Source of the DNA: Escherichia phage L27 | Reading direction: 5' to 3' (one strand) | Sequence record: LC473039.1 | DNA: 64,000 nt | Shown here: in pieces, positions 1-64,000 of the stretch | Layout of the letters: each line of letters opens with the position of its first letter | How positions within the stretch are numbered: the stretch's first letter is position 1 | Program-made: the position numbers and the translations under genes | Notes under the pieces: model-generated | Databases searched by the model: none | What the model was told of the DNA's origin: nothing | The model's input: the letters and a program-made list of their open reading frames with translations, nothing else

Positions 1-1
1 G

Positions 2-1651
2 ATTAACGCTCCTACACCTTATTTAAACGGTTTAAGAGCCACCAAGTCAGGCTATGCGTCATGCTGTTTGATTAAGGCAAATGATACTGCTGAGTCTCTC
101 GGTATTGCTGCAAAGGTTGCTTATGATATGACCACAAAGCAAGCTGGTATTGGTATGCTGATGGAGACACGTACTATTGGCGATGGTATCCGTCAAAACA
201 CGATTGAGCACATGGGTAAGCTACCTTATTACAAGCTTGTACGTTCATCTGTAGAGGCAAACAAACAGAAGAGCCGTGGTGGTTCAGCTAATAACTTCTA
301 CACTGCTCTAGACCCGCAGATTGAAGATTTACTGCGTTTGAAGCACCCTACAACGGTTCCTTCTAAACGTATTAATGAGATGGACTACTCATTCGGCACA
401 AACGATTATTTCTGGCAGTGTGTTCAGTATGATACAGATTGGTTGCTATTCTCTTACAAAGATGCACCAAAACTTTATGACATGTTCTACACAGCATCTG
501 CTGATGAGTTTGCTATGGCAGTTGGTCATGCAGTACATTCAGGTGTTAAGCATAGACGAGTCAAGGCTCGTGAAATTGCTAAGCTGTTTATTCAACAGCG
601 TTATGCTACAGGTCGTGTGTATCCGTTCTTCACTAACAATGCAAACACACATACACCATTTAAAGAACCATTGAAGATGTCAAATCTTTGTATGGAAATT
701 GTGTTGCCAGTGTATGGTTTTGAGAAAGAGACAGACCTTTACAGGGACGATGCTGTGAAAGAGGATGGTGAGGTAGCTCTTTGCTTCCTAGCTAGTTTGG
801 TTGCAGGGAGAATTTCAGAAGATGAATACGCTGACGTTGCTTATTATGCTCTTGCAATGGTTGACTCCGTTATTGACCTTATGGATTATCCGTATCCGTC
901 GATGTGTAACCATGTTCAGAAGCGTCGTTCTGTTGGGATTGGCCTTACAAATGTGGCTCATTACCTTGCGAAGAACTACGTGAACTACTCTTCACGAGCA
1001 GGTAAAACGAAACTTCATGAACTTGCAGAGATGCACTCTTACTATCTGCATGAAGCTTCTCTGAGACTTGCTAAAGAGCGTGGCGTTCCAGAGTACATGA
1101 AGTTCACTAAGTATCCTGAAGGCTGGGTTCCTCCGAAGACAGCTAACAAGAAGATTGATGAAAAGCATGATGCAAAACTACGATATGATTGGGATGACTT
1201 AGCACAACGTATCAAAGAAAATGGTGGAATCCGAAACTCTGTATTAGAAGCTTACATGCCTAATGAGAGTTCTTCACTAGCAACTAATACGACAAATGGC
1301 TTGTACCCAATTCGTGACTTTATTTTAACTAAAAAGTCTGCAACTGGTAACGTGCTGTTTATTGTTCCAGATTATGAAGAGTTGAAGTATGTCTATGAAA
1401 TTGCTTGGGATATCGACACCTTTGACATGATTGACTGTTATGCAATTGTTCAAAAGTTTACTGGTCAAGCTATCTCTTCAGATTTCTATGTTGACTATGC
1501 AAAGTCTAAGAAGGTATCATTGGCTCAAGCTCTGAAGTACATGATTTATGCCAACTCGGTAGGTATGAAAACCATGTACTACCTTAACAGTCGCATTGGT
1601 GTAGGTAAATCTGCACTGCAAGATGCTTATTGCGAGGGTTGTGGTGTTTAG
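2..1651 (+). CDS. nrdA: ribonucleotide reductase class I large subunit NrdA, C-terminal part (5-prime partial; reading frame open from window start)
   Basis: Frame open from position 2 with no stop; C-terminal Cys pair (YCEGCGV) typical of class I RNR alpha; directly followed by nrdB. Confidence 0.85.
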   Translation: MNAPTPYLNGLRATKSGYASCCLIKANDTAESLGIAAKVAYDMTTKQAGIGMLMETRTIGDGIRQNTIEHMGKLPYYKLVRSSVEANKQKSRGGSANNFYTALDPQIEDLLRLKHPTTVPSKRINEMDYSFGTNDYFWQCVQYDTDWLLFSYKDAPKLYDMFYTASADEFAMAVGHAVHSGVKHRRVKAREIAKLFIQQRYATGRVYPFFTNNANTHTPFKEPLKMSNLCMEIVLPVYGFEKETDLYRDDAVKEDGEVALCFLASLVAGRISEDEYADVAYYALAMVDSVIDLMDYPYPSMCNHVQKRRSVGIGLTNVAHYLAKNYVNYSSRAGKTKLHELAEMHSYYLHEASLRLAKERGVPEYMKFTKYPEGWVPPKTANKKIDEKHDAKLRYDWDDLAQRIKENGGIRNSVLEAYMPNESSSLATNTTNGLYPIRDFILTKKSATGNVLFIVPDYEELKYVYEIAWDIDTFDMIDCYAIVQKFTGQAISSDFYVDYAKSKKVSLAQALKYMIYANSVGMKTMYYLNSRIGVGKSALQDAYCEGCGV

Positions 1652-1706
1652 TTTTAACAACTATGAGGGTCGTAAAAGACCCTCTAAAAATAACTTTGGA
1701 GAGACC

Positions 1707-1988
1707 ATGAAAGATTTAATAGAAAAACATGAGCGACCTATATACTTGCTCCACAAGCCTCGGAAAACGATGTACTATGTGAGTAGCACAGATATGATGA
1801 TAAAACAAAAGGATGACTCATGGGTTGCTGGTATCTCTTACATCTCTACAGCAGATGGTAAAATCTACGCAAGACCTTATGAGATGTTCAACAAAGAAAA
1901 TTGGGAAGTTTTAGACAGAAAACAAGCCTCAGAAATGATAAAGAAAGGAGAAATCACACTATGGTTAACCAGCACCCAATCTTTTTAG
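1707..1988 (+). CDS. hypothetical small protein between nrdA and nrdB
   Basis: ATG at 1707 preceded by GGAGAG; ORF-track ORF 1623..1988 trimmed; overlaps nrdB start by 28 nt. Confidence 0.4.
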   Translation: MKDLIEKHERPIYLLHKPRKTMYYVSSTDMMIKQKDDSWVAGISYISTADGKIYARPYEMFNKENWEVLDRKQASEMIKKGEITLWLTSTQSF

Positions 1989-3034
1989 GTGGTGAGAGAA
2001 AAACTTTTGACTCACTTAATAAACACTACCCAAAAATCTTTGAGCTTTATAAACAACAAAAAGCACAAGATTGGTCAGAAGATGAGTTCCCTTTTGAACA
2101 ATCACGTCTTGATTTTGAGAGTGTCCCAGCATCAATGTCAGGTGTAATGCTTGAGATTCTTAAGTGGCAGTGGGAAGCAGATACTCAAGTTGCTAAGAGC
2201 TTGGCATTTGCCTTTGCACCGTTTATCTCTGATGACATCTATGCAACTGCAATTATGAAGCAGTCTGAGATTGAAAACCTACATGCTCTTACTTACTCAG
2301 AGATTGTAAGACAATGTATTAAAAACCCTGAAACAATCTTAGATGAGATTAACCAGAATGTTGCTGTGCAAGACCGATTAAAAACTGTGAATCGTGTTCT
2401 TGAAGAATTACTGGATGAAGGTATAAACTATCGTCTGAGTTATGTGCGTGATTCACTTCTGGACAAAGACCCTTTATACTTCCATAAAGTGATTCTGAAA
2501 GGGCTGTTTGCAGTGACTGCACTTGAAGGTATATCTTTTATGGCATCCTTTGCATGTACTTTTGCACTTGATGCTCAAGATAAATTTCAGGGTATTGCTC
2601 AAGCGGTACAGAAAATTATGCTTGACGAAATCCTTCACACTAAAATTGATATTGAAGTTTTAAAAGAAACTTTAAGGGATGATGAGTGGCAGAAAGCTTT
2701 TCAACAAATTCTTCCAGAGATTAAAGTAATCTTAGATGAAGTAGTTGAAAGTGAAGAGAAATGGTCGTATTATATCTTCTCCGAAGGACGTGCTGTAGTT
2801 GGTTTAAATACAAAGCTTCTTCATGAGTGGGTTTACTATAATGCTGCCCCACTGTATGATATGTTTGGCATTCAAAGAGATTTTGTAGCTCCTAAAGAAC
2901 CACCTTTGAAGTACATGATTAAGAAGATGGAAATTGATAAAGAGCAGAATGCTAATCAGGAGCAACAGAACGGTGCGTACCTATTGAATACTGTTGTAGA
3001 TGATTTGAATAGTGGATTTTTAGAGGTTCCTTAA
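1961..3034 (+). CDS. nrdB: ribonucleotide reductase class I small subunit NrdB
   Basis: ATG at 1961 behind AAAGGAGAAA; ferritin-like motif LEGISFMASFA; synteny after nrdA. Confidence 0.85.
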   Translation: MVNQHPIFLGGERKTFDSLNKHYPKIFELYKQQKAQDWSEDEFPFEQSRLDFESVPASMSGVMLEILKWQWEADTQVAKSLAFAFAPFISDDIYATAIMKQSEIENLHALTYSEIVRQCIKNPETILDEINQNVAVQDRLKTVNRVLEELLDEGINYRLSYVRDSLLDKDPLYFHKVILKGLFAVTALEGISFMASFACTFALDAQDKFQGIAQAVQKIMLDEILHTKIDIEVLKETLRDDEWQKAFQQILPEIKVILDEVVESEEKWSYYIFSEGRAVVGLNTKLLHEWVYYNAAPLYDMFGIQRDFVAPKEPPLKYMIKKMEIDKEQNANQEQQNGAYLLNTVVDDLNSGFLEVP

Positions 3035-3276
3035 TGACTTATGTAATTTACTCCAAAACTGGATGCCCTCAGTGTGAAACTGCAAAGAATTTTGCAAAAG
3101 CTCGTGGTATTGACCACGTTGTGAGAATGTTAGGACAGGATTATGAGCTATCAGAACTAATGGATATTGCACAGATGCCAGTTCGTCAGATGCCATTCAT
3201 CATGAAAACTGATGGACAAAACCTAAAACCTGTTGGGACGCTACAGAATTTTATGGCAGAGGTGAATAATGCTTAA
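3034..3276 (+). CDS. glutaredoxin/NrdH-like redoxin (CPQC active site)
   Basis: 80 aa, N-terminal CPQC motif, start overlaps nrdB stop; RNR electron donor position. Confidence 0.7.
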   Translation: MTYVIYSKTGCPQCETAKNFAKARGIDHVVRMLGQDYELSELMDIAQMPVRQMPFIMKTDGQNLKPVGTLQNFMAEVNNA

Positions 3277-3475
3277 ACGCCTTTGGGAAGGTTTGGTTAT
3301 TGATGCACCAGTTATTGTAATTGGTATGCTTATTGCTAACCTATTTACTGACTTTAAACAAGGTTTGTTGTTTGGAGTCATGTTACTATGGGTTATATTT
3401 GAAATCCTAGAGATACAGTTAGGTATCACTGAAAAACTAAGAGAACTCTTTGCGAAGTTTTCTAAAAAGATTTAA
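3269..3475 (+). CDS. small membrane protein
   Basis: 68 aa, two hydrophobic helices; followed by terminator hairpin. Confidence 0.45.
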   Translation: MLKRLWEGLVIDAPVIVIGMLIANLFTDFKQGLLFGVMLLWVIFEILEIQLGITEKLRELFAKFSKKI

Positions 3476-3482
3476 AATGAAA

Positions 3483-3505
3483 GGGTCTCTTCGGAGACCT
3501 TTTTA
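3483..3505 (+). terminator. Rho-independent terminator (GGTCTC-TTCG-GAGACC + T run)
   Basis: Perfect hairpin followed by TTTTT. Confidence 0.7.
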
Positions 3506-3523
3506 GCATGTAAAGGGGCAATA

Positions 3524-4720
3524 ATGAACAAAGTACAGATTATTAAAAAGAATGGCTCACTCGAAGAACCTGATATCAAAAAAGTTTTAGTAGCAGTCAC
3601 AAAGTCAGCTAATAGGGTTGGGTATAAAGAACTCCCACCAGACGTTACCCAAGCTCTTGAGTCAGCATTTATGAGGATTCTGGTAAAGTCCACTAAGCAG
3701 AATAATTTGCTAATTTCTGTAAATGATATTCACAGTATTGTTGAGGGTGCTTTGGCAGAAGTCAATCACGAGATTTATGAGTCTTACTCAACATATAGAA
3801 ATTACCGTAAAGAAGTTGCTCAAAATTGGGATGAACTCTACCAGAAGACCAAAGATACACTCTTCTTAGGTGACAGAGAGAATGCTAACTTTGACAGCAG
3901 TTTAATTTCTACAAAAGGTTCAATTATTCGTGGTTATCTGACTAAAGAAATCTTTAAACAGTACCATTTAACACCAGAGGAACTTGAAGCCATTGAAAAA
4001 GGGTTTATCTATATCCATGATTTAAGAGACCTAATTTTTGGTGGTATCAACTGTTGCCTGTTTGACATTGGTAAAGTCCTGAAAGGTGGCTTTGAAATGT
4101 CTGGCATCGAATATTGTGAACCAAAGTCTGTGCTGTCGGCCTTACAGGTTATTGGTGACGTAGTTCTTTCAGCAACTGCACAGCAATTTGGTGGCTTTAC
4201 TTTAGCAGAGATTGATAAGGTACTTGTACCGTATGCTAAGAAGTCTCTACGCTATCATGCTGAGAAAGCAGCATCTTATGGTATTCCTAAAGAACATTAC
4301 CACAATTATGTCATGGAGCAGCTACAGATTGAACTGACTCAAGGTTTCCAGTCACTTGAAATGAAACTAAATACTGTACCTTGCAGTCGTGGGGATTTTG
4401 CATTCACAACTTTAACATTTGGTTTACTTGACTCAGATATGTCTAATGAAGATAACCGACTACAATACATGATTGCAAGTACTCTCCTAGATGTTCGTAT
4501 GAATGGACAAGGTAAGAGCAAGAAGCCTGTTGTATTCCCTAAACTGGTTTATATTTATGACCAGAAGAGACACGATGAGAATATCTGTCAAGGACACCTG
4601 TACAGTAAAGCCATTGAGTGTTGCTCTAAAGCAATGTATCCAGATTTCTTAAGTGTATCTGGTCATGGTGCTGTAGCAGAAGCTTTTGAGCGTTCTGGCA
4701 AGGTAATCTCGCCGATGGGT
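3524..4720 (+). CDS. nrdD: anaerobic ribonucleotide reductase NrdD, exon 1 (ATP-cone + N-terminal catalytic region; ends ...ISPMG)
   Basis: ATP-cone-like N-terminus; ORF terminates at TAA immediately after ...SPMG, while conserved continuation CRAFLSP is found in frame at 5037. Confidence 0.8.
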
Positions 4721-5036
4721 TAACAGGCTCTATAGCTCATCTAAAACGTGCCTAAACAGGGAAACTCTACAGATGTAGACAATCCTGTGCTAAATGATGT
4801 ACGATGTAAGAAACTATACAACATAGGAGTCTTACATGCCAAATAACTTCGAATACGAGTTTGAATACATCTAAATGCCGAACGACTAACCGTGATGAAT
4901 GTAGCGGTGTAGGGTCAAGCGACTCGAAATGGTACGCTACTTAGAAATAAGTAGAAGATATAGTCTGGACTTACTGGCGACAGTAAGCAGCTTGAATAAA
5001 GCGGGGTAAGCTTAGCGAACTTACCTGAACAACAAG
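4721..5036 (+). other. group I self-splicing intron interrupting nrdD (ORF-less, 316 nt)
   Basis: Exon 1 ends in T (4720), intron ends in G (5036); joining gives ...ISPMG|CRAFLSPYHNEYGEEFYVGRANIG...; internal CAGGGAAACTCTACAGATG resembles the conserved group I P3/P4 core; no ORF inside. Confidence 0.75.
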
Positions 5037-5984
5037 TGTAGAGCATTTTTATCACCATACCATAACGAATATGGTGAAGAGTTTTATGTAGGTCGTGCAA
5101 ACATTGGTGCTGTATCTTTGAACTTACCAATGATTTACCAGTATTCTAAAGAGAATGGTTTAGATTTCTGGAAAGAGCTTGATAAGTACCTAGAGATGAT
5201 TCGTAGTTTCCACAAGAAACGCTACGAAATGATTGCTAATATGCCAGCAAGTTCTAACCCTCTTGCATTCACACAAGGTGGTCTGTACAAAGGAACTAAA
5301 AAATCCACCGACAAGGTTGGTTGGGATATCTTGAAGTCCTTCACAGCTTCTTTTGGGGTTACTGCGCTTGATGAGTTATCTGTTCTTACTGAGGGTAAAC
5401 GACTTCATGAAGTTGGAAGCTCTAGTTTTGCATACGATGTTCTGGCATACATTAACATGAAAACTGAAGAGTTTAAGAATGAGGATGGCTTCTTGTATGC
5501 GGTATATGGTACTCCAGCAGAGTCATTGTGTGGAACTCAGCTAAAACAGTTCAGAGATATGTTTGGTGTTATCAAAGGCGTTTCTGACAAGGAATACTTT
5601 ACAAACAGTTTCCATATGAATGTTGCAGCAAACATCTCACCATTTGAGAAGCAGGACTTAGAAGAACCATTCTTCCATATCTGTAGAGGTGGCAGAATCC
5701 AGTATGTAAGGGTAGCTAACCCAGAAAACTTAACAGCACTTAAAAGTTGTATTACAAGAGGGATGTTGAAGGGTTTCTATCAGGGGCTTAACTTTGACTT
5801 AGCAATCTGTGAACATTGTGGTAACAGACCAAAGGCTGACGTTGAAGAATGTGAGGTTTGCCATTCACATGATATCTCTGTGATTAACAGGGTGTGTGGG
5901 TACTTGTCATTCACAAAAATTAAAGGCCAGTCTCGAATGAATGACGCTAAGATGGCAGAAATTAAGGATAGAGTTTCTATGTAA
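5037..5984 (+). CDS. nrdD: anaerobic ribonucleotide reductase NrdD, exon 2 (glycyl-radical domain)
   Basis: In-frame open from 5016; C-terminal glycyl radical motif RVCGYL and Zn ribbon CEHCGN...CEVCHS. Confidence 0.8.
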   Translation, partial: CRAFLSPYHNEYGEEFYVGRANIGAVSLNLPMIYQYSKENGLDFWKELDKYLEMIRSFHKKRYEMIANMPASSNPLAFTQGGLYKGTKKSTDKVGWDILKSFTASFGVTALDELSVLTEGKRLHEVGSSSFAYDVLAYINMKTEEFKNEDGFLYAVYGTPAESLCGTQLKQFRDMFGVIKGVSDKEYFTNSFHMNVAANISPFEKQDLEEPFFHICRGGRIQYVRVANPENLTALKSCITRGMLKGFYQGLNFDLAICEHCGNRPKADVEECEVCHSHDISVINRVCGYLSFTKIKGQSRMNDAKMAEIKDRVSM

Positions 5985-5994
5985 AACTTGACAA

Positions 5995-6035
5995 GGTGAT
6001 GTGGGTCTTGATAGGCTTACATCACCTTTTTATTT
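5995..6035 (+). terminator. Rho-independent terminator after nrdD
   Basis: GGTGATGT...ACATCACC stem followed by TTTTTATTT. Confidence 0.6.
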
Positions 6036-6046
6036 GGAGTTACATT

Positions 6047-6382
6047 ATGGACTTGTGGCTTTATGTAGCAGTTTGTGGGATTGTATGTCTGATAATCTTA
6101 TTTATTCTTGGAGTAATGCGATTTAGAGACATCATACAGTCAGATTTTTTGCCTGAGTTTGCCATGATAGTTGGGGTTATTGCCCTTTGTGTCTTGGCAG
6201 TGTTCTATTCATACAAAACTGTGATATGGATGGAGGCAAACAATTGTGTAAAAACTCATCAGCATCGTGAGGTTACTCATTTTGTGAGTGTACTTAGTGG
6301 TAGCACCACTATACTTGTCCCACAAACTTCTGTAGAATATCTTTACACATGTGATAATGGTAAAACTATATGGTGGAATTAA
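6047..6382 (+). CDS. hypothetical membrane protein
   Basis: ATG at 6047 behind GGAG; two predicted TM helices. Confidence 0.45.
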   Translation: MDLWLYVAVCGIVCLIILFILGVMRFRDIIQSDFLPEFAMIVGVIALCVLAVFYSYKTVIWMEANNCVKTHQHREVTHFVSVLSGSTTILVPQTSVEYLYTCDNGKTIWWN

Positions 6383-6384
6383 CA

Positions 6385-6585
6385 ATGACAACACTCTTAA
6401 AAGTATTGATACCCACACTACATATAGCAGTCTTCTTCTTTGGTGTTAGTGTTATGGTATGGGGATTTTCAGACCCACAATGGAGTTTCTCATATCATGG
6501 TCAGATGGACTTATGGTCATGCTTCAAACCATTTTTAGGGTTAGCTATAGCATTCAGTGCATTACCAACTAAGGTGAAATTATGA
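6385..6585 (+). CDS. hypothetical small membrane protein
   Basis: Hydrophobic 67 aa ORF, tightly packed with neighbours. Confidence 0.4.
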   Translation: MTTLLKVLIPTLHIAVFFFGVSVMVWGFSDPQWSFSYHGQMDLWSCFKPFLGLAIAFSALPTKVKL

Positions 6586-6977
6586 TTAAGTTGAACCAAA
6601 AACAGTTAGAGTGGCTTAAAGATTACGCCTCAGAGTGTGGCTCTTGCGAAAAGAATCACGTAAAATGCTCAACATTTCATACAACCTTCACATTGTATAT
6701 TGACGACAACGTTCTAAGTGATTCTGTAGAAGATGGTGTAGCATTACCTAATGAATTGCTTGACAAGTTAGCTGTAGTCACTGGAACTTGGTCTGAAGAA
6801 GATGGTCACGAATTATCTGACGATGTTGTCTTCTACACCCTTGAAAACATCATGAATCCAGAGTACATTATGCTAATGACTTGCGCGCAAGACTGTGTTC
6901 CATTACAAGACTTTATTAAAGAGCACTGTGAAGAGTTTATTACTAAACAGGTTCCTTGTGAGGTGGTGTTTGAATGA
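6582..6977 (+). CDS. hypothetical protein (Cys-rich, acidic)
   Basis: 131 aa ORF, start overlaps upstream stop. Confidence 0.5.
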   Translation: MIKLNQKQLEWLKDYASECGSCEKNHVKCSTFHTTFTLYIDDNVLSDSVEDGVALPNELLDKLAVVTGTWSEEDGHELSDDVVFYTLENIMNPEYIMLMTCAQDCVPLQDFIKEHCEEFITKQVPCEVVFE

Positions 6978-7026
6978 GCAAAACAATTCGAAGAAAAGGT
7001 TTGAATAATATTGGTGAGGTAACTAG

Positions 7027-7512
7027 ATGAATTACATGGAGATTCTACCATTTGACACAGCTAATGGTGAAGGGGTTCGTGTAAGCCTCTTCGTAGCTGG
7101 TTGTAAGCATCACTGTGAAGGCTGCTTTAACAGGGAGTCTTGGAAGTTTAATGCTGGTAAAGAGTTTACTTATGCAAACCTATACGGAATCATCCAGCTA
7201 ATGGGTGATAATGCTGTCAGTGGGTTATCAATACTTGGTGGAGAACCTCTGGATGATAGAAATATTCAGGAGGTCACCAACATATGCAAACGTATTAAAA
7301 CTATTTATCCAGAGAAGTCTATATGGCTCTGGACAGGTTTTCAGTTACACGAAAAAATTCACCTAGATGTAATGAAATATGTTGACGTGGTGATTGATGG
7401 TAAGTATGATTCATCTAAACCAACAGTTAAACCATATCGTGGTTCTGATAACCAAAACCTCTGGAGAAAAGAGTATGGGTGGCAAGGCGATTGTCAATGG
7501 CGAGCAGAGTGA
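7027..7512 (+). CDS. nrdG: anaerobic RNR activating enzyme NrdG (radical SAM)
   Basis: CKHHCEGCFN = CxxxCxxC radical-SAM cluster motif near N-terminus; ~160 aa; follows nrdD. Confidence 0.8.
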   Translation: MNYMEILPFDTANGEGVRVSLFVAGCKHHCEGCFNRESWKFNAGKEFTYANLYGIIQLMGDNAVSGLSILGGEPLDDRNIQEVTNICKRIKTIYPEKSIWLWTGFQLHEKIHLDVMKYVDVVIDGKYDSSKPTVKPYRGSDNQNLWRKEYGWQGDCQWRAE

Positions 7513-7750
7513 TTATTCTGGCAAGTGGACTTATGACATCAACAAGTTAGATGCCTGGATGATTTATACGAGAGAAAAATTTGGTGCACGTTCATTATGT
7601 GCTCTTGCAACGATGGTGAAGAACGTTACCTTTGACATTCATGAATCTGATAAGTTTGGAGACTTCTACAGGATTCAAAACATCAGAGAAGGTATAACTC
7701 CAATTGGTATCACTGAAGAAGAACTTCATAAGTTCTGTATCAAACTTTAA
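7475..7750 (+). CDS. hypothetical protein
   Basis: ATG 7475 behind GGAGAAAAGAG; overlaps nrdG 3-prime end in another frame. Confidence 0.4.
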   Translation: MGGKAIVNGEQSDYSGKWTYDINKLDAWMIYTREKFGARSLCALATMVKNVTFDIHESDKFGDFYRIQNIREGITPIGITEEELHKFCIKL

Positions 7751-7765
7751 TGAGTGAGACTAAAA

Positions 7766-8032
7766 ATGGGAATTTTAGGTAATATGAAAGCTGGCTTCTT
7801 GAAGGCACTGGCAAAAGCAGCAGCAATCATTTCTATGACTGGAAAGCAGGTTGGTGTGGATGCTTCAGCAATTGCACAGGTTCTTGCAAGCCAAATTGAA
7901 CAACAGCCTTACATCCACGTTGGACGTGGTAAAGGTGGTAAAAAACAAGCACATCGACCAACTGGTGCAGCAGCAATTAAACGAGCAGCTAAGAAAGCTC
8001 GTAACCGTAAACGTAATAAGAAGGTTAAATAA
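7766..8032 (+). CDS. hypothetical protein with highly basic C-terminus
   Basis: ATG at 7766; C-terminal KKARNRKRNKKVK. Confidence 0.45.
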   Translation: MGILGNMKAGFLKALAKAAAIISMTGKQVGVDASAIAQVLASQIEQQPYIHVGRGKGGKKQAHRPTGAAAIKRAAKKARNRKRNKKVK

Positions 8033-8034
8033 TC

Positions 8035-8355
8035 ATGAGCAAAGTTTATAACACTCGCAAATTACAGATTTTCGTACTGTGCCAGTTTATGGCTAAAGAG
8101 TACAACTTCTACTATTGTGGTACAGGTTTTATTAGCGATGATGATGGCTCATACCTACCATTTAAAGAGGCTGTGAAGCTCTTTAATGAAGAGAAAAGCT
8201 CTAAGAAAGATATTGAAAAGGTTAAGCTAACTTACAGCAAGAAAGATAAGAAGATTATCTGCCTAGATAACTTTGTAAAAGTTACTGGAGAAGCAAAAGA
8301 GTTTATGGATGAGAGTGAGATTTCATTCACAAGCATCTTGAAAGTAGCTGAGTAA
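8035..8355 (+). CDS. hypothetical protein
   Basis: 106 aa ORF followed by terminator hairpin. Confidence 0.5.
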   Translation: MSKVYNTRKLQIFVLCQFMAKEYNFYYCGTGFISDDDGSYLPFKEAVKLFNEEKSSKKDIEKVKLTYSKKDKKIICLDNFVKVTGEAKEFMDESEISFTSILKVAE

Positions 8356-8367
8356 ACAGGTACTATA

Positions 8368-8397
8368 AGGGGACTTTAAAGGTTCCCTTTTTATTTT
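8368..8397 (+). terminator. Rho-independent terminator
   Basis: AAGGGGAC...GTTCCCTT hairpin + TTTTTATTTT. Confidence 0.6.
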
Positions 8398-8480
8398 GGA
8401 GATGTTATGTATCTGCCAAACATAAAACGTTCTGCTGCAATGGCAGTAACAAACGTAACTTTTGATTGAGAGAGAAAACT

Positions 8481-9362
8481 ATGAAAACATCTATCCGTGT
8501 TACAGTTCATTCACCAACTAAAGGGACTCATGAAGAAGAGTTTAACATCATCCAATTTCCTTCTGGTGAGATTGGTGGCCACTTTTCGCCAGAGTTTGTT
8601 GATTTTACTGCTTATGCTGCATCATCCATCAACAACGTGATTATGATTGTAAAGGGTTATGACAAAGACACATTATTTGCTGTGGCACTTGCTAAAGAGG
8701 CAATTGATGATTTAGTACCTCATAAGTTTGCTATGAAGACTGCTATCTTTTACTATTTGCCAAATGCACGTTACGACCGTCACATGTTTAAAGGTGATGC
8801 AGCAGCTTTGAAAGTGTTTGCACAACAGGTTAATGCAATGGGTTTTGATGCAGTCTGTGCAGTTGACCCTCACAGTTATGTACCAGATAACCTGTTTAAC
8901 TGCTTCCAGAGTATTCCTCAAAAGGAAATTGCAGTCCACTATGCAAATGACCCACTGGTTGATTACTTAGTCGCCCCAGATGCAGGTGCTGCTAAGAAGA
9001 TTGCAGAGACCGCTAAAGAGGTGGATAAACCATACATCACAATGTCTAAAGTACGCAACCTGAAGACTGGTGAAATCACTGGTATGCGAATCCTTGACGA
9101 TGTTGATTTGACAGATAAAACTGTCATGATTCTTGATGATATCTGTGATGGTGGTCGAACCTTCGTAGAGGCAGCTAAACACCTACGTGAAGCAGGTGCA
9201 AAACGTGTGGAACTCTATGCAACTCATGGTATTTTCTCTAAAGGTGTTGAAAACTTACTTGACAATGGTATTGCCCACATTTACACTACAAACTCTTTAG
9301 GCGAAGCTAAAGACCGTGGCTTAACACATTATGGTCAAGTTACTGTAGCAAACCTTGATTGA
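8481..9362 (+). CDS. ribose-phosphate pyrophosphokinase (Prs)-like enzyme; candidate ADP-ribose pyrophosphokinase (Adps) of a NARP1-type NAD+ reconstitution pathway
   Basis: Prs-family motifs: AVDPHSY, VAPDAGAAKK, PRPP-binding loop MILDDICDGGRTF, GAKRVELYATHGIFS; ATG 8481 behind GAGAGAGAAAA. Confidence 0.75.
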   Translation: MKTSIRVTVHSPTKGTHEEEFNIIQFPSGEIGGHFSPEFVDFTAYAASSINNVIMIVKGYDKDTLFAVALAKEAIDDLVPHKFAMKTAIFYYLPNARYDRHMFKGDAAALKVFAQQVNAMGFDAVCAVDPHSYVPDNLFNCFQSIPQKEIAVHYANDPLVDYLVAPDAGAAKKIAETAKEVDKPYITMSKVRNLKTGEITGMRILDDVDLTDKTVMILDDICDGGRTFVEAAKHLREAGAKRVELYATHGIFSKGVENLLDNGIAHIYTTNSLGEAKDRGLTHYGQVTVANLD

Positions 9363-9370
9363 AAGTTTAT

Positions 9371-9393
9371 AGGGGCTTGAAAGCCCCATTTTG
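9371..9393 (+). terminator. hairpin terminator between Prs-like and NAMPT-like genes (probably partial)
   Basis: GGGGCTT-GA-AAGCCCC + ATTTT. Confidence 0.5.
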
Positions 9394-9407
9394 AGAGAGA
9401 TTAAAAG

Positions 9408-11189
9408 ATGACTAAATCACTTTATGCAGTACCAGCAGGTCTTAATGCAGATGCTTACAAGGCATCACATGTATATCAGTATCCAGATGCTACGCAATAT
9501 CTTATGTTGAACCTGACACCACGTAGTGATAAATGGTTTAACAGTCCTTTAGCAATTGACGGTGTAGTGGCTTTTGGTATTCAACGTTTTGTTAAAGATT
9601 ACTTAATAGACCACTGGAATGCCACTTTCTTTGAACGTGATAAAAAAGAAGCAATTGACGAAATCTTAGAAGTCATGAACGGTGTTCTGGGTAAAGATTC
9701 TATCGGTCGAGAGCATTGGGAAGCACTTCACGACTTAGGTTATCTACCAGTTGAAGTATACGCTGTAGAAGAAGGTACAGTTGTCCCGATGCGTGTCCCG
9801 ATGATTGTCTTTCAGAACACTGTTTCAGGTTTCCATTGGGTAGCAGGATATCTGGAAGATGCTTTCTCTGCTGAGATTTGGAAGGCTTGTACCATTGCAA
9901 CTATTGCATTGCACTACAAACGTATCTGTAAGAAGTGGTCTGACCTTACTTGTGACAACGACTTGCATTTGCCTTATCAGTGTCATGACTTTGCTATGCG
10001 TGGTATGTCCGGCTTTACTGATGACGCATTTAACGCTGTAGGTCACTTAACCAGCTTTAAAGGAACTGATAGCTTCCCTGCTGTATACACGGCTAAACGC
10101 ATCTATGGGCAGTCTTACCCAATCTCTGATATTGGTAGCTCTGTACCAGCCACTGAACACTCTGTAATGTGTGCAAACATTGCTTGGGAAGGCGGTAATG
10201 AATTGATTGAAGAAGAAAGACGATTTAAAGGTGAGTTGCAAACCTTCCGTCGTTTCTTAACAGAAACTTACCCAACTGGTATTGCAAGTATTGTTTCAGA
10301 TACTTATAACTTCTGGAGAACTGTGTCAGAAATCTTACCAGCACTCCGTAAAGAAATTATGGAACGTGATGGTAAACTGGTAATTCGCCCTGACTCTGGA
10401 GACCCTGTACATATTGTCACAGGTTATAAAGCAATCCACTTAGAGTGTGCTAAAAAGGCTTATTACGAGCACCTAAGCAAGCTGGAAGCCAGTGACACAA
10501 TGTTGAATGCTGTTCTGAACATGAAGCTTGAAAACATCAACTATGGTATTGCTGGATGGCTACTGTCAGAAGGCTACGAAATGGTTGTTGACAGAGAAGA
10601 CTTTGAAGTTGCTGACACAGTGATGTTGAAAAATGCTTATATGGTTGGTTCTGCAAACGTTGTAACACGTCCTGTAGCTGAGATTGATGGAGCTATTAAG
10701 ACACTGTACAACATCTTTGGGGGAACTATTAACTCTAAAGGGTTTAAGGTACTGGATGAGCACATCGGTCTTATCTATGGTGACTCTATCACGCTGGAAC
10801 GTGCAAACGAAATCCTGAAGCGTTTGTATGAAATGGGTTTTGCAAGCTCTAACGTAGTGTTTGGTGTAGGCTCTTACACTTACCAGTACATGACTCGTGA
10901 CACCTTTGCATTTGCTGTCAAAGCAACTCTTGCAAGCATTGGTGGTAAAGAGATTATGCTTGCAAAAGACCCTAAAACAGATAGTGGTGTTAAGAAATCT
11001 GCCTTTGGTGGTGTAGCACCTATGTGGGATGGTGATAAGCTGAAAGCTGTAGATGGCTATGGATTCCAGAGTTTTGCAGACGTACTTGACCACCCAGCTT
11101 GTGCTTTACGTTTAGTCTTTAGCGACTCTGAGCAGTTCGGTTACACAACTCTTGGTGATATTCGAAACAATATTGACAAGCAGCTTTAA
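9408..11189 (+). CDS. nicotinamide phosphoribosyltransferase (NAMPT/NadV)-like enzyme; candidate nicotinamide ADP-ribose transferase (Namat)
   Basis: 593 aa; NAMPT-like core (FGVGSYTYQYMTRDTFAFAVK, GLIYGDSIT); immediately downstream of Prs-like gene. Confidence 0.75.
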   Translation: MTKSLYAVPAGLNADAYKASHVYQYPDATQYLMLNLTPRSDKWFNSPLAIDGVVAFGIQRFVKDYLIDHWNATFFERDKKEAIDEILEVMNGVLGKDSIGREHWEALHDLGYLPVEVYAVEEGTVVPMRVPMIVFQNTVSGFHWVAGYLEDAFSAEIWKACTIATIALHYKRICKKWSDLTCDNDLHLPYQCHDFAMRGMSGFTDDAFNAVGHLTSFKGTDSFPAVYTAKRIYGQSYPISDIGSSVPATEHSVMCANIAWEGGNELIEEERRFKGELQTFRRFLTETYPTGIASIVSDTYNFWRTVSEILPALRKEIMERDGKLVIRPDSGDPVHIVTGYKAIHLECAKKAYYEHLSKLEASDTMLNAVLNMKLENINYGIAGWLLSEGYEMVVDREDFEVADTVMLKNAYMVGSANVVTRPVAEIDGAIKTLYNIFGGTINSKGFKVLDEHIGLIYGDSITLERANEILKRLYEMGFASSNVVFGVGSYTYQYMTRDTFAFAVKATLASIGGKEIMLAKDPKTDSGVKKSAFGGVAPMWDGDKLKAVDGYGFQSFADVLDHPACALRLVFSDSEQFGYTTLGDIRNNIDKQL

Positions 11190-11203
11190 AAGTATATGAT
11201 AAG

Positions 11204-11227
11204 AGGCTCCTACGGGAGCCTTTTTAA
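11204..11227 (+). terminator. Rho-independent terminator (GGCTCC-TACG-GGAGCC + T run)
   Basis: Perfect hairpin + TTTTT. Confidence 0.7.
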
Positions 11228-11242
11228 TTTCTGGAGAAGATT

Positions 11243-11578
11243 ATGAAAATCAAAGAGATGAACATCAACATTGTCTTAGAAGAACGTTGGGAGAACATCA
11301 AGAAGCCTGAAAATGGTCATAAGTTCCTCAACAAAATCTTAGTAGCAGCTAAAGAAGAACTGACTGGCAAGGTTGCAGCAGCAATCACAATAAAGGTCTG
11401 TGTAAAAGGTCTTCCAGACAATCACCAATTTGCACTTGACGAGTTTAAAGAGAGCTTCTACAATCCAAACAAACAGATGCTTGAAAGTAACTTTGCAGTA
11501 TCTACAAGTATCGTTCATGACAGAAGCTTTATCCTTTACAAAAATATGAGAGGTGAGTCATGCAAGCATATTGGATAG
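11243..11578 (+). CDS. hypothetical protein
   Basis: 111 aa ORF with RBS GGAGAAGA. Confidence 0.5.
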   Translation: MKIKEMNINIVLEERWENIKKPENGHKFLNKILVAAKEELTGKVAAAITIKVCVKGLPDNHQFALDEFKESFYNPNKQMLESNFAVSTSIVHDRSFILYKNMRGESCKHIG

Positions 11579-11736
11579 AAATTTTACTGTCACTTGGTAG
11601 TGTAGCAGTGTTCGTTTACCTTCTTTGCAAGTACTATGCAGAACACAAAAAATGTGACTTCTGTAATGGGGAAGGGTATACAAGAGCAGGTTGTTGCCCT
11701 ATGTGTGGCGGTTCTGGTAAAATGTTTAATAAGTAA
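11560..11736 (+). CDS. small membrane protein with CxxC-x11-CxxC zinc-ribbon tail (not in ORF track, 58 aa)
   Basis: ATG 11560 behind GAGGTGAG; N-terminal TM helix then CDFCNGEGYTRAGCCPMCGGSG. Confidence 0.4.
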   Translation: MQAYWIEILLSLGSVAVFVYLLCKYYAEHKKCDFCNGEGYTRAGCCPMCGGSGKMFNK

Positions 11737-11764
11737 TTTAACAGTAAACTAAGAGGAAAGTATT

Positions 11765-14131
11765 ATGCGCATGGTAAATGACCACGCAGAAGTGATTAAG
11801 AGTTCAACTTCTTTGGAGACATCTCAAGCACAGATTACAATGACACCTGAAATGTTCAGTCTTCTGAGTTCTGGTGTATACACGTTTAAAGAGCGAGCAG
11901 TGATTCGTGAACTGTCATGTAACGCAGTAGATGCTCAGAAAGAAGCTGGAAAAGAGAACATCCCATTCCATGTGCATTTACCTACTCGTTTTGAGCCTTA
12001 CTTCGAAGTTCGTGATTTTGGAACTGGATTGACTCATGATAAAGTTATGAGTTTGTACCTAAACTACGGCGCTTCTACGAAGAATGACTCTAATGATTAC
12101 ATTGGTGCAATGGGTATCGGTTCAAAGTCACCGTTTGCAATTGCTCAGTCATTCACAGTGTCGAGCTACGTTGATGGTGTTGTTAATAAATACTCTGTTT
12201 ATCTTGAGAATGGTATACCTCAAGTAACTAAGCTGACAACTAACCCAACAAAAGAACCTAATGGTTTAGCTGTACGTGTGGCAGTTGCTGACCACCGTAT
12301 CTCAAAGTTCTTTGAAGAAGCTGGGAATGTGTACTCATACTTTGCTGTAAAACCAGAAAGCAATATTGTATATGATGACGTGTTAGCAGATATGAACGTC
12401 ATTGCTCGTGAAGAAGGTGTTTATGACGCTATGATTCACAAGCAAAGCTGGCGTTCTAGTGGCAACAGGACAGAGTTTAATGTGGTGATGGGCAATATTG
12501 CCTATCCAGTTAATATGGAGGCATTACTTGGTGATGATTTCTTCAAAGTGTTGCCAGAATTTTTCCGTAGGAGCGTAGACCTTGTAAACATCTACATGCC
12601 TATTGGTGCAGTTGCTATTGCAGCTTCTCGTGAAGCATTGCAGATGAATGATACGACAAAAAATGTTATCATCGAGGCTACCAAAAAGATAACTGAAGCA
12701 ATTACAAAGGATGTTATCAAGAAAGTTAATAGCCAACCTACACTCATGGATGCTGCACAGGCTTATGCAGAGCTACGTTTGAACTCACGAGAAATGTTTA
12801 ACGCTGTGTGTCCAAAGCTAGAGTGGGGAGGTGTCAAGCTTGACTCTTTGGAAGAAGAATTGCTAAACATTCGTCGTGGGATTATCTACGCAGAAGACGG
12901 CTCAGTCATTTATGAACGTGACGGTAAAGGTAATATTAAGGTTGATAGGAACGGAAACAACATCCCTAAAGTAGATTATCTTTATAACCCAGTTGCTTAT
13001 GTCAAGTTCAACTCTTTAGAGAGTAAGATTCGTGCAACAGCACTTTCCTACACTCAAGAGGCAAGTATGTTCAATATCTTTGGCGCAATGCGTAAAAGCC
13101 AAATTGAACAGTTTTTGTTCGTGATTAATGACCGTCGCAATAAAAACGGTACTGAGAAGACTGTAGGCCGCAATCAGATTCTGCGTGGTGCATGTCGAGA
13201 CTACGCTAACGAGTCAAGTCTGTTCCACAGATACAATGGTATTGTGTTTGTATTCTCAACTGAAAAAGAGTTGGATGATTTAATCAATCTACACAAACTT
13301 GATAAAAGCTTGTTAAAGATTGTGAAGATGTCTGATAAGGAACATCACTATCAGCGTAAAGAAGCTGTAAGAGGTGTTGTAAAACTCTGGAAAGCTGTTC
13401 CAGCAGAAGGTGTAGCTTCCTATAAAGAGGTTTCAGAGGACTTTGATACAATTGAAGAACCTCAGCTTTACATTAAGGCAGTTGGTGACACAGTTGATGG
13501 CGAATGTTTTTGCTCATCTCCAGAAGATGTAGCCAAGTCAGTTGCTAATGTTACAGGGAAGACAGTCTATGTTTTCCGAAAAGCAAATTGGAAAAAGATA
13601 CCAGAAGACTGGATTGAAGTAGATGAGAAACTCTTGAACGACAGCTTAACTGATGTTCATTGGATTAATCATAACAGGTATATGACACGTATCTGTATGC
13701 GTGGTGTCCTTAACCTTACAAGCTGTTGGATTATTACCAGAAACTTTACGTTCAATAACAGGAAGATTTCTGATGGTTATTGCTATTCACGGGACACAAA
13801 CAAAACTATCTTCCTAGAAGGTAATGAAGATGCTGTTGAGGCAATGTTCGGTAAAATCCAATACGTTGCTGCACAATTTGCATACACTTACACTATTAGT
13901 GTGTTGCAAGATTTGAAAAGGTGTCTTGATAATGATACAAAGCTTTACAAGAAAATTAAGAAAGCTGGTGACCGTATGTTTATTAAGGTGACAAACTACT
14001 TCTCAAAAAGAAAACAAGAAAACTTCTTGCTTTCTCATTTAGATTGGAATAAAGTGTCACCCATTGAAGTGAGTAAGTTCTTGGGCTTTGATGTGAAGTG
14101 TGTTCCAGAAGGGACTACAATTTACGATTAA
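11765..14131 (+). CDS. rIIA: rIIA-like protein (GHKL-type ATPase fold N-terminus)
   Basis: N-terminal Bergerat-fold boxes (RELSCNAVDA, RDFGTGL, GAMGIGSKS) as in T4 rIIA; 788 aa; followed by rIIB-sized gene. Confidence 0.75.
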   Translation: MRMVNDHAEVIKSSTSLETSQAQITMTPEMFSLLSSGVYTFKERAVIRELSCNAVDAQKEAGKENIPFHVHLPTRFEPYFEVRDFGTGLTHDKVMSLYLNYGASTKNDSNDYIGAMGIGSKSPFAIAQSFTVSSYVDGVVNKYSVYLENGIPQVTKLTTNPTKEPNGLAVRVAVADHRISKFFEEAGNVYSYFAVKPESNIVYDDVLADMNVIAREEGVYDAMIHKQSWRSSGNRTEFNVVMGNIAYPVNMEALLGDDFFKVLPEFFRRSVDLVNIYMPIGAVAIAASREALQMNDTTKNVIIEATKKITEAITKDVIKKVNSQPTLMDAAQAYAELRLNSREMFNAVCPKLEWGGVKLDSLEEELLNIRRGIIYAEDGSVIYERDGKGNIKVDRNGNNIPKVDYLYNPVAYVKFNSLESKIRATALSYTQEASMFNIFGAMRKSQIEQFLFVINDRRNKNGTEKTVGRNQILRGACRDYANESSLFHRYNGIVFVFSTEKELDDLINLHKLDKSLLKIVKMSDKEHHYQRKEAVRGVVKLWKAVPAEGVASYKEVSEDFDTIEEPQLYIKAVGDTVDGECFCSSPEDVAKSVANVTGKTVYVFRKANWKKIPEDWIEVDEKLLNDSLTDVHWINHNRYMTRICMRGVLNLTSCWIITRNFTFNNRKISDGYCYSRDTNKTIFLEGNEDAVEAMFGKIQYVAAQFAYTYTISVLQDLKRCLDNDTKLYKKIKKAGDRMFIKVTNYFSKRKQENFLLSHLDWNKVSPIEVSKFLGFDVKCVPEGTTIYD

Positions 14132-14142
14132 AGTGTTTGACA

Positions 14143-14162
14143 AGGGGCTTCAAAGCCCCTTA
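14143..14162 (+). terminator. hairpin (GGGGCTT-CA-AAGCCCC), weak T tract
   Basis: Perfect stem, downstream TTAGAAT. Confidence 0.4.
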
Positions 14163-14210
14163 GAATAGCCTCACAAAATGATTTATTAACTAACAAGAGA
14201 GAGTAATAAG

Positions 14211-15320
14211 ATGACTACTAAAACTAAAGCACAGATTGACGCAGAAATTTACAAACTGGTTAAAGAAGGTAAGCTGACTAAAACAGCTATTGCACAGAAA
14301 TTTAACACCTCAACCCGTTCAGTCGGTCGTGCTGTAGAGCGTCATGAAGCAACCTTAAAAGGTAAGAAAAAGGCAACTTCTACACCAGCTACGAAGACTT
14401 TGAAACAAGTTGCTAAGACCTTTAAAAAGAAAGCTAACAAGCCAGTTAAAAAGGCTGTTAACGAGGATGTACAGAAAGCTCCGGTAAATAAACTGCATGA
14501 AGCTATGCAGAATGGCAACCAGATTGAGTACATGATTACTGGCGACTCTGTTATCATGACTTTCGGTGCAGATTCTGAAATCGTTGAATCTACCCATCCG
14601 AACTACAAAGAAATCGTGATGGCTGTTGTATCTGGTGAGTATAAGAAAGCTTTCGAACTGATGAACATTCGTAAGTCTATCGAAAACTTCACTCAGGGTG
14701 CTATCACCATCAAAGGTGACAAGTTATTCTACGGTGCTGTTGAGATGCGTTCTACTCTGGTTGACCGTATTCTTCACATGATGAAGACTGGAGATAAAGG
14801 TTTTGAACGACTTGTGATGTTCTTCGAAAAACCGATGGAAAACCCATCTAAAGACTCTGTAGAACAACTTTGGGGCTTCGTATCCCACCTTGATGTTGAA
14901 ATCGACGAAGAAGGTTACATCATTGGTTGGAAGAAAGTATCTACTCGTGAAGGCAAGTTGGTTGATTCTCATACCTACAGAGTACCCAATGATTTAGGTA
15001 ACGTTGTAGAAATGCCACGTTGGATGGTTGATAATAACCGTAACGTGACTTGCTCTCAAGGTCTTCACGTTGGTGCTTGGGATTATGTTCGTTACTTCTC
15101 AGGTGATACAATTCTGAAGGTTCGTGTCCATCCACGAGATGTTGTATCTGTTCCAACTGATTACAACGATATGAAGATGCGTTCGTCTCGTTATGAAGTT
15201 GCAGCAATCGTTGATAACCAACGTAAAGTGCTGAAAGAATGGGATGGCAAGACTGAAGCTTTGCATGTCATCGTTGGCACTGCTGGAGAACTTATCTCCC
15301 AACGTAAACGTGAAATCTAA
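14211..15320 (+). CDS. rIIB: rIIB-like protein
   Basis: Assigned by size and position immediately after rIIA; no motif recognised with certainty. Confidence 0.55.
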   Translation: MTTKTKAQIDAEIYKLVKEGKLTKTAIAQKFNTSTRSVGRAVERHEATLKGKKKATSTPATKTLKQVAKTFKKKANKPVKKAVNEDVQKAPVNKLHEAMQNGNQIEYMITGDSVIMTFGADSEIVESTHPNYKEIVMAVVSGEYKKAFELMNIRKSIENFTQGAITIKGDKLFYGAVEMRSTLVDRILHMMKTGDKGFERLVMFFEKPMENPSKDSVEQLWGFVSHLDVEIDEEGYIIGWKKVSTREGKLVDSHTYRVPNDLGNVVEMPRWMVDNNRNVTCSQGLHVGAWDYVRYFSGDTILKVRVHPRDVVSVPTDYNDMKMRSSRYEVAAIVDNQRKVLKEWDGKTEALHVIVGTAGELISQRKREI

Positions 15321-15335
15321 TAAGTAATTTCTTAA

Positions 15336-15362
15336 AAGGCTGCTTCGGCGGCCTTTTTTATT
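15336..15362 (+). terminator. Rho-independent terminator
   Basis: AGGCTGC-TTCG-GCGGCCT + TTTTTTATTT. Confidence 0.7.
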
Positions 15363-15420
15363 TGTATTTTGTGCAGAGTGCTGTATAATTGTTGTCACGA
15401 TAAACTAAACAGGAGAACCA

Positions 15421-15969
15421 ATGAAGAAATTGATTCTAGGTTTGTGCTTAATGTTTACAGCACACTTATCTTATGCAGTTGACTGCCCAGAGCTATCAAT
15501 TAGCCAAAAAGTAAACATGTTAAAAGCTTACCAGTATGGTGAGAATAACATGGGTAAGGGTTGGGGTATCACTCTAGCTGCTATAGCCTTACAAGAGTCA
15601 GAGTTAGGTCTGAAGGTAGAGAATAAAAAGACACACGACTATGGTATTTTCCAGAATCACTTGAAGACTGTTGTAAAGCGTAACAAAATTAGCCCTAATG
15701 TGGCTAAAAAGAAACTCTTAAAAGACTTTGACTATGCTGCGAAGGAAACGCACAAAGAGCTTGAGTTTTGGACAAAGGTACATGGTCAGCCAAAGTCAAA
15801 GAAGACTTTACAAAAAGTTTTAGCATCATATAATGCTGGGTATTCGTACAGAATCCCTAAAGCTAAGAAATATTCTCAAGATGTCTATAACAACATGAAA
15901 GTTATTGCTCAATGTGAATTTGCAACAAACATTTCTAAGGTAAACCATGAAAAAATTAAGAAAGTTTGA
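15421..15969 (+). CDS. secreted lytic transglycosylase (SLT domain)
   Basis: Signal peptide MKKLILGLCLMFTAHLSYA; SLT motifs ALQESELG (catalytic E-S), YGIFQ, LASYNAGYS. Confidence 0.65.
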   Translation: MKKLILGLCLMFTAHLSYAVDCPELSISQKVNMLKAYQYGENNMGKGWGITLAAIALQESELGLKVENKKTHDYGIFQNHLKTVVKRNKISPNVAKKKLLKDFDYAAKETHKELEFWTKVHGQPKSKKTLQKVLASYNAGYSYRIPKAKKYSQDVYNNMKVIAQCEFATNISKVNHEKIKKV

Positions 15970-16642
15970 TGAAGTACTGTGTCATGCTTATGACTTACAC
16001 CCTCATGAGTTAGGTCTTGATTCCGGTGTATGGACTCCAGAACAGTGTAGAGATTTTGAAGACACAGCAAGAGAAGTTGTATGTTCACTTGAAGAGTTCC
16101 ACACATCAGAGCCAATTGTGAATGTTGTAGATAAAGAGACTGGACAGATTATAGGTGTAAGGCGTGATAGTTTAGTCATAGTCAATAAAGACCTTGTAGA
16201 AAAAGGTAACCTCATCTTAGCAGATATTGATGGCGTTCTTACAAATTTTAATCACGAAGATTGCTCAACGGAATTGACTGACGGTTCATTTTCACAGTAC
16301 ACTAATCTTCTTGACTCTGTAAGAGCAAAACCAACGTATGTTTTCAATATCATTGATGCAATTGCTAATCATGCTGCCGTTGGACTCTTGACAGCGAGAG
16401 GCGAATCTCAGAGAATACCTACTGAGATGTTTTTAAGGCATAACACAGAGCATGACTACATGCTTTTTATGCGTGGTTTTGGGACTAACTCTATAAGTGC
16501 AGAAAGTTTGAAAGTGAGGATGATTCAGTCTTGCATTCTGCCTTACTTTAATATAGTATGTTTTATAGAAGACACAGAGAAGAATGCGCAGAAGGTGAAC
16601 AGAATCCTTCCACACATCAAAACCATGTTAGTTAAACATTGA
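15947..16642 (+). CDS. HAD-superfamily hydrolase-like protein (possible nucleotidase)
   Basis: Motif ILADIDGVL (DxD), GLLTARGES, FIEDTEKN. Confidence 0.45.
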   Translation: MKKLRKFDEVLCHAYDLHPHELGLDSGVWTPEQCRDFEDTAREVVCSLEEFHTSEPIVNVVDKETGQIIGVRRDSLVIVNKDLVEKGNLILADIDGVLTNFNHEDCSTELTDGSFSQYTNLLDSVRAKPTYVFNIIDAIANHAAVGLLTARGESQRIPTEMFLRHNTEHDYMLFMRGFGTNSISAESLKVRMIQSCILPYFNIVCFIEDTEKNAQKVNRILPHIKTMLVKH

Positions 16643-16652
16643 GAGAAAACTT

Positions 16653-17117
16653 ATGAACAATATCATTACGGTAGCACTGGACGTTACGGCAAACAAATCT
16701 GAAGTAGTTCGCAACATTATCAAGAGCAACTTTGAGGGTAAAATCTTCCGTGCTGTCAATGTAAAAGCAGACGGTAACATCCGGGAGTATCGTGCTCTCT
16801 TAAATGTTAAGAAACACGTAAAAGGTTCTGGCTCAACGACAGCACACAAAGAAAACCTGATGACTATCTATGATATGGGGATGGCTTCAGAATTAGGTGC
16901 TGAAGGTATCGTTAAAGAAGGTGCTCCGTATCGCTCTTTCAATCTGGAAACTGCTCTTATGCTTTCCTTTACAAGTGGTTCTAAAACAACTACTTATCTC
17001 TTTACTGATGCTGCAACGGTATCTGCTATCAAGGATAGCACTGTCAAAGCTGGGGTAGCTGCTGCTGCAAAAGCTTCTTCGATGGCTGCAAATGTCCTTG
17101 CTAAAGTCCTCGGTTAA
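16653..17117 (+). CDS. hypothetical protein
   Basis: 154 aa ORF, followed by terminator. Confidence 0.5.
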   Translation: MNNIITVALDVTANKSEVVRNIIKSNFEGKIFRAVNVKADGNIREYRALLNVKKHVKGSGSTTAHKENLMTIYDMGMASELGAEGIVKEGAPYRSFNLETALMLSFTSGSKTTTYLFTDAATVSAIKDSTVKAGVAAAAKASSMAANVLAKVLG

Positions 17118-17128
17118 GGTTAAGATAC

Positions 17129-17152
17129 AGGCTCCTTCGGGAGCCTTTTTCA
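17129..17152 (+). terminator. Rho-independent terminator (GGCTCC-TTCG-GGAGCC + T run)
   Basis: Perfect hairpin + TTTTT. Confidence 0.7.
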
Positions 17153-17169
17153 TTTCAGGAGATTGTTAA

Positions 17170-17517
17170 ATGACATTTAAAGAGTTCTGTCAAGCTACTT
17201 TCATAATTGTTTTCTTAGTTGGGGCAGGTGTCTGGGGAGGATACTCTTACAGAGACTATCAAGTTGCTGAAACTGAGCTAAACAATCAAAAGCTCATAAG
17301 TGTTGCTAAAGATGCTTATCAGGAAGGATTAGTCACACTGAGCACCAATTACAAAAATGATTTGAAAGATGTGCTTGCTAAGAATAAGCATACAAAAGAG
17401 GTACTAACATATGAAAAAACTAAGCCAGAGTTTTATAATGTTTGTGTTACTGATAACTATGTCAGGGTGTTCAACGAACAAAGTGAACAGTACATTCAAA
17501 AACTCCCAAGTAAGTGA
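17170..17517 (+). CDS. candidate i-spanin (Rz-like, N-terminal TM anchor)
   Basis: Type II membrane topology: N-terminal TM helix then soluble helical domain; o-spanin-like lipoprotein ORF overlaps its 3-prime end. Confidence 0.4.
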   Translation: MTFKEFCQATFIIVFLVGAGVWGGYSYRDYQVAETELNNQKLISVAKDAYQEGLVTLSTNYKNDLKDVLAKNKHTKEVLTYEKTKPEFYNVCVTDNYVRVFNEQSEQYIQKLPSK

Positions 17518-17680
17518 GAGTGATAAGTACACTCAAGAAGAATCACGGTATATCATCAAAGGCAACACAGGCAGCGATGTAGCAGCAGCCCTTGAGTTCT
17601 ATCGTGACGGCTTTTACCAGTGCACAATCAAAGCTAATAACCTTATTGATATGATTTTATTAGGGAATAAGCAGCAATGA
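17411..17680 (+). CDS. candidate o-spanin (Rz1-like outer-membrane lipoprotein)
   Basis: Lipoprotein signal with lipobox ITMSGC; starts inside the previous gene in +1 frame; RBS AAGAGG. Confidence 0.4.
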   Translation: MKKLSQSFIMFVLLITMSGCSTNKVNSTFKNSQVSESDKYTQEESRYIIKGNTGSDVAAALEFYRDGFYQCTIKANNLIDMILLGNKQQ

Positions 17681-17946
17681 CAGAGAATGAAGATACTTTT
17701 TACGTAGAAGGGTACTTACTGTTGCCACGACCAAAAGAAACTTATATGCGAATTGATTTCTTACCAACCATTATGGATAATGTTATGTGTCATATCTTTA
17801 TGCAAGGTGTCACAGCACAGCTTAAGTATGTTGGTAAAGAGTGCAAAATAAAGGTTGACACTCATCCAGAAATCAAAGAGAATCACTACACATGGTTCTT
17901 ACCAGATTCTAAAGAAATCTTAGCAGTTCTTAAAACGAGGAAGTAA
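17677..17946 (+). CDS. hypothetical protein
   Basis: 89 aa ORF, translationally coupled. Confidence 0.5.
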   Translation: MTENEDTFYVEGYLLLPRPKETYMRIDFLPTIMDNVMCHIFMQGVTAQLKYVGKECKIKVDTHPEIKENHYTWFLPDSKEILAVLKTRK

Positions 17947-17948
17947 CT

Positions 17949-18272
17949 ATGCAGATTAATGGAAGAGACTTTGTAGCTGTTTACTACGAGAAAGGTAAAG
18001 AGGTTGGTGTAGCACAAGTAACTTATGGCAATGGTAAGTGGCTATATGGGACAATTGCAGTAGTCGGAACAAGGAGTGATACAAAAACCTTTAAAGATTG
18101 TGTTGACCTTCTTGAAGAATCCATCCATAATCATTGGTGTCTGATATGGATGACTGATAACGAAGTGAAGGAACGTTTCAAAAAGATTGATATCAACATT
18201 GATAGTATTGAGCATGTTGATTTATATGAACTAACCGAAAAGGTAAGCTATGAAAGCTCTAGAGGTAATTGA
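17949..18272 (+). CDS. hypothetical protein
   Basis: 107 aa ORF. Confidence 0.5.
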   Translation: MQINGRDFVAVYYEKGKEVGVAQVTYGNGKWLYGTIAVVGTRSDTKTFKDCVDLLEESIHNHWCLIWMTDNEVKERFKKIDINIDSIEHVDLYELTEKVSYESSRGN

Positions 18273-18477
18273 CAAAGATACTGGAGAAGTCACATCAGCA
18301 TGTGTTTTCGTGAGTCACGACACAGTGATACCATTTTACAACCTCGATAGTTTTAGTTTTACAGGGATAACTCCAGAAGAATACTTTGAAGACCTCACCT
18401 TTGCCAGAATCTCTATAGACACATTCTATAAATGTTTCTATGATGAAGGTAAAGAATTACGAGAAACCGAACTATAA
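18250..18477 (+). CDS. hypothetical protein
   Basis: 75 aa ORF. Confidence 0.45.
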   Translation: MKALEVIDKDTGEVTSACVFVSHDTVIPFYNLDSFSFTGITPEEYFEDLTFARISIDTFYKCFYDEGKELRETEL

Positions 18478-18489
18478 GGTGTATATTAT

Positions 18490-18690
18490 ATGGCTGACTT
18501 CTGCAAAGACTGTTCTATCGAAATGTTCGGACGTGATACAGGTGACTTAAAAGGTCTCGTCACTGAAGATGACTTTAAAGCTGGTTATGCGATTCCAGTA
18601 ATCTGTGAAGGCTGTGGGTGTATCTGGGTAGACCACGAAGGGCAACGTGTAAAGCCTTCAGAAGATAAAGAATCTTGGGAGAGATGTTAA
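18490..18690 (+). CDS. hypothetical Cys-rich small protein
   Basis: CKDCS ... CEGCGC pairs suggest zinc ribbon. Confidence 0.45.
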   Translation: MADFCKDCSIEMFGRDTGDLKGLVTEDDFKAGYAIPVICEGCGCIWVDHEGQRVKPSEDKESWERC

Positions 18691-27677: not shown

Positions 27678-28271
27678 TTAAATCAGGTTTTCTAAAACTG
27701 TTTTTAGTGATGACTTGGTTGTCTGATAAAAATGAGTAAACCTATTGTTGTTATCGAATATCTGCATCATAACAGCATCTCCCTTGATTGGGTACACTCG
27801 GATATCATAGTGAAACCCATTAAAGACAGCAGAACCATTACAGAACACACTGAAATCATCCACTGAGATATACTCTTCATGCCCTGTGATTTTTATACAG
27901 ACACCTTTACTCGGTCTCTTAGGGTTGGTATCTTCCATCACAGACATGCTCTGTCCACCAAGAGATACCATCGTGACCACTTTACGGTTCTTCTGTTTAA
28001 AGTACATTTTAACTTTCTGTAAAGTGTCTTCATAGAACGGATAAGACCTCTCTACAAAGATTCCTTCTAATGGCTCTTTACCATTTTCAACTTCTCTGTT
28101 ATGTCGTACTGCAAAGATAATTTGTTCGAACCAGTCAAGATTTTCTTCGGAGAGTGCTTCTCGAATATCACTCCAGTCAAGGACTAGGTAGTTACCTTCA
28201 ACTTCTTTTAAGTTATCTTTTTCCATAGCTATCACACCATTATCGTAAAACTTGATAATCTGGTACTGCAA
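27678..28271 (-). CDS. hypothetical protein
   Basis: 197 aa ORF. Confidence 0.5.
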   Translation of the reverse strand: MQYQIIKFYDNGVIAMEKDNLKEVEGNYLVLDWSDIREALSEENLDWFEQIIFAVRHNREVENGKEPLEGIFVERSYPFYEDTLQKVKMYFKQKNRKVVTMVSLGGQSMSVMEDTNPKRPSKGVCIKITGHEEYISVDDFSVFCNGSAVFNGFHYDIRVYPIKGDAVMMQIFDNNNRFTHFYQTTKSSLKTVLENLI

Positions 28272-28704
28272 ACTTGTTGTTATTGTTTTTAATGAGGTCT
28301 TCTTCTGTTACTAAGAATGTAAGACCACACAAGTGTGTATAGTGGCTATCATACTCAAATATTTTAAGTAGGTATTTACCATCATGATAAACAAACTCTA
28401 CAACACCTTTTGCAACAATCTTTCCAGTCTTGAAGTCTTTAAGGTGGTATACATTACCAACTTTAGGGACTGTTTTCACTTCAGGTTCTTTTAGTTTCTC
28501 ACCAACTTCTACATCACCTAGTAAGTGAGAACTTTCAAACGCTACATATTGCATATAAGCTTCTGAGCATTCCCAGATAAAACAATGTACAAGAACCTTA
28601 GCAGCATGTCTTGAGCAATTCAACTTATCACAAATATCTTTGTACATTTCATCTTTAGTTGAGTTGTCAAGCATTGCTTTTTGGACTACTTCTTTAATTT
28701 TCAT
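28240..28704 (-). CDS. hypothetical protein
   Basis: 154 aa ORF. Confidence 0.5.
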   Translation of the reverse strand: MKIKEVVQKAMLDNSTKDEMYKDICDKLNCSRHAAKVLVHCFIWECSEAYMQYVAFESSHLLGDVEVGEKLKEPEVKTVPKVGNVYHLKDFKTGKIVAKGVVEFVYHDGKYLLKIFEYDSHYTHLCGLTFLVTEEDLIKNNNNKFAVPDYQVLR

Positions 28705-28756
28705 TTCGCTACCTTCTAAGTTTCTACAAAGGGGCTATCAAGTAACCCCTAAGTTA

Positions 28757-28981
28757 TTACTCAGACTTTTCAGTCTTCTTATCGGATTTCTTACTAGTCT
28801 TCTTCTCAGCTTTCTGCTCAGGTTCCTTCTCAGAAGTTGCCTTGATAACCATATCAAGAAGCTCTGATAAGTCGCTCTTCAGCAGAGTAACAGGCTGCTC
28901 ATTGTAGAAGTTTTTGTCAAGATAAACTTTAAACTCTTCAATAGAAGGGAATCCAAAAATTGGTACAGGTGTCTTAATCAT
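28757..28981 (-). CDS. hypothetical protein with Lys/Glu-rich tail
   Basis: 74 aa ORF. Confidence 0.4.
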   Translation of the reverse strand: MIKTPVPIFGFPSIEEFKVYLDKNFYNEQPVTLLKSDLSELLDMVIKATSEKEPEQKAEKKTSKKSDKKTEKSE

Positions 28982-29057
28982 TACTTAGTTTCTCCATAGG
29001 CATCTTTTAAGATTGCCTTGTTAATCATTTCAGCGATTGCAAAACGAACACATACAG

Positions 29058-29591
29058 CTATAATTGTAGGTTGCATTCTTTACTTACCTCTTCAAGTTTA
29101 ACCTCAGAATCCTTAAGACGTTTCTTATGAACTCTGAATCTCATTAGTGCGATGATGATACCAACTAAAGGGACAGCATACAAGTACCAAACATCATATA
29201 CCTTTGCAGTAATCTGTGTAATGGTTAAGTCTTGAGCTATGGAACTGATTGCTGATACTGCCAGTAACATTACTAAGAAGAACGCCAATACTATAACAAT
29301 ACTTAGGCAGCCTCTGGCATGGTGTTCATGCTTAATACACTTGTTCTTTTCGTCAACAACCCTGTTGTAGTCGTTTGTAAAGTCTCTGTAGAAAGCTTTC
29401 AAGTATTCTTTATTGTAGCCTTCAAAGCAACCTGTACCGTACCAATAATCACCACCAAAATGTGCTATGATACCGGTATCTCCGTTTGGTTTGGTTACTC
29501 TCAAAGAAGTATGATGACGAGTATCCTGATAATCTATCTTATATCTTTCTTCGTAAATCATTTTCCAACCCCTCTCAATCGTTTGTTCCAC
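29058..29591 (-). CDS. hypothetical membrane protein (two C-terminal TM helices)
   Basis: LSIVIVLAFFLVMLLAVSAISSIA and WYLYAVPLVGIIIALMRF hydrophobic segments. Confidence 0.5.
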   Translation of the reverse strand: MEQTIERGWKMIYEERYKIDYQDTRHHTSLRVTKPNGDTGIIAHFGGDYWYGTGCFEGYNKEYLKAFYRDFTNDYNRVVDEKNKCIKHEHHARGCLSIVIVLAFFLVMLLAVSAISSIAQDLTITQITAKVYDVWYLYAVPLVGIIIALMRFRVHKKRLKDSEVKLEEVSKECNLQL

Positions 29592-29776
29592 TCAAGGTCA
29601 ACAAGCCTTTGCAGGACTTTCCCTCTAGGTGTTACACCTTTTAAATCTGCATCATAGCAACGGTAAAAGTCACCTTCAGCGTGTTTACCATAGCATTTTC
29701 TGATATTCTGGCTTCTACGGTATTGTTCTAATAGAGACAGTCTGTAGTAATCTTCAACTGTAGTTAGTTTTTTCAT
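29558..29776 (-). CDS. hypothetical protein
   Basis: 72 aa ORF. Confidence 0.4.
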   Translation of the reverse strand: MKKLTTVEDYYRLSLLEQYRRSQNIRKCYGKHAEGDFYRCYDADLKGVTPRGKVLQRLVDLEWNKRLRGVGK

Positions 29777-29859
29777 TCTTTCACCATGTCTCTTATCTAT
29801 AAACTAAAAAGGGAACTACCTCTCGATAGCTCCCATCATAATCAGTGTTGTATACTTGG

Positions 29860-30441
29860 TCAAGAGTGTTTTTTAGGCAGTAATGCACTGCGCTTGTTGC
29901 TCTCTTCACTCAACAGTGCAATGAAATCGTCACCTTTGCCTTTCCACGGGCTGAATGAAGGGATATGTTCACGGATAGCCTCAATCACTGTTTTAAGTGC
30001 TGTGTTCTTCATCCACCAATCAGAATCTGCTGATGCTACCACGTAGTATCCACCGTCATCAGTTAAAATTGGCTCTGAAATACATGGTGAAATCAAAGTG
30101 GTGATGATTGAACCGTTGTTCATGTAGTATGTGCGTTTCATAACCTTTTCAAGAAGTTTGTGAAGGTCACCAAACAGTGTTACAAGTTCTTTGTGGTCAA
30201 TGTCTTTTTCGAGGTTTGCTCGATACTTCAATAGAGCAGCATCAACCTCTCTGTCATTGAACTTGAAATATTGAACTTCTTCAACAAGGCAAACACTGAT
30301 GTTGTTAACATTCATAGTCAACTTACAAACTTTTGCAGGAGAGTTGATACTTGGTTGAAAAAGTGCAACACACCCTTCAATGTTTCCAAAATGCTGCACT
30401 AATGTCACTTGTGGAGTGATATTCTGTTGCTCTTCTGACAT
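29860..30441 (-). CDS. hypothetical protein
   Basis: 193 aa ORF. Confidence 0.5.
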   Translation of the reverse strand: MSEEQQNITPQVTLVQHFGNIEGCVALFQPSINSPAKVCKLTMNVNNISVCLVEEVQYFKFNDREVDAALLKYRANLEKDIDHKELVTLFGDLHKLLEKVMKRTYYMNNGSIITTLISPCISEPILTDDGGYYVVASADSDWWMKNTALKTVIEAIREHIPSFSPWKGKGDDFIALLSEESNKRSALLPKKHS

Positions 30442-30785
30442 TACAGTTTCCTCATTAAATATTTTTTAAGTTGTGTGTTAGGTTTCTCAAAAACTTCTAT
30501 AGAAGATATCTTAACAGATTCACCACGCATACCAGTATGTTTGAATATGTAATACTCTAACATCCCTATGGACTTTGCTGGTAAGTCATACTTGACATAT
30601 ACCGTCACAGAATCTTCAAACTCAACAACCTTTGTACCATCTTTGTAGTTAAACTCTTTAGGATGGTTGTAGTTGTCTATATCATACATTAAAAAGAGTC
30701 TTTTACGTTGTAAGTCAAGCTTATTTGTTAAAGACTCTTTGACATCTGAGAAGTTTTTGTACACTGTGACATGGAGCTTACTCAT
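30441..30785 (-). CDS. hypothetical protein
   Basis: 114 aa ORF, translationally coupled. Confidence 0.5.
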   Translation of the reverse strand: MSKLHVTVYKNFSDVKESLTNKLDLQRKRLFLMYDIDNYNHPKEFNYKDGTKVVEFEDSVTVYVKYDLPAKSIGMLEYYIFKHTGMRGESVKISSIEVFEKPNTQLKKYLMRKL

Positions 30786-31071
30786 CGTTAAACTCTCTGA
30801 CGAAGAAATAGTTGACTTTGTTATTGCCTACCATAAGGTCAAAGCAGGTATTCTCAAAAGGCTTGTTGTAGGCATCATATGAAACATATGGGTCAGCTAC
30901 TTGCTTAGTGCTTAACTTCTTACTTGATGGTTTTAAGAGGCCACCATACAGCTTCTTGATAGCCTCTTCTACAACAGACCAGATAATTTCGTCAGTAATT
31001 TCTTCGTACAGGTCAAGTTCACGCTCTAGTGAGAAGTCACAAATAGGGAAAACAACCTGTACTTTACTCAT
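30778..31071 (-). CDS. hypothetical protein
   Basis: 97 aa ORF. Confidence 0.5.
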   Translation of the reverse strand: MSKVQVVFPICDFSLERELDLYEEITDEIIWSVVEEAIKKLYGGLLKPSSKKLSTKQVADPYVSYDAYNKPFENTCFDLMVGNNKVNYFFVREFNDE

Positions 31072-31466
31072 TAACGAATAACCTGTGTGACTTGAATTGC
31101 TTCGGTTACTGACAAGTCACCCACTTTCTCTTCTTTGATAAAAGTGAAGGTGAGTTCAACAGGTTCTTGCTCTTCTTGCTCAACTGGAACACCATTAAGC
31201 TCATCAAAGATTGACTGAGTTGTCCAGTCTTCTCCACCATCTGGATAGTGGATTGCATAAAGAGGAAACTCTAAATTATACCAAGCAAAAACAGGACAAC
31301 CGTCGGCATCATCTCGGCATCTGTGGAGATATGTGTTTGTACCTTCAAAATGTAAATGAAGATTACCATTCTTCTCAAATAGAAGAGCATCTTGCAGGTC
31401 TAGCTCCTCATTTTCGCTGTAACGACTAACATCAACTTTAACGTGGATATGACTGTTATTATTCAT
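31071..31466 (-). CDS. hypothetical acidic protein
   Basis: 131 aa ORF. Confidence 0.5.
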   Translation of the reverse strand: MNNNSHIHVKVDVSRYSENEELDLQDALLFEKNGNLHLHFEGTNTYLHRCRDDADGCPVFAWYNLEFPLYAIHYPDGGEDWTTQSIFDELNGVPVEQEEQEPVELTFTFIKEEKVGDLSVTEAIQVTQVIR

Positions 31467-31857
31467 AAAAACCTCTCTCTGCTTGTTCGATTTTTGCTCT
31501 TAAAACTTCGCATCGTTCTATGTGGTATCTGGCCTCATGCTCATGTGTTGCCAAAGTCCTTTCAAGAACTGTTTTATAGTAACTCGCAAGCTGCCCTCTT
31601 GTCAATGGGTGTTCTGAAATAATATCAAGGCCACTTTCCCCTAGAGTATTAAACTGCCCGTGTTCATTTACATGGTAAGTCTCAAACTTGAACAGGCCGT
31701 TGTTAGCAGATTCAATAGGTGAGAGTTCAGCCAACTCAACAGTGAACATTGTGTGCACTCTATCACCAATTGTAACAATGTTGCTCCCAATGATTCTCAC
31801 CATTGAGCCATTGCGAGTGTACTTAAAAGTCCCAAAGTCACTAGCCCAAAGTTTCAT
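31459..31857 (-). CDS. hypothetical protein
   Basis: 132 aa ORF. Confidence 0.5.
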   Translation of the reverse strand: MKLWASDFGTFKYTRNGSMVRIIGSNIVTIGDRVHTMFTVELAELSPIESANNGLFKFETYHVNEHGQFNTLGESGLDIISEHPLTRGQLASYYKTVLERTLATHEHEARYHIERCEVLRAKIEQAERGFYE

Positions 31858-31875
31858 AGTTTTCTCCTTAGAAAA

Positions 31876-31900
31876 TAAAAAAGGCTCCCGAAGGAGCCTA
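31876..31900 (-). terminator. Rho-independent terminator downstream of endolysin (minus strand)
   Basis: GGCTCC-TTCG-GGAGCC hairpin followed by TTTTTTATTTTC on minus strand. Confidence 0.65.
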
Positions 31901-31908
31901 TGAAGATA

Positions 31909-32373
31909 TTACTTTGGATATACGCTGTCAAGATAAATGTCAGCTTCCATTCTACGTCTGTTTTTCAGGCCGTTTGAAGTGACCTTCTTACCTTTGACTG
32001 TAACCTTGTTCCACCACTGCATAGCTTCTGCACAACCGACCTTATTACCATCGTTGTGGCGCTTGATAAATGTAGAGTCCTGCATAGCTGTGATGCCAAT
32101 GTTGTATGTTTCACTTACCAGTGCATCAAACTCATTCTGAGAAGTTGGAACCTTGACGGCTTTGTTCACTGCTGCAACGAACTTCTCAACATCTGCGAGA
32201 AGATACTGTTCAGCTTGTTCAGCGGTAATCTTCATACCCATCTTAACAGGCTTCCCACCAATACGAATTGTCCCATACCCAATTGTGGGGATTCCAGCAG
32301 AATCTTCGTAAGCCTCTAGCTTAAGACCTTCAAAGAACTTAATAGCTTCTAAACCTTTTCTTGAGAGTTGCAT
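31909..32373 (-). CDS. endolysin, GH24 lysozyme (muramidase)
   Basis: N-terminal EGxxLxAYxDxxGxPTIGYG lysozyme signature (FEGLKLEAYEDSAGIPTIGYGT). Confidence 0.75.
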   Translation of the reverse strand: MQLSRKGLEAIKFFEGLKLEAYEDSAGIPTIGYGTIRIGGKPVKMGMKITAEQAEQYLLADVEKFVAAVNKAVKVPTSQNEFDALVSETYNIGITAMQDSTFIKRHNDGNKVGCAEAMQWWNKVTVKGKKVTSNGLKNRRRMEADIYLDSVYPK

Positions 32374-33005
32374 TAGCCCTCCCCTGCTGGGTTAACTGTA
32401 ACTGTTGCTGCATTAGATGTTACAGAACCACCTACACCAGTAACTACACAAGTGTAGCTTCCTGCATCTGCTTGTAGAGCACCAGACTTGCTATAGGTAG
32501 CATTTGTAGCTGAAGGGATGTCAGAGCCATCTTTCTTCCACTGATAACCTGTTGCACCTGTTGCAATAACGCTTAGGGTAAGTGTGCCACCTTCATTTAC
32601 TGTTTGATTGGTTGGTTGCTGGGTGATTACTGGTGGCTTGATAGCATCCTTCAACTTAGCATTCAACATTGAGAATGGTTTAACTCTTGCCAGCCATTCA
32701 CAATAAACTGTATCAACGTCTTTACCATTGATAATTGCATATTGTAAGTCCATGAAGAAGTCAGACGTTCTCATTTGAGCACCAACGCTGTAAAGCAACT
32801 CATCACTAAATGGAACTTTGTAGTCTGGTTTGTAGTCAAACTTCTTAACTTCTGCAATATCAGCTTCAGGCCAATACGAACTATAGGTAAGTGGTAAAAT
32901 AGCCTCTTGATATGTTCTAAAATCATATCTCTTACCAGCCTTTACATTCGCAACGAAGCCCTTCACAAACTCTTTGAAGTCTGGGTAAGTCTTTGCTTTA
33001 ATCAT
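32373..33005 (-). CDS. hypothetical protein with C-terminal Ig-like domain; N-terminal domain paralogous to next gene
   Basis: C-terminal NQTVNEGGTLTLSVIATGATGYQWKK...GSYTCVVTG resembles Ig-like repeat; N-terminal ~110 aa aligns with 33002..33373 product. Confidence 0.55.
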   Translation of the reverse strand: MIKAKTYPDFKEFVKGFVANVKAGKRYDFRTYQEAILPLTYSSYWPEADIAEVKKFDYKPDYKVPFSDELLYSVGAQMRTSDFFMDLQYAIINGKDVDTVYCEWLARVKPFSMLNAKLKDAIKPPVITQQPTNQTVNEGGTLTLSVIATGATGYQWKKDGSDIPSATNATYSKSGALQADAGSYTCVVTGVGGSVTSNAATVTVNPAGEG

Positions 33006-33373
33006 TTCTTTTTAGCCTCTAAATGTGCGTTTAGTCTAAAATAACCTTTGTGATGCGGAGATACATCACCAACAACAATACCTTTAACCTTATAACCTTT
33101 ACCAATTACATACTGGATATCCATAAGGAATCTTCCAAGACCAACAATATGGAACATTGGGTATAATAGATTCTCAGAATCTGGAATATTGATTTCAGGT
33201 TTGTAGGTACACTGTTCGCTTGTTGGTGTAATATCTTCTTCAGGCCATTTGCTGAGTCTCCATGTCAAAGGTGTTGGGATAACATCATTAAGGTTGTACC
33301 TTTCACCATTTTTCACGGAATTGATATAGGATTGTAGGAAGCAATAAAAGTCTTTTGCACTCTTAGCTTTCAT
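33002..33373 (-). CDS. hypothetical protein, paralog of N-terminal domain of 32373..33005
   Basis: Shared blocks KAK..DF...V..G.RY, WPE.DI, YKP.....D.E.LLY, F.MD.QY.I..G, LNA.L. Confidence 0.5.
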   Translation of the reverse strand: MKAKSAKDFYCFLQSYINSVKNGERYNLNDVIPTPLTWRLSKWPEEDITPTSEQCTYKPEINIPDSENLLYPMFHIVGLGRFLMDIQYVIGKGYKVKGIVVGDVSPHHKGYFRLNAHLEAKKK

Positions 33374-33420
33374 TAAATATCCTTATAAATAGTTAAAGGG
33401 GCTGATGCCCCTATCCACAC

Positions 33421-34011
33421 TTAAGCTTTGGTCTTAAGTAGGTTCTTAAGTTTTTTAAGATTCATACTCTCATCAAACTTAAAACCAAATCCATTGACAT
33501 AATCAATGAAATCGGATTTCTTACTGAGTGACAATGCGTAACTCATATCAAAGTTCTTACTTGTTTCTGCGTCTGGACTAGAGTTCACATCAAATGAAAT
33601 TACTGTAGGCTCTTGCTTACTTTTTCTCATATTATCAACCAACAAACATGTATAGTTTGCTGGATAGAAATTTACACTACCGTCAACGTAGCTGTACTTA
33701 TTATTATGGATAAGATTGGAAAATACCTTAAGGAATGTTTCTGAGTCGTGGCAAACAAGTTTGAATTGGCTGCTCTCTCCAAGCGCAACTAATGAGTACG
33801 GACTTTCACTATCGAAGTCATAGTTTGGATTCGATGTCGTCACTGTTACACGCATCAAGTTATTAGCAATAGTCTTCTGTTTAAAGGAATTTGGAACATA
33901 GTGAAGACCTCTATCACACTGATTAACTAATTCTTTCAATAGGTCATTTGCATATGGTGAGTTAATTGATACAGAGCCATCACTATTGTAATTAAAACTT
34001 ACTGTTAACAT
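33421..34011 (-). CDS. hypothetical protein
   Basis: 196 aa ORF. Confidence 0.5.
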   Translation of the reverse strand: MLTVSFNYNSDGSVSINSPYANDLLKELVNQCDRGLHYVPNSFKQKTIANNLMRVTVTTSNPNYDFDSESPYSLVALGESSQFKLVCHDSETFLKVFSNLIHNNKYSYVDGSVNFYPANYTCLLVDNMRKSKQEPTVISFDVNSSPDAETSKNFDMSYALSLSKKSDFIDYVNGFGFKFDESMNLKKLKNLLKTKA

Positions 34012-34238
34012 TTTTCAGTTCTCCTGCGGTTTATAATTTTGCTGCAATAGAGAAACGAAGTAAACTCACTGGAAGAAACCATTAAGTGTTGTTCACTAGA
34101 TTGAGCCATTGCCCTGAAATACATTCCAGTCAAAGCATCATAGTGACTATTCTTTCCAATTGAGGTTATATAGCCATGACTCTTTGCAGTTTGATATAAA
34201 TCTATAATATCTGCGATTTCTAATTGGGAACTACACAT
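34005..34238 (-). CDS. hypothetical protein
   Basis: 77 aa ORF, first gene of minus-strand block. Confidence 0.4.
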   Translation of the reverse strand: MCSSQLEIADIIDLYQTAKSHGYITSIGKNSHYDALTGMYFRAMAQSSEQHLMVSSSEFTSFLYCSKIINRRRTEKC

Positions 34239-34480
34239 AGATAATCCTCTTGTCTTCTGTAATTTTGAAAGAACAGGTACAGACCAATTTCAGAGGACGA
34301 ATAGTAGATTAATTCTACCCTTTTTGATTCCTTACAGTGATTGGTATTCTTACCTTTCTTCGGTTTATTTGATTTTCTCATTAAGTCTCCTTTGTAGAAC
34401 AAGGCAGACCTACAGCTTTAAGTAAGATGGTACAGTAATCCATACAACAAGTCAAGAACTATTGCAAGTTAAAAAAGTTG

Positions 34481-34521
34481 TTGACAAAGCACTTGACAAG
34501 GTATAGGCTTATAAATACTTA
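34481..34521 (+). promoter_or_regulatory. divergent promoter region; tandem TTGACA boxes for plus-strand transcription
   Basis: AAAAAAGTTGTTGACAAAGCACTTGACAAGGTATAGGCTTATAAATACTT; downstream inverted repeat AGATATC-N6-GATATCT at ~34563-34582. Confidence 0.45.
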
Positions 34522-34630
34522 GAAGATAACTTAAAAGGTTCCTCTAAAAAGGCTATTTAAACAGATATCTTTCTGGATATCTATCTTTTATCTTAAAAGC
34601 CTTTTAAGAGGTCTTATAAGAGGCATACCA

Positions 34631-35002
34631 ATGAAAAACAGAACAAACAAAGGCCAGTTTAAAAAAGGCCAGTCTGGAAACCCATCTGGAAGACCAAAAG
34701 GCTCTCGTAACAAAAGCTCACTCGTAAAAGCTCAACTGACCATTGATAATTCTGCTGAGTTCGCTGCAAAGCTGTTTGAGGCGATTGTTACAAGGGACGC
34801 TGCTAAGCTTGCAGAGTTCGGTTTGACGACTGACGATGTAAACCTGAAGTCGATGATGGAAGCTGGTAAAACTATCATGACCCACTCAGCAGGTGAGATG
34901 AAAGCGATTGCAGCAGACACTAAGAAGACCCCTGATAATGGTGGTCAACAACAGACAGATAACAAACCAACGTTCTCTGCTGTAGCGACTCTCAAAAAAT
35001 AA
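34631..35002 (+). CDS. hypothetical protein with basic N-terminal GNPSGRPKG motif
   Basis: 123 aa ORF; RBS AAGAGG. Confidence 0.5.
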   Translation: MKNRTNKGQFKKGQSGNPSGRPKGSRNKSSLVKAQLTIDNSAEFAAKLFEAIVTRDAAKLAEFGLTTDDVNLKSMMEAGKTIMTHSAGEMKAIAADTKKTPDNGGQQQTDNKPTFSAVATLKK

Positions 35003-35014
35003 TTTTAAAAGGTG

Positions 35015-35044
35015 TTGACAGACTCTACAAAGTTGCTCTAAAGT
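35015..35044 (+). promoter_or_regulatory. sigma70-like promoter (TTGACA-N17-nTAAAG) embedded in 9-bp inverted repeat TGACAGACT/AGTCTGTCA
   Basis: GGTGTTGACAGACTCTACAAAGTTGCTCTAAAGTCTGTCAC. Confidence 0.45.
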
Positions 35045-35082
35045 CTGTCACATCAAACAACAATGAGAGAAGAGAGTAAAAT

Positions 35083-36498
35083 ATGAGCGAGTTATTTAAA
35101 CATGCGCACCTTCATGCAGGTCGAACTGAAAATGGTGCTGTAAACCATACTTCATCAATGTCTGCTCTGGTAGACTTCTACAAAGCCGCTGGCTCAAGCC
35201 GTAGCAATGTAGAAATCTTACCAGACCTGTTCTACAAAGCTTTGCGTGAGGATGTTGATGTTGCAGTTCGTATTTTACTGCATATGCGAGATGTACGAGA
35301 AGGTATGGGTGAGCGTAAAGCTTTCCGAACTGTTTTACTTCAAGCGATTGAAGATAAGGTTTTAGAACCTACACAGGTTCTTCGCATTATGGATAAGATT
35401 GCAGAACTTGGTCGTTTTGATGACTTCAAAATCTTCGTAGGTACTCGTTTCGAGACAGATGCCTTCAAACATTTAGAAGCAGCATTACTAGACCCTGCAA
35501 CAGCAGGTTTAGCAGCTAAGTGGTTGCCACGAGTAAAACCACGCCACAAACAGTTTGTAAAACGTTTCTGTAAGTTTGCAAACTTAAGCGAGAAGGAGTA
35601 TCGCACACTGCTATCTGCACTGTCTGATACGGTTGAGCAAAAAATCTCTGCTAATGAGTTTGGTAAGATTGACTACAGCAAGATTCCTTCACTCGCTGCT
35701 GCACGTTACCAAAAGCTCTTTAACCGTAAAGATGGAGAGCGTTACAAAGCTTACATCGAATCATTATCAAAGGGTGAGGTTAAGATTAATGCTGGTGCTG
35801 TTTACCCATATGATGTGATTAAATCTATTAAGTATGGTAATGCAGATGTTGCTAATGAGCAGTGGAAAGCACTTCCAAACTGGATGGCAGAAGGTGAAAA
35901 CATCTTGTGTATGACTGATGTTTCAAGCTCAATGTCTTGGGTGAATCTTGGTTCAATCACTGCCCTTGATATTGGTGTATCACTTGCCTTGTATGTAGCA
36001 GAACGCAATACAGGTTGCTTTAAAGATGAGTTAATGGTCTATTCAACAAACCCTCATTTCATTGAACTGAGTGGTGATTTACGAAACCGTCATCGTCAGG
36101 TAATGCGTCATGTTGAATATGGTTCAACTAACTTACAAGCAGCTTTTGACCGTATTCTTGAGGTAGGTAAGAGAAACAACTTGACTCAGAAAGATATGCC
36201 AAGTAAGCTTATTATCTTCTCTGATATGGAGTTTAATCAGGTTGATGGTGCAAATGGTCGTACAAACTTTGAAGCAATTCAGAGTAAGTACAAAAAAGCT
36301 GGATACGAAATGCCACAACTAGTATTCTGGTACTTAGCAAACCGTAATGGTACTTGCGAAGTATCTGTTAAGGATAATGGTGTAGCAATGGTATCAGGGT
36401 TCTCTCCAGCCACTTTAAAAGCTCTGCTTGGTGGTGAGAAGTTTGACCCAATCAGTGTAATGCTCAAAGCGGTAATGATTGACCGTTATATCTGGTAA
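35083..36498 (+). CDS. von Willebrand factor A (vWA) domain protein with MIDAS motif; N-terminal domain of unknown family
   Basis: MIDAS D-x-S-x-S in MTDVSSSMSW, downstream TNLQAAFD and IIFSDMEFN; 471 aa. Confidence 0.55.
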   Translation: MSELFKHAHLHAGRTENGAVNHTSSMSALVDFYKAAGSSRSNVEILPDLFYKALREDVDVAVRILLHMRDVREGMGERKAFRTVLLQAIEDKVLEPTQVLRIMDKIAELGRFDDFKIFVGTRFETDAFKHLEAALLDPATAGLAAKWLPRVKPRHKQFVKRFCKFANLSEKEYRTLLSALSDTVEQKISANEFGKIDYSKIPSLAAARYQKLFNRKDGERYKAYIESLSKGEVKINAGAVYPYDVIKSIKYGNADVANEQWKALPNWMAEGENILCMTDVSSSMSWVNLGSITALDIGVSLALYVAERNTGCFKDELMVYSTNPHFIELSGDLRNRHRQVMRHVEYGSTNLQAAFDRILEVGKRNNLTQKDMPSKLIIFSDMEFNQVDGANGRTNFEAIQSKYKKAGYEMPQLVFWYLANRNGTCEVSVKDNGVAMVSGFSPATLKALLGGEKFDPISVMLKAVMIDRYIW

Positions 36499-36516
36499 AA
36501 AGTTTTAAAAAGGGTA

Positions 36517-36545
36517 TTGACAATGTGTTTGATACCCTTTAATAT
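36517..36545 (+). promoter_or_regulatory. sigma70-like promoter (TTGACA-N17-TAATAT) upstream of tRNA cluster, flanked by inverted repeat AGGGTAT/ATACCCT
   Basis: AAAAAGGGTATTGACAATGTGTTTGATACCCTTTAATATG. Confidence 0.55.
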
Positions 36546-36607
36546 GTTCTACATAGAAACGAAACGAGAGCTTTTCTAAGATACTGAAAAATATTTTAAA
36601 AAAGTTC

Positions 36608-36636
36608 TTGACAATCACTAAAAAATAATGTTAAAG
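36608..36636 (+). promoter_or_regulatory. sigma70-like promoter (TTGACA-N17-TTAAAG) immediately upstream of first tRNA
   Basis: AAAGTTCTTGACAATCACTAAAAAATAATGTTAAAGTGG. Confidence 0.5.
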
Positions 36637-36663
36637 TGGTTACATAGAGTTTGAAAAGTTTAT

Positions 36664-36740
36664 CTCTGTTTAGCTCAGCTTGGTAGAGCGTTCCGTTTGG
36701 GGCGGTAAGGCCGGAGGTTCAAGTCCTCCAACAGAGACCA
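36664..36740 (+). tRNA. tRNA-Pro (anticodon TGG)
   Basis: Manual fold: acceptor CTCTGTT/AACAGAG, D-arm GCTC/GAGC, T-arm GGAGG-TTCAAGT-CCTCC, CCA encoded. Confidence 0.75.
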
Positions 36741-36747
36741 AATTAAT

Positions 36748-36825
36748 GTTCCAGTAGACAAAATGGTATAGTCACCACTCTTTCAAAGTGGATATTTGAG
36801 GGTTCAAATCCCTTCTGGAACGCCA
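36748..36825 (+). tRNA. tRNA-Glu (anticodon TTC)
   Basis: Acceptor GTTCCAG/CTGGAAC, anticodon arm CCACT-CTTTCAA-AGTGG, T-loop TTCAAAT, CCA. Confidence 0.75.
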
Positions 36826-36916
36826 GTTTTGACAGAAGACCAATTACAGCAAACTTAATCTTATTCATCTGAAGGTAAATCGGACAAAGAAGAGACTTGG
36901 TCTGGTCATTAAGAAT

Positions 36917-36993
36917 TGCGGGTATAGAGAAAGGGCGTCTCACATGTCTCATTAGCATGGTATCGGCAGGTTCGACTCCTGCACCCGCCTCCA
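36917..36993 (+). tRNA. tRNA with CAT anticodon (Met / fMet / Ile-lysidine)
   Basis: Anticodon arm CATGT-CTCATTA-GCATG, T-arm GCAGG-TTCGACT-CCTGC; possible 1:72 mismatch; CCA. Confidence 0.65.
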
Positions 36994-37077
36994 AATTTAC
37001 AGAAGACCGTTTACAGCAAAATTGAATGAAATTTTTAGCGGAAAAATTGAAAGATACGGTCTGGTAATACTAAACAT

Positions 37078-37151
37078 GGTTAGGAAGCACATAAGGTATG
37101 TGCGGTCGCCTGTTAAGCGAATGGCACAGGGTTCGAATCCCTGACTAACCG
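37078..37151 (+). tRNA. tRNA-Asn (anticodon GTT)
   Basis: D-arm GCAC/GTGC, anticodon loop CTGTTAA, T-arm CAGGG-TTCGAAT-CCCTG. Confidence 0.7.
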
Positions 37152-37163
37152 CAAAATTTAAAT

Positions 37164-37251
37164 GTGTCGTTATCCCGTAGATGGTAGCGGTGGGGACTGT
37201 AAATCCCTTGTCATTGAGACTCGGTAGGTTCGACTCCTACACGGCACACCA
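37164..37251 (+). tRNA. tRNA-Tyr (anticodon GTA), long variable arm
   Basis: Acceptor GTGTCGT/ACGGCAC, anticodon loop CTGTAAA, T-arm GTAGG-TTCGACT-CCTAC, CCA. Confidence 0.75.
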
Positions 37252-37273
37252 ACACTTAGCGAGATACTTAGTT

Positions 37274-37702
37274 ATGAGAGATGAAGTATACAAATCACAA
37301 CTTGGTATGAGTTTGGGAACTGCACAAAACAGACTAGTAAAAGATTTGCTATTCGATTTTATATGTAAGACAAATCAAAATAGATGTTTTCAGTGCGGAA
37401 AAGAAATGACTAGGGATGATTTCTCTATCGAGCATAAGATTCCGTGGAGACATAGTGAGAATGCAAAAGAGCTTTTCTTTTCACTAGATAATATTTCTTA
37501 TAGTCATCTTAAATGTAACATGAAAGCAGCAAGACCAGCACAGATAAGTGAAAGAAAACATAAAACAATTAAACACGGAACTGCGTATAGTTATTTTAAA
37601 GGCTGTAGATGCGATGAGTGTAGGTTGGCTAAGAATGCTGAGAGTAGAAGAAACTATAGTCCAGAAAGACGTAGGAAGAAGTATCTAAGAAATGGCACAT
37701 GA
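37274..37702 (+). CDS. HNH homing endonuclease (tRNA-cluster embedded)
   Basis: HNH core SIEHKIPW...SHLKCN; C-terminal YFKGCRCDECR; ORF-track start 37181 overlaps tRNA-Tyr, ATG 37274 used. Confidence 0.7.
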   Translation: MRDEVYKSQLGMSLGTAQNRLVKDLLFDFICKTNQNRCFQCGKEMTRDDFSIEHKIPWRHSENAKELFFSLDNISYSHLKCNMKAARPAQISERKHKTIKHGTAYSYFKGCRCDECRLAKNAESRRNYSPERRRKKYLRNGT

Positions 37703-37705
37703 ATT

Positions 37706-37781
37706 TGGGGTATTAGTTTAGACGGGTAAAATACGGGATTGTCTCTCCTGAGCCGCGAGTTCGATTCTCGCATACCTCGCC
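37706..37781 (+). tRNA. tRNA, anticodon GTC (Asp) or TGT (Thr) depending on fold
   Basis: Acceptor GGGGTAT/ATACCTC, T-arm GCGAG-TTCGATT-CTCGC, CCA; anticodon loop ambiguous. Confidence 0.6.
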
Positions 37782-38212
37782 AATTTTGAGAGGGCTATTT
37801 AGCCCCTCCCTTAAAGGGTTCTTACGAGTATCTTTTAAAGGAGCAGAAGACCAAATACAGCAAGAACGTATGAAAATTTCAAGCCAATTTAATTTTGAAA
37901 AATTTAAAACTTGGTCTGGCTCAACAAATTTACAGAAGACCGTTTACAGCAAAACTTAAACAATCTATTTCTCGGTAAAGAAAAGGCGAAGGTTCGATTC
38001 CTTCACTCGGCAGATGTCGAGTTGGTGTAATGGTAGCACTTAAGATGATAAACAACGGTCTGGTAATTATCTTTGTAGATAAGTTATTAAGCTTACCTGT
38101 GAGTATGCGACCACAAAGGGTGAAAGGGTAAATTCTAGATTTAAACCCAACAAGGCACATCGCTACAGACCTTAAGCAAGTCTGGGTAGCTTATCTACAA
38201 AGATAATTTAAT

Positions 38213-38288
38213 GGAAGTGTAGCAGAATGGTGATGCGGTAGACTTTTAATCTGACAGGCGATGGGTTCGAATCCCTCCACTTCTACCA
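38213..38288 (+). tRNA. tRNA-Lys (anticodon TTT), atypical T-stem
   Basis: Acceptor GGAAGTG/CACTTCT, anticodon loop CTTTTAA, T-loop TTCGAAT, CCA. Confidence 0.55.
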
Positions 38289-38292
38289 AAAT

Positions 38293-38369
38293 GGTTCAGT
38301 CGCAGATAAGGTAATGCAAGGGTCTCATAAGCCCTATGAATGTGGGTTCGATTCCCATCTGAACCTCCA
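38293..38369 (+). tRNA. second tRNA with CAT anticodon (Met/Ile2)
   Basis: Acceptor GGTTCAG/CTGAACC, anticodon arm AGGGT-CTCATAA-GCCCT, T-loop TTCGATT, CCA. Confidence 0.7.
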
Positions 38370-38377
38370 ATTTATAG

Positions 38378-38872
38378 GTGATACTTATGATTTGTGCCAA
38401 CAAAGATTGCAGAAATGAAGCCGTTAAAGGTGGAAAATTTTGCTCACGCTCTTGTTCTGCAAAAGTGAACAACAAGAAACACCCAAAGAGAAGTCAGGAA
38501 GGCTCTTGCCATTCATGCGGAAAGGTAACGCCAAAAGCGAGAAAATACTGTGACGAATGTATTGCAGGTGGAGTCATGAAAAAACATAAGACCCATCATG
38601 AAAAAAGCAAAGCCAAATCACTGCACGTTAAAAAGTCTCGTGACAGACTGAAGAAGGCTTTAGTTGATTACAAGGGTGGTTGTTGTTCAATTTGTGGTTA
38701 CAATAGGTGCATAAAGGCTCTAGAGTTTCACCACTTAGACCCTAAGACAAAAGACTTCACAGTAAGTAAAAAACACTACTCACTGGCTACAATGCAGTCT
38801 GAAGTTGATAAGTGTGTCTTGCTTTGTGCAAATTGCCACAGAGAAGTACACGAAGGGGTAACAATGCTGTGA
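38378..38872 (+). CDS. HNH homing endonuclease (zinc-binding)
   Basis: Multiple CxxC pairs and HNH motif EFHHLDPKTKD...CANCHREVH; RBS AGGTGA. Confidence 0.7.
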   Translation: MILMICANKDCRNEAVKGGKFCSRSCSAKVNNKKHPKRSQEGSCHSCGKVTPKARKYCDECIAGGVMKKHKTHHEKSKAKSLHVKKSRDRLKKALVDYKGGCCSICGYNRCIKALEFHHLDPKTKDFTVSKKHYSLATMQSEVDKCVLLCANCHREVHEGVTML

Positions 38873-38941
38873 AAGCACATATGGATGTGCATTCGGCTGA
38901 TAACCGAAAGGCAGAAGGTTCAAATCCTTCTCACAGTACCA
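38866..38941 (+). tRNA. tRNA-Ile (anticodon GAT)
   Basis: Start overlaps HNH stop codon; D-arm GCAC/GTGC, anticodon arm TTCGG-CTGATAA-CCGAA, T-arm GAAGG-TTCAAAT-CCTTC, CCA. Confidence 0.75.
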
Positions 38942-38956
38942 ATTTCAATAAAGTTG

Positions 38957-38985
38957 TTGACATTGAGATGTGACTACTTTATAGT
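38957..38985 (+). promoter_or_regulatory. strong sigma70 consensus promoter (TTGACA-N17-TATAGT) inside tRNA cluster
   Basis: GTTGTTGACATTGAGATGTGACTACTTTATAGTAACC; ~200-nt untranslated leader before next tRNA. Confidence 0.6.
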
Positions 38986-39189
38986 AACCTTAGTTTTCGT
39001 TGCGTAGCGTCTATTTTGCAAATTTAAAATAAATGCAAACGACAATGTTTTTCTGGCAGTAGCTTGATAGGCTAAACACCAGTGAGGTCTTCCAATCCCT
39101 CATCAAAGAATTTGGCGTACTCGCCCACGGTATGATTAATAAGGTGGGCATCTTTAAGGGCTTTCTAAGAGAGTCTTTAAAGATAATTA

Positions 39190-39271
39190 CGGGGCGTATC
39201 TCAGCGGTCTTCTAAACCGCCGTTAACCGAGTAAGTGGAGTATGCGGGTTCGAGTCCTGCCGCCTCGACCA
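39190..39271 (+). tRNA. atypical tRNA-like gene (possible tRNA-Arg, anticodon TCT; D-arm not resolvable)
   Basis: Good acceptor CGGGGCG/CGCCTCG, T-arm GCGGG-TTCGAGT-CCTGC and CCA; perfect stem-loop GCGGT-CTTCTAA-ACCGC but spacing non-canonical. Confidence 0.4.
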
Positions 39272-39414
39272 ATTTAGTTAGCAGATTACTTAGACGACCT
39301 AAGCGGGTCTTCCTGTAGGGAGGTGGTCTGTATCTCATGTTTTCCAGAACATGTAAATAATCTGAGAAGGGGCTTTACAGTGTTGAGATAATACGGTAAG
39401 CTTCGAATTATAGT

Positions 39415-39497
39415 ATGGGACGATGTTAAGACTCTAAGGCATGAGCAACGGCTTCCAACACCGTTTCAAAGGGGTTCAACTCCTCCGTCCCATGCCA
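39415..39497 (+). tRNA. tRNA-Trp (anticodon CCA) candidate with enlarged D region
   Basis: Acceptor ATGGGAC/GTCCCAT perfect, anticodon region ACGG-CTTCCAACA-CCGT resembles Trp arm, T-loop TTCAACT, CCA. Confidence 0.5.
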
Positions 39498-39510
39498 AAG
39501 TCTTATTAGG

Positions 39511-39600
39511 GGTAGGTAGCGGCTAATGGTAGCCAAACAGTCTTGAAAACTGTTGCCACTGTAGAGATACGGTGAGGGTTCGACTCCTTTACTTACCGCC
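39511..39600 (+). tRNA. tRNA-Ser (anticodon TGA), long variable arm
   Basis: Anticodon arm ACAGT-CTTGAAA-ACTGT, variable arm ~20 nt, T-loop TTCGACT. Confidence 0.7.
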
Positions 39601-39854
39601 TAATAAGATTTTACACCGTCCATGCTTGCTCGCATTTTCGGTTTATCCCTCGTGTATTGTCGTACACTGATAAAGCACCTAGTAGGTGTCACGGAGAAGA
39701 GATAATATCAAGCTCTCCAAAGGTTCTAGTCACCGGATTAAACAAGACTATGCAAAGACCAAATTAGGTCTTTTTAGAGGGCTTCTAAGGTTATTACAGC
39801 TTGTTGTGGAACCTTGTTGCTTAGGTTCTTAGAAGTTCTCTAAAAAGATTTAAT

Positions 39855-39932
39855 GGGAGATTGACGGTAATTGGTAAACCTATCTCGCTTAGAACGAGAT
39901 GTTTGAGGGTTCGAATCCCTTGTCTCCTACCA
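39855..39932 (+). tRNA. tRNA with anticodon TAG (Leu) but short variable arm
   Basis: Anticodon arm TCTCG-CTTAGAA-CGAGA, T-arm GAGGG-TTCGAAT-CCCTT, CCA. Confidence 0.55.
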
Positions 39933-39939
39933 AATTAAT

Positions 39940-40015
39940 GCAGGTGTAGCAAAATGGTTATGCGGCTGACTCTTAATCAGTAAGACGATGGGTTCAATTC
40001 CCTCCACCTGTACCA
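39940..40015 (+). tRNA. tRNA-Lys (anticodon CTT), atypical T-stem shared with Lys-TTT
   Basis: Acceptor GCAGGTG/CACCTGT, anticodon arm GCTGA-CTCTTAA-TCAGT, CCA. Confidence 0.55.
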
Positions 40016-40021
40016 GACATT

Positions 40022-40097
40022 GGGGATGTAGTTTACATGGTTAAAACATAAGTTTTGCAAACTTAAGTACAGGGTTCAATTCCCTGCTTCTCCACCA
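40022..40097 (+). tRNA. tRNA-Ala (anticodon TGC)
   Basis: D-arm GTTT/AAAC, anticodon arm TAAGT-TTTGCAA-ACTTA, T-arm CAGGG-TTCAATT-CCCTG, CCA. Confidence 0.65.
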
Positions 40098-40103
40098 ATT
40101 AGT

Positions 40104-40178
40104 GCATCCATAGTTTAAACGGGAAAATTGCAGTCTTCCAAACTGAGGTTGAGGGTTCGATTCCCTCTGGATGCTCCA
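40104..40178 (+). tRNA. tRNA-Gly (anticodon TCC)
   Basis: Acceptor GCATCCA/TGGATGC, anticodon loop CTTCCAA, T-arm GAGGG-TTCGATT-CCCTC, CCA. Confidence 0.7.
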
Positions 40179-40184
40179 AATAAA

Positions 40185-40261
40185 GCTGCTTTCGTATAAT
40201 TGGCTATTACACATCCCTTGTAAGGATGGAAATGCAGGTTCGAGTCCTGTGAGCAGCACCA
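40185..40261 (+). tRNA. tRNA-Thr (anticodon TGT)
   Basis: Anticodon arm CATCC-CTTGTAA-GGATG, T-loop TTCGAGT, CCA. Confidence 0.75.
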
Positions 40262-40356
40262 ATTCAGAGGTCAAGTGAAAGACCGCTGGTGTCAACTGAA
40301 GACCGTAACAAATTCCACGGAGTTGAGTTAGCGGCACAACTTCAGACCTCTTTCAC

Positions 40357-40431
40357 ACTCGCTTAGTTTATATGGTAAAACATCACCCTTACAAGATGAA
40401 GAAAAAGGTTCAAGTCCTTTAGTGAGTACCA
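40357..40431 (+). tRNA. tRNA-Val (anticodon TAC)
   Basis: D-arm GTTT/AAAC, anticodon loop CTTACAA, T-arm AAAGG-TTCAAGT-CCTTT, CCA. Confidence 0.65.
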
Positions 40432-40432
40432 T

Positions 40433-40510
40433 GTTCCAGTATCCCAATTGGCAGAGGATGCAAGCTCAAACCTTGTATTAGTGACGGTTCGAATCCGTCT
40501 TGGAACACCA
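40433..40510 (+). tRNA. tRNA with anticodon CAA (Leu) but short variable arm
   Basis: Acceptor GTTCCAG/TTGGAAC, anticodon arm GCAAG-CTCAAAC-CTTGT, T-arm GACGG-TTCGAAT-CCGTC, CCA. Confidence 0.55.
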
Positions 40511-40529
40511 ATTTTAAGAGGCTATTTAG

Positions 40530-41087
40530 ATGAGATATTTGAAGTATGCTTCATGGATTTTCCTAGCTTTACTAGAGCCATTTGCAGCAACCCTAGCAGT
40601 CATCTTAGCACCTTTCGTAGTCCCATTCTACAGTGAGAAGAAAGGGCATCTACCTTTTGGATTCAGATGGATGGAGACCTATGACAACCCGATTGATGGT
40701 GATGAAGGCCACGTTAAAAGATGGGCTAAGATTAGAAAGATTGGTAAGCTGGGTGTCTACATGCAGAGAGTTGGGTGGCTCTGGAGAAACAAAGCTTATA
40801 ACTTCTCTTACCATGTATTAGGAAGAGATGTAAAAGATGTTACTAAGTGGAAAGGTAATATCAACGTAAGTTCTAACCCTGAAGATAATCAAACAGGTTA
40901 TCTCCTAATGTGGAACAGAAATGCTTGGGGTTTATTTGCTTTTATCCCATCAATTAAAGTCTTTGGTAAACAGTTTTACTGGAGAATTTATATTGGATGG
41001 AAACTAAAAAGTGTTGTCCCAGAAGAAAGAGCATTCTCAAGGGAAAGAGTTATGTTGGCATTCTTTATTCATCCACTGAGAAAGTAA
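40530..41087 (+). CDS. hypothetical membrane protein encoded inside the tRNA cluster
   Basis: 185 aa, N-terminal TM helix, Trp/Arg-rich; no overlap with tRNAs. Confidence 0.45.
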   Translation: MRYLKYASWIFLALLEPFAATLAVILAPFVVPFYSEKKGHLPFGFRWMETYDNPIDGDEGHVKRWAKIRKIGKLGVYMQRVGWLWRNKAYNFSYHVLGRDVKDVTKWKGNINVSSNPEDNQTGYLLMWNRNAWGLFAFIPSIKVFGKQFYWRIYIGWKLKSVVPEERAFSRERVMLAFFIHPLRK

Positions 41088-41095
41088 AGATTTAA

Positions 41096-41171
41096 AGGGG
41101 ATTAGTTTACAAGGTTAAAACCTCGGTCTTTGAAATCGAAGAAGTTGGTTCAATTCCAACATCCCCCGCCA
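41096..41171 (+). tRNA. tRNA-Gln (anticodon TTG)
   Basis: D-arm GTTT/AAAC, anticodon arm TCGGT-CTTTGAA-ATCGA, T-arm GTTGG-TTCAATT-CCAAC, CCA. Confidence 0.65.
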
Positions 41172-41173
41172 AT

Positions 41174-41252
41174 GCTCCATTACTCCAATTGGCAGAGAGG
41201 CCAGACTTAAAATCTGTGTTATGTATCGGTTCGAATCCGATATGGAGTACCA
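41174..41252 (+). tRNA. tRNA with anticodon TAA (Leu), short variable arm
   Basis: Acceptor GCTCCAT/ATGGAGT, anticodon loop CTTAAAA, T-arm ATCGG-TTCGAAT-CCGAT, CCA. Confidence 0.55.
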
Positions 41253-41257
41253 AATTT

Positions 41258-41333
41258 AGCGGTATAGCATAACTGGCAATGCAGCAGTCTCTGAAGCTGT
41301 CCTATTAAGGTTCAAATCCTTATGCCGCTGCCA
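41258..41333 (+). tRNA. tRNA-Gln (anticodon CTG)
   Basis: D-arm GCAT/ATGC, anticodon loop CTCTGAA, T-arm TAAGG-TTCAAAT-CCTTA, CCA. Confidence 0.65.
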
Positions 41334-41364
41334 CTTCTAAGGGTTCTTACGAGAGTCCTTAAAT

Positions 41365-41440
41365 GTGGCCTTATCATAAATGGTAATGACCCATGCTGTG
41401 AACATGGTCTATACGGGTTCAAATCCCGTAGGTCACCCCA
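41365..41440 (+). tRNA. tRNA-His (anticodon GTG)
   Basis: Anticodon arm CCATG-CTGTGAA-CATGG, T-arm ACGGG-TTCAAAT-CCCGT, CCA. Confidence 0.75.
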
Positions 41441-41445
41441 ATTTA

Positions 41446-41521
41446 TAGTCCAAGTAGCTTATATGGTAAAGCGCGTGTCTGAAAAACATGAGAAGAGGGT
41501 TCAAATCCCACTGGACTACCA
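41446..41521 (+). tRNA. tRNA-Phe (anticodon GAA)
   Basis: D-arm GCTT/AAGC, anticodon arm CGTGT-CTGAAAA-ACATG, T-loop TTCAAAT; acceptor pairing imperfect in manual fold. Confidence 0.6.
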
Positions 41522-41537
41522 ATTTCAAAGGTGCTTA

Positions 41538-42272
41538 ATGAAAGAGATGACAGAACAAGGTAAGGAGATTTTTAATCTCTTAAAAACCGGTAAAGGGTTT
41601 TCTAACCCACTTATTACTGGTGCAGCAGTTCTCGGTGGAACCGTAGCTGCCTCTACATCACTTGTAAACTCTATTAGTTCTGTAACAGACCCTACAATGA
41701 AGGATAAACTTGTTGCTGCTGGACTTACAACAGTCCTTCTAAACAGCTTTACAACAAGCCTTACAAGCACTACAGCAACTACTAAGACCCTAACAGACTA
41801 CGGTCAAAAGTCTATTGATGAGTTTTCATCACGTATGCAGGTAGCAAAGGGATACTCCAATGTTATGGGTGCAGCAGGAGAACAAGTTGGTTGTACACCA
41901 TTCAGTGGTATTATGGGTGTTGCTACAGAGTATGGTCAAAAAGCTATTGACACGATTAACAGTACACTGGATAGTGTTAATGATGTGTTAAGTGACTTAC
42001 AAGATGCTATTGATAAGGGTCTTGATACTGTTTCTGATTTAGCTAACCAAGCTGTAAGTAAAATTAATGAAGGTATTTCAAAGATTACAGCTTATGCAGA
42101 TGAAGTTGTGCAGATGATTGAAGAAGAAGCTGCACTTATTGCAGAGTACCTTAAAACGAATATCAATGGGTTCTTAGCAGGTATCTTACCAGACTGGTTT
42201 GATGATGCTTGCAAAACTGGTGTAATTGACACTATTGCAACACCAGAAATGAAGAACGCATTACAGAAATAA
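41538..42272 (+). CDS. hypothetical Ser/Thr-rich protein (possible virion-associated)
   Basis: ATG 41538; ORF-track start 41322 overlaps four tRNAs and is rejected. Confidence 0.5.
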   Translation: MKEMTEQGKEIFNLLKTGKGFSNPLITGAAVLGGTVAASTSLVNSISSVTDPTMKDKLVAAGLTTVLLNSFTTSLTSTTATTKTLTDYGQKSIDEFSSRMQVAKGYSNVMGAAGEQVGCTPFSGIMGVATEYGQKAIDTINSTLDSVNDVLSDLQDAIDKGLDTVSDLANQAVSKINEGISKITAYADEVVQMIEEEAALIAEYLKTNINGFLAGILPDWFDDACKTGVIDTIATPEMKNALQK

Positions 42273-42273
42273 T

Positions 42274-42366
42274 GGAAGATTAACCCTAAAAGGTAAGGGA
42301 GCAGTTTGCTAAACTGCCAGTAGCTGAGAAATCGGTGTACCAGTTCAAGTCTGGTATCTTCCTCCA
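42274..42366 (+). tRNA. tRNA-Ser (anticodon GCT), long variable arm
   Basis: Acceptor GGAAGAT/ATCTTCC perfect, anticodon arm GCAGT-TTGCTAA-ACTGC, T-arm ACCAG-TTCAAGT-CTGGT, CCA. Confidence 0.75.
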
Positions 42367-42370
42367 ATTT

Positions 42371-42446
42371 GAATCCGTGACAGAAATGGCTATGTGCCTG
42401 TCTGCAAAACAGGTTTATAAGGGTTCGAGTCCCTTCGGATTCTCCA
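42371..42446 (+). tRNA. tRNA-Cys (anticodon GCA)
   Basis: Acceptor GAATCCG/CGGATTC perfect, anticodon arm CCTGT-CTGCAAA-ACAGG, T-arm AAGGG-TTCGAGT-CCCTT, CCA. Confidence 0.75.
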
Positions 42447-42477
42447 AGTTATTTTACTCTCTCTCAATTAAAAATAA

Positions 42478-42550
42478 TAATAATGCCCTGCTATCAGTAT
42501 TCTTCCTTTCGCTACCGAAGAGTATTTTTAGACAGGGCTTTTTTACAGAG
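42478..42550 (+). terminator. Rho-independent terminator after tRNA cluster
   Basis: GCCCTG...CAGGGC stem with inner stem-loop, followed by TTTTTTAC. Confidence 0.6.
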
Positions 42551-42669
42551 TTATACTTTATAAGAAGCCTTATACAGTATGTCTCTGACGTACATTGTGG
42601 TTTCTCCTTGACGGTCTCTGTACCGTCTTTTTTAAGGGGAAACATGATTAACTATTTGGAGAAAACATA

Positions 42670-42870
42670 ATGAGCGAGACCGTTTATAAAGAACTTTATG
42701 AAGCTAATAAGAAGCTAGAATTTATGCAGAATACTATCATGGCAATTGCAGACAGATTGTCTGTAGCAACAGGTATTGATATTAAAGAAGCATCTATGGA
42801 TGCACTTCTTGATGCTGTTGATGCAAAGTTCGAAGTTAAGAAAGAAGAGACTGCTACAGACTCTGAATAA
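42670..42870 (+). CDS. hypothetical small protein upstream of terminase (possible small terminase subunit)
   Basis: 66 aa helical protein; position only. Confidence 0.4.
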   Translation: MSETVYKELYEANKKLEFMQNTIMAIADRLSVATGIDIKEASMDALLDAVDAKFEVKKEETATDSE

Positions 42871-42891
42871 TTCTATTTGCGGAGGCGCTTA

Positions 42892-44493
42892 ATGGACTTA
42901 AATGCTGTTAAGCAGAAGCGAGTGGAAGATGTTAGGAAAGTCCTAGCTGGAGAGTTGGGGCTTTCTGATGAAGTAAAAGAAATTATCAAATCATTCGGTA
43001 AAGACCCCTCTAAATTCCTTCCAACTCAAATTCTGACTTTATTAAGATACACACCAGACCAAGTTAGACTTATCTTCAAATTGATGACTGATAAGAACTA
43101 TGTAGCCCCTCAGCCGGGTTCTCAAGAGGTCTTTTTAAATACTAATGCTGACTTGGTTCTCTATGGTGGTGCTGCTGGTGCTGGTAAAACTGCTGCATTG
43201 TTAATGGACTCTTTAAGATTTATTGAAGACCCTAACTATAATGCTGTATATTTCCGTCGAAATACAACACAGTTACAAGGTGGTTTATGGCCTGCTGCAA
43301 AGAAACTGTTTGGTAAGTTTGGTGGGATTCCTCACGAGCAGAAAATGACTATCACATTCCCTTCTGGGGCAACTATCAAGTTTACCTACCTAGAACTTGA
43401 AAAGCACGCTGAAGGTCATCAGGGTATTGAATACTCAGCTATTTACTTTGACGAAGGTACACACTTCTCTGCTTCACAGATTTCATACCTACAGACTCGT
43501 CTGCGTTCTGGTGCTGAAGGCGACTCATACATGAAGATTTCCATGAACCCAGACAGAGACCACTTTATTTATGATTGGGTAGAGCCATTCTTAGATGAAG
43601 AAGGTTACCCAGACCCTGAGAAGTGTGGTCGTATCCGTTGGTATGTTATGAATGATGGTGTGATGGTTTCTGATTGGGAGAGAGACAAGATTCTTGAAAT
43701 GTTCCCTCTTGAGATTCCTCAAACATACACCTTCATCTCTGGTACGATTGATGATAACCCAATTCTTGACTTCTTAGAGCCAAAGTATCGCGGTAAGCTT
43801 GAAAACAACACTCCTGTAAACGTTGCAAGACTTCGTTTCGGTAACTGGAAGGCTCGTGCAGAAGGTTCAAACTACTGGCAAAGACAATGGTGTGAGATTG
43901 TTGATTCACTCCCAGAAGATGTATTCGATGTTAGAGCATGGGACTTAGCAGCAACTTTACCATCTGAGATTAACCCTAATCCAGACTGGACAGCAGGTGT
44001 TAAGATGGGTAAATCTAAAAAAGACGGTTGCTATTATATCATTGATGTAGTAAGATTTAGAGATAGACCCTCTGGAGTCGAAACACAAATTAATTTGACT
44101 GCTGAAAGTGACGGTAAGCGAACTGGTATTTTTATCCCTCAAGACCCAGGCGCTGCTGGTAAATCCTACGCAACATCCCTCATCAGGAAACTTGCCGAGA
44201 AAGGTTATCGCGCAAGAGCTAAACCAACAAATAAAGATAAAGTTACCCGCTTTGCGGGATTTTCTGCTGCTTCTGAAGCTGGACTTGTAAAAGTCTTGAG
44301 AGGTAGTTGGAATGAAGCTTACTTCCAAGAGCTTGAAGGCTTTTGTGGTGATGGCAAAACTAAAGATGACCAAGTGGATGCTACCAGTGATGCTTTCAAC
44401 AGTCTTAACGAAGTTAAATTATTCAAGCCACCATCAATGGGTGCTCACACAGACTTAGTGAGAGGAAACCCATATGAGGGGCTTAGACGTTGA
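42892..44493 (+). CDS. terminase large subunit
   Basis: Walker A LYGGAAGAGKTAA; ATG 42892 behind GGAGG; ~530 aa; followed by portal-sized gene. Confidence 0.8.
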   Translation: MDLNAVKQKRVEDVRKVLAGELGLSDEVKEIIKSFGKDPSKFLPTQILTLLRYTPDQVRLIFKLMTDKNYVAPQPGSQEVFLNTNADLVLYGGAAGAGKTAALLMDSLRFIEDPNYNAVYFRRNTTQLQGGLWPAAKKLFGKFGGIPHEQKMTITFPSGATIKFTYLELEKHAEGHQGIEYSAIYFDEGTHFSASQISYLQTRLRSGAEGDSYMKISMNPDRDHFIYDWVEPFLDEEGYPDPEKCGRIRWYVMNDGVMVSDWERDKILEMFPLEIPQTYTFISGTIDDNPILDFLEPKYRGKLENNTPVNVARLRFGNWKARAEGSNYWQRQWCEIVDSLPEDVFDVRAWDLAATLPSEINPNPDWTAGVKMGKSKKDGCYYIIDVVRFRDRPSGVETQINLTAESDGKRTGIFIPQDPGAAGKSYATSLIRKLAEKGYRARAKPTNKDKVTRFAGFSAASEAGLVKVLRGSWNEAYFQELEGFCGDGKTKDDQVDATSDAFNSLNEVKLFKPPSMGAHTDLVRGNPYEGLRR

Positions 44494-44509
44494 TAGCTAG
44501 GTGAGAAGA

Positions 44510-45976
44510 ATGGCAGATATTACAGAAACACAAGAAAGCTTACCACCATTTAGAATGGGTGAAGTAGGCTCTTTGGGTCTGAAGGTTAAGAATGGAAGAA
44601 TCTATGAAGAACCTCGTCAGGCACTAAGGTTCCCTGAAAGTATTAAAACTTTCCAATTAATGATGCGTGACCCTGCTGTAGCAGCATCTGTAAATATTAT
44701 TAAGATGTTTGTCAGAAAAGTCAACTGGAGATTCGTACCTCCAAAGGGAAAAGAGCAAGACCCTAAAATGCTTGAAAGAGCAGACTTCTTTAATTCTTTA
44801 ATGGATGACATGGAGCATGATTGGGCAGATTTTATTAATTCTGTAATGTCATTCTGCACTTATGGGTTCTGTGTTAATGAGAAGGTTTATAAGAAACGTC
44901 AGGGTAAAAAAGGAAAGTACCAGTCAAAATTTGATGATGGTCTAATTGGATGGGCTAAGTTACCAATCAGAAACCAATCAACACTTGATAAGTGGTATTT
45001 TGACGAAGACTTTAGAAAAGTTACTGGTGTCAGACAGAATCTGAGAAATGTTTCACATATTGCTGGAGCAATTAATCTTGGAGAAAGACCACTAACAAGA
45101 AAACTTCCACGAGCTAAATTCATGCTGTTTAAGTATGATGATGAATATGGAAACCCAGAAGGTCGTTCACCATTACTCAATGCTTATGTACCGTGGAAGT
45201 ATAAAGTTCAGATTGAAGAGTACGAAGCTGTTGGTGTCTCAAGAGACTTGGTAGGTATGCCAAAGATTGGTTTACCACCAGATTATCTGGATGAAAATGC
45301 AGAACCTGAAAAGAAAGCTTTCGTACAATACTGCAAAACTGTTGTTAATGATATGATTGCTAACGACAGAGCAGGTTTAATCTGGCCTAGATATATCGAC
45401 CCAGATACTAAAGAGGATATCTTTGAGTTCTCATTAGTTTCTAGACAGGGTGCTAAAGCATATGATACAGGTTCTATTATTGACAGATATTCTAAGCAGA
45501 TTATGATGGCATTTATGTCAGATGTTCTTGCTATGGGTCAGTCAAAATATGGTTCATTCTCTCTTGCAGATTCTAAGACAAGCTTATTAGCAATGTCAGT
45601 AGATATTCTGCTGAAGCAAATTAAGAACGTAATTAACCGTGACTTAGTTGCACAGACTTATGCTCTTAATATGTGGGATGATGAAGAACATGTGCAAATC
45701 ACATATGATGATATCGAAACCCCAGACCTTGAAGTAATTGGTTCTTATATCCAGAAGACTGTTGCAGTAGGTGCTTTGGAAGTTGACAAAGAGCTATCTA
45801 ACAAGCTTAGAGAGCATATTGGTCTTCCTCCTGCTGATGAGTCTCAGCCAGTATCTGAAAAGCTTTCTCCAAATAGCCAAAGCCGCTCAGGAGATGGTTA
45901 TAAGACCGCTGGAGAAGGTACTGCAAAGACACCTTCAGCGAAAGACCCAAGCACAGCAAATAAGGCAAATAAATAA
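44510..45976 (+). CDS. portal protein (probable)
   Basis: ~490 aa gene directly after terminase; acidic/polar C-terminal tail; assigned by synteny. Confidence 0.6.
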   Translation: MADITETQESLPPFRMGEVGSLGLKVKNGRIYEEPRQALRFPESIKTFQLMMRDPAVAASVNIIKMFVRKVNWRFVPPKGKEQDPKMLERADFFNSLMDDMEHDWADFINSVMSFCTYGFCVNEKVYKKRQGKKGKYQSKFDDGLIGWAKLPIRNQSTLDKWYFDEDFRKVTGVRQNLRNVSHIAGAINLGERPLTRKLPRAKFMLFKYDDEYGNPEGRSPLLNAYVPWKYKVQIEEYEAVGVSRDLVGMPKIGLPPDYLDENAEPEKKAFVQYCKTVVNDMIANDRAGLIWPRYIDPDTKEDIFEFSLVSRQGAKAYDTGSIIDRYSKQIMMAFMSDVLAMGQSKYGSFSLADSKTSLLAMSVDILLKQIKNVINRDLVAQTYALNMWDDEEHVQITYDDIETPDLEVIGSYIQKTVAVGALEVDKELSNKLREHIGLPPADESQPVSEKLSPNSQSRSGDGYKTAGEGTAKTPSAKDPSTANKANK

Positions 45977-46476
45977 TGGCTGAAGTTATCTCTATTTCAA
46001 ATGCTACACGAGTGCATTCGTATAGGGGTGTCCTTATCATTACTGATAAGTTATCTGTAGAGGCTGGCTCAAGGGTCAGCCTTTCAGGTTATGTTAGTGA
46101 TGGTGGAATCTCTGACGTTTTCACTATTTGCAGGTTACTTGATGCACCAATGAGTGGAAAACCGTTTATTTCAGGAAATTGTAGTGAAATTGTTAAAATT
46201 CCATTTGACAGTTCATGCCTTTTGGGTGTAAAGTTATATAACTGCGAGAATAAACGTGTCAATGTTAATAGCATTGAAGCCGCTTTCATTACCCTCGATA
46301 CTGCATTTCAATCTCCAATGACAGTTAATAAAGAAACAAACAGACTTGAATACATTTTTTCACAAAATGATTACAAAGTACTTGTCAAAGGTAAAGTATA
46401 TGATATGATTGTAAATGTGGTAGATGAATCTGGTAACCATTCAACAGTCCTTAAACAAAAAGTAAGGTTTAATTAA
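45976..46476 (+). CDS. hypothetical head-module protein
   Basis: 166 aa ORF, translationally coupled. Confidence 0.5.
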   Translation: MAEVISISNATRVHSYRGVLIITDKLSVEAGSRVSLSGYVSDGGISDVFTICRLLDAPMSGKPFISGNCSEIVKIPFDSSCLLGVKLYNCENKRVNVNSIEAAFITLDTAFQSPMTVNKETNRLEYIFSQNDYKVLVKGKVYDMIVNVVDESGNHSTVLKQKVRFN

Positions 46477-46808
46477 TGGGAACATTAACTATTGATGGTA
46501 AGAATAAAATCCTCGCCACGCTAACCCCAACGACTATTATTTTACACAATGTAGACCCAACGGCAGACCCTACAGCAAATAAGGTTACTCAGCCAGTGGC
46601 TATTTATTTTTCTGAACCGGATAATGGCTTAATTGCCTCAGAAGACACAGTTAATATTACTGTTCCAGCTTCTGCAACGGTCTCACACTATAGCTTGTGG
46701 GATGCTAACGATAAATGCGTGGCAACTGGTGCTCTTAGCAAACCTCAATTCTTTGCTGAAGAAGGTATCTATGTTATCTCTTCAGTCTCTGTAGATTTAA
46801 ACAAATAG
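46476..46808 (+). CDS. hypothetical head-module protein
   Basis: 110 aa ORF. Confidence 0.5.
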   Translation: MGTLTIDGKNKILATLTPTTIILHNVDPTADPTANKVTQPVAIYFSEPDNGLIASEDTVNITVPASATVSHYSLWDANDKCVATGALSKPQFFAEEGIYVISSVSVDLNK

Positions 46809-46819
46809 GGTGAGTAAAA

Positions 46820-48166
46820 ATGAGTTCGAATATCTTCAGACTTGCTGATAGATTATTCAACCAACCTTTACTAGCCACTGAATCATTAGCTCACTCAGCA
46901 GCAACTTATGTGAATAACAGATTGCTGGGTGATGTCCAAGCAGCAGTAAACTTTGATAAACCCAAAGGTGAAGCAAGAAGTCTTTTAAAAGTAAAAGATG
47001 ATATTGCTATTATCCCTATTATGGGTGGTTTAACCCATCGTATGACATTCATTGATGCAATGTGTACTGGTGGTTTAAGCTCTTATGAAGGTTTACGTAG
47101 AGGCTTTGACGAAGCTTTAGCAGATGAGTCAATCAAGACTATTGTTCTGCATATTGATTCTGGTGGTGGTGAAGCTTCAGGTTGCTTTGAATTAGCACGT
47201 CACATTATGGCTTCAAGAGGCCAAAAGAAAATTATTGCTTATGTAGATGAGTTCGCTTGTTCCGCTGCATATGCTCTTGCATCTTCTGCTGAAGAAATTA
47301 TTGCATCACCAGATGCAGATGTTGGTTCTATCGGTGTAATCATGGTTCATCAGGAATTAACTAAGGCATTTGAAAAGAATGGCGTGACAATTAACGTCAT
47401 CAAAGCTGGTGAGTTTAAAGGTATGGGTTCACCATTCCAAGCACTTTCAGAAGAAAGCAAAGAAAGACTTCAAAAGAGAATTAATGATACCTACGCAACC
47501 TTTACAGGTTTTGTAGCTGAATCTCGTAATCTCTCTGAAGAAGCTGTAAAGAATACTGAGGCGAATGTTTATTCTGCTCAGGAAGCTCTTGAACTTGGTT
47601 TAATTAACTCAATCATGTCTCAAGATGATTTCTTAAATTACTTACAAGGTTCTGAAGAGGCTCCTGTAAGTTTAAACGTTAACAATTCAGGTGAAGAAAT
47701 GACTGAACAAGAAAAGCAAGAACTAGAAGCTTTGCGTCTTCAGGTTGCTCAAATGAAAGCTAAAGAACAGGAAGCTGCTTTGTCAGATTTGACTAATAAG
47801 ATTTCTGCTTCTGCTGAAGCTTTTGGATTTGATGCAAAAGAAGCTGCAACGACTATTTTAGGTGCTGGTCTTGATAACCCTCTGAGTGTTCTGTTTATGA
47901 ATGCTATGGAAGGTGCTAACCAGAAACTTAATGAAACTATCGCGTCCCACGCTTCTGCAATGGAAGAAAAAGAATCAGAAATTACCAAGCTGAAAGAAAC
48001 TGCTGGTGCTGTTCTTGAACATTCCAACGCTATGGAAGAAATGGGTAATGACGGCGAAGCTGATTTGGTTGAAGAAGAAAAAGAACCAGCTAAGAATGCT
48101 TCCGAAGACACCGCTGAACAACGCAAACTGGCTCTCCAGAATGCTCTAAAATCTCTTATCAAATAA
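46820..48166 (+). CDS. prohead protease (S49/SppA-ClpP-like) fused to C-terminal scaffolding-like coiled-coil region
   Basis: S49-type core IVLHIDSGGGEASG ... DEFACSAAYALASSA ... GSIGVIMVHQ; C-terminal Glu/Ala-rich helical segment. Confidence 0.7.
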   Translation: MSSNIFRLADRLFNQPLLATESLAHSAATYVNNRLLGDVQAAVNFDKPKGEARSLLKVKDDIAIIPIMGGLTHRMTFIDAMCTGGLSSYEGLRRGFDEALADESIKTIVLHIDSGGGEASGCFELARHIMASRGQKKIIAYVDEFACSAAYALASSAEEIIASPDADVGSIGVIMVHQELTKAFEKNGVTINVIKAGEFKGMGSPFQALSEESKERLQKRINDTYATFTGFVAESRNLSEEAVKNTEANVYSAQEALELGLINSIMSQDDFLNYLQGSEEAPVSLNVNNSGEEMTEQEKQELEALRLQVAQMKAKEQEAALSDLTNKISASAEAFGFDAKEAATTILGAGLDNPLSVLFMNAMEGANQKLNETIASHASAMEEKESEITKLKETAGAVLEHSNAMEEMGNDGEADLVEEEKEPAKNASEDTAEQRKLALQNALKSLIK

Positions 48167-48177
48167 GGAACACAATA

Positions 48178-48555
48178 ATGGCATATCAAGGTTTTACTAA
48201 GTTAGGTAAAAGAGAACCTCTGAATGATATCATTCTTTGGGAACAGGTTACCCCAACAGGCCACTCTCGTAAAGAGTACACTCCACAGGCATCTACAGAA
48301 TATCGTGTAGGTGAAGTTCTGAAAGCAGATGGTACTAAAGTTGCAGCAGGGGAAGAAGCTCAGGCTGATTCTGTATGTATCGTTAACTTCTATGCAGACC
48401 TACAACTGTCTTACCACGGTCAGTTGAAAGTTGTTGGTATTTACCGTGATGCAGAACTAAAAGACCTGCTTACTCTTGAGTCAGGTGTTGATGCTGCCGC
48501 AGTCAAGAAAGCTCTGGCTGCTAAAGGCATTGATTTCGTACCAACTGGCCTGTAA
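48178..48555 (+). CDS. head decoration protein (lambda gpD-like position)
   Basis: 125 aa gene between protease/scaffold and major capsid gene; strong RBS. Confidence 0.45.
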   Translation: MAYQGFTKLGKREPLNDIILWEQVTPTGHSRKEYTPQASTEYRVGEVLKADGTKVAAGEEAQADSVCIVNFYADLQLSYHGQLKVVGIYRDAELKDLLTLESGVDAAAVKKALAAKGIDFVPTGL

Positions 48556-48588
48556 TAACAATAATAAGACATTCTGGAGAATTTTACA

Positions 48589-49692
48589 ATGTTGACTAAT
48601 TCTGAAAAAAGCAGATTTTTCCTTGCTGACCTGACTGGTGAAGTCCAGTCTATCCCAAATACTTATGGGTATATTTCCAACTTAGGTCTGTTCCGTTCAG
48701 CACCAATCACCCAAACTACTTTCCTTATGGACTTGACTGATTGGGATGTTAGCTTGCTTGATGCGGTAGACCGTGATAGCCGTAAAGCAGAGACTAGCGC
48801 ACCTGAGCGTGTTCGTCAAATCAGCTTCCCAATGATGTACTTCAAAGAAGTTGAAAGCATCACTCCTGATGAAATTCAGGGTGTACGTCAGCCAGGCACT
48901 GCAAACGAACTGACTACTGAAGCAGTAGTACGTGCTAAGAAGCTGATGAAGATTCGTACCAAGTTCGATATTACTCGTGAGTTCCTGTTTATGCAAGCTC
49001 TGAAGGGTAAAGTTGTTGATGCTCGTGGTACTCTGTACGCTGACCTGTACAAGCAGTTCGACGTTGAGAAGAAGACTGTTTACTTCGACCTTGACAACCC
49101 TAACGCTGACATCGACGCTTCTATTGAAGAACTGCGTATGCACATGGAAGACGAAGCTAAGACTGGCACTGTAATCAACGGTGAAGAAATTCACGTAGTT
49201 GTTGACCGTGTGTTCTTCAGCAAACTGGTTAAGCATCCTAAGATTCGTGACGCTTATCTTGCACAGCAGACTCCGCTGGCTTGGCAACAGATTACTGGTT
49301 CTCTGAGAACTGGTGGTACTGACGGTGTTCAGGCTCACATGAACACTTTCTACTACGGTGGTGTTAAGTTTGTCCAGTACAACGGTAAGTTCAAAGACAA
49401 GCGTGGTAAGGTTCACACTCTGGTGAGCATTGACAGCGTAGCAGACACTGTTGGTGTTGGTCATGCTTTCCCTAACGTTTCTATGCTGGGTGAAGCAAAC
49501 AACATCTTCGAAGTTGCATATGGTCCATGTCCTAAGATGGGTTATGCAAATACACTTGGTCAGGAACTGTACGTATTCGAATACGAAAAAGACCGTGACG
49601 AAGGTATTGACTTTGAAGCTCACTCTTACATGCTGCCATACTGTACTCGTCCTCAGTTGCTGGTAGATGTTCGTGCTGACGCCAAAGACTAA
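48589..49692 (+). CDS. major capsid protein (lambda gpE-like position)
   Basis: 367 aa, codon usage typical of highly expressed genes, follows protease and decoration genes. Confidence 0.7.
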   Translation: MLTNSEKSRFFLADLTGEVQSIPNTYGYISNLGLFRSAPITQTTFLMDLTDWDVSLLDAVDRDSRKAETSAPERVRQISFPMMYFKEVESITPDEIQGVRQPGTANELTTEAVVRAKKLMKIRTKFDITREFLFMQALKGKVVDARGTLYADLYKQFDVEKKTVYFDLDNPNADIDASIEELRMHMEDEAKTGTVINGEEIHVVVDRVFFSKLVKHPKIRDAYLAQQTPLAWQQITGSLRTGGTDGVQAHMNTFYYGGVKFVQYNGKFKDKRGKVHTLVSIDSVADTVGVGHAFPNVSMLGEANNIFEVAYGPCPKMGYANTLGQELYVFEYEKDRDEGIDFEAHSYMLPYCTRPQLLVDVRADAKD

Positions 49693-49713
49693 TATTCTTA
49701 AGGAGGGTTATTA

Positions 49714-50163
49714 ATGTGTTATACAGGCGACCCAGCCAATAACCCTCTTGATAGAGTAAGAATCCTCTGCACAGACACTAATAATGATGAAATTCTTATT
49801 GAACAGTCTGTGCTAGAGTGGTTCTATCTAGAATCTGGAAAGGATGAAAAGAAAGCAGCCATCAAAGCTCTTAAATATTTACTCTTTCAAGTAGCCAAGA
49901 TGGGAGATGAGAAGGTTGGTGGTGTTTATTTACGTAACTCTTCCAGATTCAAATCTCTGAAAGCTGTTTATGACGACCTTGTTAAAAGCTCTGTTTCAGG
50001 ACTACCCTATGCAGGTGGTATTAATCAGTGCGACATTGATATGCGTCGTCAGAATCCTTGCTCTGTCAAGAAATACACAGAATATGGTGATGCTGCCAGA
50101 TACGAAGGCAGAGATTACTGCAACCGTGTTAATGGCGTATTTATTATCGAGCGAGATGAATAA
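49714..50163 (+). CDS. hypothetical head-tail joining protein
   Basis: 149 aa; position. Confidence 0.45.
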   Translation: MCYTGDPANNPLDRVRILCTDTNNDEILIEQSVLEWFYLESGKDEKKAAIKALKYLLFQVAKMGDEKVGGVYLRNSSRFKSLKAVYDDLVKSSVSGLPYAGGINQCDIDMRRQNPCSVKKYTEYGDAARYEGRDYCNRVNGVFIIERDE

Positions 50164-50645
50164 TGGTTAAAAGGGTTATTCACCCCGCTAGAGCAAAATT
50201 AGTCGGGGCTATGAAGAACTTGCAAACGGCTAATGCTCAAGTTGGGTATTTTCAAGAACAAGGTCAACATAGCTCTGGTTTTTCTTATCCTGCTTTAATG
50301 TATTTACAAGAAGTTATTGGGGTTCCTTCAGCTTCTGGTAAAGTATATCGTAGGTTGTTTGAAATCACTATGATGCTAAACAAACAGACCTTGTTAGAGC
50401 AGACTAAGAAGAATCTATATAAGCAACTTAGCAGTCTCAACACAGACCCTTCAAATACCTTAGAAGCATTTGCAAAGAATACTCAAAAGGTAATTAAAAG
50501 AGGTTTTGGTAATTCTGCTATTCTCCCTCCTAACGCACCTTCCACAGTCAAGAAAAAAGGCTTTAACGCACCTCTTGTTGAGACAGGTGACTTAAGGGAT
50601 AACCTTGCTTATAAAATTTCTACTAAGAAGGGTATTAAGAAATGA
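50163..50645 (+). CDS. hypothetical head-tail joining protein
   Basis: 160 aa; position. Confidence 0.45.
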   Translation: MVKRVIHPARAKLVGAMKNLQTANAQVGYFQEQGQHSSGFSYPALMYLQEVIGVPSASGKVYRRLFEITMMLNKQTLLEQTKKNLYKQLSSLNTDPSNTLEAFAKNTQKVIKRGFGNSAILPPNAPSTVKKKGFNAPLVETGDLRDNLAYKISTKKGIKK

Positions 50646-51043
50646 GACTCTTAAACAGACACAGCTTTGTAGTAAAGCGTAAAGTCTCTGAAGACGGTTA
50701 TTATAACGATGATGGTGATTGGGTAGCTTCACAAGATATTGTAGAGGTTAACTGTAAAGGTAATATTCAGCCATATATCAAAGGTTCTGTAAAGAATGGT
50801 ACACAGATTGCTTTACCGGAAGGTATCAGGCTTACCGATACAAGAATCCTGTATACCACATATAAACTTAGAACTTCAGATGATGTAGAGTGGAATGAGT
50901 CTGACATTGTTATGATTGATGGTCATGAGTATGAAGTATTTATGACTATGGATTGGTCACAGCAATTAGCCCATACGTCCCATTATGAATATATCATTAT
51001 TAGAAGGGATAAAATGAATGCAGTTAGAAACAGCAGAACTTGA
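50642..51043 (+). CDS. hypothetical tail completion protein
   Basis: 133 aa; position. Confidence 0.45.
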   Translation: MRLLNRHSFVVKRKVSEDGYYNDDGDWVASQDIVEVNCKGNIQPYIKGSVKNGTQIALPEGIRLTDTRILYTTYKLRTSDDVEWNESDIVMIDGHEYEVFMTMDWSQQLAHTSHYEYIIIRRDKMNAVRNSRT

Positions 51044-51617
51044 AAAAGGTCTAGTTAGAGCCTTAGTGGATGTTATTGGTCACAGACTAGCTCGTGATAA
51101 GAATAATAGACCAAATGTAATTAGAGCTTACCCTTCTGATAACTCAAATGACAAAGGTTTAAAACCTGACCAACCATTTATCACTGTATATTGTCAAGAT
51201 GCCGCAACACCTTATGGTTGGGTTCTTGATAAGTTTGTTGAGGATGATGTAGTTTGCTACAGAATTGCTTTTCAGATTCCTGTATTGATTACGGTAAATG
51301 GTAAAGGTGCTCACAGTATTATGCTTGAGCTTAAACAACGATTAGAGATGAGTTCAGTCAGAGATTTAATCCTTGAAGAAACAGGAGCTACAGTACTAGA
51401 CACTGGAGCAATCCCAAATGATTACACTTATCTCAATACAGATTTCGAAAATTCTGCGCCTCTTGTTGTAACTCTTGTAAAAAATTCAGTCCTGAAAGAT
51501 GAACGTGGAAGTATTATTGAGCGTGTCATTGTTGATGGCGAGTTGGTTTATGAAGAAGGACAAGAGCCACCAGAATATACTATCCATCTAGATGTAGACT
51601 CCAAAGGGGTAAAATAA
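51018..51617 (+). CDS. hypothetical tail completion/neck protein
   Basis: 199 aa; position. Confidence 0.45.
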   Translation: MQLETAELEKGLVRALVDVIGHRLARDKNNRPNVIRAYPSDNSNDKGLKPDQPFITVYCQDAATPYGWVLDKFVEDDVVCYRIAFQIPVLITVNGKGAHSIMLELKQRLEMSSVRDLILEETGATVLDTGAIPNDYTYLNTDFENSAPLVVTLVKNSVLKDERGSIIERVIVDGELVYEEGQEPPEYTIHLDVDSKGVK

Positions 51618-52970
51618 ATGTGGAATCCAATTGTTAATGTAGATATTACATTGAACACCGCAGGAACTACAAGAGAAGGTTTTGGTTTGCCACTATTCTT
51701 AGCTTCAACAGATAACTTTGAAGAAAGAGTACGTGGCTACACTTCCTTAACTGAAGTTGCTGAAGATTTCGATGAGAGGTCTGCTGCATATAAGGCTGCT
51801 AAACAACTTTGGAGTCAGACTCCTAAAGTAACTCAGCTTTATATTGGTAGACGTACTATGCAGTACACTGTATCAATTCCTAATACTGTTACCGAAAGTA
51901 CAGACTACTCAATTACTGTAGCTGTTGGTGGTGGAATTTCTCAACCATATCAGTACACATCAAAAAGCTCAGATACTGCTGAGAAAGTTTTGCAACAGCT
52001 TAAAACACAGATTGAAGCTGACCCAACAATCAAAGATAAGGTTTCTGTGAACGTAACTGGTAGTGGTGCTTCTGCCACAATGATTATTACCAAAGCTGGT
52101 GATAATGACTTTGTGAAAGTAACAACCACAGCACAGACTGTATATATTGCAAGTACAACTGCCGATACAGCAGCAACTGCTCTGGCAGCTATCGAAGCTT
52201 ACTCTACTGACTGGTATTTCATTGCAGCAGAAGACAGAACTCAACAGTTTGTCTTAGCAATGGCTTCTGAGATTCAGGCTCGCAAGAAAATCTTCTTTAC
52301 AGCTAACTCCGATGTATCAGCACTACAAGGTACAGAATTAAACAGTGCAAACGATGTTCCAGCACAGCTTGCTAAGAGTATGTATACTCGTACAGTTTGC
52401 TTGTGGCATCACGCAGCAGCAGAAGACTATCCAGAGATGGCATACATTGCTTATGGCGCTCCATATGATGCAGGGTCAATTGCTTGGGGTAATGCTCAGT
52501 TGACTGGTGTAGCTGCTTCTCTACAGCCAGCTAATAAGAGACCTCTGACAAGTATTCAGAAGTCTGCTTTAGATGCACGTCACTGTAACTTTATTGACCT
52601 TGATGGTGGTGTTCCAGTGGTTCGTAGAGGGATTACTTCTGGTGGGGAATGGATTGATATCATCCGTGGTGTTGACTGGTTAGAATCAGACCTGAAAACT
52701 TCTCTGAGAGACTTGCTAATTAACCAGAAGGGTGGTAAGATTACTTATGATGATACTGGTATTACCCGTATTCGTCAAGTCATTGAAACCTCTCTGCAAA
52801 GAGCAGTCAACAGAAACTTCCTGTCATCTTACACAGTTAATGTTCCTAAAGCCTCTCAAGTTGCTTTGGCAGACAAGAAAGCTCGTATCCTGAAAGATGT
52901 TACCTTCGCAGGTATCTTAGCAGGGGCTATCTTGGATGTTGACTTGAAAGGTACAGTGGCTTACGAATAA
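51618..52970 (+). CDS. tail sheath protein (probable)
   Basis: 450 aa gene followed by ~150 aa tube-sized gene, two small chaperone-sized genes and tape measure (P2-like order). Confidence 0.55.
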   Translation: MWNPIVNVDITLNTAGTTREGFGLPLFLASTDNFEERVRGYTSLTEVAEDFDERSAAYKAAKQLWSQTPKVTQLYIGRRTMQYTVSIPNTVTESTDYSITVAVGGGISQPYQYTSKSSDTAEKVLQQLKTQIEADPTIKDKVSVNVTGSGASATMIITKAGDNDFVKVTTTAQTVYIASTTADTAATALAAIEAYSTDWYFIAAEDRTQQFVLAMASEIQARKKIFFTANSDVSALQGTELNSANDVPAQLAKSMYTRTVCLWHHAAAEDYPEMAYIAYGAPYDAGSIAWGNAQLTGVAASLQPANKRPLTSIQKSALDARHCNFIDLDGGVPVVRRGITSGGEWIDIIRGVDWLESDLKTSLRDLLINQKGGKITYDDTGITRIRQVIETSLQRAVNRNFLSSYTVNVPKASQVALADKKARILKDVTFAGILAGAILDVDLKGTVAYE

Positions 52971-52985
52971 TAGAGGTAAATTGGA

Positions 52986-53432
52986 ATGGCTATGTATCAG
53001 CAATATTCCCCTAAAGACGTTGTGTGTAGCTGGAACGGCATTGCTATTGAAGGCTTTGCTCCAGATTCATTCTTACGTCTACAGAGAACATCACCACTTA
53101 TTACACCAGTTGTAGGTGCAGGTGGTCAGGTTGCTCTGACAAGAAATGCAGACAAGACAGGTACTATTGAGATTGAGCTAATGCAGACTTCTCTCTCTAA
53201 TCAGATGCTTTCTGCAATTCAAGCTAAACAAGACAATATGGAACTTGAAGAAGATATCTCTTCTAACTTCGTAATCTACGACCCATCAGGCTCTGTTCTG
53301 GCAACTGGTATTAATGCTTGGTTGCAGGAATTACCACAGATTGAACTTGGTCGTGACCAGAACTCTAAAACTTGGATTTTTGGTTGTGAGAAGCTAGACT
53401 ACACTTCTACAATTCCAGCGTCAAGTGTTTAA
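52986..53432 (+). CDS. tail tube protein (probable)
   Basis: 148 aa, follows sheath; followed by terminator. Confidence 0.5.
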   Translation: MAMYQQYSPKDVVCSWNGIAIEGFAPDSFLRLQRTSPLITPVVGAGGQVALTRNADKTGTIEIELMQTSLSNQMLSAIQAKQDNMELEEDISSNFVIYDPSGSVLATGINAWLQELPQIELGRDQNSKTWIFGCEKLDYTSTIPASSV

Positions 53433-53443
53433 TAAATCCTATA

Positions 53444-53478
53444 AGGGGGAGACTTTAAAAGGTCTTCCCCTTTTTTGT
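53444..53478 (+). terminator. Rho-independent terminator after sheath/tube genes
   Basis: GGGGGAGAC-TTTAAAAG-GTCTTCCCC + TTTTTTG. Confidence 0.7.
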
Positions 53479-53505
53479 TTCTTTTAAAAGTATTAAGGAA
53501 TCACA

Positions 53506-53904
53506 ATGAAAACAGAATCTAGAGTAATTAATGGCAAGAAAGTAAATATCGTTCTGCTTGGGGCAAGAGATGGTATTAAGATGTCTATGAAGTTGGGTAA
53601 GATTGTTGTTCCAACTTTTGCACAGATGCTGTCAAGTCTGACTGACAAGGGTAAGAAAGAAGCTCCAACGGTTCCATTTAAAGAACTTGTTGAAGCTTGT
53701 TTTGACAGAATTGAAGAAATTAACCTTGAAGAAATGGCTACCCTGTTATTTCAAGGGGCAACTGTTGATGACTTCCCACTTAATATTGATACGTACTTCC
53801 AAGCAAACTATGGTGAATTTATTGATTACTTAGCATTTGCGCTGGAGGCAAACTTCGGAAGTTTTTTCGAAGCAAGCATTTTCAAAAGCCTAACTTCTCA
53901 GTAA
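53506..53904 (+). CDS. tail assembly chaperone (probable)
   Basis: 132 aa gene immediately upstream of tape measure. Confidence 0.45.
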   Translation: MKTESRVINGKKVNIVLLGARDGIKMSMKLGKIVVPTFAQMLSSLTDKGKKEAPTVPFKELVEACFDRIEEINLEEMATLLFQGATVDDFPLNIDTYFQANYGEFIDYLAFALEANFGSFFEASIFKSLTSQ

Positions 53905-53906
53905 AC

Positions 53907-54145
53907 ATGGGTAACACTCTACAGACACCACTAACTGATGCTGCTGTAGAGGCAACCTATGAAGAAGCAGACGAGATGAAATTTGTGCTTGCTATTTATG
54001 GTATGGAAGGGTGTAAAGAAACACTTGACCAACTCTTTGCTATGACATTCTCTGATTTATTATCATTGAGACAATTTCTTGAGATTCAGAGGTCGTATAA
54101 AGAGGAAATCGCTTACAACGAACTTAGAAGAGCAGGAAAAATGTA

Positions 54146-54146
<1 letters not shown>
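53907..54146 (+). CDS. tail assembly chaperone, second ORF (possible frameshift extension)
   Basis: 79 aa ORF adjacent to previous. Confidence 0.4.
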
Positions 54147-62141
<7,995 letters not shown>

Positions 62142-62143
62142 TA

Positions 62144-64000: not shown

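Follow-up and report, generated by a model that had tools for sequence, protein, structure and literature searches.

A probable self-splicing group I intron of the sunY type, with a deleted HNH endonuclease gene, interrupts nrdD in Escherichia phage L27

The nrdD reading frame of Escherichia phage L27 breaks off at a stop codon and is taken up again 316 nt further on, which raises the question of whether two polypeptides are made, whether the gene is dead, or whether the insert is removed from the RNA. The window analyzed was a 64,000-nt stretch of this phage (LC473039.1), and all positions are given in window numbering. The sequence comparisons favor, with a probability of roughly nine in ten, the reading that positions 4721–5036 are a functional self-splicing intron of subgroup IA2 (sunY type), whose HNH endonuclease gene was deleted by a loss of 426 bp.

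The phage is a Felix O1-like myovirus of the genus Felixounavirus, and dozens of Felixounavirus genomes from Salmonella and Escherichia phages matched the region 3400–6100 with 94–97% identity. The local gene order was nrdA, nrdB, glutaredoxin, a small membrane protein, and nrdD, with nrdG located further downstream. Just 5' of nrdD, a GC-rich hairpin (GGTCTC-TTCG-GAGACC, 3484–3499) was flanked by T-runs; the Meda record annotates it as a terminator. A promoter-like site was located at 3450–3478. The hairpin and the promoter-like site suggest that nrdD may be transcribed separately from nrdA, nrdB, and the glutaredoxin gene. The 3' flank of nrdD was a hotspot for free-standing mobile genes, with an extra 188-codon ORF in JH2 (L002, 4519–5085) and a MobE-like HNH endonuclease gene in VpaE1 (L011, 2599–3135). 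The equivalent segment of the window (~5985–6050) contained the terminator only. Elsewhere in the window, a dense tRNA array (36664–42443) gave 24 tRNA-model matches, two of which were weak or atypical. The match at 39511–39598 was 88 nt long and scored higher with the tRNA-Sec model, yet under the threshold of that model, and the match at 39190–39268 reached 31.7 bits. A tmRNA-like fragment at 38999–39188 was not significant.

The coordinates of the exons, the intron, and its structural elements are listed in Table 1. Exon 1 was colinear with intron-free nrdD and contained the Pfam ATP-cone domain and positions 1–250 of the NRDD profile. Exon 2 contained positions 264–560 of the same profile and the Gly_radical domain, and aligned to solved NrdD structures; it is the segment that had been described as the conserved continuation of NrdD. 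The exon 1 frame reached GGT at 4718–4720 and was followed by TAA at 4721–4723, exactly where the preliminary description had the frame stop after ...ISPMG. Exon 2 opened with TGT AGA GCA TTT (CRAFLSPYHNEYGEEF), encoding CRAFLSPYH.... The frame had also been said to resume in frame at 5037. The position was accurate, but the two exons are out of register in the genome, as the 316 nt do not amount to a whole number of codons, and they come into frame only after excision.

Table 1. Coordinates of the nrdD exons and of the predicted intron elements in the window
Feature	Position	Strand	Remarks
nrdD exon 1	3524–4720	+	399 codons; ATP-cone and N-terminal half of NrdD; ends ...ISPMG
Group I intron (subgroup IA2, sunY-type)	4721–5036	+	316 nt; Rfam RF00028, covariation, intron-free relatives
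P1	4714–4720 / 4735–4741	+	Exon GAUGGGU with internal guide GCUCAUC; U4720·G4735 at 5' splice site
P10	4727–4734 (GCUCUAUA) / 5037–5044 (UGUAGAGC)	+	8 bp, -10.5 kcal/mol; also in MFE fold
Catalytic core	4747–4965	+	P3, P4, P5, P6, P7, P8
P3	4747–4752 / 4931–4936	+	98–100% paired, double changes
P4	4756–4760 / 4784–4788	+	98–100% paired, double changes
P5	4766–4779	+	89% paired, double changes
P6	4789–4790 / 4877–4878	+	Invariant
P6a, enclosing loop L6a	4796–4801 (GAUGUA) / 4866–4871 (UACAUC)	+	6 of 6 pairs change on both sides across lineages
Hairpin AUGUAAGA/UCUUACAU	4804–4837	+	Holds Shine-Dalgarno UAGGAG (4824–4829) and part of AUG; MFE fold
HNH relic	4836–4874	+	12 codons (MPNNFEYEFEYI, then stop); start and stop kept; last codons form P6a 3' strand
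P7 (GACUA/UAGUC)	4884–4888 / 4961–4965	+	Invariant
P7.1	4889–4892 / 4905–4908	+	Compensatory changes
P7.2	4912–4916 / 4921–4925	+	Compensatory changes
P8, GAAA loop	4937–4954	+	98–100% paired, double changes
Peripheral 3' domain	4970–5036	+	P9, P9.1, P9.2, tail to terminal G
P9, GCGA tetraloop	4970–4987	+	
P9.1	4990–5002	+	
P9.2	5004–5026	+	
Terminal G	5036	+	Final G in 9 of 9 aligned introns
nrdD exon 2	5037–5984	+	315 codons and stop; first codon TGT = catalytic Cys; glycyl-radical domain
Intrinsic-terminator-like hairpin and T-run	5993–6028	+	Closes nrdD transcription unit; terminator annotated at same position in Meda

The boundaries of the insert could be read directly from intron-free relatives. 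In NBEco004 and VpaE1, nrdD was contiguous across the GGT/TGT junction (...CCGATGGGT/TG(T/C)AGAGC...), and the predicted spliced junction of the window is ...CCGATGGGT/TGTAGAGC.... The two exons together comprised 2145 nt, the length of the uninterrupted gene in both phages, and the NrdD of the spliced window was 98.0–98.6% identical in amino acids to theirs. When the two exons were joined artificially and 243 nt spanning the junction were compared with the phage database, many Felixounavirus genomes contained this sequence in one piece with an identity of 90–94%. At least 80% of the junction was covered in 146 records, and among the 42 listed, the lowest-ranked 33 were single contiguous pieces. 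Since intron-free relatives are continuous across GGT/TGT, the insert is a discrete optional element, with the exact boundaries first proposed for it, following the exonic T at 4720 and ending with G at 5036. Once it is removed precisely, the conserved reading frame runs through without a break.

The exons flanking the insert were also compared between seven intron-bearing and two intron-free alleles (L009 and L011). The last 60 nt of exon 1 showed no class-specific difference, whereas several differences were located at +9 to +54 of exon 2 (5037–5091). The amino-acid change at +26 (H/L) tracked the intron, except in RPN213, which had the intron-free form. With two intron-free sequences compared, the first ~55 nt of exon 2 look like a one-sided co-conversion tract or an endonuclease-immunity tract.

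The group I call of the preliminary description was borne out by a covariance-model search, in which the insert scored 53.3 bits with Rfam RF00028, above the gathering score of 50; the E value, calculated over all 64 kb of the window, was 1e-10. The margin over the threshold was 3 bits, and the scores elsewhere were 60.4 bits for the RPN213 allele and 105 bits for the T4 nrdD intron. No second group I intron was found in the window down to E = 0.05. The P1/P2 placement given by Rfam (4673–4720) was rejected, as it lies inside exon 1; the true P1 is that of Table 1, and P2 is absent. The 742-nt, ORF-containing copy of BPS17L1 (L001) gave no RF00028 match at the gathering threshold. Because Rfam misses such copies, ORF-stripped sequences were made by hand for the covariation test.

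Nine ORF-stripped introns, from the window, JH2, RPN213, Krischvirus phiS, Vequintavirus A13b, Phapecoctavirus nepoznato, Vibrio phage F95, Mosigvirus TH58, and T4, were aligned by MAFFT without structural information. Standard pairs occupied 94.0% of the pair cells in this alignment, compared with 32–40% when the partners were slid by 1–3 columns. Changes on both sides were observed in 39 of the 78 pairs, and none of 500 shuffles reached any observed covariation measure. Helices P1, P3–P9.2, and P7.1/P7.2 were supported, while P6 and P7 gave no covariation signal because both are invariant. De novo folding of the same alignment with RNAalifold yielded P1, P3–P6a, P7.1, P7.2, P8, P9, and P9.2, and the single-sequence MFE fold recovered most of the proposed helices (z = -2.96). 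Taken with the RF00028 E value and the intron-free relatives, the fold places the group I signal well beyond chance. In the alignments with close relatives, the differences of the window intron were located in loops or were changes from G-C to G·U in P6a. An intein, ribosomal bypassing, and a frameshift were ruled out by the stops in the exon frame from the first codon, the length of 316 nt, and the ribozyme fold.

The conserved core P3–P8 was present, with the P3/P7 pseudoknot and the guanosine-binding helix P7. The segment CAGGGAAACTCTACAGATG (4757–4775), formerly taken as the P3/P4 core, in fact comprised P4, J4/5, and P5. Between P7 and P3' lie two additional hairpins, P7.1 and P7.2, which mark subgroup IA, and by its sequence features the intron is assigned to subgroup IA2, the type of the T4 td, nrdB, and nrdD introns. 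The pairing of P1 was 100% in the nine introns, its U·G wobble was retained in all nine, and its outer pair covaried (G-C/C-G/U-G). Loop L1 opened with the in-frame UAA, and a UAA in this position, ahead of the guide sequence, was found in 8 of 8 introns checked. Vibrio phage F95 had a P10 of different sequence with 8 compensatory base pairs (-11.4 kcal/mol), and P10 was weak in the T4, TH58, and phiS introns.

A rival reading is that of a splicing-dead relic, in which the ribozyme would be disabled, nrdD would be a pseudogene, and the phage would rely on NrdAB or the host NrdD. Such a relic would suit the marginal Rfam score and the aerobic NrdA and NrdB encoded by the phage, which may make nrdD unnecessary for growth in aerobic culture. 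In addition, the deletion changed the arrangement of loop L6a and might thereby slow folding, and self-splicing is a prediction. However, all core helices were intact, the ORF-stripped sequence was 97–98% identical to the HNH-bearing relatives and RPN213, and the deleted segment belongs to a peripheral loop that is only 4 nt long in the T4-site relatives. The same 316-nt allele was found in about 30 independent isolates. When the window was compared with other intron-bearing phages, dN/dS was 0.02–0.05 in both exons, with dS of 0.16–0.28; the exon 2 range left out the BPS17L1 and Meda rows, in which the splice pattern had matched TGTAGAGC within the HNH ORF. These ratios indicate strong purifying selection on both exons among intron-bearing phages. 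Taken together, the intact helices, the sequence identity, the shared allele, and the selection make a dead relic very unlikely.

A second rival reading follows the annotation of nrdD as two genes, which is found in most public records and would describe a truly split gene, with polypeptides of 399 and ~284 residues assembling into an active reductase in the manner of Aeh1 NrdA. Functional intronless split ribonucleotide reductases are reported (Aeromonas phage Aeh1 nrdA, split by mobE; cited in PMC3653736). In the window, however, the exon 2 frame contained no ATG, GTG, or TTG from the preceding stop up to 5118, and this first possible start codon comes 27 codons after that of the catalytic Cys (5037). 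The catalytic Cys is therefore untranslatable without splicing, and exon 2 offered no start and ribosome-binding site covering all essential downstream residues. The start of the public "second nrdD gene" (e.g. MW362867 and PP948675) corresponds to an internal ATG at window position 5130, so that 31 residues are lost, among them the catalytic Cys400 and the conserved CRxFL finger-loop motif. As the insert also has every ribozyme hallmark, a split gene is hardly credible. Judged by these reading frames, the two-gene annotation is a systematic misannotation in most intron-bearing Felixounavirus records.

The Meda record, in which the nrdD CDS is annotated as a two-piece join, is different. The Meda genome announcement mentions "another intron" in the DNA polymerase gene, so that an nrdD intron is implied (PMC6486253). 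The HNH-bearing parent intron was thus already recognized in Meda, and the present intron is less novel than first assumed. No introns were reported in the genome paper on Felix O1 (PMC3185647), later papers refer to a "split nrdD interrupted by a homing endonuclease" (PMC4837284), and for SPJ41 "two introns" have been reported. The literature searched described neither the RNA structure of the intron, nor the site of its insertion, nor the ORF-less allele; the remarks in PMC4837284 and PMC6486253 were the only ones found. Nor did it contain a report of experimental splicing of any Felixounavirus intron.

Splicing of the window intron is expected to follow the chemistry of the well-studied T4 introns. 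In the pre-mRNA, the exon and guide strands of P1 would pair with the U·G wobble at the cleavage site, and free guanosine held in P7 would attack after U4720. The first eight bases of exon 2 would form P10 with the adjacent guide segment. The freed 3'-OH of exon 1 would then attack after G5036, joining GGU to UGU. The predicted product is one mRNA encoding a 714-residue NrdD, in which the catalytic Cys, corresponding to T4 Cys290, is the first codon past the junction. The UAA at the first intron codon would halt exon 1 ribosomes before they unfold the ribozyme. Coupling of translation and splicing has been described for T4 introns, and the L1 UAA in all eight introns fits a coupling of the T4 type.

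The 316-nt form raised the further question of whether an endonuclease gene had been lost or had never been present. The insert had been described as carrying no homing endonuclease, and this held, as it contained no plus-strand ORF of more than 33 codons. In BPS17L1, JH2, Meda, and others, the intron was 742 nt long and contained a 154-codon ORF within L6a. The product of this ORF matched Pfam HNH_3 and was a full-length homologue of I-HmuI (PDB 1u3e, E = 1e-9, residues 3–152 of 154). The deletion is evident from the DNA alignment with BPS17L1 and JH2, in which exactly 426 bp (142 codons) were missing from the window, in frame, and the corresponding ORF segment of the relatives was located inside the loop enclosed by P6a. 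The Felixounavirus HNH introns (Meda, BPS17L1, JH2, UAB_Phi87, and FSL SP-010) occupied the same site and had a ribozyme 97–99% identical outside the ORF; the window intron equals this form minus 426 bp of the ORF.

In place of the intact homing-endonuclease gene of a mobile intron, a 12-codon stub remained (ATG CCA / AAT AAC TTC GAA TAC GAG TTT GAA TAC ATC TAA, encoding MP + NNFEYEFEYI and a stop). When aligned with HNH proteins from three lineages, the stub matched the two ends of these proteins, and its C-terminus was homologous to the HNH C-termini of nepoznato (Phapecoctavirus; NNYDYEFCYE) and F95 (Vibrio phage; NTYPFDFEYF). The predicted hairpin at the start of the stub is read from the fold as a relic of the translational control of the endonuclease, and hairpins covering the Shine-Dalgarno sequence were seen by eye at the equivalent position in phiS, A13b, nepoznato, and F95. 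RPN213 had a different deletion, which extended to the start codon and the hairpin as well and left an intron of 292 nt. Hence there were at least two losses of the endonuclease, and the stub is dispensable.

Since the C-terminal codons of the stub are homologous to HNH C-termini, the ORF-less state is derived. The reverse order, in which the 316-nt form is ancestral and the HNH gene invaded the 742-nt relatives later, draws on the known ability of endonuclease genes to invade pre-existing introns and on contigs of unrelated, uncultivated viruses that have an ORF-less group I intron at this nrdD site (L060 630–892, 263 nt; L029 5160–5351, 192 nt). It is highly improbable, given that the window retains the Shine-Dalgarno sequence, the ATG-CCA start, and the last 10 codons of the ORF, that the gap is exactly 142 codons, and that the second deletion, in RPN213, has other end points.

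A tblastn search of the window with the intron HNH, the MobE-like HNH, the extra ORF of JH2, and I-TevII matched the stub only (4842–4871), and no free-standing endonuclease gene adjoined nrdD in the window. This differs from the ORF-less intron in gene 43 of Aeromonas phage 25, which depends on an endonuclease encoded elsewhere (PMC2993671). Both introns are small, lack an endonuclease gene, and reside in an essential gene of nucleotide metabolism or replication, but the window has neither a nearby free-standing endonuclease nor a homologue of the four endonucleases searched for. Another parallel is the T4 nrdB intron, which splices but is non-mobile, as its I-TevIII HNH gene was inactivated by a large deletion while the full copy is present in RB3 (PMC2988022). 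That intron is likewise in a ribonucleotide reductase gene and has a deleted HNH gene, and it differs from the window intron in the gene, the sequence, and the extent of the deletion. I-HmuI itself is an HNH nicking homing endonuclease from the DNA-polymerase intron of Bacillus phage SPO1, with another target gene and phage group. Its homologue is complete only in the relatives, where the activity is predicted from homology, and the window keeps 12 codons of it.

A further sequence was observed in the HNH ORF of BPS17L1 (L001, 2982–2994) and Meda (L018, 1823–1835), where AATGG-TGTAGAGC is similar to GATGGGT/TGTAGAGC, the homing site of intron-free genes, minus GT. It was absent from the window, and JH2 had TGTAGAAC at this position. 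The likeness to the homing site could be due to chance, or it could be an operator-like mimic, as in T4 intron endonucleases (PMC2988022).

The intron had been linked to the nrdD introns known from T4-like phages, and this kinship was supported in the core but not in the insertion site. The ORF-stripped core was 66–78% identical among all lineages compared and ~70% identical to the T4 nrdD (sunY) intron. By BLAST, the window intron was 79% identical to a Krischvirus nrdD intron, and its 3' half was 71% identical to the T4 td intron. The T4 sunY intron likewise resides in nrdD, lacks P2, and has P7.1/P7.2 and P9.1/P9.2. The guide core GCUCAU and the in-frame UAA in L1 were common to both introns, and the segments J1/3 (UAAAA), J6/7-P7, and J8/7 (AAGAUAUAGUC) were identical. 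The T4 intron, however, is 1033 nt long and has the GIY-YIG endonuclease I-TevII placed 3' of P9, whereas the lineage of the window had an HNH endonuclease in L6a, now deleted.

When T4 was spliced in silico at the homologous positions, the known 1033-nt intron and a 605-residue NrdD were obtained, with Cys290 in an SPMGC motif. Residue Cys400 of the window aligned with T4 Cys290, known from NrdD biochemistry as the thiyl-radical cysteine of the finger loop. The window intron is located immediately 5' of the Cys400 codon, while the T4 intron is inserted at codon 180, corresponding to window residues 280/281. The before-Cys site, at the identical nrdD codon, was also occupied by an intron with an HNH unit in four other phage groups, represented by phiS (Krischvirus), A13b (Vequintavirus), nepoznato (Phapecoctavirus), and Vibrio phage F95. 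The intact intron HNH ORF of phiS (PP449093; L008 and L005) lacks an annotation, nrdD of F95 (L006) was split by two HNH-containing inserts, and the "Campylobacter phage" A13b (L013) is classified as a Vequintavirus. In IMG/VR, 49 loci had the P7.1 motif, 17 in nrdD and 32 in other genes, and at least 15 of the 17 nrdD-located matches were at the before-Cys site. The window intron is thus a further, endonuclease-deleted member of a long-known family of sunY-type phage introns.

The distribution within the genus was read from the phage database, in which 93 records bore the intron. An HNH ORF was present in 61 of them, so that ~32 were ORF-less, and ~116 records were intron-free (209 matching the junction query minus 93). 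The ancestor of the window intron carried an I-HmuI-like HNH homing endonuclease in L6a, and the in-frame deletion of 426 bp left the present stub. As the HNH gene was removed by this deletion, the intron would be unable to drive its own homing; as it still occupies the HNH target site, that site would be protected, on analogy with the T4 introns.

The 5' flanks of the two nrdD sites, AUGAGU and AUGGGU (AUGRGU), fit the same guide core GCUCAU. A history can be sketched in which the sunY family reached both sites by reverse splicing, an HNH endonuclease in L6a was picked up at the before-Cys site instead of a GIY-YIG endonuclease after P9, and the 316-nt allele persists as a "vaccinated" form. 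This history is tentative and rather unlikely to hold in full, an assessment that applies jointly to the two-site reverse splicing, the endonuclease swap, and the persistence of the vaccinated allele. If it were true, the endonuclease-less allele would be cost-free and immune to a still-circulating HNH enzyme. The vaccinated allele would comprise about one-third of the intron-bearing Felixounaviruses, in a genus in which more than half of the genomes are intron-free.

The current understanding of group I introns is unaltered by these results, and their main value is practical. About 90 public Felixounavirus genomes contain the intron, and nearly all of them annotate nrdD as two genes. Recognition of the intron corrects nrdD annotations that lack the catalytic cysteine. 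In addition, the genus offers a small set of naturally occurring states in which the life cycle of a homing element can be studied, including intron-free genes, introns with the HNH gene, and two independent HNH deletions, at one nrdD codon where the same intron-plus-endonuclease unit is found in at least five unrelated phage groups.

Follow-up and report, generated by a model that had tools for sequence, protein, structure and literature searches.

Positions 8481-11189 of the 64,000-nucleotide stretch of Escherichia phage L27 analyzed here (LC473039.1; hereafter the window) are, with a probability of roughly 93%, the Felixounavirus operon of the NAD+ reconstitution pathway 1 (NARP1). The window phage belongs to Felixounavirus and is collinear with Escherichia phage JohannRWettstein (Bas63, MZ501086.1) across ~30 kb, and its adps-namat pair consists of the positional orthologues of Bas63 genes 79-80. 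Bas63 is the phage of the NARP1 discovery and genes 79-80 are its operon, whose deletion reduces plaques ~20-fold on SIR2-HerA (bioRxiv 10.1101/2024.02.11.579819). Since NARP1 has already been published for Felixounavirus, the module in the window is known, and nothing new is established here on NARP1 itself; literature linking Felixounavirus and NARP1 by name was not found. The initial annotation had favored a NARP1-type Adps plus Namat over PRPP synthesis plus NadV, and this choice is borne out by the orthology with Bas63, by the diagnostic residues and by the wV8 and mio entries of the NARP1 tables. The two adjacent genes it described correspond to the plus-strand ORFs listed in Table 1.

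In the mechanism we propose, a host defense (such as SIR2-HerA, type I Thoeris, DSR1/2 or SEFIR) would split NAD+ into ADP-ribose and nicotinamide. Adps would then use ATP to pyrophosphorylate ADP-ribose to ADPR-PP, and Namat would combine ADPR-PP with nicotinamide to regenerate NAD+ directly, such that phage replication could go on. From orthology, synteny and the conservation of every published diagnostic residue, we infer that the window proteins perform both reactions. Other NARP1 operons counter type I Thoeris, DSR1, DSR2 and SEFIR, and the in vitro reactions come from SPbetaL1 proteins only, of which Adps has ADPR, not ribose-5-phosphate, as its substrate and Namat favors ADPR-PP over PRPP; the Bas63 protein 'did not purify well' (bioRxiv 10.1101/2024.02.11.579819). 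Namat keeps some PRPP-to-NMN activity in vitro (bioRxiv 10.1101/2024.02.11.579819; PMC12774641) and may have a minor salvage role by this route.

Table 1. Coordinates of the adps-namat operon, its flanking elements and the Macro gene in the window.
Feature	Position	Strand	Description
Promoter-like hexamers	8338-8366		TTGAAA-17-TACTAT; abut the 5' side of the upstream terminator hairpin
Upstream intrinsic-terminator hairpin	8367..8389	+	10-bp stem then TTTTATTTT; -11.4 kcal/mol, z -2.0
Remnant ORF	8407..8469	+	20 codons (MYLPNIKRSAAMAVTNVTFD, then stop); bas63_0077 start joined to bas63_0078 end
adps	8481..9362	+	Predicted ADP-ribose pyrophosphokinase (ADPR-PP synthetase), 293 aa; 80% identity to bas63_0079
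Spacer hairpin	9372..9387	+	GGGGCU-UGAA-AGCCCC then AUUUU; -11.5 kcal/mol, z -2.8
namat	9408..11189	+	Predicted nicotinamide ADP-ribose transferase, 593 aa; 98% identity to bas63_0080
Promoter-like site	11173-11200		TTGACA-16-TATGAT; abuts the downstream terminator hairpin; promoter in AYO145A annotation
Downstream intrinsic-terminator hairpin	11201..11224	+	10-bp stem then TTTTTAATTT; -16.6 kcal/mol, z -4.3
Macro gene, candidate accessory	18691..19476	+	261 aa; Pfam Macro E=1e-7, aa 25-141

The association of Adps with a neighboring Namat defines NARP1 and is true for 97% of the Adps clade; the Felixounavirus Namats are entered as 'Adps-associated' in the NARP1 tables (bioRxiv 10.1101/2024.02.11.579819). 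The window has this arrangement, with an Adps-clade protein, distinct from cellular Prs, encoded beside a Namat homologue. The Prs and NAMPT homologies reported initially lie far beyond chance: Adps matches Pfam Pribosyltran/Pribosyl_synth and PHROG 619 'ribose-phosphate pyrophosphokinase' (E=1e-96), and Namat matches Pfam NAPRTase (E=6e-35) and NAMPT_N as well as PHROG 448 'nicotinamide phosphoribosyl transferase' (E=6e-201). Such names, used by Pfam, by PHROG and in almost all GenBank records, speak for a conventional metabolic boost in which the first gene product is a genuine PRPP synthetase and its partner a nicotinamide phosphoribosyltransferase of the NadV type, whose NMN would be turned into NAD+ by host enzymes. 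The Felix O1 record likewise names the gene nadV, 'part of the pyridine nucleotide salvage pathway', and PRPP is accepted by Namat in vitro to yield NMN. We nevertheless consider this explanation highly improbable. In the orthologous Bas63 system, counter-defense is independent of host pncC/nadR, and the intermediate detected is ADPR-PP, which occurs solely in infections with wild-type phage plus the defense system (bioRxiv 10.1101/2024.02.11.579819); the homologous SPbetaL1 Adps gave no product with ribose-5-phosphate. Both window proteins, moreover, carry features that argue against it.

For Adps, the score falls below every curated Prs equivalog cut-off (e.g., 105 vs. 296, 69 vs. 438, 66 vs. 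518 and 54 vs. 536 bits) and barely above that of the broad TIGR01251 subfamily model (121.7 vs. 113); the verified SPbetaL1 Adps is likewise below all Prs equivalog cut-offs. Both Prs-like motifs quoted in the initial annotation were located, MILDDICDGGRTF at aa 216-228, which form the ribose-phosphate binding loop, and GAKRVELYATHGIFS at aa 239-253. A search of the PDB found no Adps structure, the closest match being the archaeal Prs 4TWB (E=7e-21), and the only residue-level test of Adps versus Prs is therefore K162, the catalytic lysine of SPbetaL1 Adps. K190 of the window protein (nt 9048-9050, in MSKVRN) aligns with it, and this lysine is invariant in all four proteins compared (window, Bas63, SPbetaL1 and K354). 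The K162A mutant of SPbetaL1 Adps is inactive (bioRxiv 10.1101/2024.02.11.579819).

For Namat, the adenine clamp that distinguishes it from Nampt is intact. The signature GSX-phi-X-phi-X-phi-TRD is reported to be missing from Nampt (bioRxiv 10.1101/2024.02.11.579819; PMC12774641), and in the window protein the motif of the selectivity-clamp helix (aa 488-498, nt 10869-10901) reads GSYTYQYMTRD, with Y490 and Y494 as aromatic residues; the absence of clamp and aromatic motif that marks Nampt/NadV is thus not what is found. The clamp loop supplies the residue that stacks on adenine, either Arg or a Lys/Tyr followed by a stacking residue, with Bas63 as the example of the Lys type (PMC12774641), and the window Namat has the same K42-W43 as Bas63. 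Its catalytic core (F195, R198, D221, R327, D329, G458, D459) matches SPbetaL1 F189, R192, D215, R306, D308 and others, with two conservative changes (S190 to A196, A362 to S460). Of the 20 ligand contacts of SPbetaL1 Namat (PDB 9W5W/9W5X), each is either retained or exchanged for a similar residue. The window Namat also exceeds the cut-off of NCBIfam NF006629, a point for the NadV assignment, but this match does not discriminate: the verified Namat passes as well, and family HMMs are therefore uninformative on Namat versus Nampt, either way. Canonical Prs plus Nampt/NadV and the phage NARP2 (Nampt plus Nmnat, e.g., KVP40) share superfamilies and the anomeric-carbon chemistry with the window pair, yet their Nampt lacks the adenine clamp, and the partner gene in NARP2 is Nmnat instead of Adps. 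At the level of sequence, the window proteins agree with NARP1 in all tests derivable from the NARP1 and Namat-structure papers.

The NARP1 of SPbetaL1 is the biochemically and structurally characterized system (Namat PDB 9W5W/9W5X; Lan et al., PMC12774641). It has in common with the window the two-gene order, the catalytic residues, the adenine-clamp helix motif and the Adps lysine, at an identity of 47% for Namat and 34% for Adps. The window Namat differs by ~100 extra residues, with insertions at aa 258-278, 340-397 and 409-427, and by a K-W in the clamp loop where SPbetaL1 has Arg40; the N-terminus of Adps is longer in the window.

Bas63 is far closer. Both operons belong to Felixounavirus and occupy the same site between nrdG and rIIA, with the same gene order, protein lengths (293 and 593 aa), 45-nt spacer with hairpin and downstream terminator; 582 of the 593 residues of Namat and 234 of the 293 residues of Adps are identical. 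The ATG start of adps that yields 293 aa matches the annotated Bas63 start, while a start at the upstream TTG (8466) would extend the protein to 298 aa. In its N-terminal ~180 aa, Adps represents a different allele class from that of Bas63, and adps DNA identity is 59-66% over the first 300 nt. The window allele is the majority class, found in ~145 of 251 Ounavirinae records (Bas63/FelixO1-like class, ~97), and over the N-terminal 90 aa it shares 93% identity with wV8 Adps. The NARP1 tables include the Adps proteins of wV8 and mio, which bear the N-terminal allele of the window (bioRxiv 10.1101/2024.02.11.579819). Because these ~180 residues differ from the genetically tested Bas63 Adps, substrate handling in the N-terminal half is presumed from homology.

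The surroundings of the operon also differ. Three Bas63 genes are missing from the window: 0077 and 0078, located ahead of adps and past the upstream terminator, and 0081, which follows the operon. The two-gene cassette, present at this position in Bas63, Felix O1 and AYO145A, has left its mark in the window as the remnant ORF, whose fusion point is a ~13-nt repeat common to bas63_0077 and bas63_0078. When the small flanking genes and Bas63 0077/0078/0081 were scanned with Pfam and PHROG, all matches were to families of unknown function, e.g., DUF7390; RyR, Macro and other known accessory domains of NARP1 were absent.

The sole unreported point in this analysis is the Macro gene. The initial annotation had suggested that it could be functionally linked to the nearby operon. 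The gene exists and has a precedent in Adpp of NARP1-AP (Adps-Adpp-Namat), yet it lies neither in nor beside the operon, so that the link is no more than plausible. Adps, Namat and a Poa1p-like Macro homologue are encoded by the window phage as well as by Vibrio phage Gary and relatives, but the Macro gene of the latter is in the NARP1-AP operon, whereas that of the window is 7.5 kb away from adps-namat, with 13 plus-strand genes and three terminator hairpins in between. Among the features by which NARP1-AP is recognized, the window has the Adpp homologue, a Macro protein resembling Poa1p, but not the placement of its gene in the operon or at most two genes away. The protein has a Macro domain of the Poa1p/Adpp type (aa ~3-160) followed by a C-terminal domain of ~100 aa with a fold of unknown type, and its gene is the orthologue of bas63_0095 'putative phosphatase' (97% identical).

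A tentative reading, which we regard as possible but doubtful, is that the Macro protein is an Adpp-like ADPR-1''-phosphate phosphatase feeding ADPR to Adps, as part of a dispersed NARP1-AP that would defeat the RES-domain defense aRES too; it would add to the NARP1 explanation, not replace it. Where NARP1 operons include an Adpp Macro protein, it turns ADPR-1P into ADPR and is needed against aRES (bioRxiv 10.64898/2026.01.28.702374). The Macro domain of the window protein aligns end to end with the verified Gary Adpp (27% identity, E=3e-13), as it does with a relative from phage Chester that is near-identical to Gary Adpp (29%, E=2e-14) and with the catalogued NARP1-associated Macro protein of JG004 (30%, E=9e-22). 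In addition, the top fold match of its model (pLDDT 90.7) is Poa1p, an ADPR-1''-P phosphatase (6LFR, E=3e-10), and the gene is kept in Bas63. Against this reading stand the location in a separate transcription unit, the additional C-terminal domain, which Adpp lacks, and the published Table S1 screen, which covered a distance of up to two genes and contains no Felixounavirus (bioRxiv 10.64898/2026.01.28.702374).

The fold itself is equally well matched by the DarG and TARG1 macrodomains, and this bears on a second reading, to which we give somewhat less than an even chance, namely that the role of the Macro protein is unrelated to NARP1 and consists in the de-ADP-ribosylation of DNA, RNA or protein or in the binding of ADPR-derived signals. 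De-ADP-ribosylation could be directed at DarT/CmdT-like toxins or at the phage's own ADP-ribosyltransferases. DarG is the best NCBIfam match (48.6 bits, far under the cut-off of 250), TARG1/OARD1 are the best PDB matches by sequence (E~1e-5), and DarG and TARG1 have the highest target-normalized TM-scores against the model (0.85-0.87). As the fold scores of Poa1p and TARG1/DarG were essentially tied, catalytic residues were mapped to separate them. The residues in question, which we take to be a Lys (TARG1 K84, DarG K80) and an Asp (TARG1 D125), are both replaced in the window protein (K84 to Q90, D125 to G131). This is the state of Adpp, with which the protein also shares the HxCNC motif, and a pattern that fits Poa1p/Adpp better than the TARG1/DarG glycohydrolases. 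Distribution points the other way: by coarse per-genus counts, the Macro family is far broader than NARP1, with 2,861 phage records, ~1,000 of them from Escherichia and including T4 tk.4, compared to 188 Escherichia records with any Namat/Nampt homologue, and Macro homologues are common among phages without NARP1.

That felixounaviruses including Bas63 carry NARP1-AP in trans, with the Macro protein dephosphorylating aRES-made ADPR-1''-phosphate and adps-namat rebuilding NAD+, appears unlikely to us. The literature on phage macrodomains, Poa1p and anti-defense yielded nothing specific and one general review, and no mention was found of an aRES challenge of Bas63 or any BASEL phage. Adpp occurs in 15% of NARP1 phages when counted within two genes of the operon (bioRxiv 10.64898/2026.01.28.702374); if NARP1-AP did operate in trans, this figure would underestimate the NARP1 phages able to resist aRES.

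In practice, the NARP1 assignment is of use chiefly for annotation, given that nearly all deposited Felixounavirus genomes and the NCBI curated model keep the names Prs and nicotinamide/nicotinate phosphoribosyltransferase. Its recognition aids host-range prediction of Felix O1-like phages, which are used in Salmonella/E. coli typing and biocontrol, on strains with SIR2, TIR, SEFIR or DSR.

The terminators that the initial annotation placed on either side of the gene pair are real 10-bp hairpins followed by T-runs. The upstream hairpin closes the preceding unit and the downstream one, conserved exactly in Bas63, is the operon end. Between 7000 and 13000, the count of terminator-like sites is not above that of shuffled sequences (4 vs. 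3.8), and the two that flank adps-namat are the strongest. A third hairpin, absent from the initial annotation, lies in the spacer between adps and namat. It is conserved in Bas63, is annotated as a rho-independent terminator in the AYO145A record and may serve in partial termination or in RNA stability. In Felix O1 and many relatives, this spacer harbors a gene for an HNH homing endonuclease.

The initial annotation had proposed that two adjacent genes of phage L27 form a NARP1-type NAD+ reconstitution module, and we consider with a probability of about 0.93 that the pair is NARP1. This reading is upheld by orthology and synteny with Escherichia phage Bas63, by the clamp residues of the NAMPT-like protein (Namat), by K190 of the Prs-like protein (Adps) and by the failure of Adps to reach the cut-offs for canonical Prs. 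Both open reading frames lie exactly where they had been placed, the Prs-like protein contains the quoted peptide motifs (aa 216-228 and 239-253), and strong hairpins account for the flanking terminators. A TTG at 8466, upstream of the ATG of adps, offers an alternative start adding five residues. Pfam recognizes Pribosyltran/Pribosyl_synth in the first protein and NAPRTase (E=6e-35) and NAMPT_N in the second, while PHROGs label them 'ribose-phosphate pyrophosphokinase' (E=1e-96) and 'nicotinamide phosphoribosyl transferase' (E=6e-201), respectively.

Features of the candidate NARP1 locus and of the Macro gene (window coordinates)
Feature	Position	Strand	Details
Promoter-like hexamers	8338-8366	+	TTGAAA-17-TACTAT; adjoin 5' side of upstream terminator hairpin
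Upstream intrinsic-terminator hairpin	8367-8389	+	-11.4 kcal/mol
Remnant ORF	8407-8469	+	20 codons; start of bas63_0077 fused to end of bas63_0078
adps (Prs-like)	8481..9362	+	293 aa counted from ATG
Adps N-terminal segment	8481-9020	+	~180 aa; mosaic relative to Bas63 Adps
Spacer hairpin	9372-9387	+	GC, then AUUUU; -11.5 kcal/mol, z -2.8; inside 45-nt adps-namat spacer
namat (NAMPT-like)	9408..11189	+	593 aa
Namat insertion, aa 258-278	10179-10241	+	from alignment with SPbetaL1 Namat
Namat insertion, aa 340-397	10425-10598	+	from alignment with SPbetaL1 Namat
Namat insertion, aa 409-427	10632-10688	+	from alignment with SPbetaL1 Namat
Promoter-like hexamers	11173-11200	+	TTGACA-16-TATGAT, 11/12 matches; adjoin 5' side of downstream terminator hairpin
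Downstream intrinsic-terminator hairpin	11201-11224	+	-16.6 kcal/mol, z -4.3
Macro gene	18691..19476	+	261 aa; Pfam Macro, E=1e-7

A megablast search of the region returned 259 phage records at 80-96% identity, nearly all of them Felix O1-like phages from Escherichia, Salmonella, Shigella and Citrobacter. Because the closest matches across 25 kb are only 91-94% identical, the source phage is, judged by these alignments, a Felixounavirus identical to no deposited genome. Bas63, the BASEL phage also named Escherichia phage JohannRWettstein (MZ501086.1), is a Felixounavirus as well; the two are collinear over ~30 kb and carry the gene pair at the same position, flanked by nrdG and rIIA, with the adps-namat spacer and the downstream terminator kept. 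The NAMPT-like protein shares 582 of 593 residues (98%) with bas63_0080, and the Prs-like protein 234 of 293 (80%) with bas63_0079, which is of equal length.

Genes 79-80 of Bas63, a two-gene operon with the same Pfam annotations, were the starting point for NARP1; their loss lowers plating on SIR2-HerA ~20-fold, the counter-defence is independent of pncC and nadR, through which the host salvages NMN, and ADPR-pyrophosphate appears only in cells combining wild-type Bas63 infection with the defence system (bioRxiv 10.1101/2024.02.11.579819). Since the Bas63 protein purified poorly, the in vitro reactions were demonstrated with homologous SPbetaL1 proteins: Adps used ADPR and not ribose-5-phosphate, and Namat preferred ADPR-PP over PRPP and made NAD+ directly (bioRxiv 10.1101/2024.02.11.579819). 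By analogy, the Felixounavirus enzymes themselves would convert ADPR via ADPR-PP to NAD+. Further NARP1 operons are active against type I Thoeris, DSR1, DSR2 and SEFIR; they do not protect against type II Thoeris, which does not act on NAD+ (bioRxiv 10.1101/2024.02.11.579819). Orthologous to the prototype of NARP1 itself, the module is therefore already known. This extends to the allele found here, since phages wV8 and mio, whose Adps has the same N-terminal allele, appear with it in the supplementary tables, where Felixounavirus Namats carry the label 'Adps-associated' (bioRxiv 10.1101/2024.02.11.579819).

The conventional alternative, PRPP synthesis plus NadV salvage, was to be weighed by HMM and structure comparison. 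For the HMM part this succeeded with Adps only. The protein falls far below every NCBI curated Prs equivalog cut-off (e.g., 105 versus 296 and 66 versus 518 bits) and barely clears the broad Prs subfamily model, a pattern shared by the verified SPbetaL1 Adps; on these scores, the curated models separate it from canonical Prs. In an alignment with the Adps of the retrieved SPbetaL1 operon, K190 matches K162, the catalytic lysine tested by K162A (bioRxiv 10.1101/2024.02.11.579819), and is invariant in four Adps proteins. The equivalog NF006629 'nicotinate phosphoribosyltransferase' (cut-off 405 bits), on the other hand, cannot tell Namat from Nampt, because both the verified SPbetaL1 Namat (594 bits) and that of L27 (469 bits) pass it. 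Namat is thus persistently mis-annotated and continued mislabelling by automatic annotation is to be expected; scans of NCBIfam, Pfam and PHROG revealed no Adps- or Namat-specific model.

Mapping of the structurally defined residues bore out the Namat assignment. A PDB search gave the SPbetaL1 Namat structures 9W5W/9W5X as top matches (E~6e-129), in which a Namat-specific 'selectivity clamp' of a helix and a loop was defined in 2026; the loop stacks through an Arg, or through a Lys/Tyr together with the residue that follows, Bas63 being the example of the Lys type (PMC12774641). The SPbetaL1 sequence was rebuilt from the PDB alignment, placing 20/20 residues named in the paper at the right numbers, and then mapped onto the L27 protein. 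Ligand and catalytic residues are kept (D15, Y17, F195, R198, D221, A248, R327, D329, G458, D459, G488, S489, Y494, T496, R497, D498) or conservatively changed from SPbetaL1 (S190 to A196, A362 to S460, F392 to Y490). The clamp loop reads K42-W43, as in Bas63, and the clamp helix GSYTYQYMTRD (aa 488-498). Neither the crystallised SPbetaL1 Namat nor Nampt has the ~100 residues inserted in the Felixounavirus protein, which go undiscussed in the structure paper (PMC12774641).

The locus differs from its prototype in three respects. First, the adps gene is 59-66% identical to that of Bas63 over its first 300 nt, yet >93% past about gene nt 600. Across Ounavirinae the first 90 aa of Adps are bimodal: ~145 records are ≥90% identical to the L27 type and 97 fall at 60-80% (the Bas63/FelixO1, Mooglevirus and Suspvirus types), with 9 in between, at 80-90%, whereas the C-terminal third is nearly invariant. 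Both N-terminal classes retain the ATP-site motifs (FPSGE, RYDR and DPHS blocks), and the dimorphism looks like recombinational allele replacement. Second, Bas63, Felix O1 and AYO145A carry two function-unassigned genes (171 and 92 aa) between the upstream terminator and adps, inside the terminator-bounded unit of NARP1 itself. In L27 this cassette is absent: a remnant ORF opens with 12 codons from the start of bas63_0077 and continues into the final ~10 of bas63_0078, the junction lying at a ~13-nt repeat, CTGCAATGGCAGT, that both genes have. Such a footprint would be expected of a short-direct-repeat deletion; acquisition of the cassette by the other phages is the alternative to its loss from L27. 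Third, the adps-namat spacer lacks the HNH homing endonuclease gene of Felix O1 and many relatives. Elsewhere, the annotation of Bas63 splits nrdD into two pieces, joined across a homing-endonuclease gene (L011:22943-23407); the L27 gene appears uninterrupted, as the alignment runs straight through the insertion point (~4842) without the ~420-nt insert.

The spacer hairpin, which the initial annotation did not mention, is kept in Bas63, and its counterpart in phage AYO145A was annotated as a rho-independent terminator by the depositors. It could be an attenuator holding namat expression below that of adps. The downstream promoter-like site is an annotated promoter in AYO145A; transcripts from either terminator-abutting site would start inside the hairpin and could thereby escape termination.

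A functional link of the Macro gene with the pair, also suggested initially, is plausible but unproven, and is the only part of the finding not already published. The RES-domain defence aRES splits NAD+ to nicotinamide and ADPR-1''-phosphate, the latter being of no use to NARP1; Adpp, a Poa1p-like Macro phosphatase, turns it back into ADPR and overcomes aRES. In 15% of NARP1 phages Adpp is encoded in the operon or at most two genes to either side of it, and the extended pathway is called NARP1-AP (10.64898/2026.01.28.702374). The L27 protein (orthologue bas63_0095, 'putative phosphatase', 97% identical) resembles Adpp in its Macro domain, which aligns end to end with the verified Gary Adpp (27% identity, E=3e-13), with a near-identical relative of the latter from phage Chester (Thalassavirus; 29%, E=2e-14), with an in-operon homologue from Vibrio phage K354 and with the catalogued NARP1-associated Macro protein of JG004 (30%, E=9e-22). 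Its AlphaFold2 model (pLDDT 90.7) best matches Poa1p (6LFR, E=3e-10), but the DarG and TARG1 macrodomains reach essentially equal fold scores. At K84 and D125, which we take to be the catalytic positions of TARG1 (the sequence segment was checked against the PDB match), the L27 protein has Q90 and G131; Adpp proteins, with Gln/Ala, are in the same state and share its HxCNC motif. This favours a putative Poa1p/Adpp-type protein over a TARG1/DarG-type glycohydrolase. Against an obligate link, the gene lies outside the operon: it follows namat at a distance of 7.5 kb, beyond 13 genes and three terminator hairpins, and is the last gene of another transcription unit. The preprint's table contains no Felixounavirus (10.64898/2026.01.28.702374). 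The Macro family is also broader: among its 2,861 phage records, about 1,000 are from Escherichia (such as T4 tk.4), where only 188 records have a Namat/Nampt homologue of any kind. Any role of the Macro protein is one that we infer.

Directly upstream, a 66-aa cysteine-rich ORF (18490-18690, +; CKDC...CEGCGC, zinc-ribbon-like) abuts the Macro start (18690/18691), suggesting translational coupling. Further downstream, repeated intergenic elements of ~90-105 nt separate small genes at ~20188-25317 (e.g., 20188-20284, 20656-20761, 20998-21103, 22319-22422 and 23100-23210), each with several matches at 85-97% identity in the corresponding Bas63 region.

Follow-up and report, generated by a model that had tools for sequence, protein, structure and literature searches.

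An overlapped gene pair predicted to encode the two-component spanin of a Felix O1-like phage, located apart from the endolysin gene

Two overlapping open reading frames (ORFs) at 17170-17680 of the window (the whole 64-kb stretch of phage DNA that was analysed) raise the question whether they encode the third lysis function of the phage, a spanin, despite their position well away from the endolysin gene. A preliminary description of this DNA had interpreted them as a spanin pair resembling Rz and Rz1 of phage lambda. When held against the criteria that define the spanin class (Summer, 2007; Kongari, 2018), this reading was supported, in that it fits every sequence criterion tested. The two ORFs, arranged in the manner called 'overlapped', are very probably the predicted two-component spanin of a Felix O1-like myophage. 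The features of the locus, with the upstream gene designated i-spanin and the downstream gene o-spanin according to their predicted functions, are the following:

17157-17161, + strand: Shine-Dalgarno sequence AGGAG of the i-spanin gene, 8 nt before its ATG, conserved across relatives
17170-17517, + strand: predicted i-spanin gene, 115 aa, ATG start (ORF, hydropathy, phrog_1152, SpaninDB)
17194-17241, + strand: predicted transmembrane codons of the i-spanin, approximately residues 9-24 (hydropathy peak 1.75)
17396-17402, + strand: Shine-Dalgarno sequence AAGAGGT of the o-spanin gene, within the i-spanin frame, 8 nt (GAGG 9 nt) before its ATG
17411-17680, + strand: predicted o-spanin gene, 89-aa precursor, ATG start, +1 frame relative to the i-spanin gene
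17411-17517, + strand: dual-coding overlap of 107 nt, in which frame 0 encodes the i-spanin C-terminal motif and frame +1 the signal peptide and lipobox of the o-spanin
17459-17470, + strand: codons of the o-spanin lipobox, M17-S18-G19-C20; the aligned sequences have M or I at position -3

A 5-kb query around the pair matched 258 phage records, and 212 of them covered 80% or more of it. Almost all of these belong to Felixounavirus, the Felix O1-like myophages. Salmonella phage Meda and Escherichia phages ESCO49 and Alf5 were the best nucleotide matches (95-96% identity), and over the spanin locus itself, nucleotide identity to many Felixounavirus genomes was 95-99%. These matches identify the window as a Felixounavirus genome. 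Salmonella, Escherichia, Shigella, and Citrobacter are the hosts of its nearest relatives, and a Gram-negative host is what would be expected of a phage that carries spanins.

Much of this interpretation was already on record. 'Felix01, FO1a, UAB_phi87' are listed among the overlapped two-component spanins by Kongari et al. (2018; PMC6139136). The Felix01 i-spanin sequence in SpaninDB is identical to the product of 17170-17517, and the 107-bp overlap is likewise the same. SpaninDB places the Felix01 genes at 5330-5678 and 5571-5841, with a Shine-Dalgarno context, tttttcatttcAGGAGattgttaa, that is the same as in the window (PMC6139136), and gives the same Shine-Dalgarno sequence for the Felix01 i-spanin gene (Kongari et al., 2018; PMC6139136). 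GenBank records of Meda, Mushroom, Moogle, the GEC phages, the BPS17 phages, and others label the genes i-spanin and o-spanin; in Meda these are Meda_126 and Meda_125, respectively, with the record note 'identified by ISP/OSP tool'. In other Felixounavirus records in GenBank, the o-spanin ORF is called hypothetical or is left out. That the lysis genes of Felix O1-like phages are scattered has also been published, among others in the paper on Meda. The pair, its spanin interpretation, and its separation from the endolysin gene are already known and catalogued.

Hydropathy analysis of the product of 17170-17517 confirmed the N-terminal transmembrane anchor that had been described for it. The profile contained a single hydrophobic segment, located at the N-terminus (peak at residues 6-24, FCQATFIIVFLVGAGVWGG; Kyte-Doolittle 19-residue mean 1.75), and none elsewhere, as is required of a type-II membrane protein. 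The predicted layout consists of a short cytoplasmic N-terminus (with Cys7), one transmembrane segment, and a mainly helical periplasmic domain with Cys92. The conserved C-terminal motif reads EKTKPxFxNxCxTDxYVRxFNE. SpaninDB treats residues 28-115 as periplasmic (Kongari, 2018; PMC6139136) and, for the Felix01 i-spanin, gives approximately 66% helix in the periplasmic domain and zero predicted coiled-coil segments (PMC6139136). An AF2 monomer model of the i-spanin was all-helical, at low confidence (pLDDT 62.6).

The second ORF starts 241 nt into the first and therefore lies in the +1 frame. Its description as an overlapping lipoprotein gene with a lipobox and a ribosome-binding site of its own was borne out at 17411-17680, where M-S-G-C20 and AAGAGGT were found. 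The N-terminus of its product, MKKLSQSFIMFVLLITMSGC-S, has the composition of a lipoprotein signal (MKKLSQSFIMFVLLIT-MSGC20-S), with a basic n-region (two lysines), an uncharged hydrophobic core, the lipobox, and Ser at position +2. A lipobox cysteine without Asp at +2 is the signal expected of an outer-membrane lipoprotein. The predicted mature o-spanin would be a 70-aa outer-membrane lipoprotein that begins at Cys20 and contains one further cysteine (Cys71) and zero prolines; its conserved C-terminal motif is EFYRDGxYxCxIKANNLIDMILLGN. For the Felix01 o-spanin, SpaninDB gives 20% helix and 16% strand (PMC6139136). In an AF2 monomer model of the window's o-spanin, again of low confidence (pLDDT 54.8), the lipobox was followed by a disordered linker, and the C-terminal part formed a helix.

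Several GenBank records leave the second ORF without annotation or call it 'hypothetical', and AT-rich phage genomes hold many spurious short ORFs. The +1 frame might accordingly be open by chance and untranslated, with the 115-aa membrane protein as the only functional product. A lipoprotein filter of our own design was applied to all ATG, GTG, and TTG ORFs of 50-250 aa in the six frames of the 64-kb window. To pass, a product needed K or R among its first 8 residues and 12 uncharged residues ahead of the lipobox; the lipobox had to have the form [ILMFTV][^REKD][GAS]C, with the Cys located at positions 15-30 and any residue except Asp at +2. The o-spanin ORF was the only match in the window, whereas 30 random sequences of the same first-order composition yielded a mean of 0.2 matches.

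Conservation was analysed in an alignment of 32 sequences, comprising the window and 31 related loci from GenBank and IMG/VR, down to approximately 78% nucleotide identity. Both ORFs were open in 32/32 sequences, with both ATGs, the stops, and the cores of the ribosome-binding sites kept. The o-spanin ribosome-binding site AAAGAGGT, the lipobox Cys20, i-spanin Cys92, and o-spanin Cys71 were likewise invariant (32/32). Cys92 and Cys71 provide the periplasmic cysteines that are typical of the class, at least one of which is present in one partner in 507 of 528 spanin systems (Kongari, 2018; PMC6139136).

Mean pairwise nucleotide diversity at the first, second, and third codon positions was 0.076/0.054/0.220 in the part that encodes only the i-spanin, and 0.081/0.052/0.326, counted in the o-spanin frame, in the part that encodes only the o-spanin (17518-17676). 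In the overlap, diversity was 0.04-0.06 at all three positions. This is the signature expected of dual-coding DNA under purifying selection on both frames. The rarity of matches to the lipoprotein filter, the conservation in 32 sequences, and the distribution of diversity over codon positions together indicate that both ORFs are real genes. The ORF also recurs, at approximately 30% protein identity, in five further phage lineages (see below). A chance origin of the +1 frame is therefore effectively refuted and retains virtually no probability.

The i-spanin gene precedes the o-spanin gene on the same strand, and the two overlap, which is a gene arrangement known for spanins. Of the 'embedded/overlapped Rz/Rz1 architecture' previously attributed to the pair, the overlap was retained and the embedding was not, since the o-spanin ORF runs 163 nt beyond the i-spanin stop. 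The likeness to Rz/Rz1 held only in part as well. In a Pfam search, neither protein matched lambda Rz (PF03245) or Rz1 (PF06085) at E≤0.1, which rules out membership of the lambda Rz/Rz1 family. The i-spanin did match the PHROG profile phrog_1152, annotated 'Rz-like spanin' (E 1.1e-41; residues 1-115 on profile positions 2-124 of 127). For the o-spanin, the matches were phrog_4180 (unnamed; E 9e-51) and, weakly, phrog_456 'Rz-like spanin' (E 3e-4). As sequence kinship and Pfam matches are lacking, the pair is assigned to a sequence family of its own (phrog_1152 and its partner) and is, by predicted function, an analogue of lambda Rz/Rz1 and not a sequence relative.

Searches of wider scope differed in yield. 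Neither protein gave a significant match among solved structures, and word-indexed protein searches returned close relatives only. A profile built from the i-spanin alignment retrieved only 10 clusters at E≤1e-3 from 1.84 billion representative proteins, and thus gained little over tblastn against phages. With each of the two proteins as query, tblastn identified homologues outside Felixounavirus at approximately 27-36% identity, in Kolesnikvirus phiEa104 (another member of the Ounavirinae), in Kuravirus podophages (SU10, NJ01, and others), and in the small myophage Yersinia vB_YenM_324, Klebsiella phage e270.1, and Proteus phage Isfahan. The i-spanins of SU10, phiEa104, vB_YenM_324, e270.1, and Isfahan are 24-34% identical to that of the window and have the motif EK.KPxF.N.C.TD.Y..FNE in common with it.

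At each of these five distant loci (5/5), the 3' end of the i-spanin gene is overlapped by a +1-frame ORF whose product has a signal peptide and a lipobox, followed at +2 by Ser or Thr. Such a lipoprotein ORF was thus found in 6/6 lineages examined, never with Asp at +2. The mature parts of the distant o-spanins have a C-terminal motif in common with that of the window and differ from it in their two to four periplasmic cysteines, as compared with one. Approximately 70 nt of the overlap are 78-82% identical to the distant phages, whose spanins are otherwise only approximately 30% identical. This identity across phage families is attributed to the double duty of the DNA, which encodes the i-spanin C-terminal motif and the o-spanin signal peptide and lipobox at the same time.

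Holin and endolysin genes immediately precede the pair in the phages of Yersinia, Klebsiella, and Proteus. The holins of these cassettes match phrog_175, 24402, and 198, and holins and endolysins alike are of three different families. The i-spanins of the Klebsiella and Proteus cassettes match phrog_1152, and that of the Yersinia phage is 32% identical to the window protein (BLASTP, E 1e-12). A conserved pair that adjoins interchangeable holin and endolysin modules is expected to supply the third lysis function. The cassette context of homologues in three unrelated phages therefore supports a lysis role, as predicted from sequence, for the pair in the window. In the Ounavirinae and Kuravirus (phiEa104, SU10), the pair is located outside any such cassette, as it is in the window, where its surroundings are the following:

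11765-14131: rIIA
14211-15320: rIIB
15421-15969: secreted SLT-like protein, 182 aa (signal peptide and E-S, GIFQ, and YNAG motifs in the translation)
15947-16642: gene annotated as polynucleotide kinase in relatives
16653-17117: ORF, 154 aa, directly before the terminator and the spanin pair
17129-17151, + strand: terminator-like hairpin AGGCTCC-TTCG-GGAGCCT (17129-17146) followed by TTTTT, which terminates the preceding gene and is separated from the i-spanin ATG by 18 nt
17677-17946, + strand: downstream gene, 89 aa, phrog_4391 (unknown function), given as context and not part of the spanin
18691-19476: Macro-domain gene, in the same unit as the spanin genes
31909-32373, - strand: endolysin, a T4-lysozyme-type muramidase (Pfam Phage_lysozyme, E 9e-41; phrog_7 endolysin, E 8e-57)

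The gene order, rIIA, rIIB, SLT-like gene, 'polynucleotide kinase', 154-aa ORF, and then the i-/o-spanin pair directly behind a terminator, gives the region an early appearance. For the SLT gene named in the preliminary description, the Pfam match was weak (E 9e-4; 19.2 bits, under the cut-off of 21.3), but the translation showed a signal peptide and the three motifs. The endolysin gene reported at 31909 on the other strand was found there, 14.4 kb from the pair, so that the dispersal of lysis functions that had been pointed out agrees with published accounts of Felix O1-like phages. Spanin genes are usually, though not obligatorily, linked to those for holin and endolysin; such linkage is absent here. 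A search for the holin gave no PHROG holin match beside the endolysin gene or among the ORFs for membrane proteins in the window; the authors of the Meda paper likewise failed to identify one.

An early-type region beside rIIA/rIIB, with a gene for a secreted SLT-like protein and genes for nucleic-acid repair but without a nearby endolysin gene, could also suit a different envelope function. The pair might then be expressed early together with the rII genes and act in superinfection exclusion or receptor masking, as do T5 Llp and T4 Sp/Imm, instead of in the last step of lysis. Essentially all experimental work on spanins has used lambda Rz/Rz1 (Kongari, 2018; PMC6139136), and a literature search found no published functional test, and hence no published proof of spanin function, for the Felix O1-type family. 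Yet the T4 spanins are also encoded among early genes, and an obligatory type-II membrane partner and conserved periplasmic cysteines are hallmarks of spanins. Above all, homologous overlapped pairs directly follow holin and endolysin genes in three unrelated phages. Because of this lysis-cassette context of the homologues, an envelope role other than lysis has, in our estimate, a slim chance of being correct, and a spanin remains the preferred reading.

The terminator-like hairpin upstream of the i-spanin gene was kept in 30/32 sequences and is annotated as a terminator in phage Meda. No match to a sigma-70 promoter was found between the terminator at 17129 and the i-spanin ATG. A further terminator-like site follows only at 19506-19547, and the spanin genes therefore appear to head a unit that also includes four small ORFs and the Macro-domain gene. 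Linkage of the spanin genes to the Macro-domain gene was also observed in Kuravirus and Kolesnikvirus. The ATG of the first gene downstream overlaps the o-spanin stop (ATGA), in a GCAATGA context that was invariant in 32/32 sequences, and this gene is therefore probably translationally coupled to the o-spanin gene.

Placement in an early unit could mean more than displacement of a lysis module. The spanins might be made early and in attenuated amounts, or might have a second, pre-lysis role at the envelope, either in exclusion or in remodelling together with the SLT-like enzyme of 15421-15969. Separately, a family that is free of proline, has no predicted coiled coil, and carries one Cys per partner may break the outer membrane by a structural route other than that of Rz/Rz1. 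We give these extensions of the spanin reading an outside chance.

By analogy with lambda Rz/Rz1 and T4 PseT.3/PseT.2 (Kongari, 2018; and work by Berry, Rajaure, and Young), we infer the localisation of the two proteins, their complex formation and disulfide bonding, the disruption of the membrane, and the timing of expression. The 115-aa i-spanin would insert its N-terminal segment into the inner membrane, with the helical domain and C-terminus in the periplasm. The 89-aa o-spanin would be exported, lipidated on Cys20, cut by signal peptidase II, and sorted by the Lol system; an outer-membrane destination is predicted because the +2 residue is Ser and not Asp. The periplasmic domains would then bind each other via their C-terminal parts, forming a complex that spans the periplasm and is threaded through the peptidoglycan, and homotypic disulfides via i-spanin Cys92 and/or o-spanin Cys71 would probably stabilise it. 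Such complexes would build up harmlessly, held in check by intact peptidoglycan, until a holin and the lysozyme-type endolysin (31909-32373, - strand) degrade the wall. The complexes would then destroy the outer membrane, with fusion of the two membranes as the probable means. Since the wall itself would restrain the complex, spanin genes would need neither a location in a lysis cassette nor strict co-timing with the other lysis genes, as in T4.

A spanin by descent might nevertheless be dispensable in this phage, if another gene breaks the outer membrane or if shear suffices in the laboratory. In one comparative study, a Felixounavirus was reported with the i-spanin as its only annotated partner, which may reflect a gap in annotation. 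No disruptin-like or u-spanin candidate came to notice in the course of the analysis. In view of the strong purifying selection on both frames in every locus examined, we regard the prospect that the pair is dispensable as very slender.

Beyond correct annotation, the significance of these results is small. Many deposited Felixounavirus genomes still omit the o-spanin ORF or label it 'hypothetical', and the present analysis makes a clean evolutionary case for its status as a real gene. As Felix O1-like phages are used in biocontrol of Salmonella and E. coli, a full set of their lysis genes is useful.

The predicted design of the pair in the window is that of lambda Rz/Rz1: a type-II inner-membrane protein is paired with an outer-membrane lipoprotein whose gene uses the +1 frame of the same DNA, and periplasmic cysteines are present. 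The differences are in layout and composition. Lambda Rz1 is encoded entirely within Rz and is a proline-rich, unstructured protein, whereas the o-spanin gene here extends 163 nt beyond the i-spanin gene and its mature product has no proline. The absence of a predicted coiled coil from the Felix01 i-spanin in SpaninDB is a further difference from lambda Rz. The lambda spanin genes are part of a lysis cassette, whereas those of the window are outside one.

Homology with T4 PseT.3/PseT.2 was considered because a gene annotated as polynucleotide kinase lies in the vicinity of the pair, a situation also found in T4. The spanin system of phage Mushroom has been described as T4-like in the publication on that phage. 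BLASTP gave no alignment between T4 PseT.3 and the i-spanin of the window, and aligned T4 PseT.2 with the o-spanin over the signal peptide alone (E 0.034). In the absence of similarity beyond the signal peptide, homology with the T4 pair was rejected. The 'polynucleotide kinase' has merely a faint, HAD-phosphatase-like resemblance to T4 PseT, and the neighbourhood in common with T4 is therefore no evidence of common descent.

In organisation, T4 offers several parallels. The sizes of PseT.3 and PseT.2 (117 and 99 aa; RefSeq) are similar to those of the pair in the window (115 and 89 aa). Both phages have their spanin genes among early or nucleic-acid-metabolism genes near a polynucleotide-kinase gene, away from holin and endolysin, and both have o-spanins that are not proline-rich and are partly structured. 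The T4 genes are of the 'separated' type, with a stop/start overlap of 4 nt as compared with 107 nt here. Both essential cysteines of the T4 system are in the o-spanin and none is in the i-spanin (Kongari, 2018; PMC6139136), unlike the pair in the window, which has one periplasmic Cys per partner. T4 PseT.3/PseT.2 complements amber mutants of lambda Rz/Rz1 (Kongari, 2018; PMC6139136), and T4 is an accepted precedent for spanin genes located away from holin and endolysin genes (Kongari, 2018; PMC6139136, Figure 8 legend). The p014/p015 pair of Felix O1, which is the 'Felix01' entry of SpaninDB, is the same gene pair as that of the window in another isolate, with no substantive difference between the two.

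Over approximately 70 nt of the spanin overlap (window 17410-17477), the DNA was 78-82% identical to the equivalent overlap in Kuravirus phages and Yersinia phage vB_YenM_324, whereas the spanin proteins were elsewhere only about 30% identical. The conserved segment encodes both the C-terminal motif of the i-spanin and the signal peptide and lipobox of the o-spanin. Its high identity looks like the effect of a double coding constraint, with the DNA kept similar because these elements share it. In the records of Kuravirus SU10 (annotated o-spanin CDS at 3266-3439 of locus L032), vB_YenM_324 (3073-3261 of locus L033) and Kolesnikvirus phiEa104 (3148-3276 of locus L036), the o-spanin start was placed too far downstream, so that signal peptide and lipobox were lost from the annotated proteins. 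The complete lipoprotein ORFs, in the +1 frame, begin at approximately 3179 (SU10), approximately 2971-3025 (vB_YenM_324) and 3001 (phiEa104).

The spanin genes lie among the following features.

Features around the spanin genes (window coordinates)
15334-15357, + strand, strong terminator-like hairpin
15421-15969, + strand, SLT-like protein of 182 aa with signal peptide and lytic-transglycosylase motifs
15947-16642, + strand, gene called polynucleotide kinase in relatives (phrog_3970, 9e-133)
17129-17151, + strand, strong terminator-like hairpin
18691-19476, + strand, Macro-domain protein gene (Pfam PF01661, 1e-7)
19506-19547, + strand, strong terminator-like hairpin

The three hairpins delimit units comprising rIIB, SLT-PNK-orf, and the spanin genes through to the Macro-domain gene. 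The interval from the 17129 hairpin to the i-spanin ATG contained no sigma-70 promoter match, so the spanins may be expressed either through read-through of the terminator or from a promoter that was not recognised.

Roughly 1 kb separates the o-spanin gene from the Macro-domain gene further downstream. Linkage of spanin and Macro-domain genes is common to the window and Kuravirus, since a homologous gene directly follows the o-spanin gene in SU10 (L032 3439-3879; 25% protein identity, E 2e-9 in pairwise BLASTP). In phiEa104, a gene annotated as 'phosphatase' (L036 3284-4066) occupies the equivalent position after the o-spanin gene, and this position suggests the same linkage.

Upstream of the spanins, the SLT-like protein carries a Sec-type signal peptide (MKKLILGLCLMFTAHLSYA, predicted cleavage before VD) and all three lytic-transglycosylase motifs (LQESELG, GIFQ and SYNAGYSY). 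Its Pfam SLT match was slightly below the cut-off (E 9e-4; 19.2 versus 21.3 bits), and its PHROG match, phrog_600, is labelled 'unknown function'. Judged by sequence, it looks like a secreted, predicted muralytic enzyme of the early region, additional to the lysozyme-type endolysin. The product of the adjacent gene called polynucleotide kinase gave no match in a Pfam scan and nothing significant against T4 PseT by BLASTP; a faint likeness to PseT was confined to the HAD-phosphatase part (ADIDGVLT versus FDVDGTLA). In phage Meda, the counterpart of this gene is split in two.

No holin was identified in the endolysin neighbourhood (31909-33373, - strand), where adjacent genes matched tail/Hoc-like or unknown PHROGs, or in the whole window, in which six small membrane-protein ORFs matched solely families of unknown function.

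Small membrane-protein ORFs (window coordinates)
3269-3475
5999-6382
6370-6585
11560-11736
21627-21959
40530-41087

A holin was likewise not found in Meda (Meda paper); in contrast, a class-III holin is mentioned for Mushroom (Mushroom paper).

tRNA genes (window coordinates)
36664-42446, + strand, array of 24 tRNA genes with small ORFs between them

Such an array is typical of Felix O1-like phages.

Follow-up and report, generated by a model that had tools for sequence, protein, structure and literature searches.

A Hoc-like head decoration gene and a probable tandem duplicate of its capsid-binding domain beside the endolysin of Escherichia phage L27

Directly upstream of the endolysin gene of Escherichia phage L27 lie two genes with related products, both of which are labelled 'tail protein' or 'hypothetical' in hundreds of Felix O1-like genomes, including many candidates for therapy or biocontrol. 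What do these two genes encode, and does their position beside a lytic enzyme tie them to lysis? An earlier note on this DNA had read them as tandem paralogues that might serve as a cell-envelope-binding accessory to lysis or as a carbohydrate-binding module. The window analysed here, a stretch of 64,000 nucleotides from record LC473039.1, derives from a Felix O1-like myophage of the genus Felixounavirus and shares 95-96% DNA identity with Felixounavirus genomes. The features concerned are listed below, with CapBD denoting the capsid-binding domain, Hex-Dec the Hoc-like head decoration protein, and MCP the major capsid protein.

31882..31899, minus strand: intrinsic-terminator-like hairpin and T-run, reading AGGCTCCTTCGGGAGCCT then TTTTTATTTT, ending the block after the endolysin
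31909..32373, minus strand: GH24 endolysin (Pfam Phage_lysozyme, E 9e-41; phrog_7), outside the paralogue family
32373..33005, minus strand: long ORF, 210 aa, predicted Hoc-like hexamer-centre decoration protein in a one-Ig form (phrog_3995, E 1.8e-124)
32388..32639, minus strand: single Ig-like (I-set/Ig_3) domain of the long ORF, aa 123-206, by Pfam
32640..33005, minus strand: CapBD of the long ORF, aa 1-122, 98% identical to the Bas63 CapBD in PDB 9NCF
33002..33373, minus strand: short ORF, 123 aa, predicted Ig-less paralogue of the Hex-Dec CapBD (phrog_4463, 'hypothetical protein')
33016..33019, minus strand: GAGG Shine-Dalgarno of the long ORF, inside the 3' end of the short ORF
33380..33384, minus strand: AAGGA ribosome-binding site of the short ORF, between the following hairpin and the ATG
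33398..33411, minus strand: GGGGC-N4-GCCCC hairpin, then TTT, just 5' of the short-ORF ATG (read from the sequence)
48589..49692, plus strand: MCP (phrog_29, major head protein, E 1.6e-74), with Asp at residue 221

The endolysin closes an overlapping block of three genes (short ORF, long ORF, endolysin), in which the TGA of the short ORF overlaps the ATG of the long ORF (ATGA, 33005..33002, as read from the sequence) and, as had been claimed before, the TAA of the long ORF overlaps the ATG of the endolysin (TAATG, 32375..32371). The endolysin keeps its place in this order in every relative examined. The long ORF stands outside the structural module and directly upstream of the endolysin, likewise in Felix O1, Bas63, Sf17, SUSP1, and JH2; in the window some 10 kb separate it from the terminase and 15.6 kb from the MCP gene, which lies on the opposite strand past an array of 24 tRNAs. 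Comparable distances from terminase and MCP were reported for the Hex-Dec gene of Bas63 (PMC12609058).

The tandem paralogy itself was borne out. Both ORFs lie on the minus strand where the earlier note had placed them, and BLASTP aligns 101 aa of their products with an E value of 3e-16, 36% of positions being identical and 54% positive; the Smith-Waterman score of 143 compares with 27.2 +/- 4.9 (maximum 54) in 2000 shuffles, giving z = 23.7. The motifs from which the kinship had been proposed (KAK..DF, WPE.DI, YKP, F.MD.QY.I..G, and LNA.L) all fall within this alignment; the similarity takes in the whole of the short protein, some 120 aa, a little beyond the ~110 aa first suggested. Each protein also matches the PHROG family of the other (phrog_3995 and phrog_4463) at about 1e-16, and the short protein matches the PDB chains 9ncf_S (1.7e-12) and 9c2d_S (1e-11) over residues 3-118. 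These were also the only credible Foldseek matches in the PDB to its AF2 model (TM 0.57, probability 1.0), a model of only moderate quality with a pLDDT of 67; AlphaFold has been reported to mis-model the capsid-binding domain (PMC11821841). No Pfam or NCBIfam family was matched by the short protein, nor were the C-terminal Ig repeats found in it, the chain stopping at residue 123, just past the CapBD; all 51 cluster representatives of this protein span 88-124 aa. On these alignments, the short gene appears to be a tandem duplicate of the CapBD alone, devoid of the Ig display module. It has nevertheless a character of its own: the equivalents of Arg79 and Arg107 of the long protein are missing, all members of the paralogue family having Gly78 and His/Gln107 in their place with only Lys109 shared, and the conserved motifs FYCFLQSY, PMFHIVGLG, and HKGYFRLNA are distinct from those of Hex-Dec. 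A Cys/His metal site (C11, H75, and H108, conserved in close relatives) was considered and rejected, since the divergent paralogue P0098 has kept neither H75 nor H108.

The long protein, for its part, is the orthologue of Bas63 Hex-Dec, Sf14 gp20, and Felix O1 gp36. A phmmer comparison with PDB sequences returned 9ncf_S (E 1.5e-224) and 9c2d_S (E 4.6e-157), both aligned from residue 1, and the CapBD shares ~90% identity with its counterpart in Sf14 gp20. Cryo-EM placed both Bas63 Hex-Dec (PMC12609058) and Sf14 gp20 (PMC11821841) on capsid hexamers with a CapBD and Ig architecture, while purified Felix O1 virions were demonstrated to contain gp36 (Mascot 813, 44% coverage), the product of ORF36, which adjoins the lysin gene. 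In Sf14, Arg79 and Arg107 of gp20 form salt bridges to Asp221 of the MCP gp34 (PMC11821841); both arginines are present in the L27 long protein and Asp221 in the window MCP, its presumptive binding partner. Given a CapBD with 98% identity to its Bas63 counterpart, the long protein of L27 is expected to occupy capsid hexamers, as demonstrated in the orthologues. One Hex-Dec monomer would plug its N-terminal ~120-aa CapBD into the acidic centre of each occupied hexamer, those occupied in the T=9 capsid being the 60 that are pentamer-proximal. MCP Asp221 would be paired with Arg79 and Arg107, and the single C-terminal Ig-like domain would point outward; the analogy with T4 Hoc makes a role for it in weak adhesion or aggregation probable. 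The idea that the pseudo-C2 lobes reported for the CapBD stem from an internal duplication was rejected, the comparison of N and C halves by hhalign being not significant (E 0.18). Taken jointly, the reading of the long gene as the Hex-Dec decoration protein and the short gene as its CapBD-only tandem duplicate is assigned a probability of about 0.8. What the long gene encodes has already been described in Felix O1-type phages as their Hoc-like head decoration protein; the newness of the locus is limited to the anchor-only duplicate, the remainder being explained by the cryo-EM work of 2025.

The Ig-like domain that had been noticed at the C-terminus of the longer copy was recovered by Pfam as Ig_3 (E 2.5e-11, aa 124-189), I-set (2.2e-8), and Ig_2 (1.3e-7), all exceeding their gathering scores. 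Although single, this domain can be aligned with all four repeats of Bas63, and its DNA is a mosaic of them, with the 5' part from Ig1, the middle from Ig2, and the 3' part from Ig4 together with the NPAGE tail (sliding-window identity 29/30 to Ig1, then 28/30 to Ig2, then 28/30 to Ig4). Orthologues at the same position measure 210 aa in Meda and JH2, 294 aa in VpaE1 and Felix O1, 377 aa in Alf5, and 460 aa in Bas63, these copy numbers being taken from annotated relatives and match spans, as the homologue search with the CapBD gave almost only 210-aa forms. The number of Ig repeats (1-4 in relatives) would shift by recombination between repeats. The variation from one to four repeats is already published, and one-Ig forms were predicted in the Bas63 paper (PMC12609058).

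Could the pair still act in lysis, binding the cell envelope alongside the adjacent endolysin? The stop/start overlap with the endolysin, the adjacency of the genes in all relatives including phiEa21-4, and the capacity for carbohydrate binding that Ig-like domains may possess speak for it. Cryo-EM and virion mass spectrometry, however, identify the orthologues as capsid proteins; transcripts of Felix O1 ORF36 and ORF37 (the short-ORF orthologue) reach their maximum at 60 min alongside the portal and sheath genes, whereas the maximum for the lysin ORF35 comes at 25 min; a terminator is annotated in phiEa21-4 between the CapBD gene and the endolysin; and Bas63 g124 is non-essential save for a host-specific fitness effect. 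Neither protein carries a transmembrane or signal-like segment, the maximum Kyte-Doolittle values over 19 residues being 1.14 and 1.17 against a usual cutoff of 1.6, and neither has a match in a lysis-category PHROG or Pfam family. A lysis accessory is hence very improbable, and the proximity of the long gene to the endolysin is ascribed to the conserved synteny of the gene block instead of a lysis cassette. The suggestion of a carbohydrate-binding module survives only loosely, in that weak adhesion through the exposed Ig domain, to surfaces or glycans, has been proposed in the literature by T4 Hoc analogy; this would take place from the virion head and not in lysis. Less credible still is the reading of both genes as tail proteins, which follows the GenBank and PHROG label: phrog_3995 bears the label 'tail protein', Felix O1 gp36 has been called 'major tail protein', and many records do likewise. 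Matches to major-tail-protein PHROGs are nonetheless confined to the Ig region (aa 96-210), the CapBD matches only chains from capsid maps (9NCF and 9C2D), and the label is attributable to Ig similarity with Ig-bearing tail-tube proteins; the Bas63 structure paper corrects it as a misannotation (PMC12609058).

The junctions of the block carry conserved signals. The GAGG Shine-Dalgarno is conserved at all junctions compared and is preserved even in the pseudogene remnant of SP116, REP12, and CECAV_041. Ahead of the short ORF, the GGGGC-N4-GCCCC stem is invariant and its loop variable (Meda, VpaE1, Alf5, Felix O1, JH2, Sf17, and SUSP1), and the hairpin is still present in the lineage with a short-ORF pseudogene; it is a candidate attenuator, terminator, or processing site. 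At the other end, a terminator is annotated in phage Meda at the site equivalent to the post-endolysin hairpin. Matches resembling sigma-70 promoters were rarer in the region than in shuffles (5 versus 9.6), and therefore no promoter is claimed. A programmed -1 frameshift joining the short ORF to Hex-Dec was contemplated at GCT AAA AAG AAA TGA, where Hex-Dec is read in the -1 frame, and rejected: the A-rich motif is missing in Sf17 (GCTAAGAAATGA), SUSP1, and an 87-kb metagenomic phage, while the gene overlap itself is conserved, so that ordinary translational coupling suffices. Also dismissed was a T4 Inh-like head protein in the upstream 196-aa ORF (33421..34011), a reading prompted by a distant homologue that carried a 'faint' Phage_Inh_N flag; no such Pfam match was found in five homologues scanned at E <= 10.

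The short gene is widely kept. It accompanies the long gene in 232 of 252 matching phage records from three genera (Felixounavirus, Mooglevirus, and Suspvirus), and the pair also occurs in the divergent 87-kb metagenomic phage, but the short gene is absent from Kolesnikvirus. The intact ORF measures 122-124 aa in the three genera and in the metagenomic lineage, which is ~50% divergent; its orthologues include Felix O1 ORF37 (NP_944851), bas63_0125, and VpaE1 gp040. Single-copy CapBD relatives (phiEa21-4 and metagenomic lineages) lie between the same flanking genes and lack the duplicate, and the duplication would have arisen once the Kolesnikvirus lineage had split off. Across eight genomes, the dN/dS of the short gene is 0.11-0.13, with dS up to 1.5, which is 2-3 times the value for the Hex-Dec CapBD (0.04-0.05); the short gene is held under purifying selection. 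In about 19-20 of the 252 records it is a pseudogene, as in SP116, REP12, and CECAV_041, a single lineage with isolates from three continents, and it is therefore dispensable. In one further record it is swapped for a chimera: in phage SP3_SHan-2021, the first 48 residues of the paralogue form the N-terminus of a Hex-Dec, suggesting that the N-terminal part is still interchangeable.

Evidence for the short protein in the virion can be sought in published lists and maps. The virion protein list of Felix O1 does not include the ORF37 product; this list was restricted to proteins with at least 25% coverage, which makes its silence weak evidence in either direction. The orthologue does not figure in VpaE1's set of virion proteins as far as the main text of that report conveys, nor does it appear in the structural table of Sf14 (PMC11821841). 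In this set of lists, by contrast, the 9.7-kDa gp23 was detected. No density was seen on the unoccupied three-fold hexamers of Bas63 (PMC12609058) or Sf14 (PMC11821841), and the short gene goes unmentioned in both cryo-EM papers. The pI of the short protein is 9.0, a basic value compatible with the Asp-lined hexamer centre. Points against capsid binding by this protein are the lost anchor arginines, the virion lists and maps without it, and the pseudogene lineage.

What, then, would the duplicate do? We tentatively favour, at somewhat less than even odds, a short protein that still recognises capsid hexamers and acts as a transient or sub-stoichiometric ligand at the assembly stage, not as a stable component of the virion; it may, for example, occupy or mask hexamer centres or modulate the loading of Hex-Dec. 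A bolder form of this proposal, in which it would be a dedicated hexamer ligand setting where or when the Hoc-like protein binds, or would mask capsomer centres from host sensors, is doubtful. Were it true, occupancy of the prohead or of the 20 three-fold hexamers by the short protein would explain the 60/80 pattern, and the short protein, a decoration-protein paralogue serving as 'placeholder or decoy', would have a role undescribed in any phage. Similarly rather unlikely is a second, Ig-less decoration protein in the virion, seated on the 20 facet-centre (three-fold) hexamers or sharing the edge hexamers sub-stoichiometrically. It would accord with the full-length CapBD fold and its two retained lobes, the late expression with Hex-Dec, the basic pI, and the purifying selection; the altered contact residues could fit the differently oriented Asp221 ring of the three-fold hexamers (Sf14, PMC11821841), and icosahedral averaging would smear a monomer on a three-fold axis. 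Against it stand the empty three-fold hexamers of both maps, the silence of the Felix O1, VpaE1, and Sf14 lists despite the detection of so small a protein as gp23, and the loss of the gene in a viable lineage.

A function off the capsid, in host interaction, anti-defence, or the folding and loading of Hex-Dec as a chaperone with the ancestral fold kept, is a possibility to which we grant a minor share. The loss of both capsid-contact arginines, the motifs peculiar to the paralogue, its higher dN/dS, and its absence from virion lists would suit such neofunctionalisation, and neighbours in the Bas63 block do meet defence systems, g123 triggering retron Ec67 and gp130 countering ppl. The tight translational coupling, late co-transcription, and strict co-occurrence with Hex-Dec point instead to a related role; the SP3_SHan-2021 chimera, with its paralogue-derived N-terminus on a Hex-Dec, also weighs against this reading, and the PHROG class of the short protein is 'unknown'. 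That the short ORF is merely a decaying remnant without function is highly unlikely: the pseudogene records and the chimera replacement would favour it, but its constant length over three genera and the divergent lineage, a dN/dS of ~0.12, and late transcription in Felix O1 run counter to decay. The assembly-stage ligand is retained as the tentative proposal, and the role of the anchor-only duplicate may bear on the selective occupancy of edge hexamers. For this question, the SP116 clade offers natural knock-outs and SP3_SHan-2021 a natural chimera. In annotation, the proper labels would be 'Hoc-like head decoration protein' for the long gene and its 'capsid-binding-domain paralogue' for the short. 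As the CapBD bears one to four I-set repeats, Big_2, a Lys/Ser-rich tail, or nothing, it constitutes a natural display scaffold for T=9 heads.

Among known systems, the closest are Bas63 Hex-Dec (bas63_0124; 9NCF chain S), Sf14 gp20 (9C2D/9C3A chain S), and Felix O1 gp36, which share with the long protein the same CapBD, the contact arginines, I-set repeats, and a gene position between the paralogue and the endolysin. They differ in carrying four (Bas63), three (Sf14), or two (Felix O1) Ig repeats where the long protein of L27 has a single mosaic one, whereas the short protein is homologous to them over the CapBD only, without the Ig repeats and the two arginines. T4 Hoc is alike in being a non-essential monomer at the hexamer centre with a small anchor and a string of Ig domains, and in its proposed role in adhesion or environment sensing (PMC12609058, PMC11821841). 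Its anchor, however, is C-terminal and that of the long protein N-terminal, and the anchor fold is topologically distinct from that of Hoc, sequence similarity being limited to the Ig part (PMC12609058). The PHROGs for T4 Hoc-like head decoration match only the Ig region of the long protein (aa 126-210), and no Hoc chain was matched when its CapBD was compared with PDB sequences. T4 Hoc is thus an analogue of the long protein and not a member of its family. T5 pb10 (PDB 5LXK and 8ZVI) shows Ig similarity to the long protein (E 1.8e-13 and 4.5e-13), but the match is limited to aa 131-207 against residues 80-160 of 8zvi_a; its capsid-binding domain has no sequence similarity, and pb10 is not among the Foldseek matches of the short-protein model. 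Last but not least, Kolesnikvirus phiEa21-4 gp38, the BIG2 protein of phiEa104, and the metagenomic P0100-P0104 possess a homologous CapBD (profile E 9e-11 to 9e-5; Foldseek TM 0.50). Their display module is Big_2, another Ig type, or a Lys/Ser-rich tail in place of I-set repeats, and their CapBD gene is single, without a tandem Ig-less paralogue, yet phiEa21-4 and the metagenomic relatives keep the same synteny: a homologue of the 196-aa protein, the CapBD gene, and the endolysin.

The two genes beside the endolysin lie on the minus strand, as ORFs at the positions given in the earlier note:

33421..34011, minus strand: 196-aa ORF (phrog_4034, unknown function; Felix O1 ORF38), directly upstream of the short gene
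33398..33411, minus strand: GGGGC-N4-GCCCC hairpin followed by TTT, just upstream of the short gene
33002..33373, minus strand: short gene, 123 aa
32373..33005, minus strand: long gene, 210 aa
31909..32373, minus strand: endolysin, 154 aa (Pfam Phage_lysozyme, E 9e-41)
31882..31899, minus strand: strong terminator-like hairpin, 3' of the endolysin

Read from the sequence, the short and long genes overlap in ATGA (33005..33002), with the SD of the long gene (GAGG) located within the 3' end of the short one, and the stop of the long gene does overlap the endolysin start as proposed, in TAATG (32375..32371). No promoter is claimed for the block. The stem of the GGGGC/GCCCC hairpin is invariant across genera and its loop variable; immediately preceding it, a perfect inverted repeat (ACTTAAG-N7-CTTAAGT, 33419..33439, minus strand) runs across the 196-aa ORF's stop codon and is kept in Felixouna-, Moogle-, and Suspvirus relatives. 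One distant homologue of the 196-aa ORF had drawn a "faint" Phage_Inh_N flag, which Pfam scans did not reproduce.

The relatedness of the two products was upheld, and every shared motif quoted in the earlier note was found. Their N-terminal regions align significantly by BLASTP (36% identity across 101 residues, E 3e-16), in Smith-Waterman alignment they score 143, which is 23.7 SD above 2000 shuffles (shuffle maximum 54), and each protein matches the PHROG family of the other at ~1e-16. The Ig-like domain ascribed to the longer copy is likewise genuine, being a single domain at aa 123-206 matched by Ig_3 (2.5e-11), I-set (2.2e-8), and Ig_2 (1.3e-7), each above the gathering threshold.

A PDB sequence search identified the long protein as an orthologue of a capsid decoration protein, with alignments beginning at its residue 1 to both 9ncf_S ("Immunoglobulin-like domain protein", 460 aa, E 1.5e-224), from the Bas63 capsid reconstruction, and 9c2d_S/9c3a ("tail protein", 372 aa, E 4.6e-157), from that of Sf14; its one Ig domain matches every repeat of 9ncf_S (four) and 9c2d_S (three). 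The Bas63 protein, named Hex-Dec, sits as a monomer in the centres of facet-edge hexamers only, and consists of a capsid-binding domain (CapBD) and, after it, Ig-like repeats that were not resolved in the map (PMC12609058). Sf14 gp20 has the same arrangement, its Arg79 and Arg107 forming salt bridges to Asp221 of three major capsid protein (MCP) subunits (PMC11821841); all three residues are present in the window, R79 and R107 in the long protein and D221 in the MCP. The Felix O1 orthologue, ORF36, adjoins the lysin ORF35, and purified virions contained its 31.6-kDa product (Mascot 813, 44% coverage). The propagated "tail protein" label arose because this product was then called "major tail protein"; the tail-component label of most Felixounavirus genomes is incorrect for Hex-Dec (PMC12609058). 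In PhageMaP, the Bas63 orthologue bas63_0124 was non-essential, yet more important on strain S17-1. The suggestion that the pair might be an envelope-binding accessory to lysis was not borne out: the long gene encodes a capsid decoration protein orthologue, and neither protein contains a transmembrane-like segment, so that a lysis-accessory reading is unsupported. The proximity of the long gene to the endolysin is conserved synteny.

At 93-96% identity, a 3-kb stretch around the locus matches >200 genomes of Felixounavirus, the Felix O1-like myophages, with Escherichia, Salmonella, Shigella, and Citrobacter as hosts. The Hex-Dec gene is reported to lie >10 kb outside the structural module (PMC12609058), which in the window begins ~10 kb from the locus on the opposite strand:

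36664..42446, plus strand: 24-tRNA array between the decoration/endolysin block and terminase
42877..44493, strand opposite to the locus: terminase
44501..45976, strand opposite to the locus: portal
48589..49692, strand opposite to the locus: MCP
51618..52970, strand opposite to the locus: sheath
54146..56353, strand opposite to the locus: tape measure

The array includes tRNA-Met (two), tRNA-Leu (three), tRNA-Lys (two), tRNA-Gln (two), and tRNA-Ser (two), and a 308-aa ORF antisense inside the MCP gene (48697..49623, minus strand) is most likely a mechanical ORF and not a gene. Just upstream of the array and divergent from the block are genes for a DUF5681 protein (34631..35002, plus strand) and a DUF2828 "RNA-binding protein" (phrog_850; 35083..36498, plus strand), the Bas63 orthologue of the latter, bas63_0130, being reported to counter the ppl defence system. 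The Bas63 orthologue of the endolysin is g123, which according to the PhageMaP preprint triggers the Ec67 retron, is toxic only with the retron present, and is more dispensable under several defence systems. The window also encodes a nicotinamide phosphoribosyltransferase of NAD salvage (9408..11189, plus strand) and a RIIA-like protein (11765..14131, plus strand). In Bas63, two genes of NAD+ biosynthesis, g79 and g80, are reported by PhageMaP to counter Sir2-HerA.

Ig repeats are predicted to number one to four depending on the species (PMC12609058), and orthologues at the same position measure 210 aa (Meda, JH2), 294 aa (VpaE1, Felix O1, Sf17, SUSP1), 377 aa (Alf5), and 460 aa (Bas63), a length variation repeated in the megablast spans of close relatives (~3000, 3250, and 3500 bp). 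Aligned as DNA with the four Bas63 repeats, the window repeat (32388..32639, minus strand) is a mosaic: its 5' third is Ig1-like (29/30 identity), its middle Ig2-like (28/30), and its 3' third with the NPAGE tail Ig4-like (28/30). This implies that the one-Ig form is the contraction product of a multi-repeat ancestor through recombination between repeats, which extends the published observation on repeat number and is not new in kind. Among the more distant metagenomic members P0100-P0104, all single genes, the CapBD is fused to Big_2, another Ig type, or a low-complexity Lys/Ser-rich tail. The distant single-copy proteins (L012, L013, L016, L018, and L025; metagenomic contigs and phiEa21-4) keep the anchor domain and exchange the display module.

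The short gene corresponds to Felix O1 ORF37 (NP_944851), bas63_0125, and VpaE1 gp040, is annotated "hypothetical" almost everywhere, and belongs to phrog_4463 of unknown function. The PDB contains no relatives of its product other than the CapBDs of 9ncf_S (1.7e-12) and 9c2d_S (1e-11), over residues 3-118. An AlphaFold2 model of moderate confidence built from 20 sequences (pLDDT 67, pTM 0.66) retrieved the same two chains alone from the PDB with Foldseek (prob 1.0, TM 0.57; next match E > 2) and, from BFVD, its own orthologue (TM 0.70), the Sf16 Hex-Dec (0.66), and the phiEa104 BIG2 protein (0.50).

In tblastn, the short protein matched 252 phage records covering Felixounavirus, Mooglevirus, and Suspvirus; 232 carry a full-length copy, nearly all with two matching places (paralogue and Hex-Dec), and an intact paralogue is missing in about 19-20. 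A Felix O1-type locus (97.6% protein identity) occurs at 143190-143558 of GU169904.1, the 147-kb Staphylococcus phage SA1 record, whose assembly is probably mixed or contaminated. Searched against 1.84 billion representative proteins, a profile made from both paralogue groups recovers 12 clusters, so the family is tiny. One of these, P0098, is a divergent Ig-less copy of 122 aa on an 87-kb metagenomic contig, where a 298-aa Hex-Dec (P0099) and lysozyme follow it immediately downstream, so that the three-gene set predates the three named genera. P0100-P0104 lie between a homologue of the 196-aa ORF and lysozyme with no tandem duplicate, and Erwinia phage phiEa21-4 (Kolesnikvirus), whose genome is complete, has the order gp39, gp38 (CapBD and Big_2), gp37 endolysin. 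It is most parsimonious that the tandem duplication postdates the Kolesnikvirus split, though the paralogue may instead have been lost in Kolesnikvirus. In every lineage, Kolesnikvirus included, the 196-aa ORF keeps its synteny with the CapBD gene.

dN/dS (Nei-Gojobori, eight genomes)
Paralogue: 0.11-0.13
Hex-Dec CapBD: 0.04-0.05
First Ig repeat: 0.12-0.14
Endolysin: 0.07-0.08

That the short gene is a functionless remnant is highly improbable, its dN/dS marking it as a real, constrained gene. It is dispensable, given a pseudogene common to SP116 (China; L005 2305-2498), REP12 (USA; L023 505-698), and vB_CECAV_041 (Spain; L024 512-698), in which the ATG is lost together with ~190 nt internally, and the upstream hairpin and Hex-Dec SD are kept. 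In Salmonella phage SP3_SHan-2021 (MW296865; L004 2501-3379), one 292-aa gene replaces the pair, with residues 1-48 of paralogue type and those from 49 onward of Hex-Dec type with two Ig repeats, joined at the shared WPE.DI motif, which makes it a natural recombinant of the paralogous genes, unless it results from misassembly.

Tentatively, with a probability of roughly one in three, the short protein would act as a transient or sub-stoichiometric hexamer ligand during head assembly. A capsid-related role is favoured by the retention of the entire CapBD, a basic pI of 9.0, the SP3_SHan-2021 fusion, and the translational coupling and late co-transcription with Hex-Dec: by RT-PCR in Felix O1, ORF36 and ORF37 are maximal at 60 min alongside the portal and sheath genes, the lysin ORF35 and ORF38 peaking at 25 min. 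The coupling, the co-transcription, and the fusion weigh against a neofunctionalised non-capsid protein, a somewhat less probable alternative. The retained CapBD, the late transcription, and the basic pI would suit a minor decoration protein, which is unlikely on the evidence that speaks against a stable place in the virion: the paralogue family has Gly and His/Gln where Hex-Dec has Arg79 and Arg107, the protein is missing from the Felix O1 virion list (which holds only proteins of at least 25% coverage) and, as far as the main text of that study indicates, from that of VpaE1, and the three-fold hexamers are empty in both cryo-EM studies (PMC12609058, PMC11821841).

Neither structure paper mentions the paralogue (PMC12609058, PMC11821841), and a full-text search returned no further relevant papers on Hex-Dec; the identity of this "hypothetical" gene as an anchor-only paralogue, with its history, is absent from the literature searched, and constitutes a modest, testable addition rather than a new kind of system. 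The long gene encodes an already-characterised Hoc-like head decoration protein, working like T4 Hoc but not a member of its family, since its anchor, placed at the opposite end, is unrelated in sequence to that of Hoc; nearest in architecture is T5 pb10, the similarity being confined to the Ig parts.

What the first reader, a model, noticed from the sequence alone, without database searches (positions are those of the whole stretch)
35083..36498. vWA/MIDAS-domain protein directly upstream of the tRNA cluster
A 471-aa protein with a C-terminal vWA domain carrying an intact MIDAS motif (DVSSSMS). The domain layout is reminiscent of Ro60/TROVE-family or DUF-type phage vWA proteins, some of which bind structured ncRNAs encoded nearby; here the gene sits immediately before the tRNA promoters. 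The TROVE assignment is speculative.
Basis: inference. Interest (0 to 1): 0.5.

Follow-up and report, generated by a model that had tools for sequence, protein, structure and literature searches.

The report
Phage Ro60-like protein with partner RNAs
The gene encodes a ring-shaped Ro60-like RNA-binding protein already reported (in a near-identical phage) to defeat a bacterial defence system, and next to it, hidden in the tRNA gene array, I found a previously unannotated family of small RNAs, one a tRNA mimic, that look like its partner 'Y RNAs'.

The parts
35015..35044 (+). Sigma-70-like promoter consensus (TTGACA-18-TAAAGT) upstream of the gene
   Evidence: 10 of 12 matches. Consensus match only, not shown to function.
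35083..36498 (+). Ro60-like protein gene, 471 aa (DUF2828 + DUF7788; phrog_850); ortholog of Bas63 gp130
   Evidence: 98% identical (461/471) to bas63_0130.
35083..35880 (+). N-terminal all-helical domain (about aa 1-266), Ro60 HEAT-repeat-like by fold and DUF2828 by sequence
35890..36495 (+). C-terminal vWA domain with complete MIDAS (D279-x-S281-x-S283 at 35917-35931; T349 at 36127-36129; D381 at 36223-36225)
   Evidence: Homologous to the Ro60 vWA domain by hhalign (probability 92.4%, E 5.3e-7).
36509..36545 (+). 12-bp hairpin directly after the stop codon, carrying the -35 of a promoter-like site (TTGACA-17-TAATAT)
   Evidence: Klebsiella phage FBKp34 has the same arrangement.
36608..36637 (+). 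Second promoter-like site (TTGACA-18-TAAAGT, with TG) just before tRNA-Pro
36664..42446 (+). tRNA array: 24 ARAGORN tRNAs plus one found only by Rfam at 39190-39268, interrupted by HNH endonuclease ORFs
36834..36912 (+). Short CAGCAA-box RNA module M1 (stem AGACCAA/UUGGUCU, box UACAGCAA), starting about 10 nt after tRNA-Glu
   Evidence: Sequence. Model R1, trained on unrelated loci, gives E 3.5e-4.
37001..37066 (+). Short module M2 (stem AGACCGU/ACGGUCU, box UACAGCAA), after tRNA-Met
   Evidence: R1 E 5e-6.
37845..37921 (+). Short module M3 (stem AGACCAA/UUGGUCU, box UACAGCAA)
   Evidence: R1 E 8e-4.
37934..38068 (+). Long module M4, YrlA-like. Terminal stem AGACCGUU (37937-37944) / AACGGUCU (38054-38061); box UACAGCAA (37945-37952); V hairpin; T arm 37988-38004 (GAAGG-UUCGAUU-CCUUC); closed acceptor-like hairpin 38005-38022 (7 bp); D arm 38024-38040 (loop with GG)
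   Evidence: MFE fold -33.2 kcal/mol, z -2.2, four stem-loops closed by the terminal stem. Element parse. Orphan T-arm signature outside any called tRNA. R1 (a short-form model) matches only the 5' part (E 0.23).

Best explanation
The gene encodes a phage Ro60-like protein: an alpha-helical repeat domain followed by a vWA/MIDAS domain, predicted to adopt the Ro60 ring architecture. It belongs to the DUF2828/DUF7788 family (phrog_850), which is found in at least 709 phage genome records. Shown by others for the 98%-identical Bas63 gp130: it neutralises the single-gene Ppl defence (ATPase + PHP domain), and it does so alone when moved into T7 or expressed from a plasmid. Inferred here: its usual working form is a ribonucleoprotein with phage-encoded Y-like RNAs. 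These are small RNAs whose 5' and 3' ends pair into a 7-10-bp stem. The stem is followed on the 5' side by a conserved single-stranded box, U(A/U)CAGCAA, which I propose is the protein-binding module. It takes the place of the GNCGAA/GGUCCGA motif of canonical Y RNAs. A variable insert acts as the effector module, and in the long form it is a circularly permuted tRNA mimic, as in bacterial YrlA. In this phage, four such RNAs (M1-M4) lie in the first 1.6 kb of the tRNA array. They would be transcribed with the tRNAs from the promoter-like sites just after the gene and released by tRNA-processing nucleases. By analogy with Ro60/Y RNA/PNPase complexes and the Thermus phage Ro60, the particle would capture or redirect host RNA-decay or tRNA-recognising factors. 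That would protect phage RNAs and blunt defences that act through RNA.

For: RNA: (modules with shared termini and covarying stems in the window and in Klebsiella, Cronobacter, Vibrio, Aeromonas, Campylobacter, Sinorhizobium, Enterococcus and Staphylococcus phages). (120 stemmed motif sites on the gene strand against 41 on the opposite strand and 4-20 for scrambled motifs). (72 against 4 modules within 1 kb of the gene; bimodal sizes). (model trained on IMG/VR loci finds window M1-M3 at E 5e-6 to 8e-4; 77 hits at E <= 0.01 in 51 of 80 family loci, all on the gene strand; 34 of 63 non-training loci). (in 42 family loci with no tRNA within about 8 kb, 23 have a gene-strand module within 1 kb, against 3 on the opposite strand). 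(mycobacteriophage LeBron: gene, then three modules including a tRNA-like one, then a terminator, with no tRNA in the locus). (the long forms share V/T/acceptor-hairpin/D elements with compensatory stem changes, and these helices were not used for detection). (0 hits in 40 canonical TROVE loci). (none in the T4 or T5 tRNA regions). Architecture matches YrlA as described in PMC4201824 and bioRxiv 10.1101/312249.
Against: No binding data exist. gp130 alone rescues T7 on a Ppl host, so at least that activity needs no phage RNA partner. Starting from the RNA motif, most significant modules lie flush between tRNAs in arrays where no family gene is detectable in the 5-15-kb stretch held. Only 2 of 16 positive stretches held the gene, plus one more from a contig known to carry it. 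So the RNA may be primarily a tRNA-array element. About a third of family loci show no module. The box differs from the canonical Ro-binding motif, and the N-terminal domain has no detectable sequence homology to TROVE. The analogy therefore rests on fold and architecture. The TROVE control set is largely high-GC, and the model was trained on AT-rich sequences. The Ppl result comes from a preprint.
Confidence: 0.55

Rival explanations
1. The CAGCAA-box modules are components of phage tRNA arrays (processing punctuation, stable by-products or tRNA-derived passengers). They have no functional tie to the protein, and the gene and the modules are neighbours only because both tend to sit in tRNA arrays.
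For: Modules recovered from the motif alone sit flush (0-5 nt) between tRNAs, in the tRNA orientation, in arrays where no family gene is found in the stretch. 20 of 120 detected modules start within 30 nt of a tRNA 3' end. The flanking protein genes are unrelated.
Against: 23 of 42 family loci without any tRNA within about 8 kb still have a gene-strand module within 1 kb. LeBron and Staphylococcus phage SEP9 have modules directly after the gene with no adjacent tRNA. Module density falls about 8-fold beyond 1 kb from the gene. The T4 and T5 tRNA regions and 40 TROVE loci, which sit in tRNA-rich regions in at least one case, have none. The stretches lacking the gene cover only part of their genomes.
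Confidence: 0.2
2. The protein works without RNA. It is a vWA/MIDAS protein-binding inhibitor that directly sequesters or blocks the Ppl effector (or another host protein), and its Ro60-like fold is an evolutionary relic.
For: gp130 alone, from a plasmid or inserted into T7, restores plaquing on a Ppl host. The MIDAS is invariant across the family, and MIDAS sites typically mediate protein-ligand contacts (established knowledge of vWA domains). No conserved protein partner is encoded nearby.
Against: The whole two-domain Ro60 architecture is conserved, not just the vWA domain. There is a tight, strand-specific association with a structured RNA family across phages of Proteobacteria, Firmicutes and Actinobacteria. 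Host RNAs could substitute in the T7 experiment.
Confidence: 0.15
3. The modules are cis-acting regulatory elements of the gene's own mRNA, for example autoregulatory operator mimics in the 5' or 3' UTR, rather than free-standing RNAs.
For: In several loci a single short module lies 35-90 nt upstream of the start codon (L040, L053, L066, L073, L078). In Vibrio phage ValKK3 the box is 29 nt before the ATG. In Campylobacter and Listeria phages modules sit just upstream of the gene.
Against: In this window all four modules are 0.3-1.6 kb downstream, beyond two promoter-like sites, and interleaved with tRNAs. There are multiple tandem copies, tRNA-like domains, and copies several kb from the gene or in arrays without it.
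Confidence: 0.07
4. The protein is a virion or assembly component, such as a vWA cochaperone or structural protein.
For: One relative is annotated 'putative structural protein' (Erwinia phage pEa_SNUABM_12). vWA proteins serve as assembly cochaperones in some phages (PMC7824862).
Against: The fold matches Ro60 over both domains. The gene lies in the early, non-structural region among tRNAs, behind a sigma-70-like promoter. Bas63 gp130 is dispensable on hosts without the defence system and conditionally needed on Ppl.
Confidence: 0.03

Closest known systems
Bas63 (Escherichia phage JohannRWettstein, MZ501086) gp130, reported in the PhageMaP preprint, bioRxiv 10.1101/2024.10.10.617714
   Same: 98% identical protein (461/471) with identical synteny: DUF5681 gene upstream, tRNA-Pro downstream. 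Reported as structurally similar to Ro60, located directly upstream of the tRNAs, and as a counter to the Ppl defence that can be transferred to T7.
   Different: [quoted passage not shown] The candidates found here are not annotated tRNAs but unannotated spacer elements. In Bas63 they lie at L006:14070-14143, 14237-14301, 14692-14766 and from 14779, partly under two small opposite-strand ORF calls.
Ro60/Rsr (TROVE + vWA_Ro60) with Y RNAs, including bacterial YrlA/YrlB (Chen et al. 2014, PMC4201824; Wang et al. 2018, bioRxiv 10.1101/312249) and Thermus phage phiLo Ro60 with Yrl1/Yrl2 (PMC12135203)
   Same: Two-domain fold (helical repeats plus vWA/MIDAS). Small RNAs encoded within a few kb on the same strand. 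RNA ends paired into a stem with a conserved motif on the 5' side. A long form whose effector module is a circularly permuted tRNA mimic (T arm, closed acceptor hairpin, D arm), plus shorter forms without it. In at least one case (Streptomyces phage Gilson) the phage TROVE-type gene also lies in a tRNA array.
   Different: The N-terminal domain has no detectable sequence similarity to TROVE. The protein is shorter (471 aa against about 500-540). The conserved RNA box is U(A/U)CAGCAA rather than GNCGAA(N)G/GGUCCGA. The modules are often embedded flush in tRNA arrays. The host range is wider (Gram-negative and Gram-positive phages, whereas the TROVE type is mostly in actinophages). The RNA model gives no hit in 40 TROVE loci.
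Mycobacteriophage cluster-L 'Ro-like RNA binding protein' (e.g. LeBron gp53)
   Same: Same protein family (31% identity, E 8e-60, DUF2828 + DUF7788), already annotated as Ro-like. It is followed by three CAGCAA-box modules, one of them tRNA-like.
   Different: No tRNA array nearby. Box variants ACAGCAAU/GCAGCAAU in a high-GC context. I could not establish whether these RNAs were among the 22 phage YrlA candidates of Chen et al. 2014, because the supplement is not held.
Stable RNAs of unknown function in the T4 (rnaC, rnaD) and T5 (RNAI, RNAIII, RNA1, RNA2 and others) tRNA clusters
   Same: Small stable RNAs, some tRNA-like, interleaved with phage tRNAs.
   Different: They lack the CAGCAA box and give no match to model R1. 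No family gene is annotated in the regions examined.

Membership tests
DUF2828/DUF7788 phage family (PHROG 850) | Significant match to Pfam PF11443 and PF25043 and to phrog_850 over the full length | tested here: met
   PF25043 at 148.9 bits (cut-off 27.1), PF11443 at 100.7 bits (cut-off 29). phrog_850 E 1.7e-183, residues 1-471.
Ro60/TROVE proteins | TROVE domain (PF05731) detectable by sequence profile | tested here: not met
   No PF05731 hit at E <= 10 for the N-terminal 270 aa, nor in 5 divergent members. hhalign against a 16-sequence TROVE alignment aligns no N-terminal columns. The PDB profile search gives Ro60 only at E about 1.
Ro60/TROVE proteins | Helical-repeat domain followed by a vWA domain with the Ro60 three-dimensional architecture | tested here: met
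Ro60/TROVE proteins | vWA domain with MIDAS (DxSxS...T...D), homologous to the Ro60 vWA | tested here: met
   D279, S281, S283, T349 and D381 are invariant. hhalign probability 92.4%, E 5.3e-7 over 122 columns including the MIDAS positions.
Ro60/TROVE proteins | Binds Y RNA on the outer ring surface and misfolded RNA 3' ends in the cavity | not testable with these tools
   Needs biochemistry or a structure of the complex.
Ro60/Y RNA systems | Candidate Y RNA encoded within about 4 kb of the protein gene on the same strand | tested here: met
   Window M1-M4 lie 0.34-1.57 kb downstream on the same strand. All 77 model hits in 80 family loci are on the gene strand. 72 modules lie within 1 kb against 4 on the opposite strand.
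YrlA-class Y RNAs | 5' and 3' ends pair; internal circularly permuted tRNA-like domain in the order (V) - T arm - closed acceptor stem-loop - D arm | tested here: met
   M4 fold. Of 11 long modules from independent phages, 9 have fully paired T stems (8 different sequences), all 11 parse with a 5-8-bp acceptor hairpin (the L043 assignment is doubtful), and 9 have a GG-containing D loop. This matches the YrlA description.
YrlA-class Y RNAs | GNCGAA(N0-1)G motif near the 5' end (proposed Ro-binding site) | tested here: not met
   The 5' region carries AGACCGUU-UACAGCAA instead. The only GGCGAAG string in M4 overlaps the T stem. The family consensus box is U(A/U)CAGCAA.
YrlA-class Y RNAs | Bound by the Ro60 ortholog; modified by tRNA enzymes (TruB, DusA) | not testable with these tools
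   Requires immunoprecipitation and modification mapping.
Rfam families (release 15) | Match of the modules to any curated RNA family | tested here: not met
   No hit overlaps 36834-36912, 37001-37066, 37845-37921 or 37934-38068 at gathering thresholds or at E <= 5.
Anti-defence proteins (Ppl counter) | Relieves Ppl-mediated restriction | not tested
   Experimental result exists for the 98%-identical Bas63 gp130 but was not tested for this sequence. No PADLOC match, as expected for a phage gene.

The most novel reading that the evidence does not exclude
The U(A/U)CAGCAA-box RNAs are the cognate Y-like RNAs of a second Ro60-like protein lineage (DUF2828) that is spread across hundreds of phages of Gram-negative, Gram-positive and actinobacterial hosts. 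On this reading, phages package these RNAs into their tRNA operons so that host tRNA-processing enzymes mature them. The resulting ribonucleoprotein, with a tRNA-mimic or other effector module, then hijacks or decoys host RNA-decay or tRNA-targeting factors as a general counter-defence, of which Ppl evasion is one read-out.
Probability: 0.4. Interest if true: 0.75.

Novelty: new variant of a known kind. Interest (0 to 1): 0.55.

Why it matters
At the protein level the finding is already in the literature, so on its own it is ordinary. The added value is a concrete, testable set of candidate RNA partners. The PhageMaP authors could only guess that 'some tRNA genes' might be Y RNAs. Here the candidates are mapped to the nucleotide in this phage and in Bas63, a genetically tractable BASEL phage with a gp130 deletion phenotype. 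If the RNAs bind the protein, this would define a second Ro60/Y-RNA-type system with a different recognition box. It would extend Y-RNA biology to many well-studied phage groups (FelixO1-like, and relatives infecting Listeria, Staphylococcus, Enterococcus, Campylobacter and Vibrio). It would also explain unannotated 'spacers' in phage tRNA arrays. And it would give a handle on how an RNA-binding ring can defeat a defence system predicted to act through a PHP-domain phosphoesterase. The model also offers an annotation tool: these elements are currently unannotated, or covered by spurious small ORFs.

Tried and rejected
1. Sequence-level TROVE membership. Pfam on the N-terminal 270 aa, a PDB profile search and hhalign against a TROVE alignment all failed for the helical domain. 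Only the vWA domain is demonstrably homologous.
2. Rfam. No Y_RNA or other family at the modules.
3. The GNCGAA motif in M4. It is present only as part of the T stem, so I judged it coincidental.
4. T4 rnaC/rnaD and the T5 stable RNAs as members of the family. No model hit and no box.
5. A conserved protein partner. RtcB, Rnl2, the CCA-adding enzyme, a macro domain, DUF458, a phosphoesterase and the upstream DUF5681 gene are each found in 0-5 of 75 diverse loci. ORFs next to gene-less modules are unrelated.
6. A MAFFT alignment of heterogeneous short modules (A2) and of long modules (A3) misaligned the 3' arms and acceptor hairpins. I therefore used length-matched short modules for the model (A4) and per-sequence parsing for the long form.
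7. Covariation counts on A4 are strong but partly circular, because the sequences were chosen for having a stem. I relied on hold-out searches, strand asymmetry and scrambled-motif controls instead.
8. The reverse test (motif to gene) did not show exclusivity. It is inconclusive because only parts of the contigs are held.
9. The Chen et al. 2014 supplement, which would show whether LeBron-type phages were in their list, is not held.
10. AGAAGACC in the window modules is the exact complement of GGTCTTCT in the anticodon arm of the tRNA-Arg-like gene. I judged this to be chance, since the string reflects the family's AAAGR consensus.

Full report
**Observation.** The window is part of a Felixounavirus (FelixO1-like) genome. 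Region 34400-36700 is 98.4% identical to Salmonella phages BPS17L1 and UAB_Phi87, and about 250 phage records carry it. The ORF at 35083-36498 (+) is real: ATG start, 471 aa. The string DVSSSMS is at residues 279-285. Together with T349 and D381 it forms a complete MIDAS motif, and all five positions are invariant in a 45-member family alignment. ARAGORN finds 24 tRNA genes on the same strand from 36664 to 42446, so the first tRNA starts 165 nt after the stop codon. That gap holds two sigma-70-like consensus sites, the first embedded in a 12-bp hairpin. These are consensus matches only, because promoter-like sites are not enriched over shuffles in this region.

**Limits of the Ro60 assignment.** By sequence the relationship is much weaker. 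The N-terminal 270 aa hit only DUF2828, with no TROVE hit even at E <= 10, and five divergent members behave the same way. A profile-profile comparison with 16 canonical phage TROVE proteins aligns only the vWA domain (probability 92.4%, E 5.3e-7, 122 columns including the MIDAS positions). So the protein works like, and is shaped like, Ro60. It shares a homologous vWA domain. But it is not a member of the TROVE sequence family.

**Context across the family.** The gene lies inside or beside tRNA arrays in Klebsiella phage FBKp34, Enterococcus phage VRE9_2, Listeria phage LMSP-25, Cronobacter phage S13 and Campylobacter phage F365. Among 80 IMG/VR loci, 38 have a tRNA within about 8 kb and 24 have one within 1 kb. 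RNA-repair genes (RtcB, Rnl2, the CCA-adding enzyme, a macro domain) are only sporadic neighbours, and no protein-coding neighbour is conserved.

**A new RNA family.** Reading the spacers of this window's array and of the relatives revealed a repeated module. It has four parts: a 5' strand of 7-10 nt, the box U(A/U)CAGCAA, a variable insert, and a 3' strand complementary to the first strand, usually followed by G.

The window has four modules:

| Module | Coordinates | Form |
|---|---|---|
| M1 | 36834-36912 | short |
| M2 | 37001-37066 | short |
| M3 | 37845-37921 | short |
| M4 | 37934-38068 | long, tRNA-like |

The stem sequences differ between modules and between phages but stay complementary. 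Examples are AGACCGU/ACGGUCU, AGAAUCAU/AUGAUUCU, AGGGUAUU/AAUACCCU, CAAGCGGCU/AGCCGCUUG and AGGAUGC/GCAUCCU.

M4 folds into a terminal stem that closes a junction of four stem-loops: V, a T arm (GAAGG-UUCGAUU-CCUUC), a closed 7-bp acceptor-like hairpin, and a D arm with a GG loop (MFE -33.2 kcal/mol, z -2.2). This is the architecture described for bacterial YrlA Y RNAs: a Ro-binding module at the paired ends, and an effector module that is a circularly permuted tRNA mimic. Its T-arm signature is one of only three in the window that lie outside ARAGORN's tRNA calls.

I parsed eleven long modules from independent phages. Nine have fully paired T stems, with 8 different sequences. All eleven parse with an acceptor hairpin of 5-8 bp of unrelated sequence, although the L043 assignment is doubtful. 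Nine have a GG-containing D loop. These helices were not used to find the modules, so their compensatory variation is independent evidence.

**Statistics.** A simple detector (box plus a flanking stem of at least 7 bp) was run on 80 family loci from IMG/VR, 75 of them only 39-47% identical to the query. It finds 120 modules on the gene strand, 41 on the opposite strand, and 4-20 for four scrambled control motifs. Seventy-two gene-strand modules lie within 1 kb of the gene, against 4 on the opposite strand. Sizes are bimodal, at 50-70 nt and 100-140 nt.

A covariance model (R1) was built from 20 short modules taken only from IMG/VR loci. Its 7-bp stem is 97.9% paired with 47 double-change cells, although those sequences had been selected for having a stem. 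I then used it on sequences it had never seen. In this window it finds M2 (E 5e-6), M1 (E 3.5e-4) and M3 (E 8e-4), and no other hit below E 0.2 in 64 kb. It also finds modules beside the gene in the Aeromonas, Staphylococcus, Campylobacter, Klebsiella, Enterococcus and Listeria phages. Every hit up to E 0.55 is on the gene strand.

Over the 80 IMG/VR loci it gives 77 hits at E <= 0.01. All are on the gene strand, in 51 loci, 34 of which are among the 63 loci not used for training. Bas63 has the same four modules.

Mycobacteriophage LeBron shows the clearest arrangement: the gene, then a short, a long tRNA-like and another short module, then an intrinsic terminator, with no tRNA in the locus.

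Controls were negative. Forty canonical TROVE loci (684 kb) give no hit at E <= 0.1. Many of these are high-GC, which disfavours the AT-rich model. The T4 and T5 tRNA regions, with their classic stable RNAs of unknown function, give none either. Rfam 15 has nothing at the module positions. The literature searches found no description of these RNAs.

**Caveats on the gene-RNA link.** Starting instead from the motif AAAGGNNNNTTACAGCAA in all viral contigs, 16 of the first 100 stretches contain significant modules. Most of these modules sit flush between tRNAs in arrays, in the tRNA orientation, and no family gene is detectable in the stretch held. Only two stretches have the gene, plus one from a contig known to carry it. 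The neighbouring ORFs are unrelated. These stretches cover only part of their genomes, so absence of the gene cannot be concluded. But the RNA is clearly at home in tRNA arrays.

Against a purely indirect link, 23 of the 42 family loci without any tRNA within about 8 kb still have a gene-strand module within 1 kb (32 modules, against 3 on the opposite strand). The data therefore show a three-way association between gene, modules and tRNA arrays.

**Mechanism.** Shown by others for the ortholog: it counters Ppl, and it does so alone. Shown here: the Ro60-like fold, the homologous MIDAS-bearing vWA domain, and a conserved, strand-specific association with a structured RNA family whose long form is a YrlA-type tRNA mimic.

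Inferred: the protein binds these RNAs through the terminal stem and the CAGCAA box, which would be the counterpart of the GNCGAA/GGUCCGA site of canonical Y RNAs. The RNAs are co-transcribed with the tRNAs and released by tRNA-processing enzymes. The particle then engages host RNA-decay or tRNA-recognising factors, as Ro60/Y RNA does with PNPase and as Thermus phage Ro60 does when it attenuates PNPase (PMC12135203). Because gp130 alone works against Ppl in T7, the RNAs are either dispensable for that particular activity, replaceable by host RNAs, or serve other functions.

I put 0.55 on the RNP model. The rivals are listed separately: the RNAs are independent tRNA-array elements (0.2), the protein is an RNA-independent inhibitor (0.15), the modules are cis-regulatory (0.07), or the protein is a structural component (0.03).

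**Verdict.** The apparently undescribed CAGCAA-box RNA family is the part worth following up. It would be a new variant of the Ro60/Y RNA theme, and it makes the published speculation directly testable.

Noticed in passing
window 4673-4987 (+): Rfam group I intron hit (53.3 bits, gathering score 50) lying between ORFs 3524-4723 and 5118-5984, which suggests an intron-split gene.
   Followed up: no
window about 39412-39500 (+): Orphan tRNA-like element. It has a 7-bp acceptor-type stem TGGGACG/CGTCCCA followed by GCCA, and a canonical T arm (GGTTCAACTCC at 39473-39483). Neither ARAGORN nor Rfam calls it, and relatives do not annotate it.
   Followed up: partly
window 39190-39268 and 36917-36993 (+): The tRNA callers disagree. 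39190-39268 is found only by Rfam (31.7 bits; tRNA-Arg in relatives). tRNA-Met 36917-36993 is found only by ARAGORN and has an odd D arm.
   Followed up: no
window 37181-37702 and 38378-38872 (+): ORFs with weak HNH endonuclease matches (just below Pfam's cut-off) are inserted inside the tRNA array. The first overlaps tRNA-Tyr if the longest ORF is taken.
   Followed up: no
window 36509-36545 (+); L002:7443-7480: A 12-bp hairpin immediately after the gene's stop codon carries the -35 hexamer of a promoter-like site. Klebsiella phage FBKp34 (52% protein identity) has the same hairpin-with-promoter arrangement after its ortholog.
   Followed up: no
L006:14749-15023 (Bas63): The annotated 'hypothetical proteins' bas63_0137 and bas63_0138, on the opposite strand, overlap modules M3 and M4. 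They are probably spurious ORF calls over RNA genes.
   Followed up: partly
L009:7896-8138 (Cronobacter phage S13): Two tRNA-like genes in normal order, 113-121 nt long, carry a roughly 45-nt insert in the anticodon arm that shares ACGCAAACTGAYAAGTTTGTATTCAGCA. They lie just before a long CAGCAA-box module at 8150-8292.
   Followed up: partly
L020, L021, L025, L028, L039 (long modules): A second recurrent insert type, CCTTTCTGGAGGGGAAAGCAAAAACTCGCC, replaces the tRNA-like domain in the long modules of several marine or metagenomic phages. Other modules have 160-180-nt inserts.
   Followed up: no
L215 (Streptomyces phage Gilson): A canonical TROVE + vWA_Ro60 gene in a phage is also embedded in a tRNA array. 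So placement of Ro60-type genes among tRNAs is shared by both protein families.
   Followed up: partly
L256 (T5 28-50 kb) and L214 (T4): The experimentally known stable RNAs of unknown function in the T5 and T4 tRNA clusters do not belong to the CAGCAA-box family. Some are tRNA-like, and they remain unexplained.
   Followed up: partly
window 34631-35002 (+): The upstream gene is a DUF5681 protein (phrog_4114) with its own strong promoter-like region. It accompanies the Ro60-like gene only in the closest relatives (1 of 75 diverse loci).
   Followed up: partly
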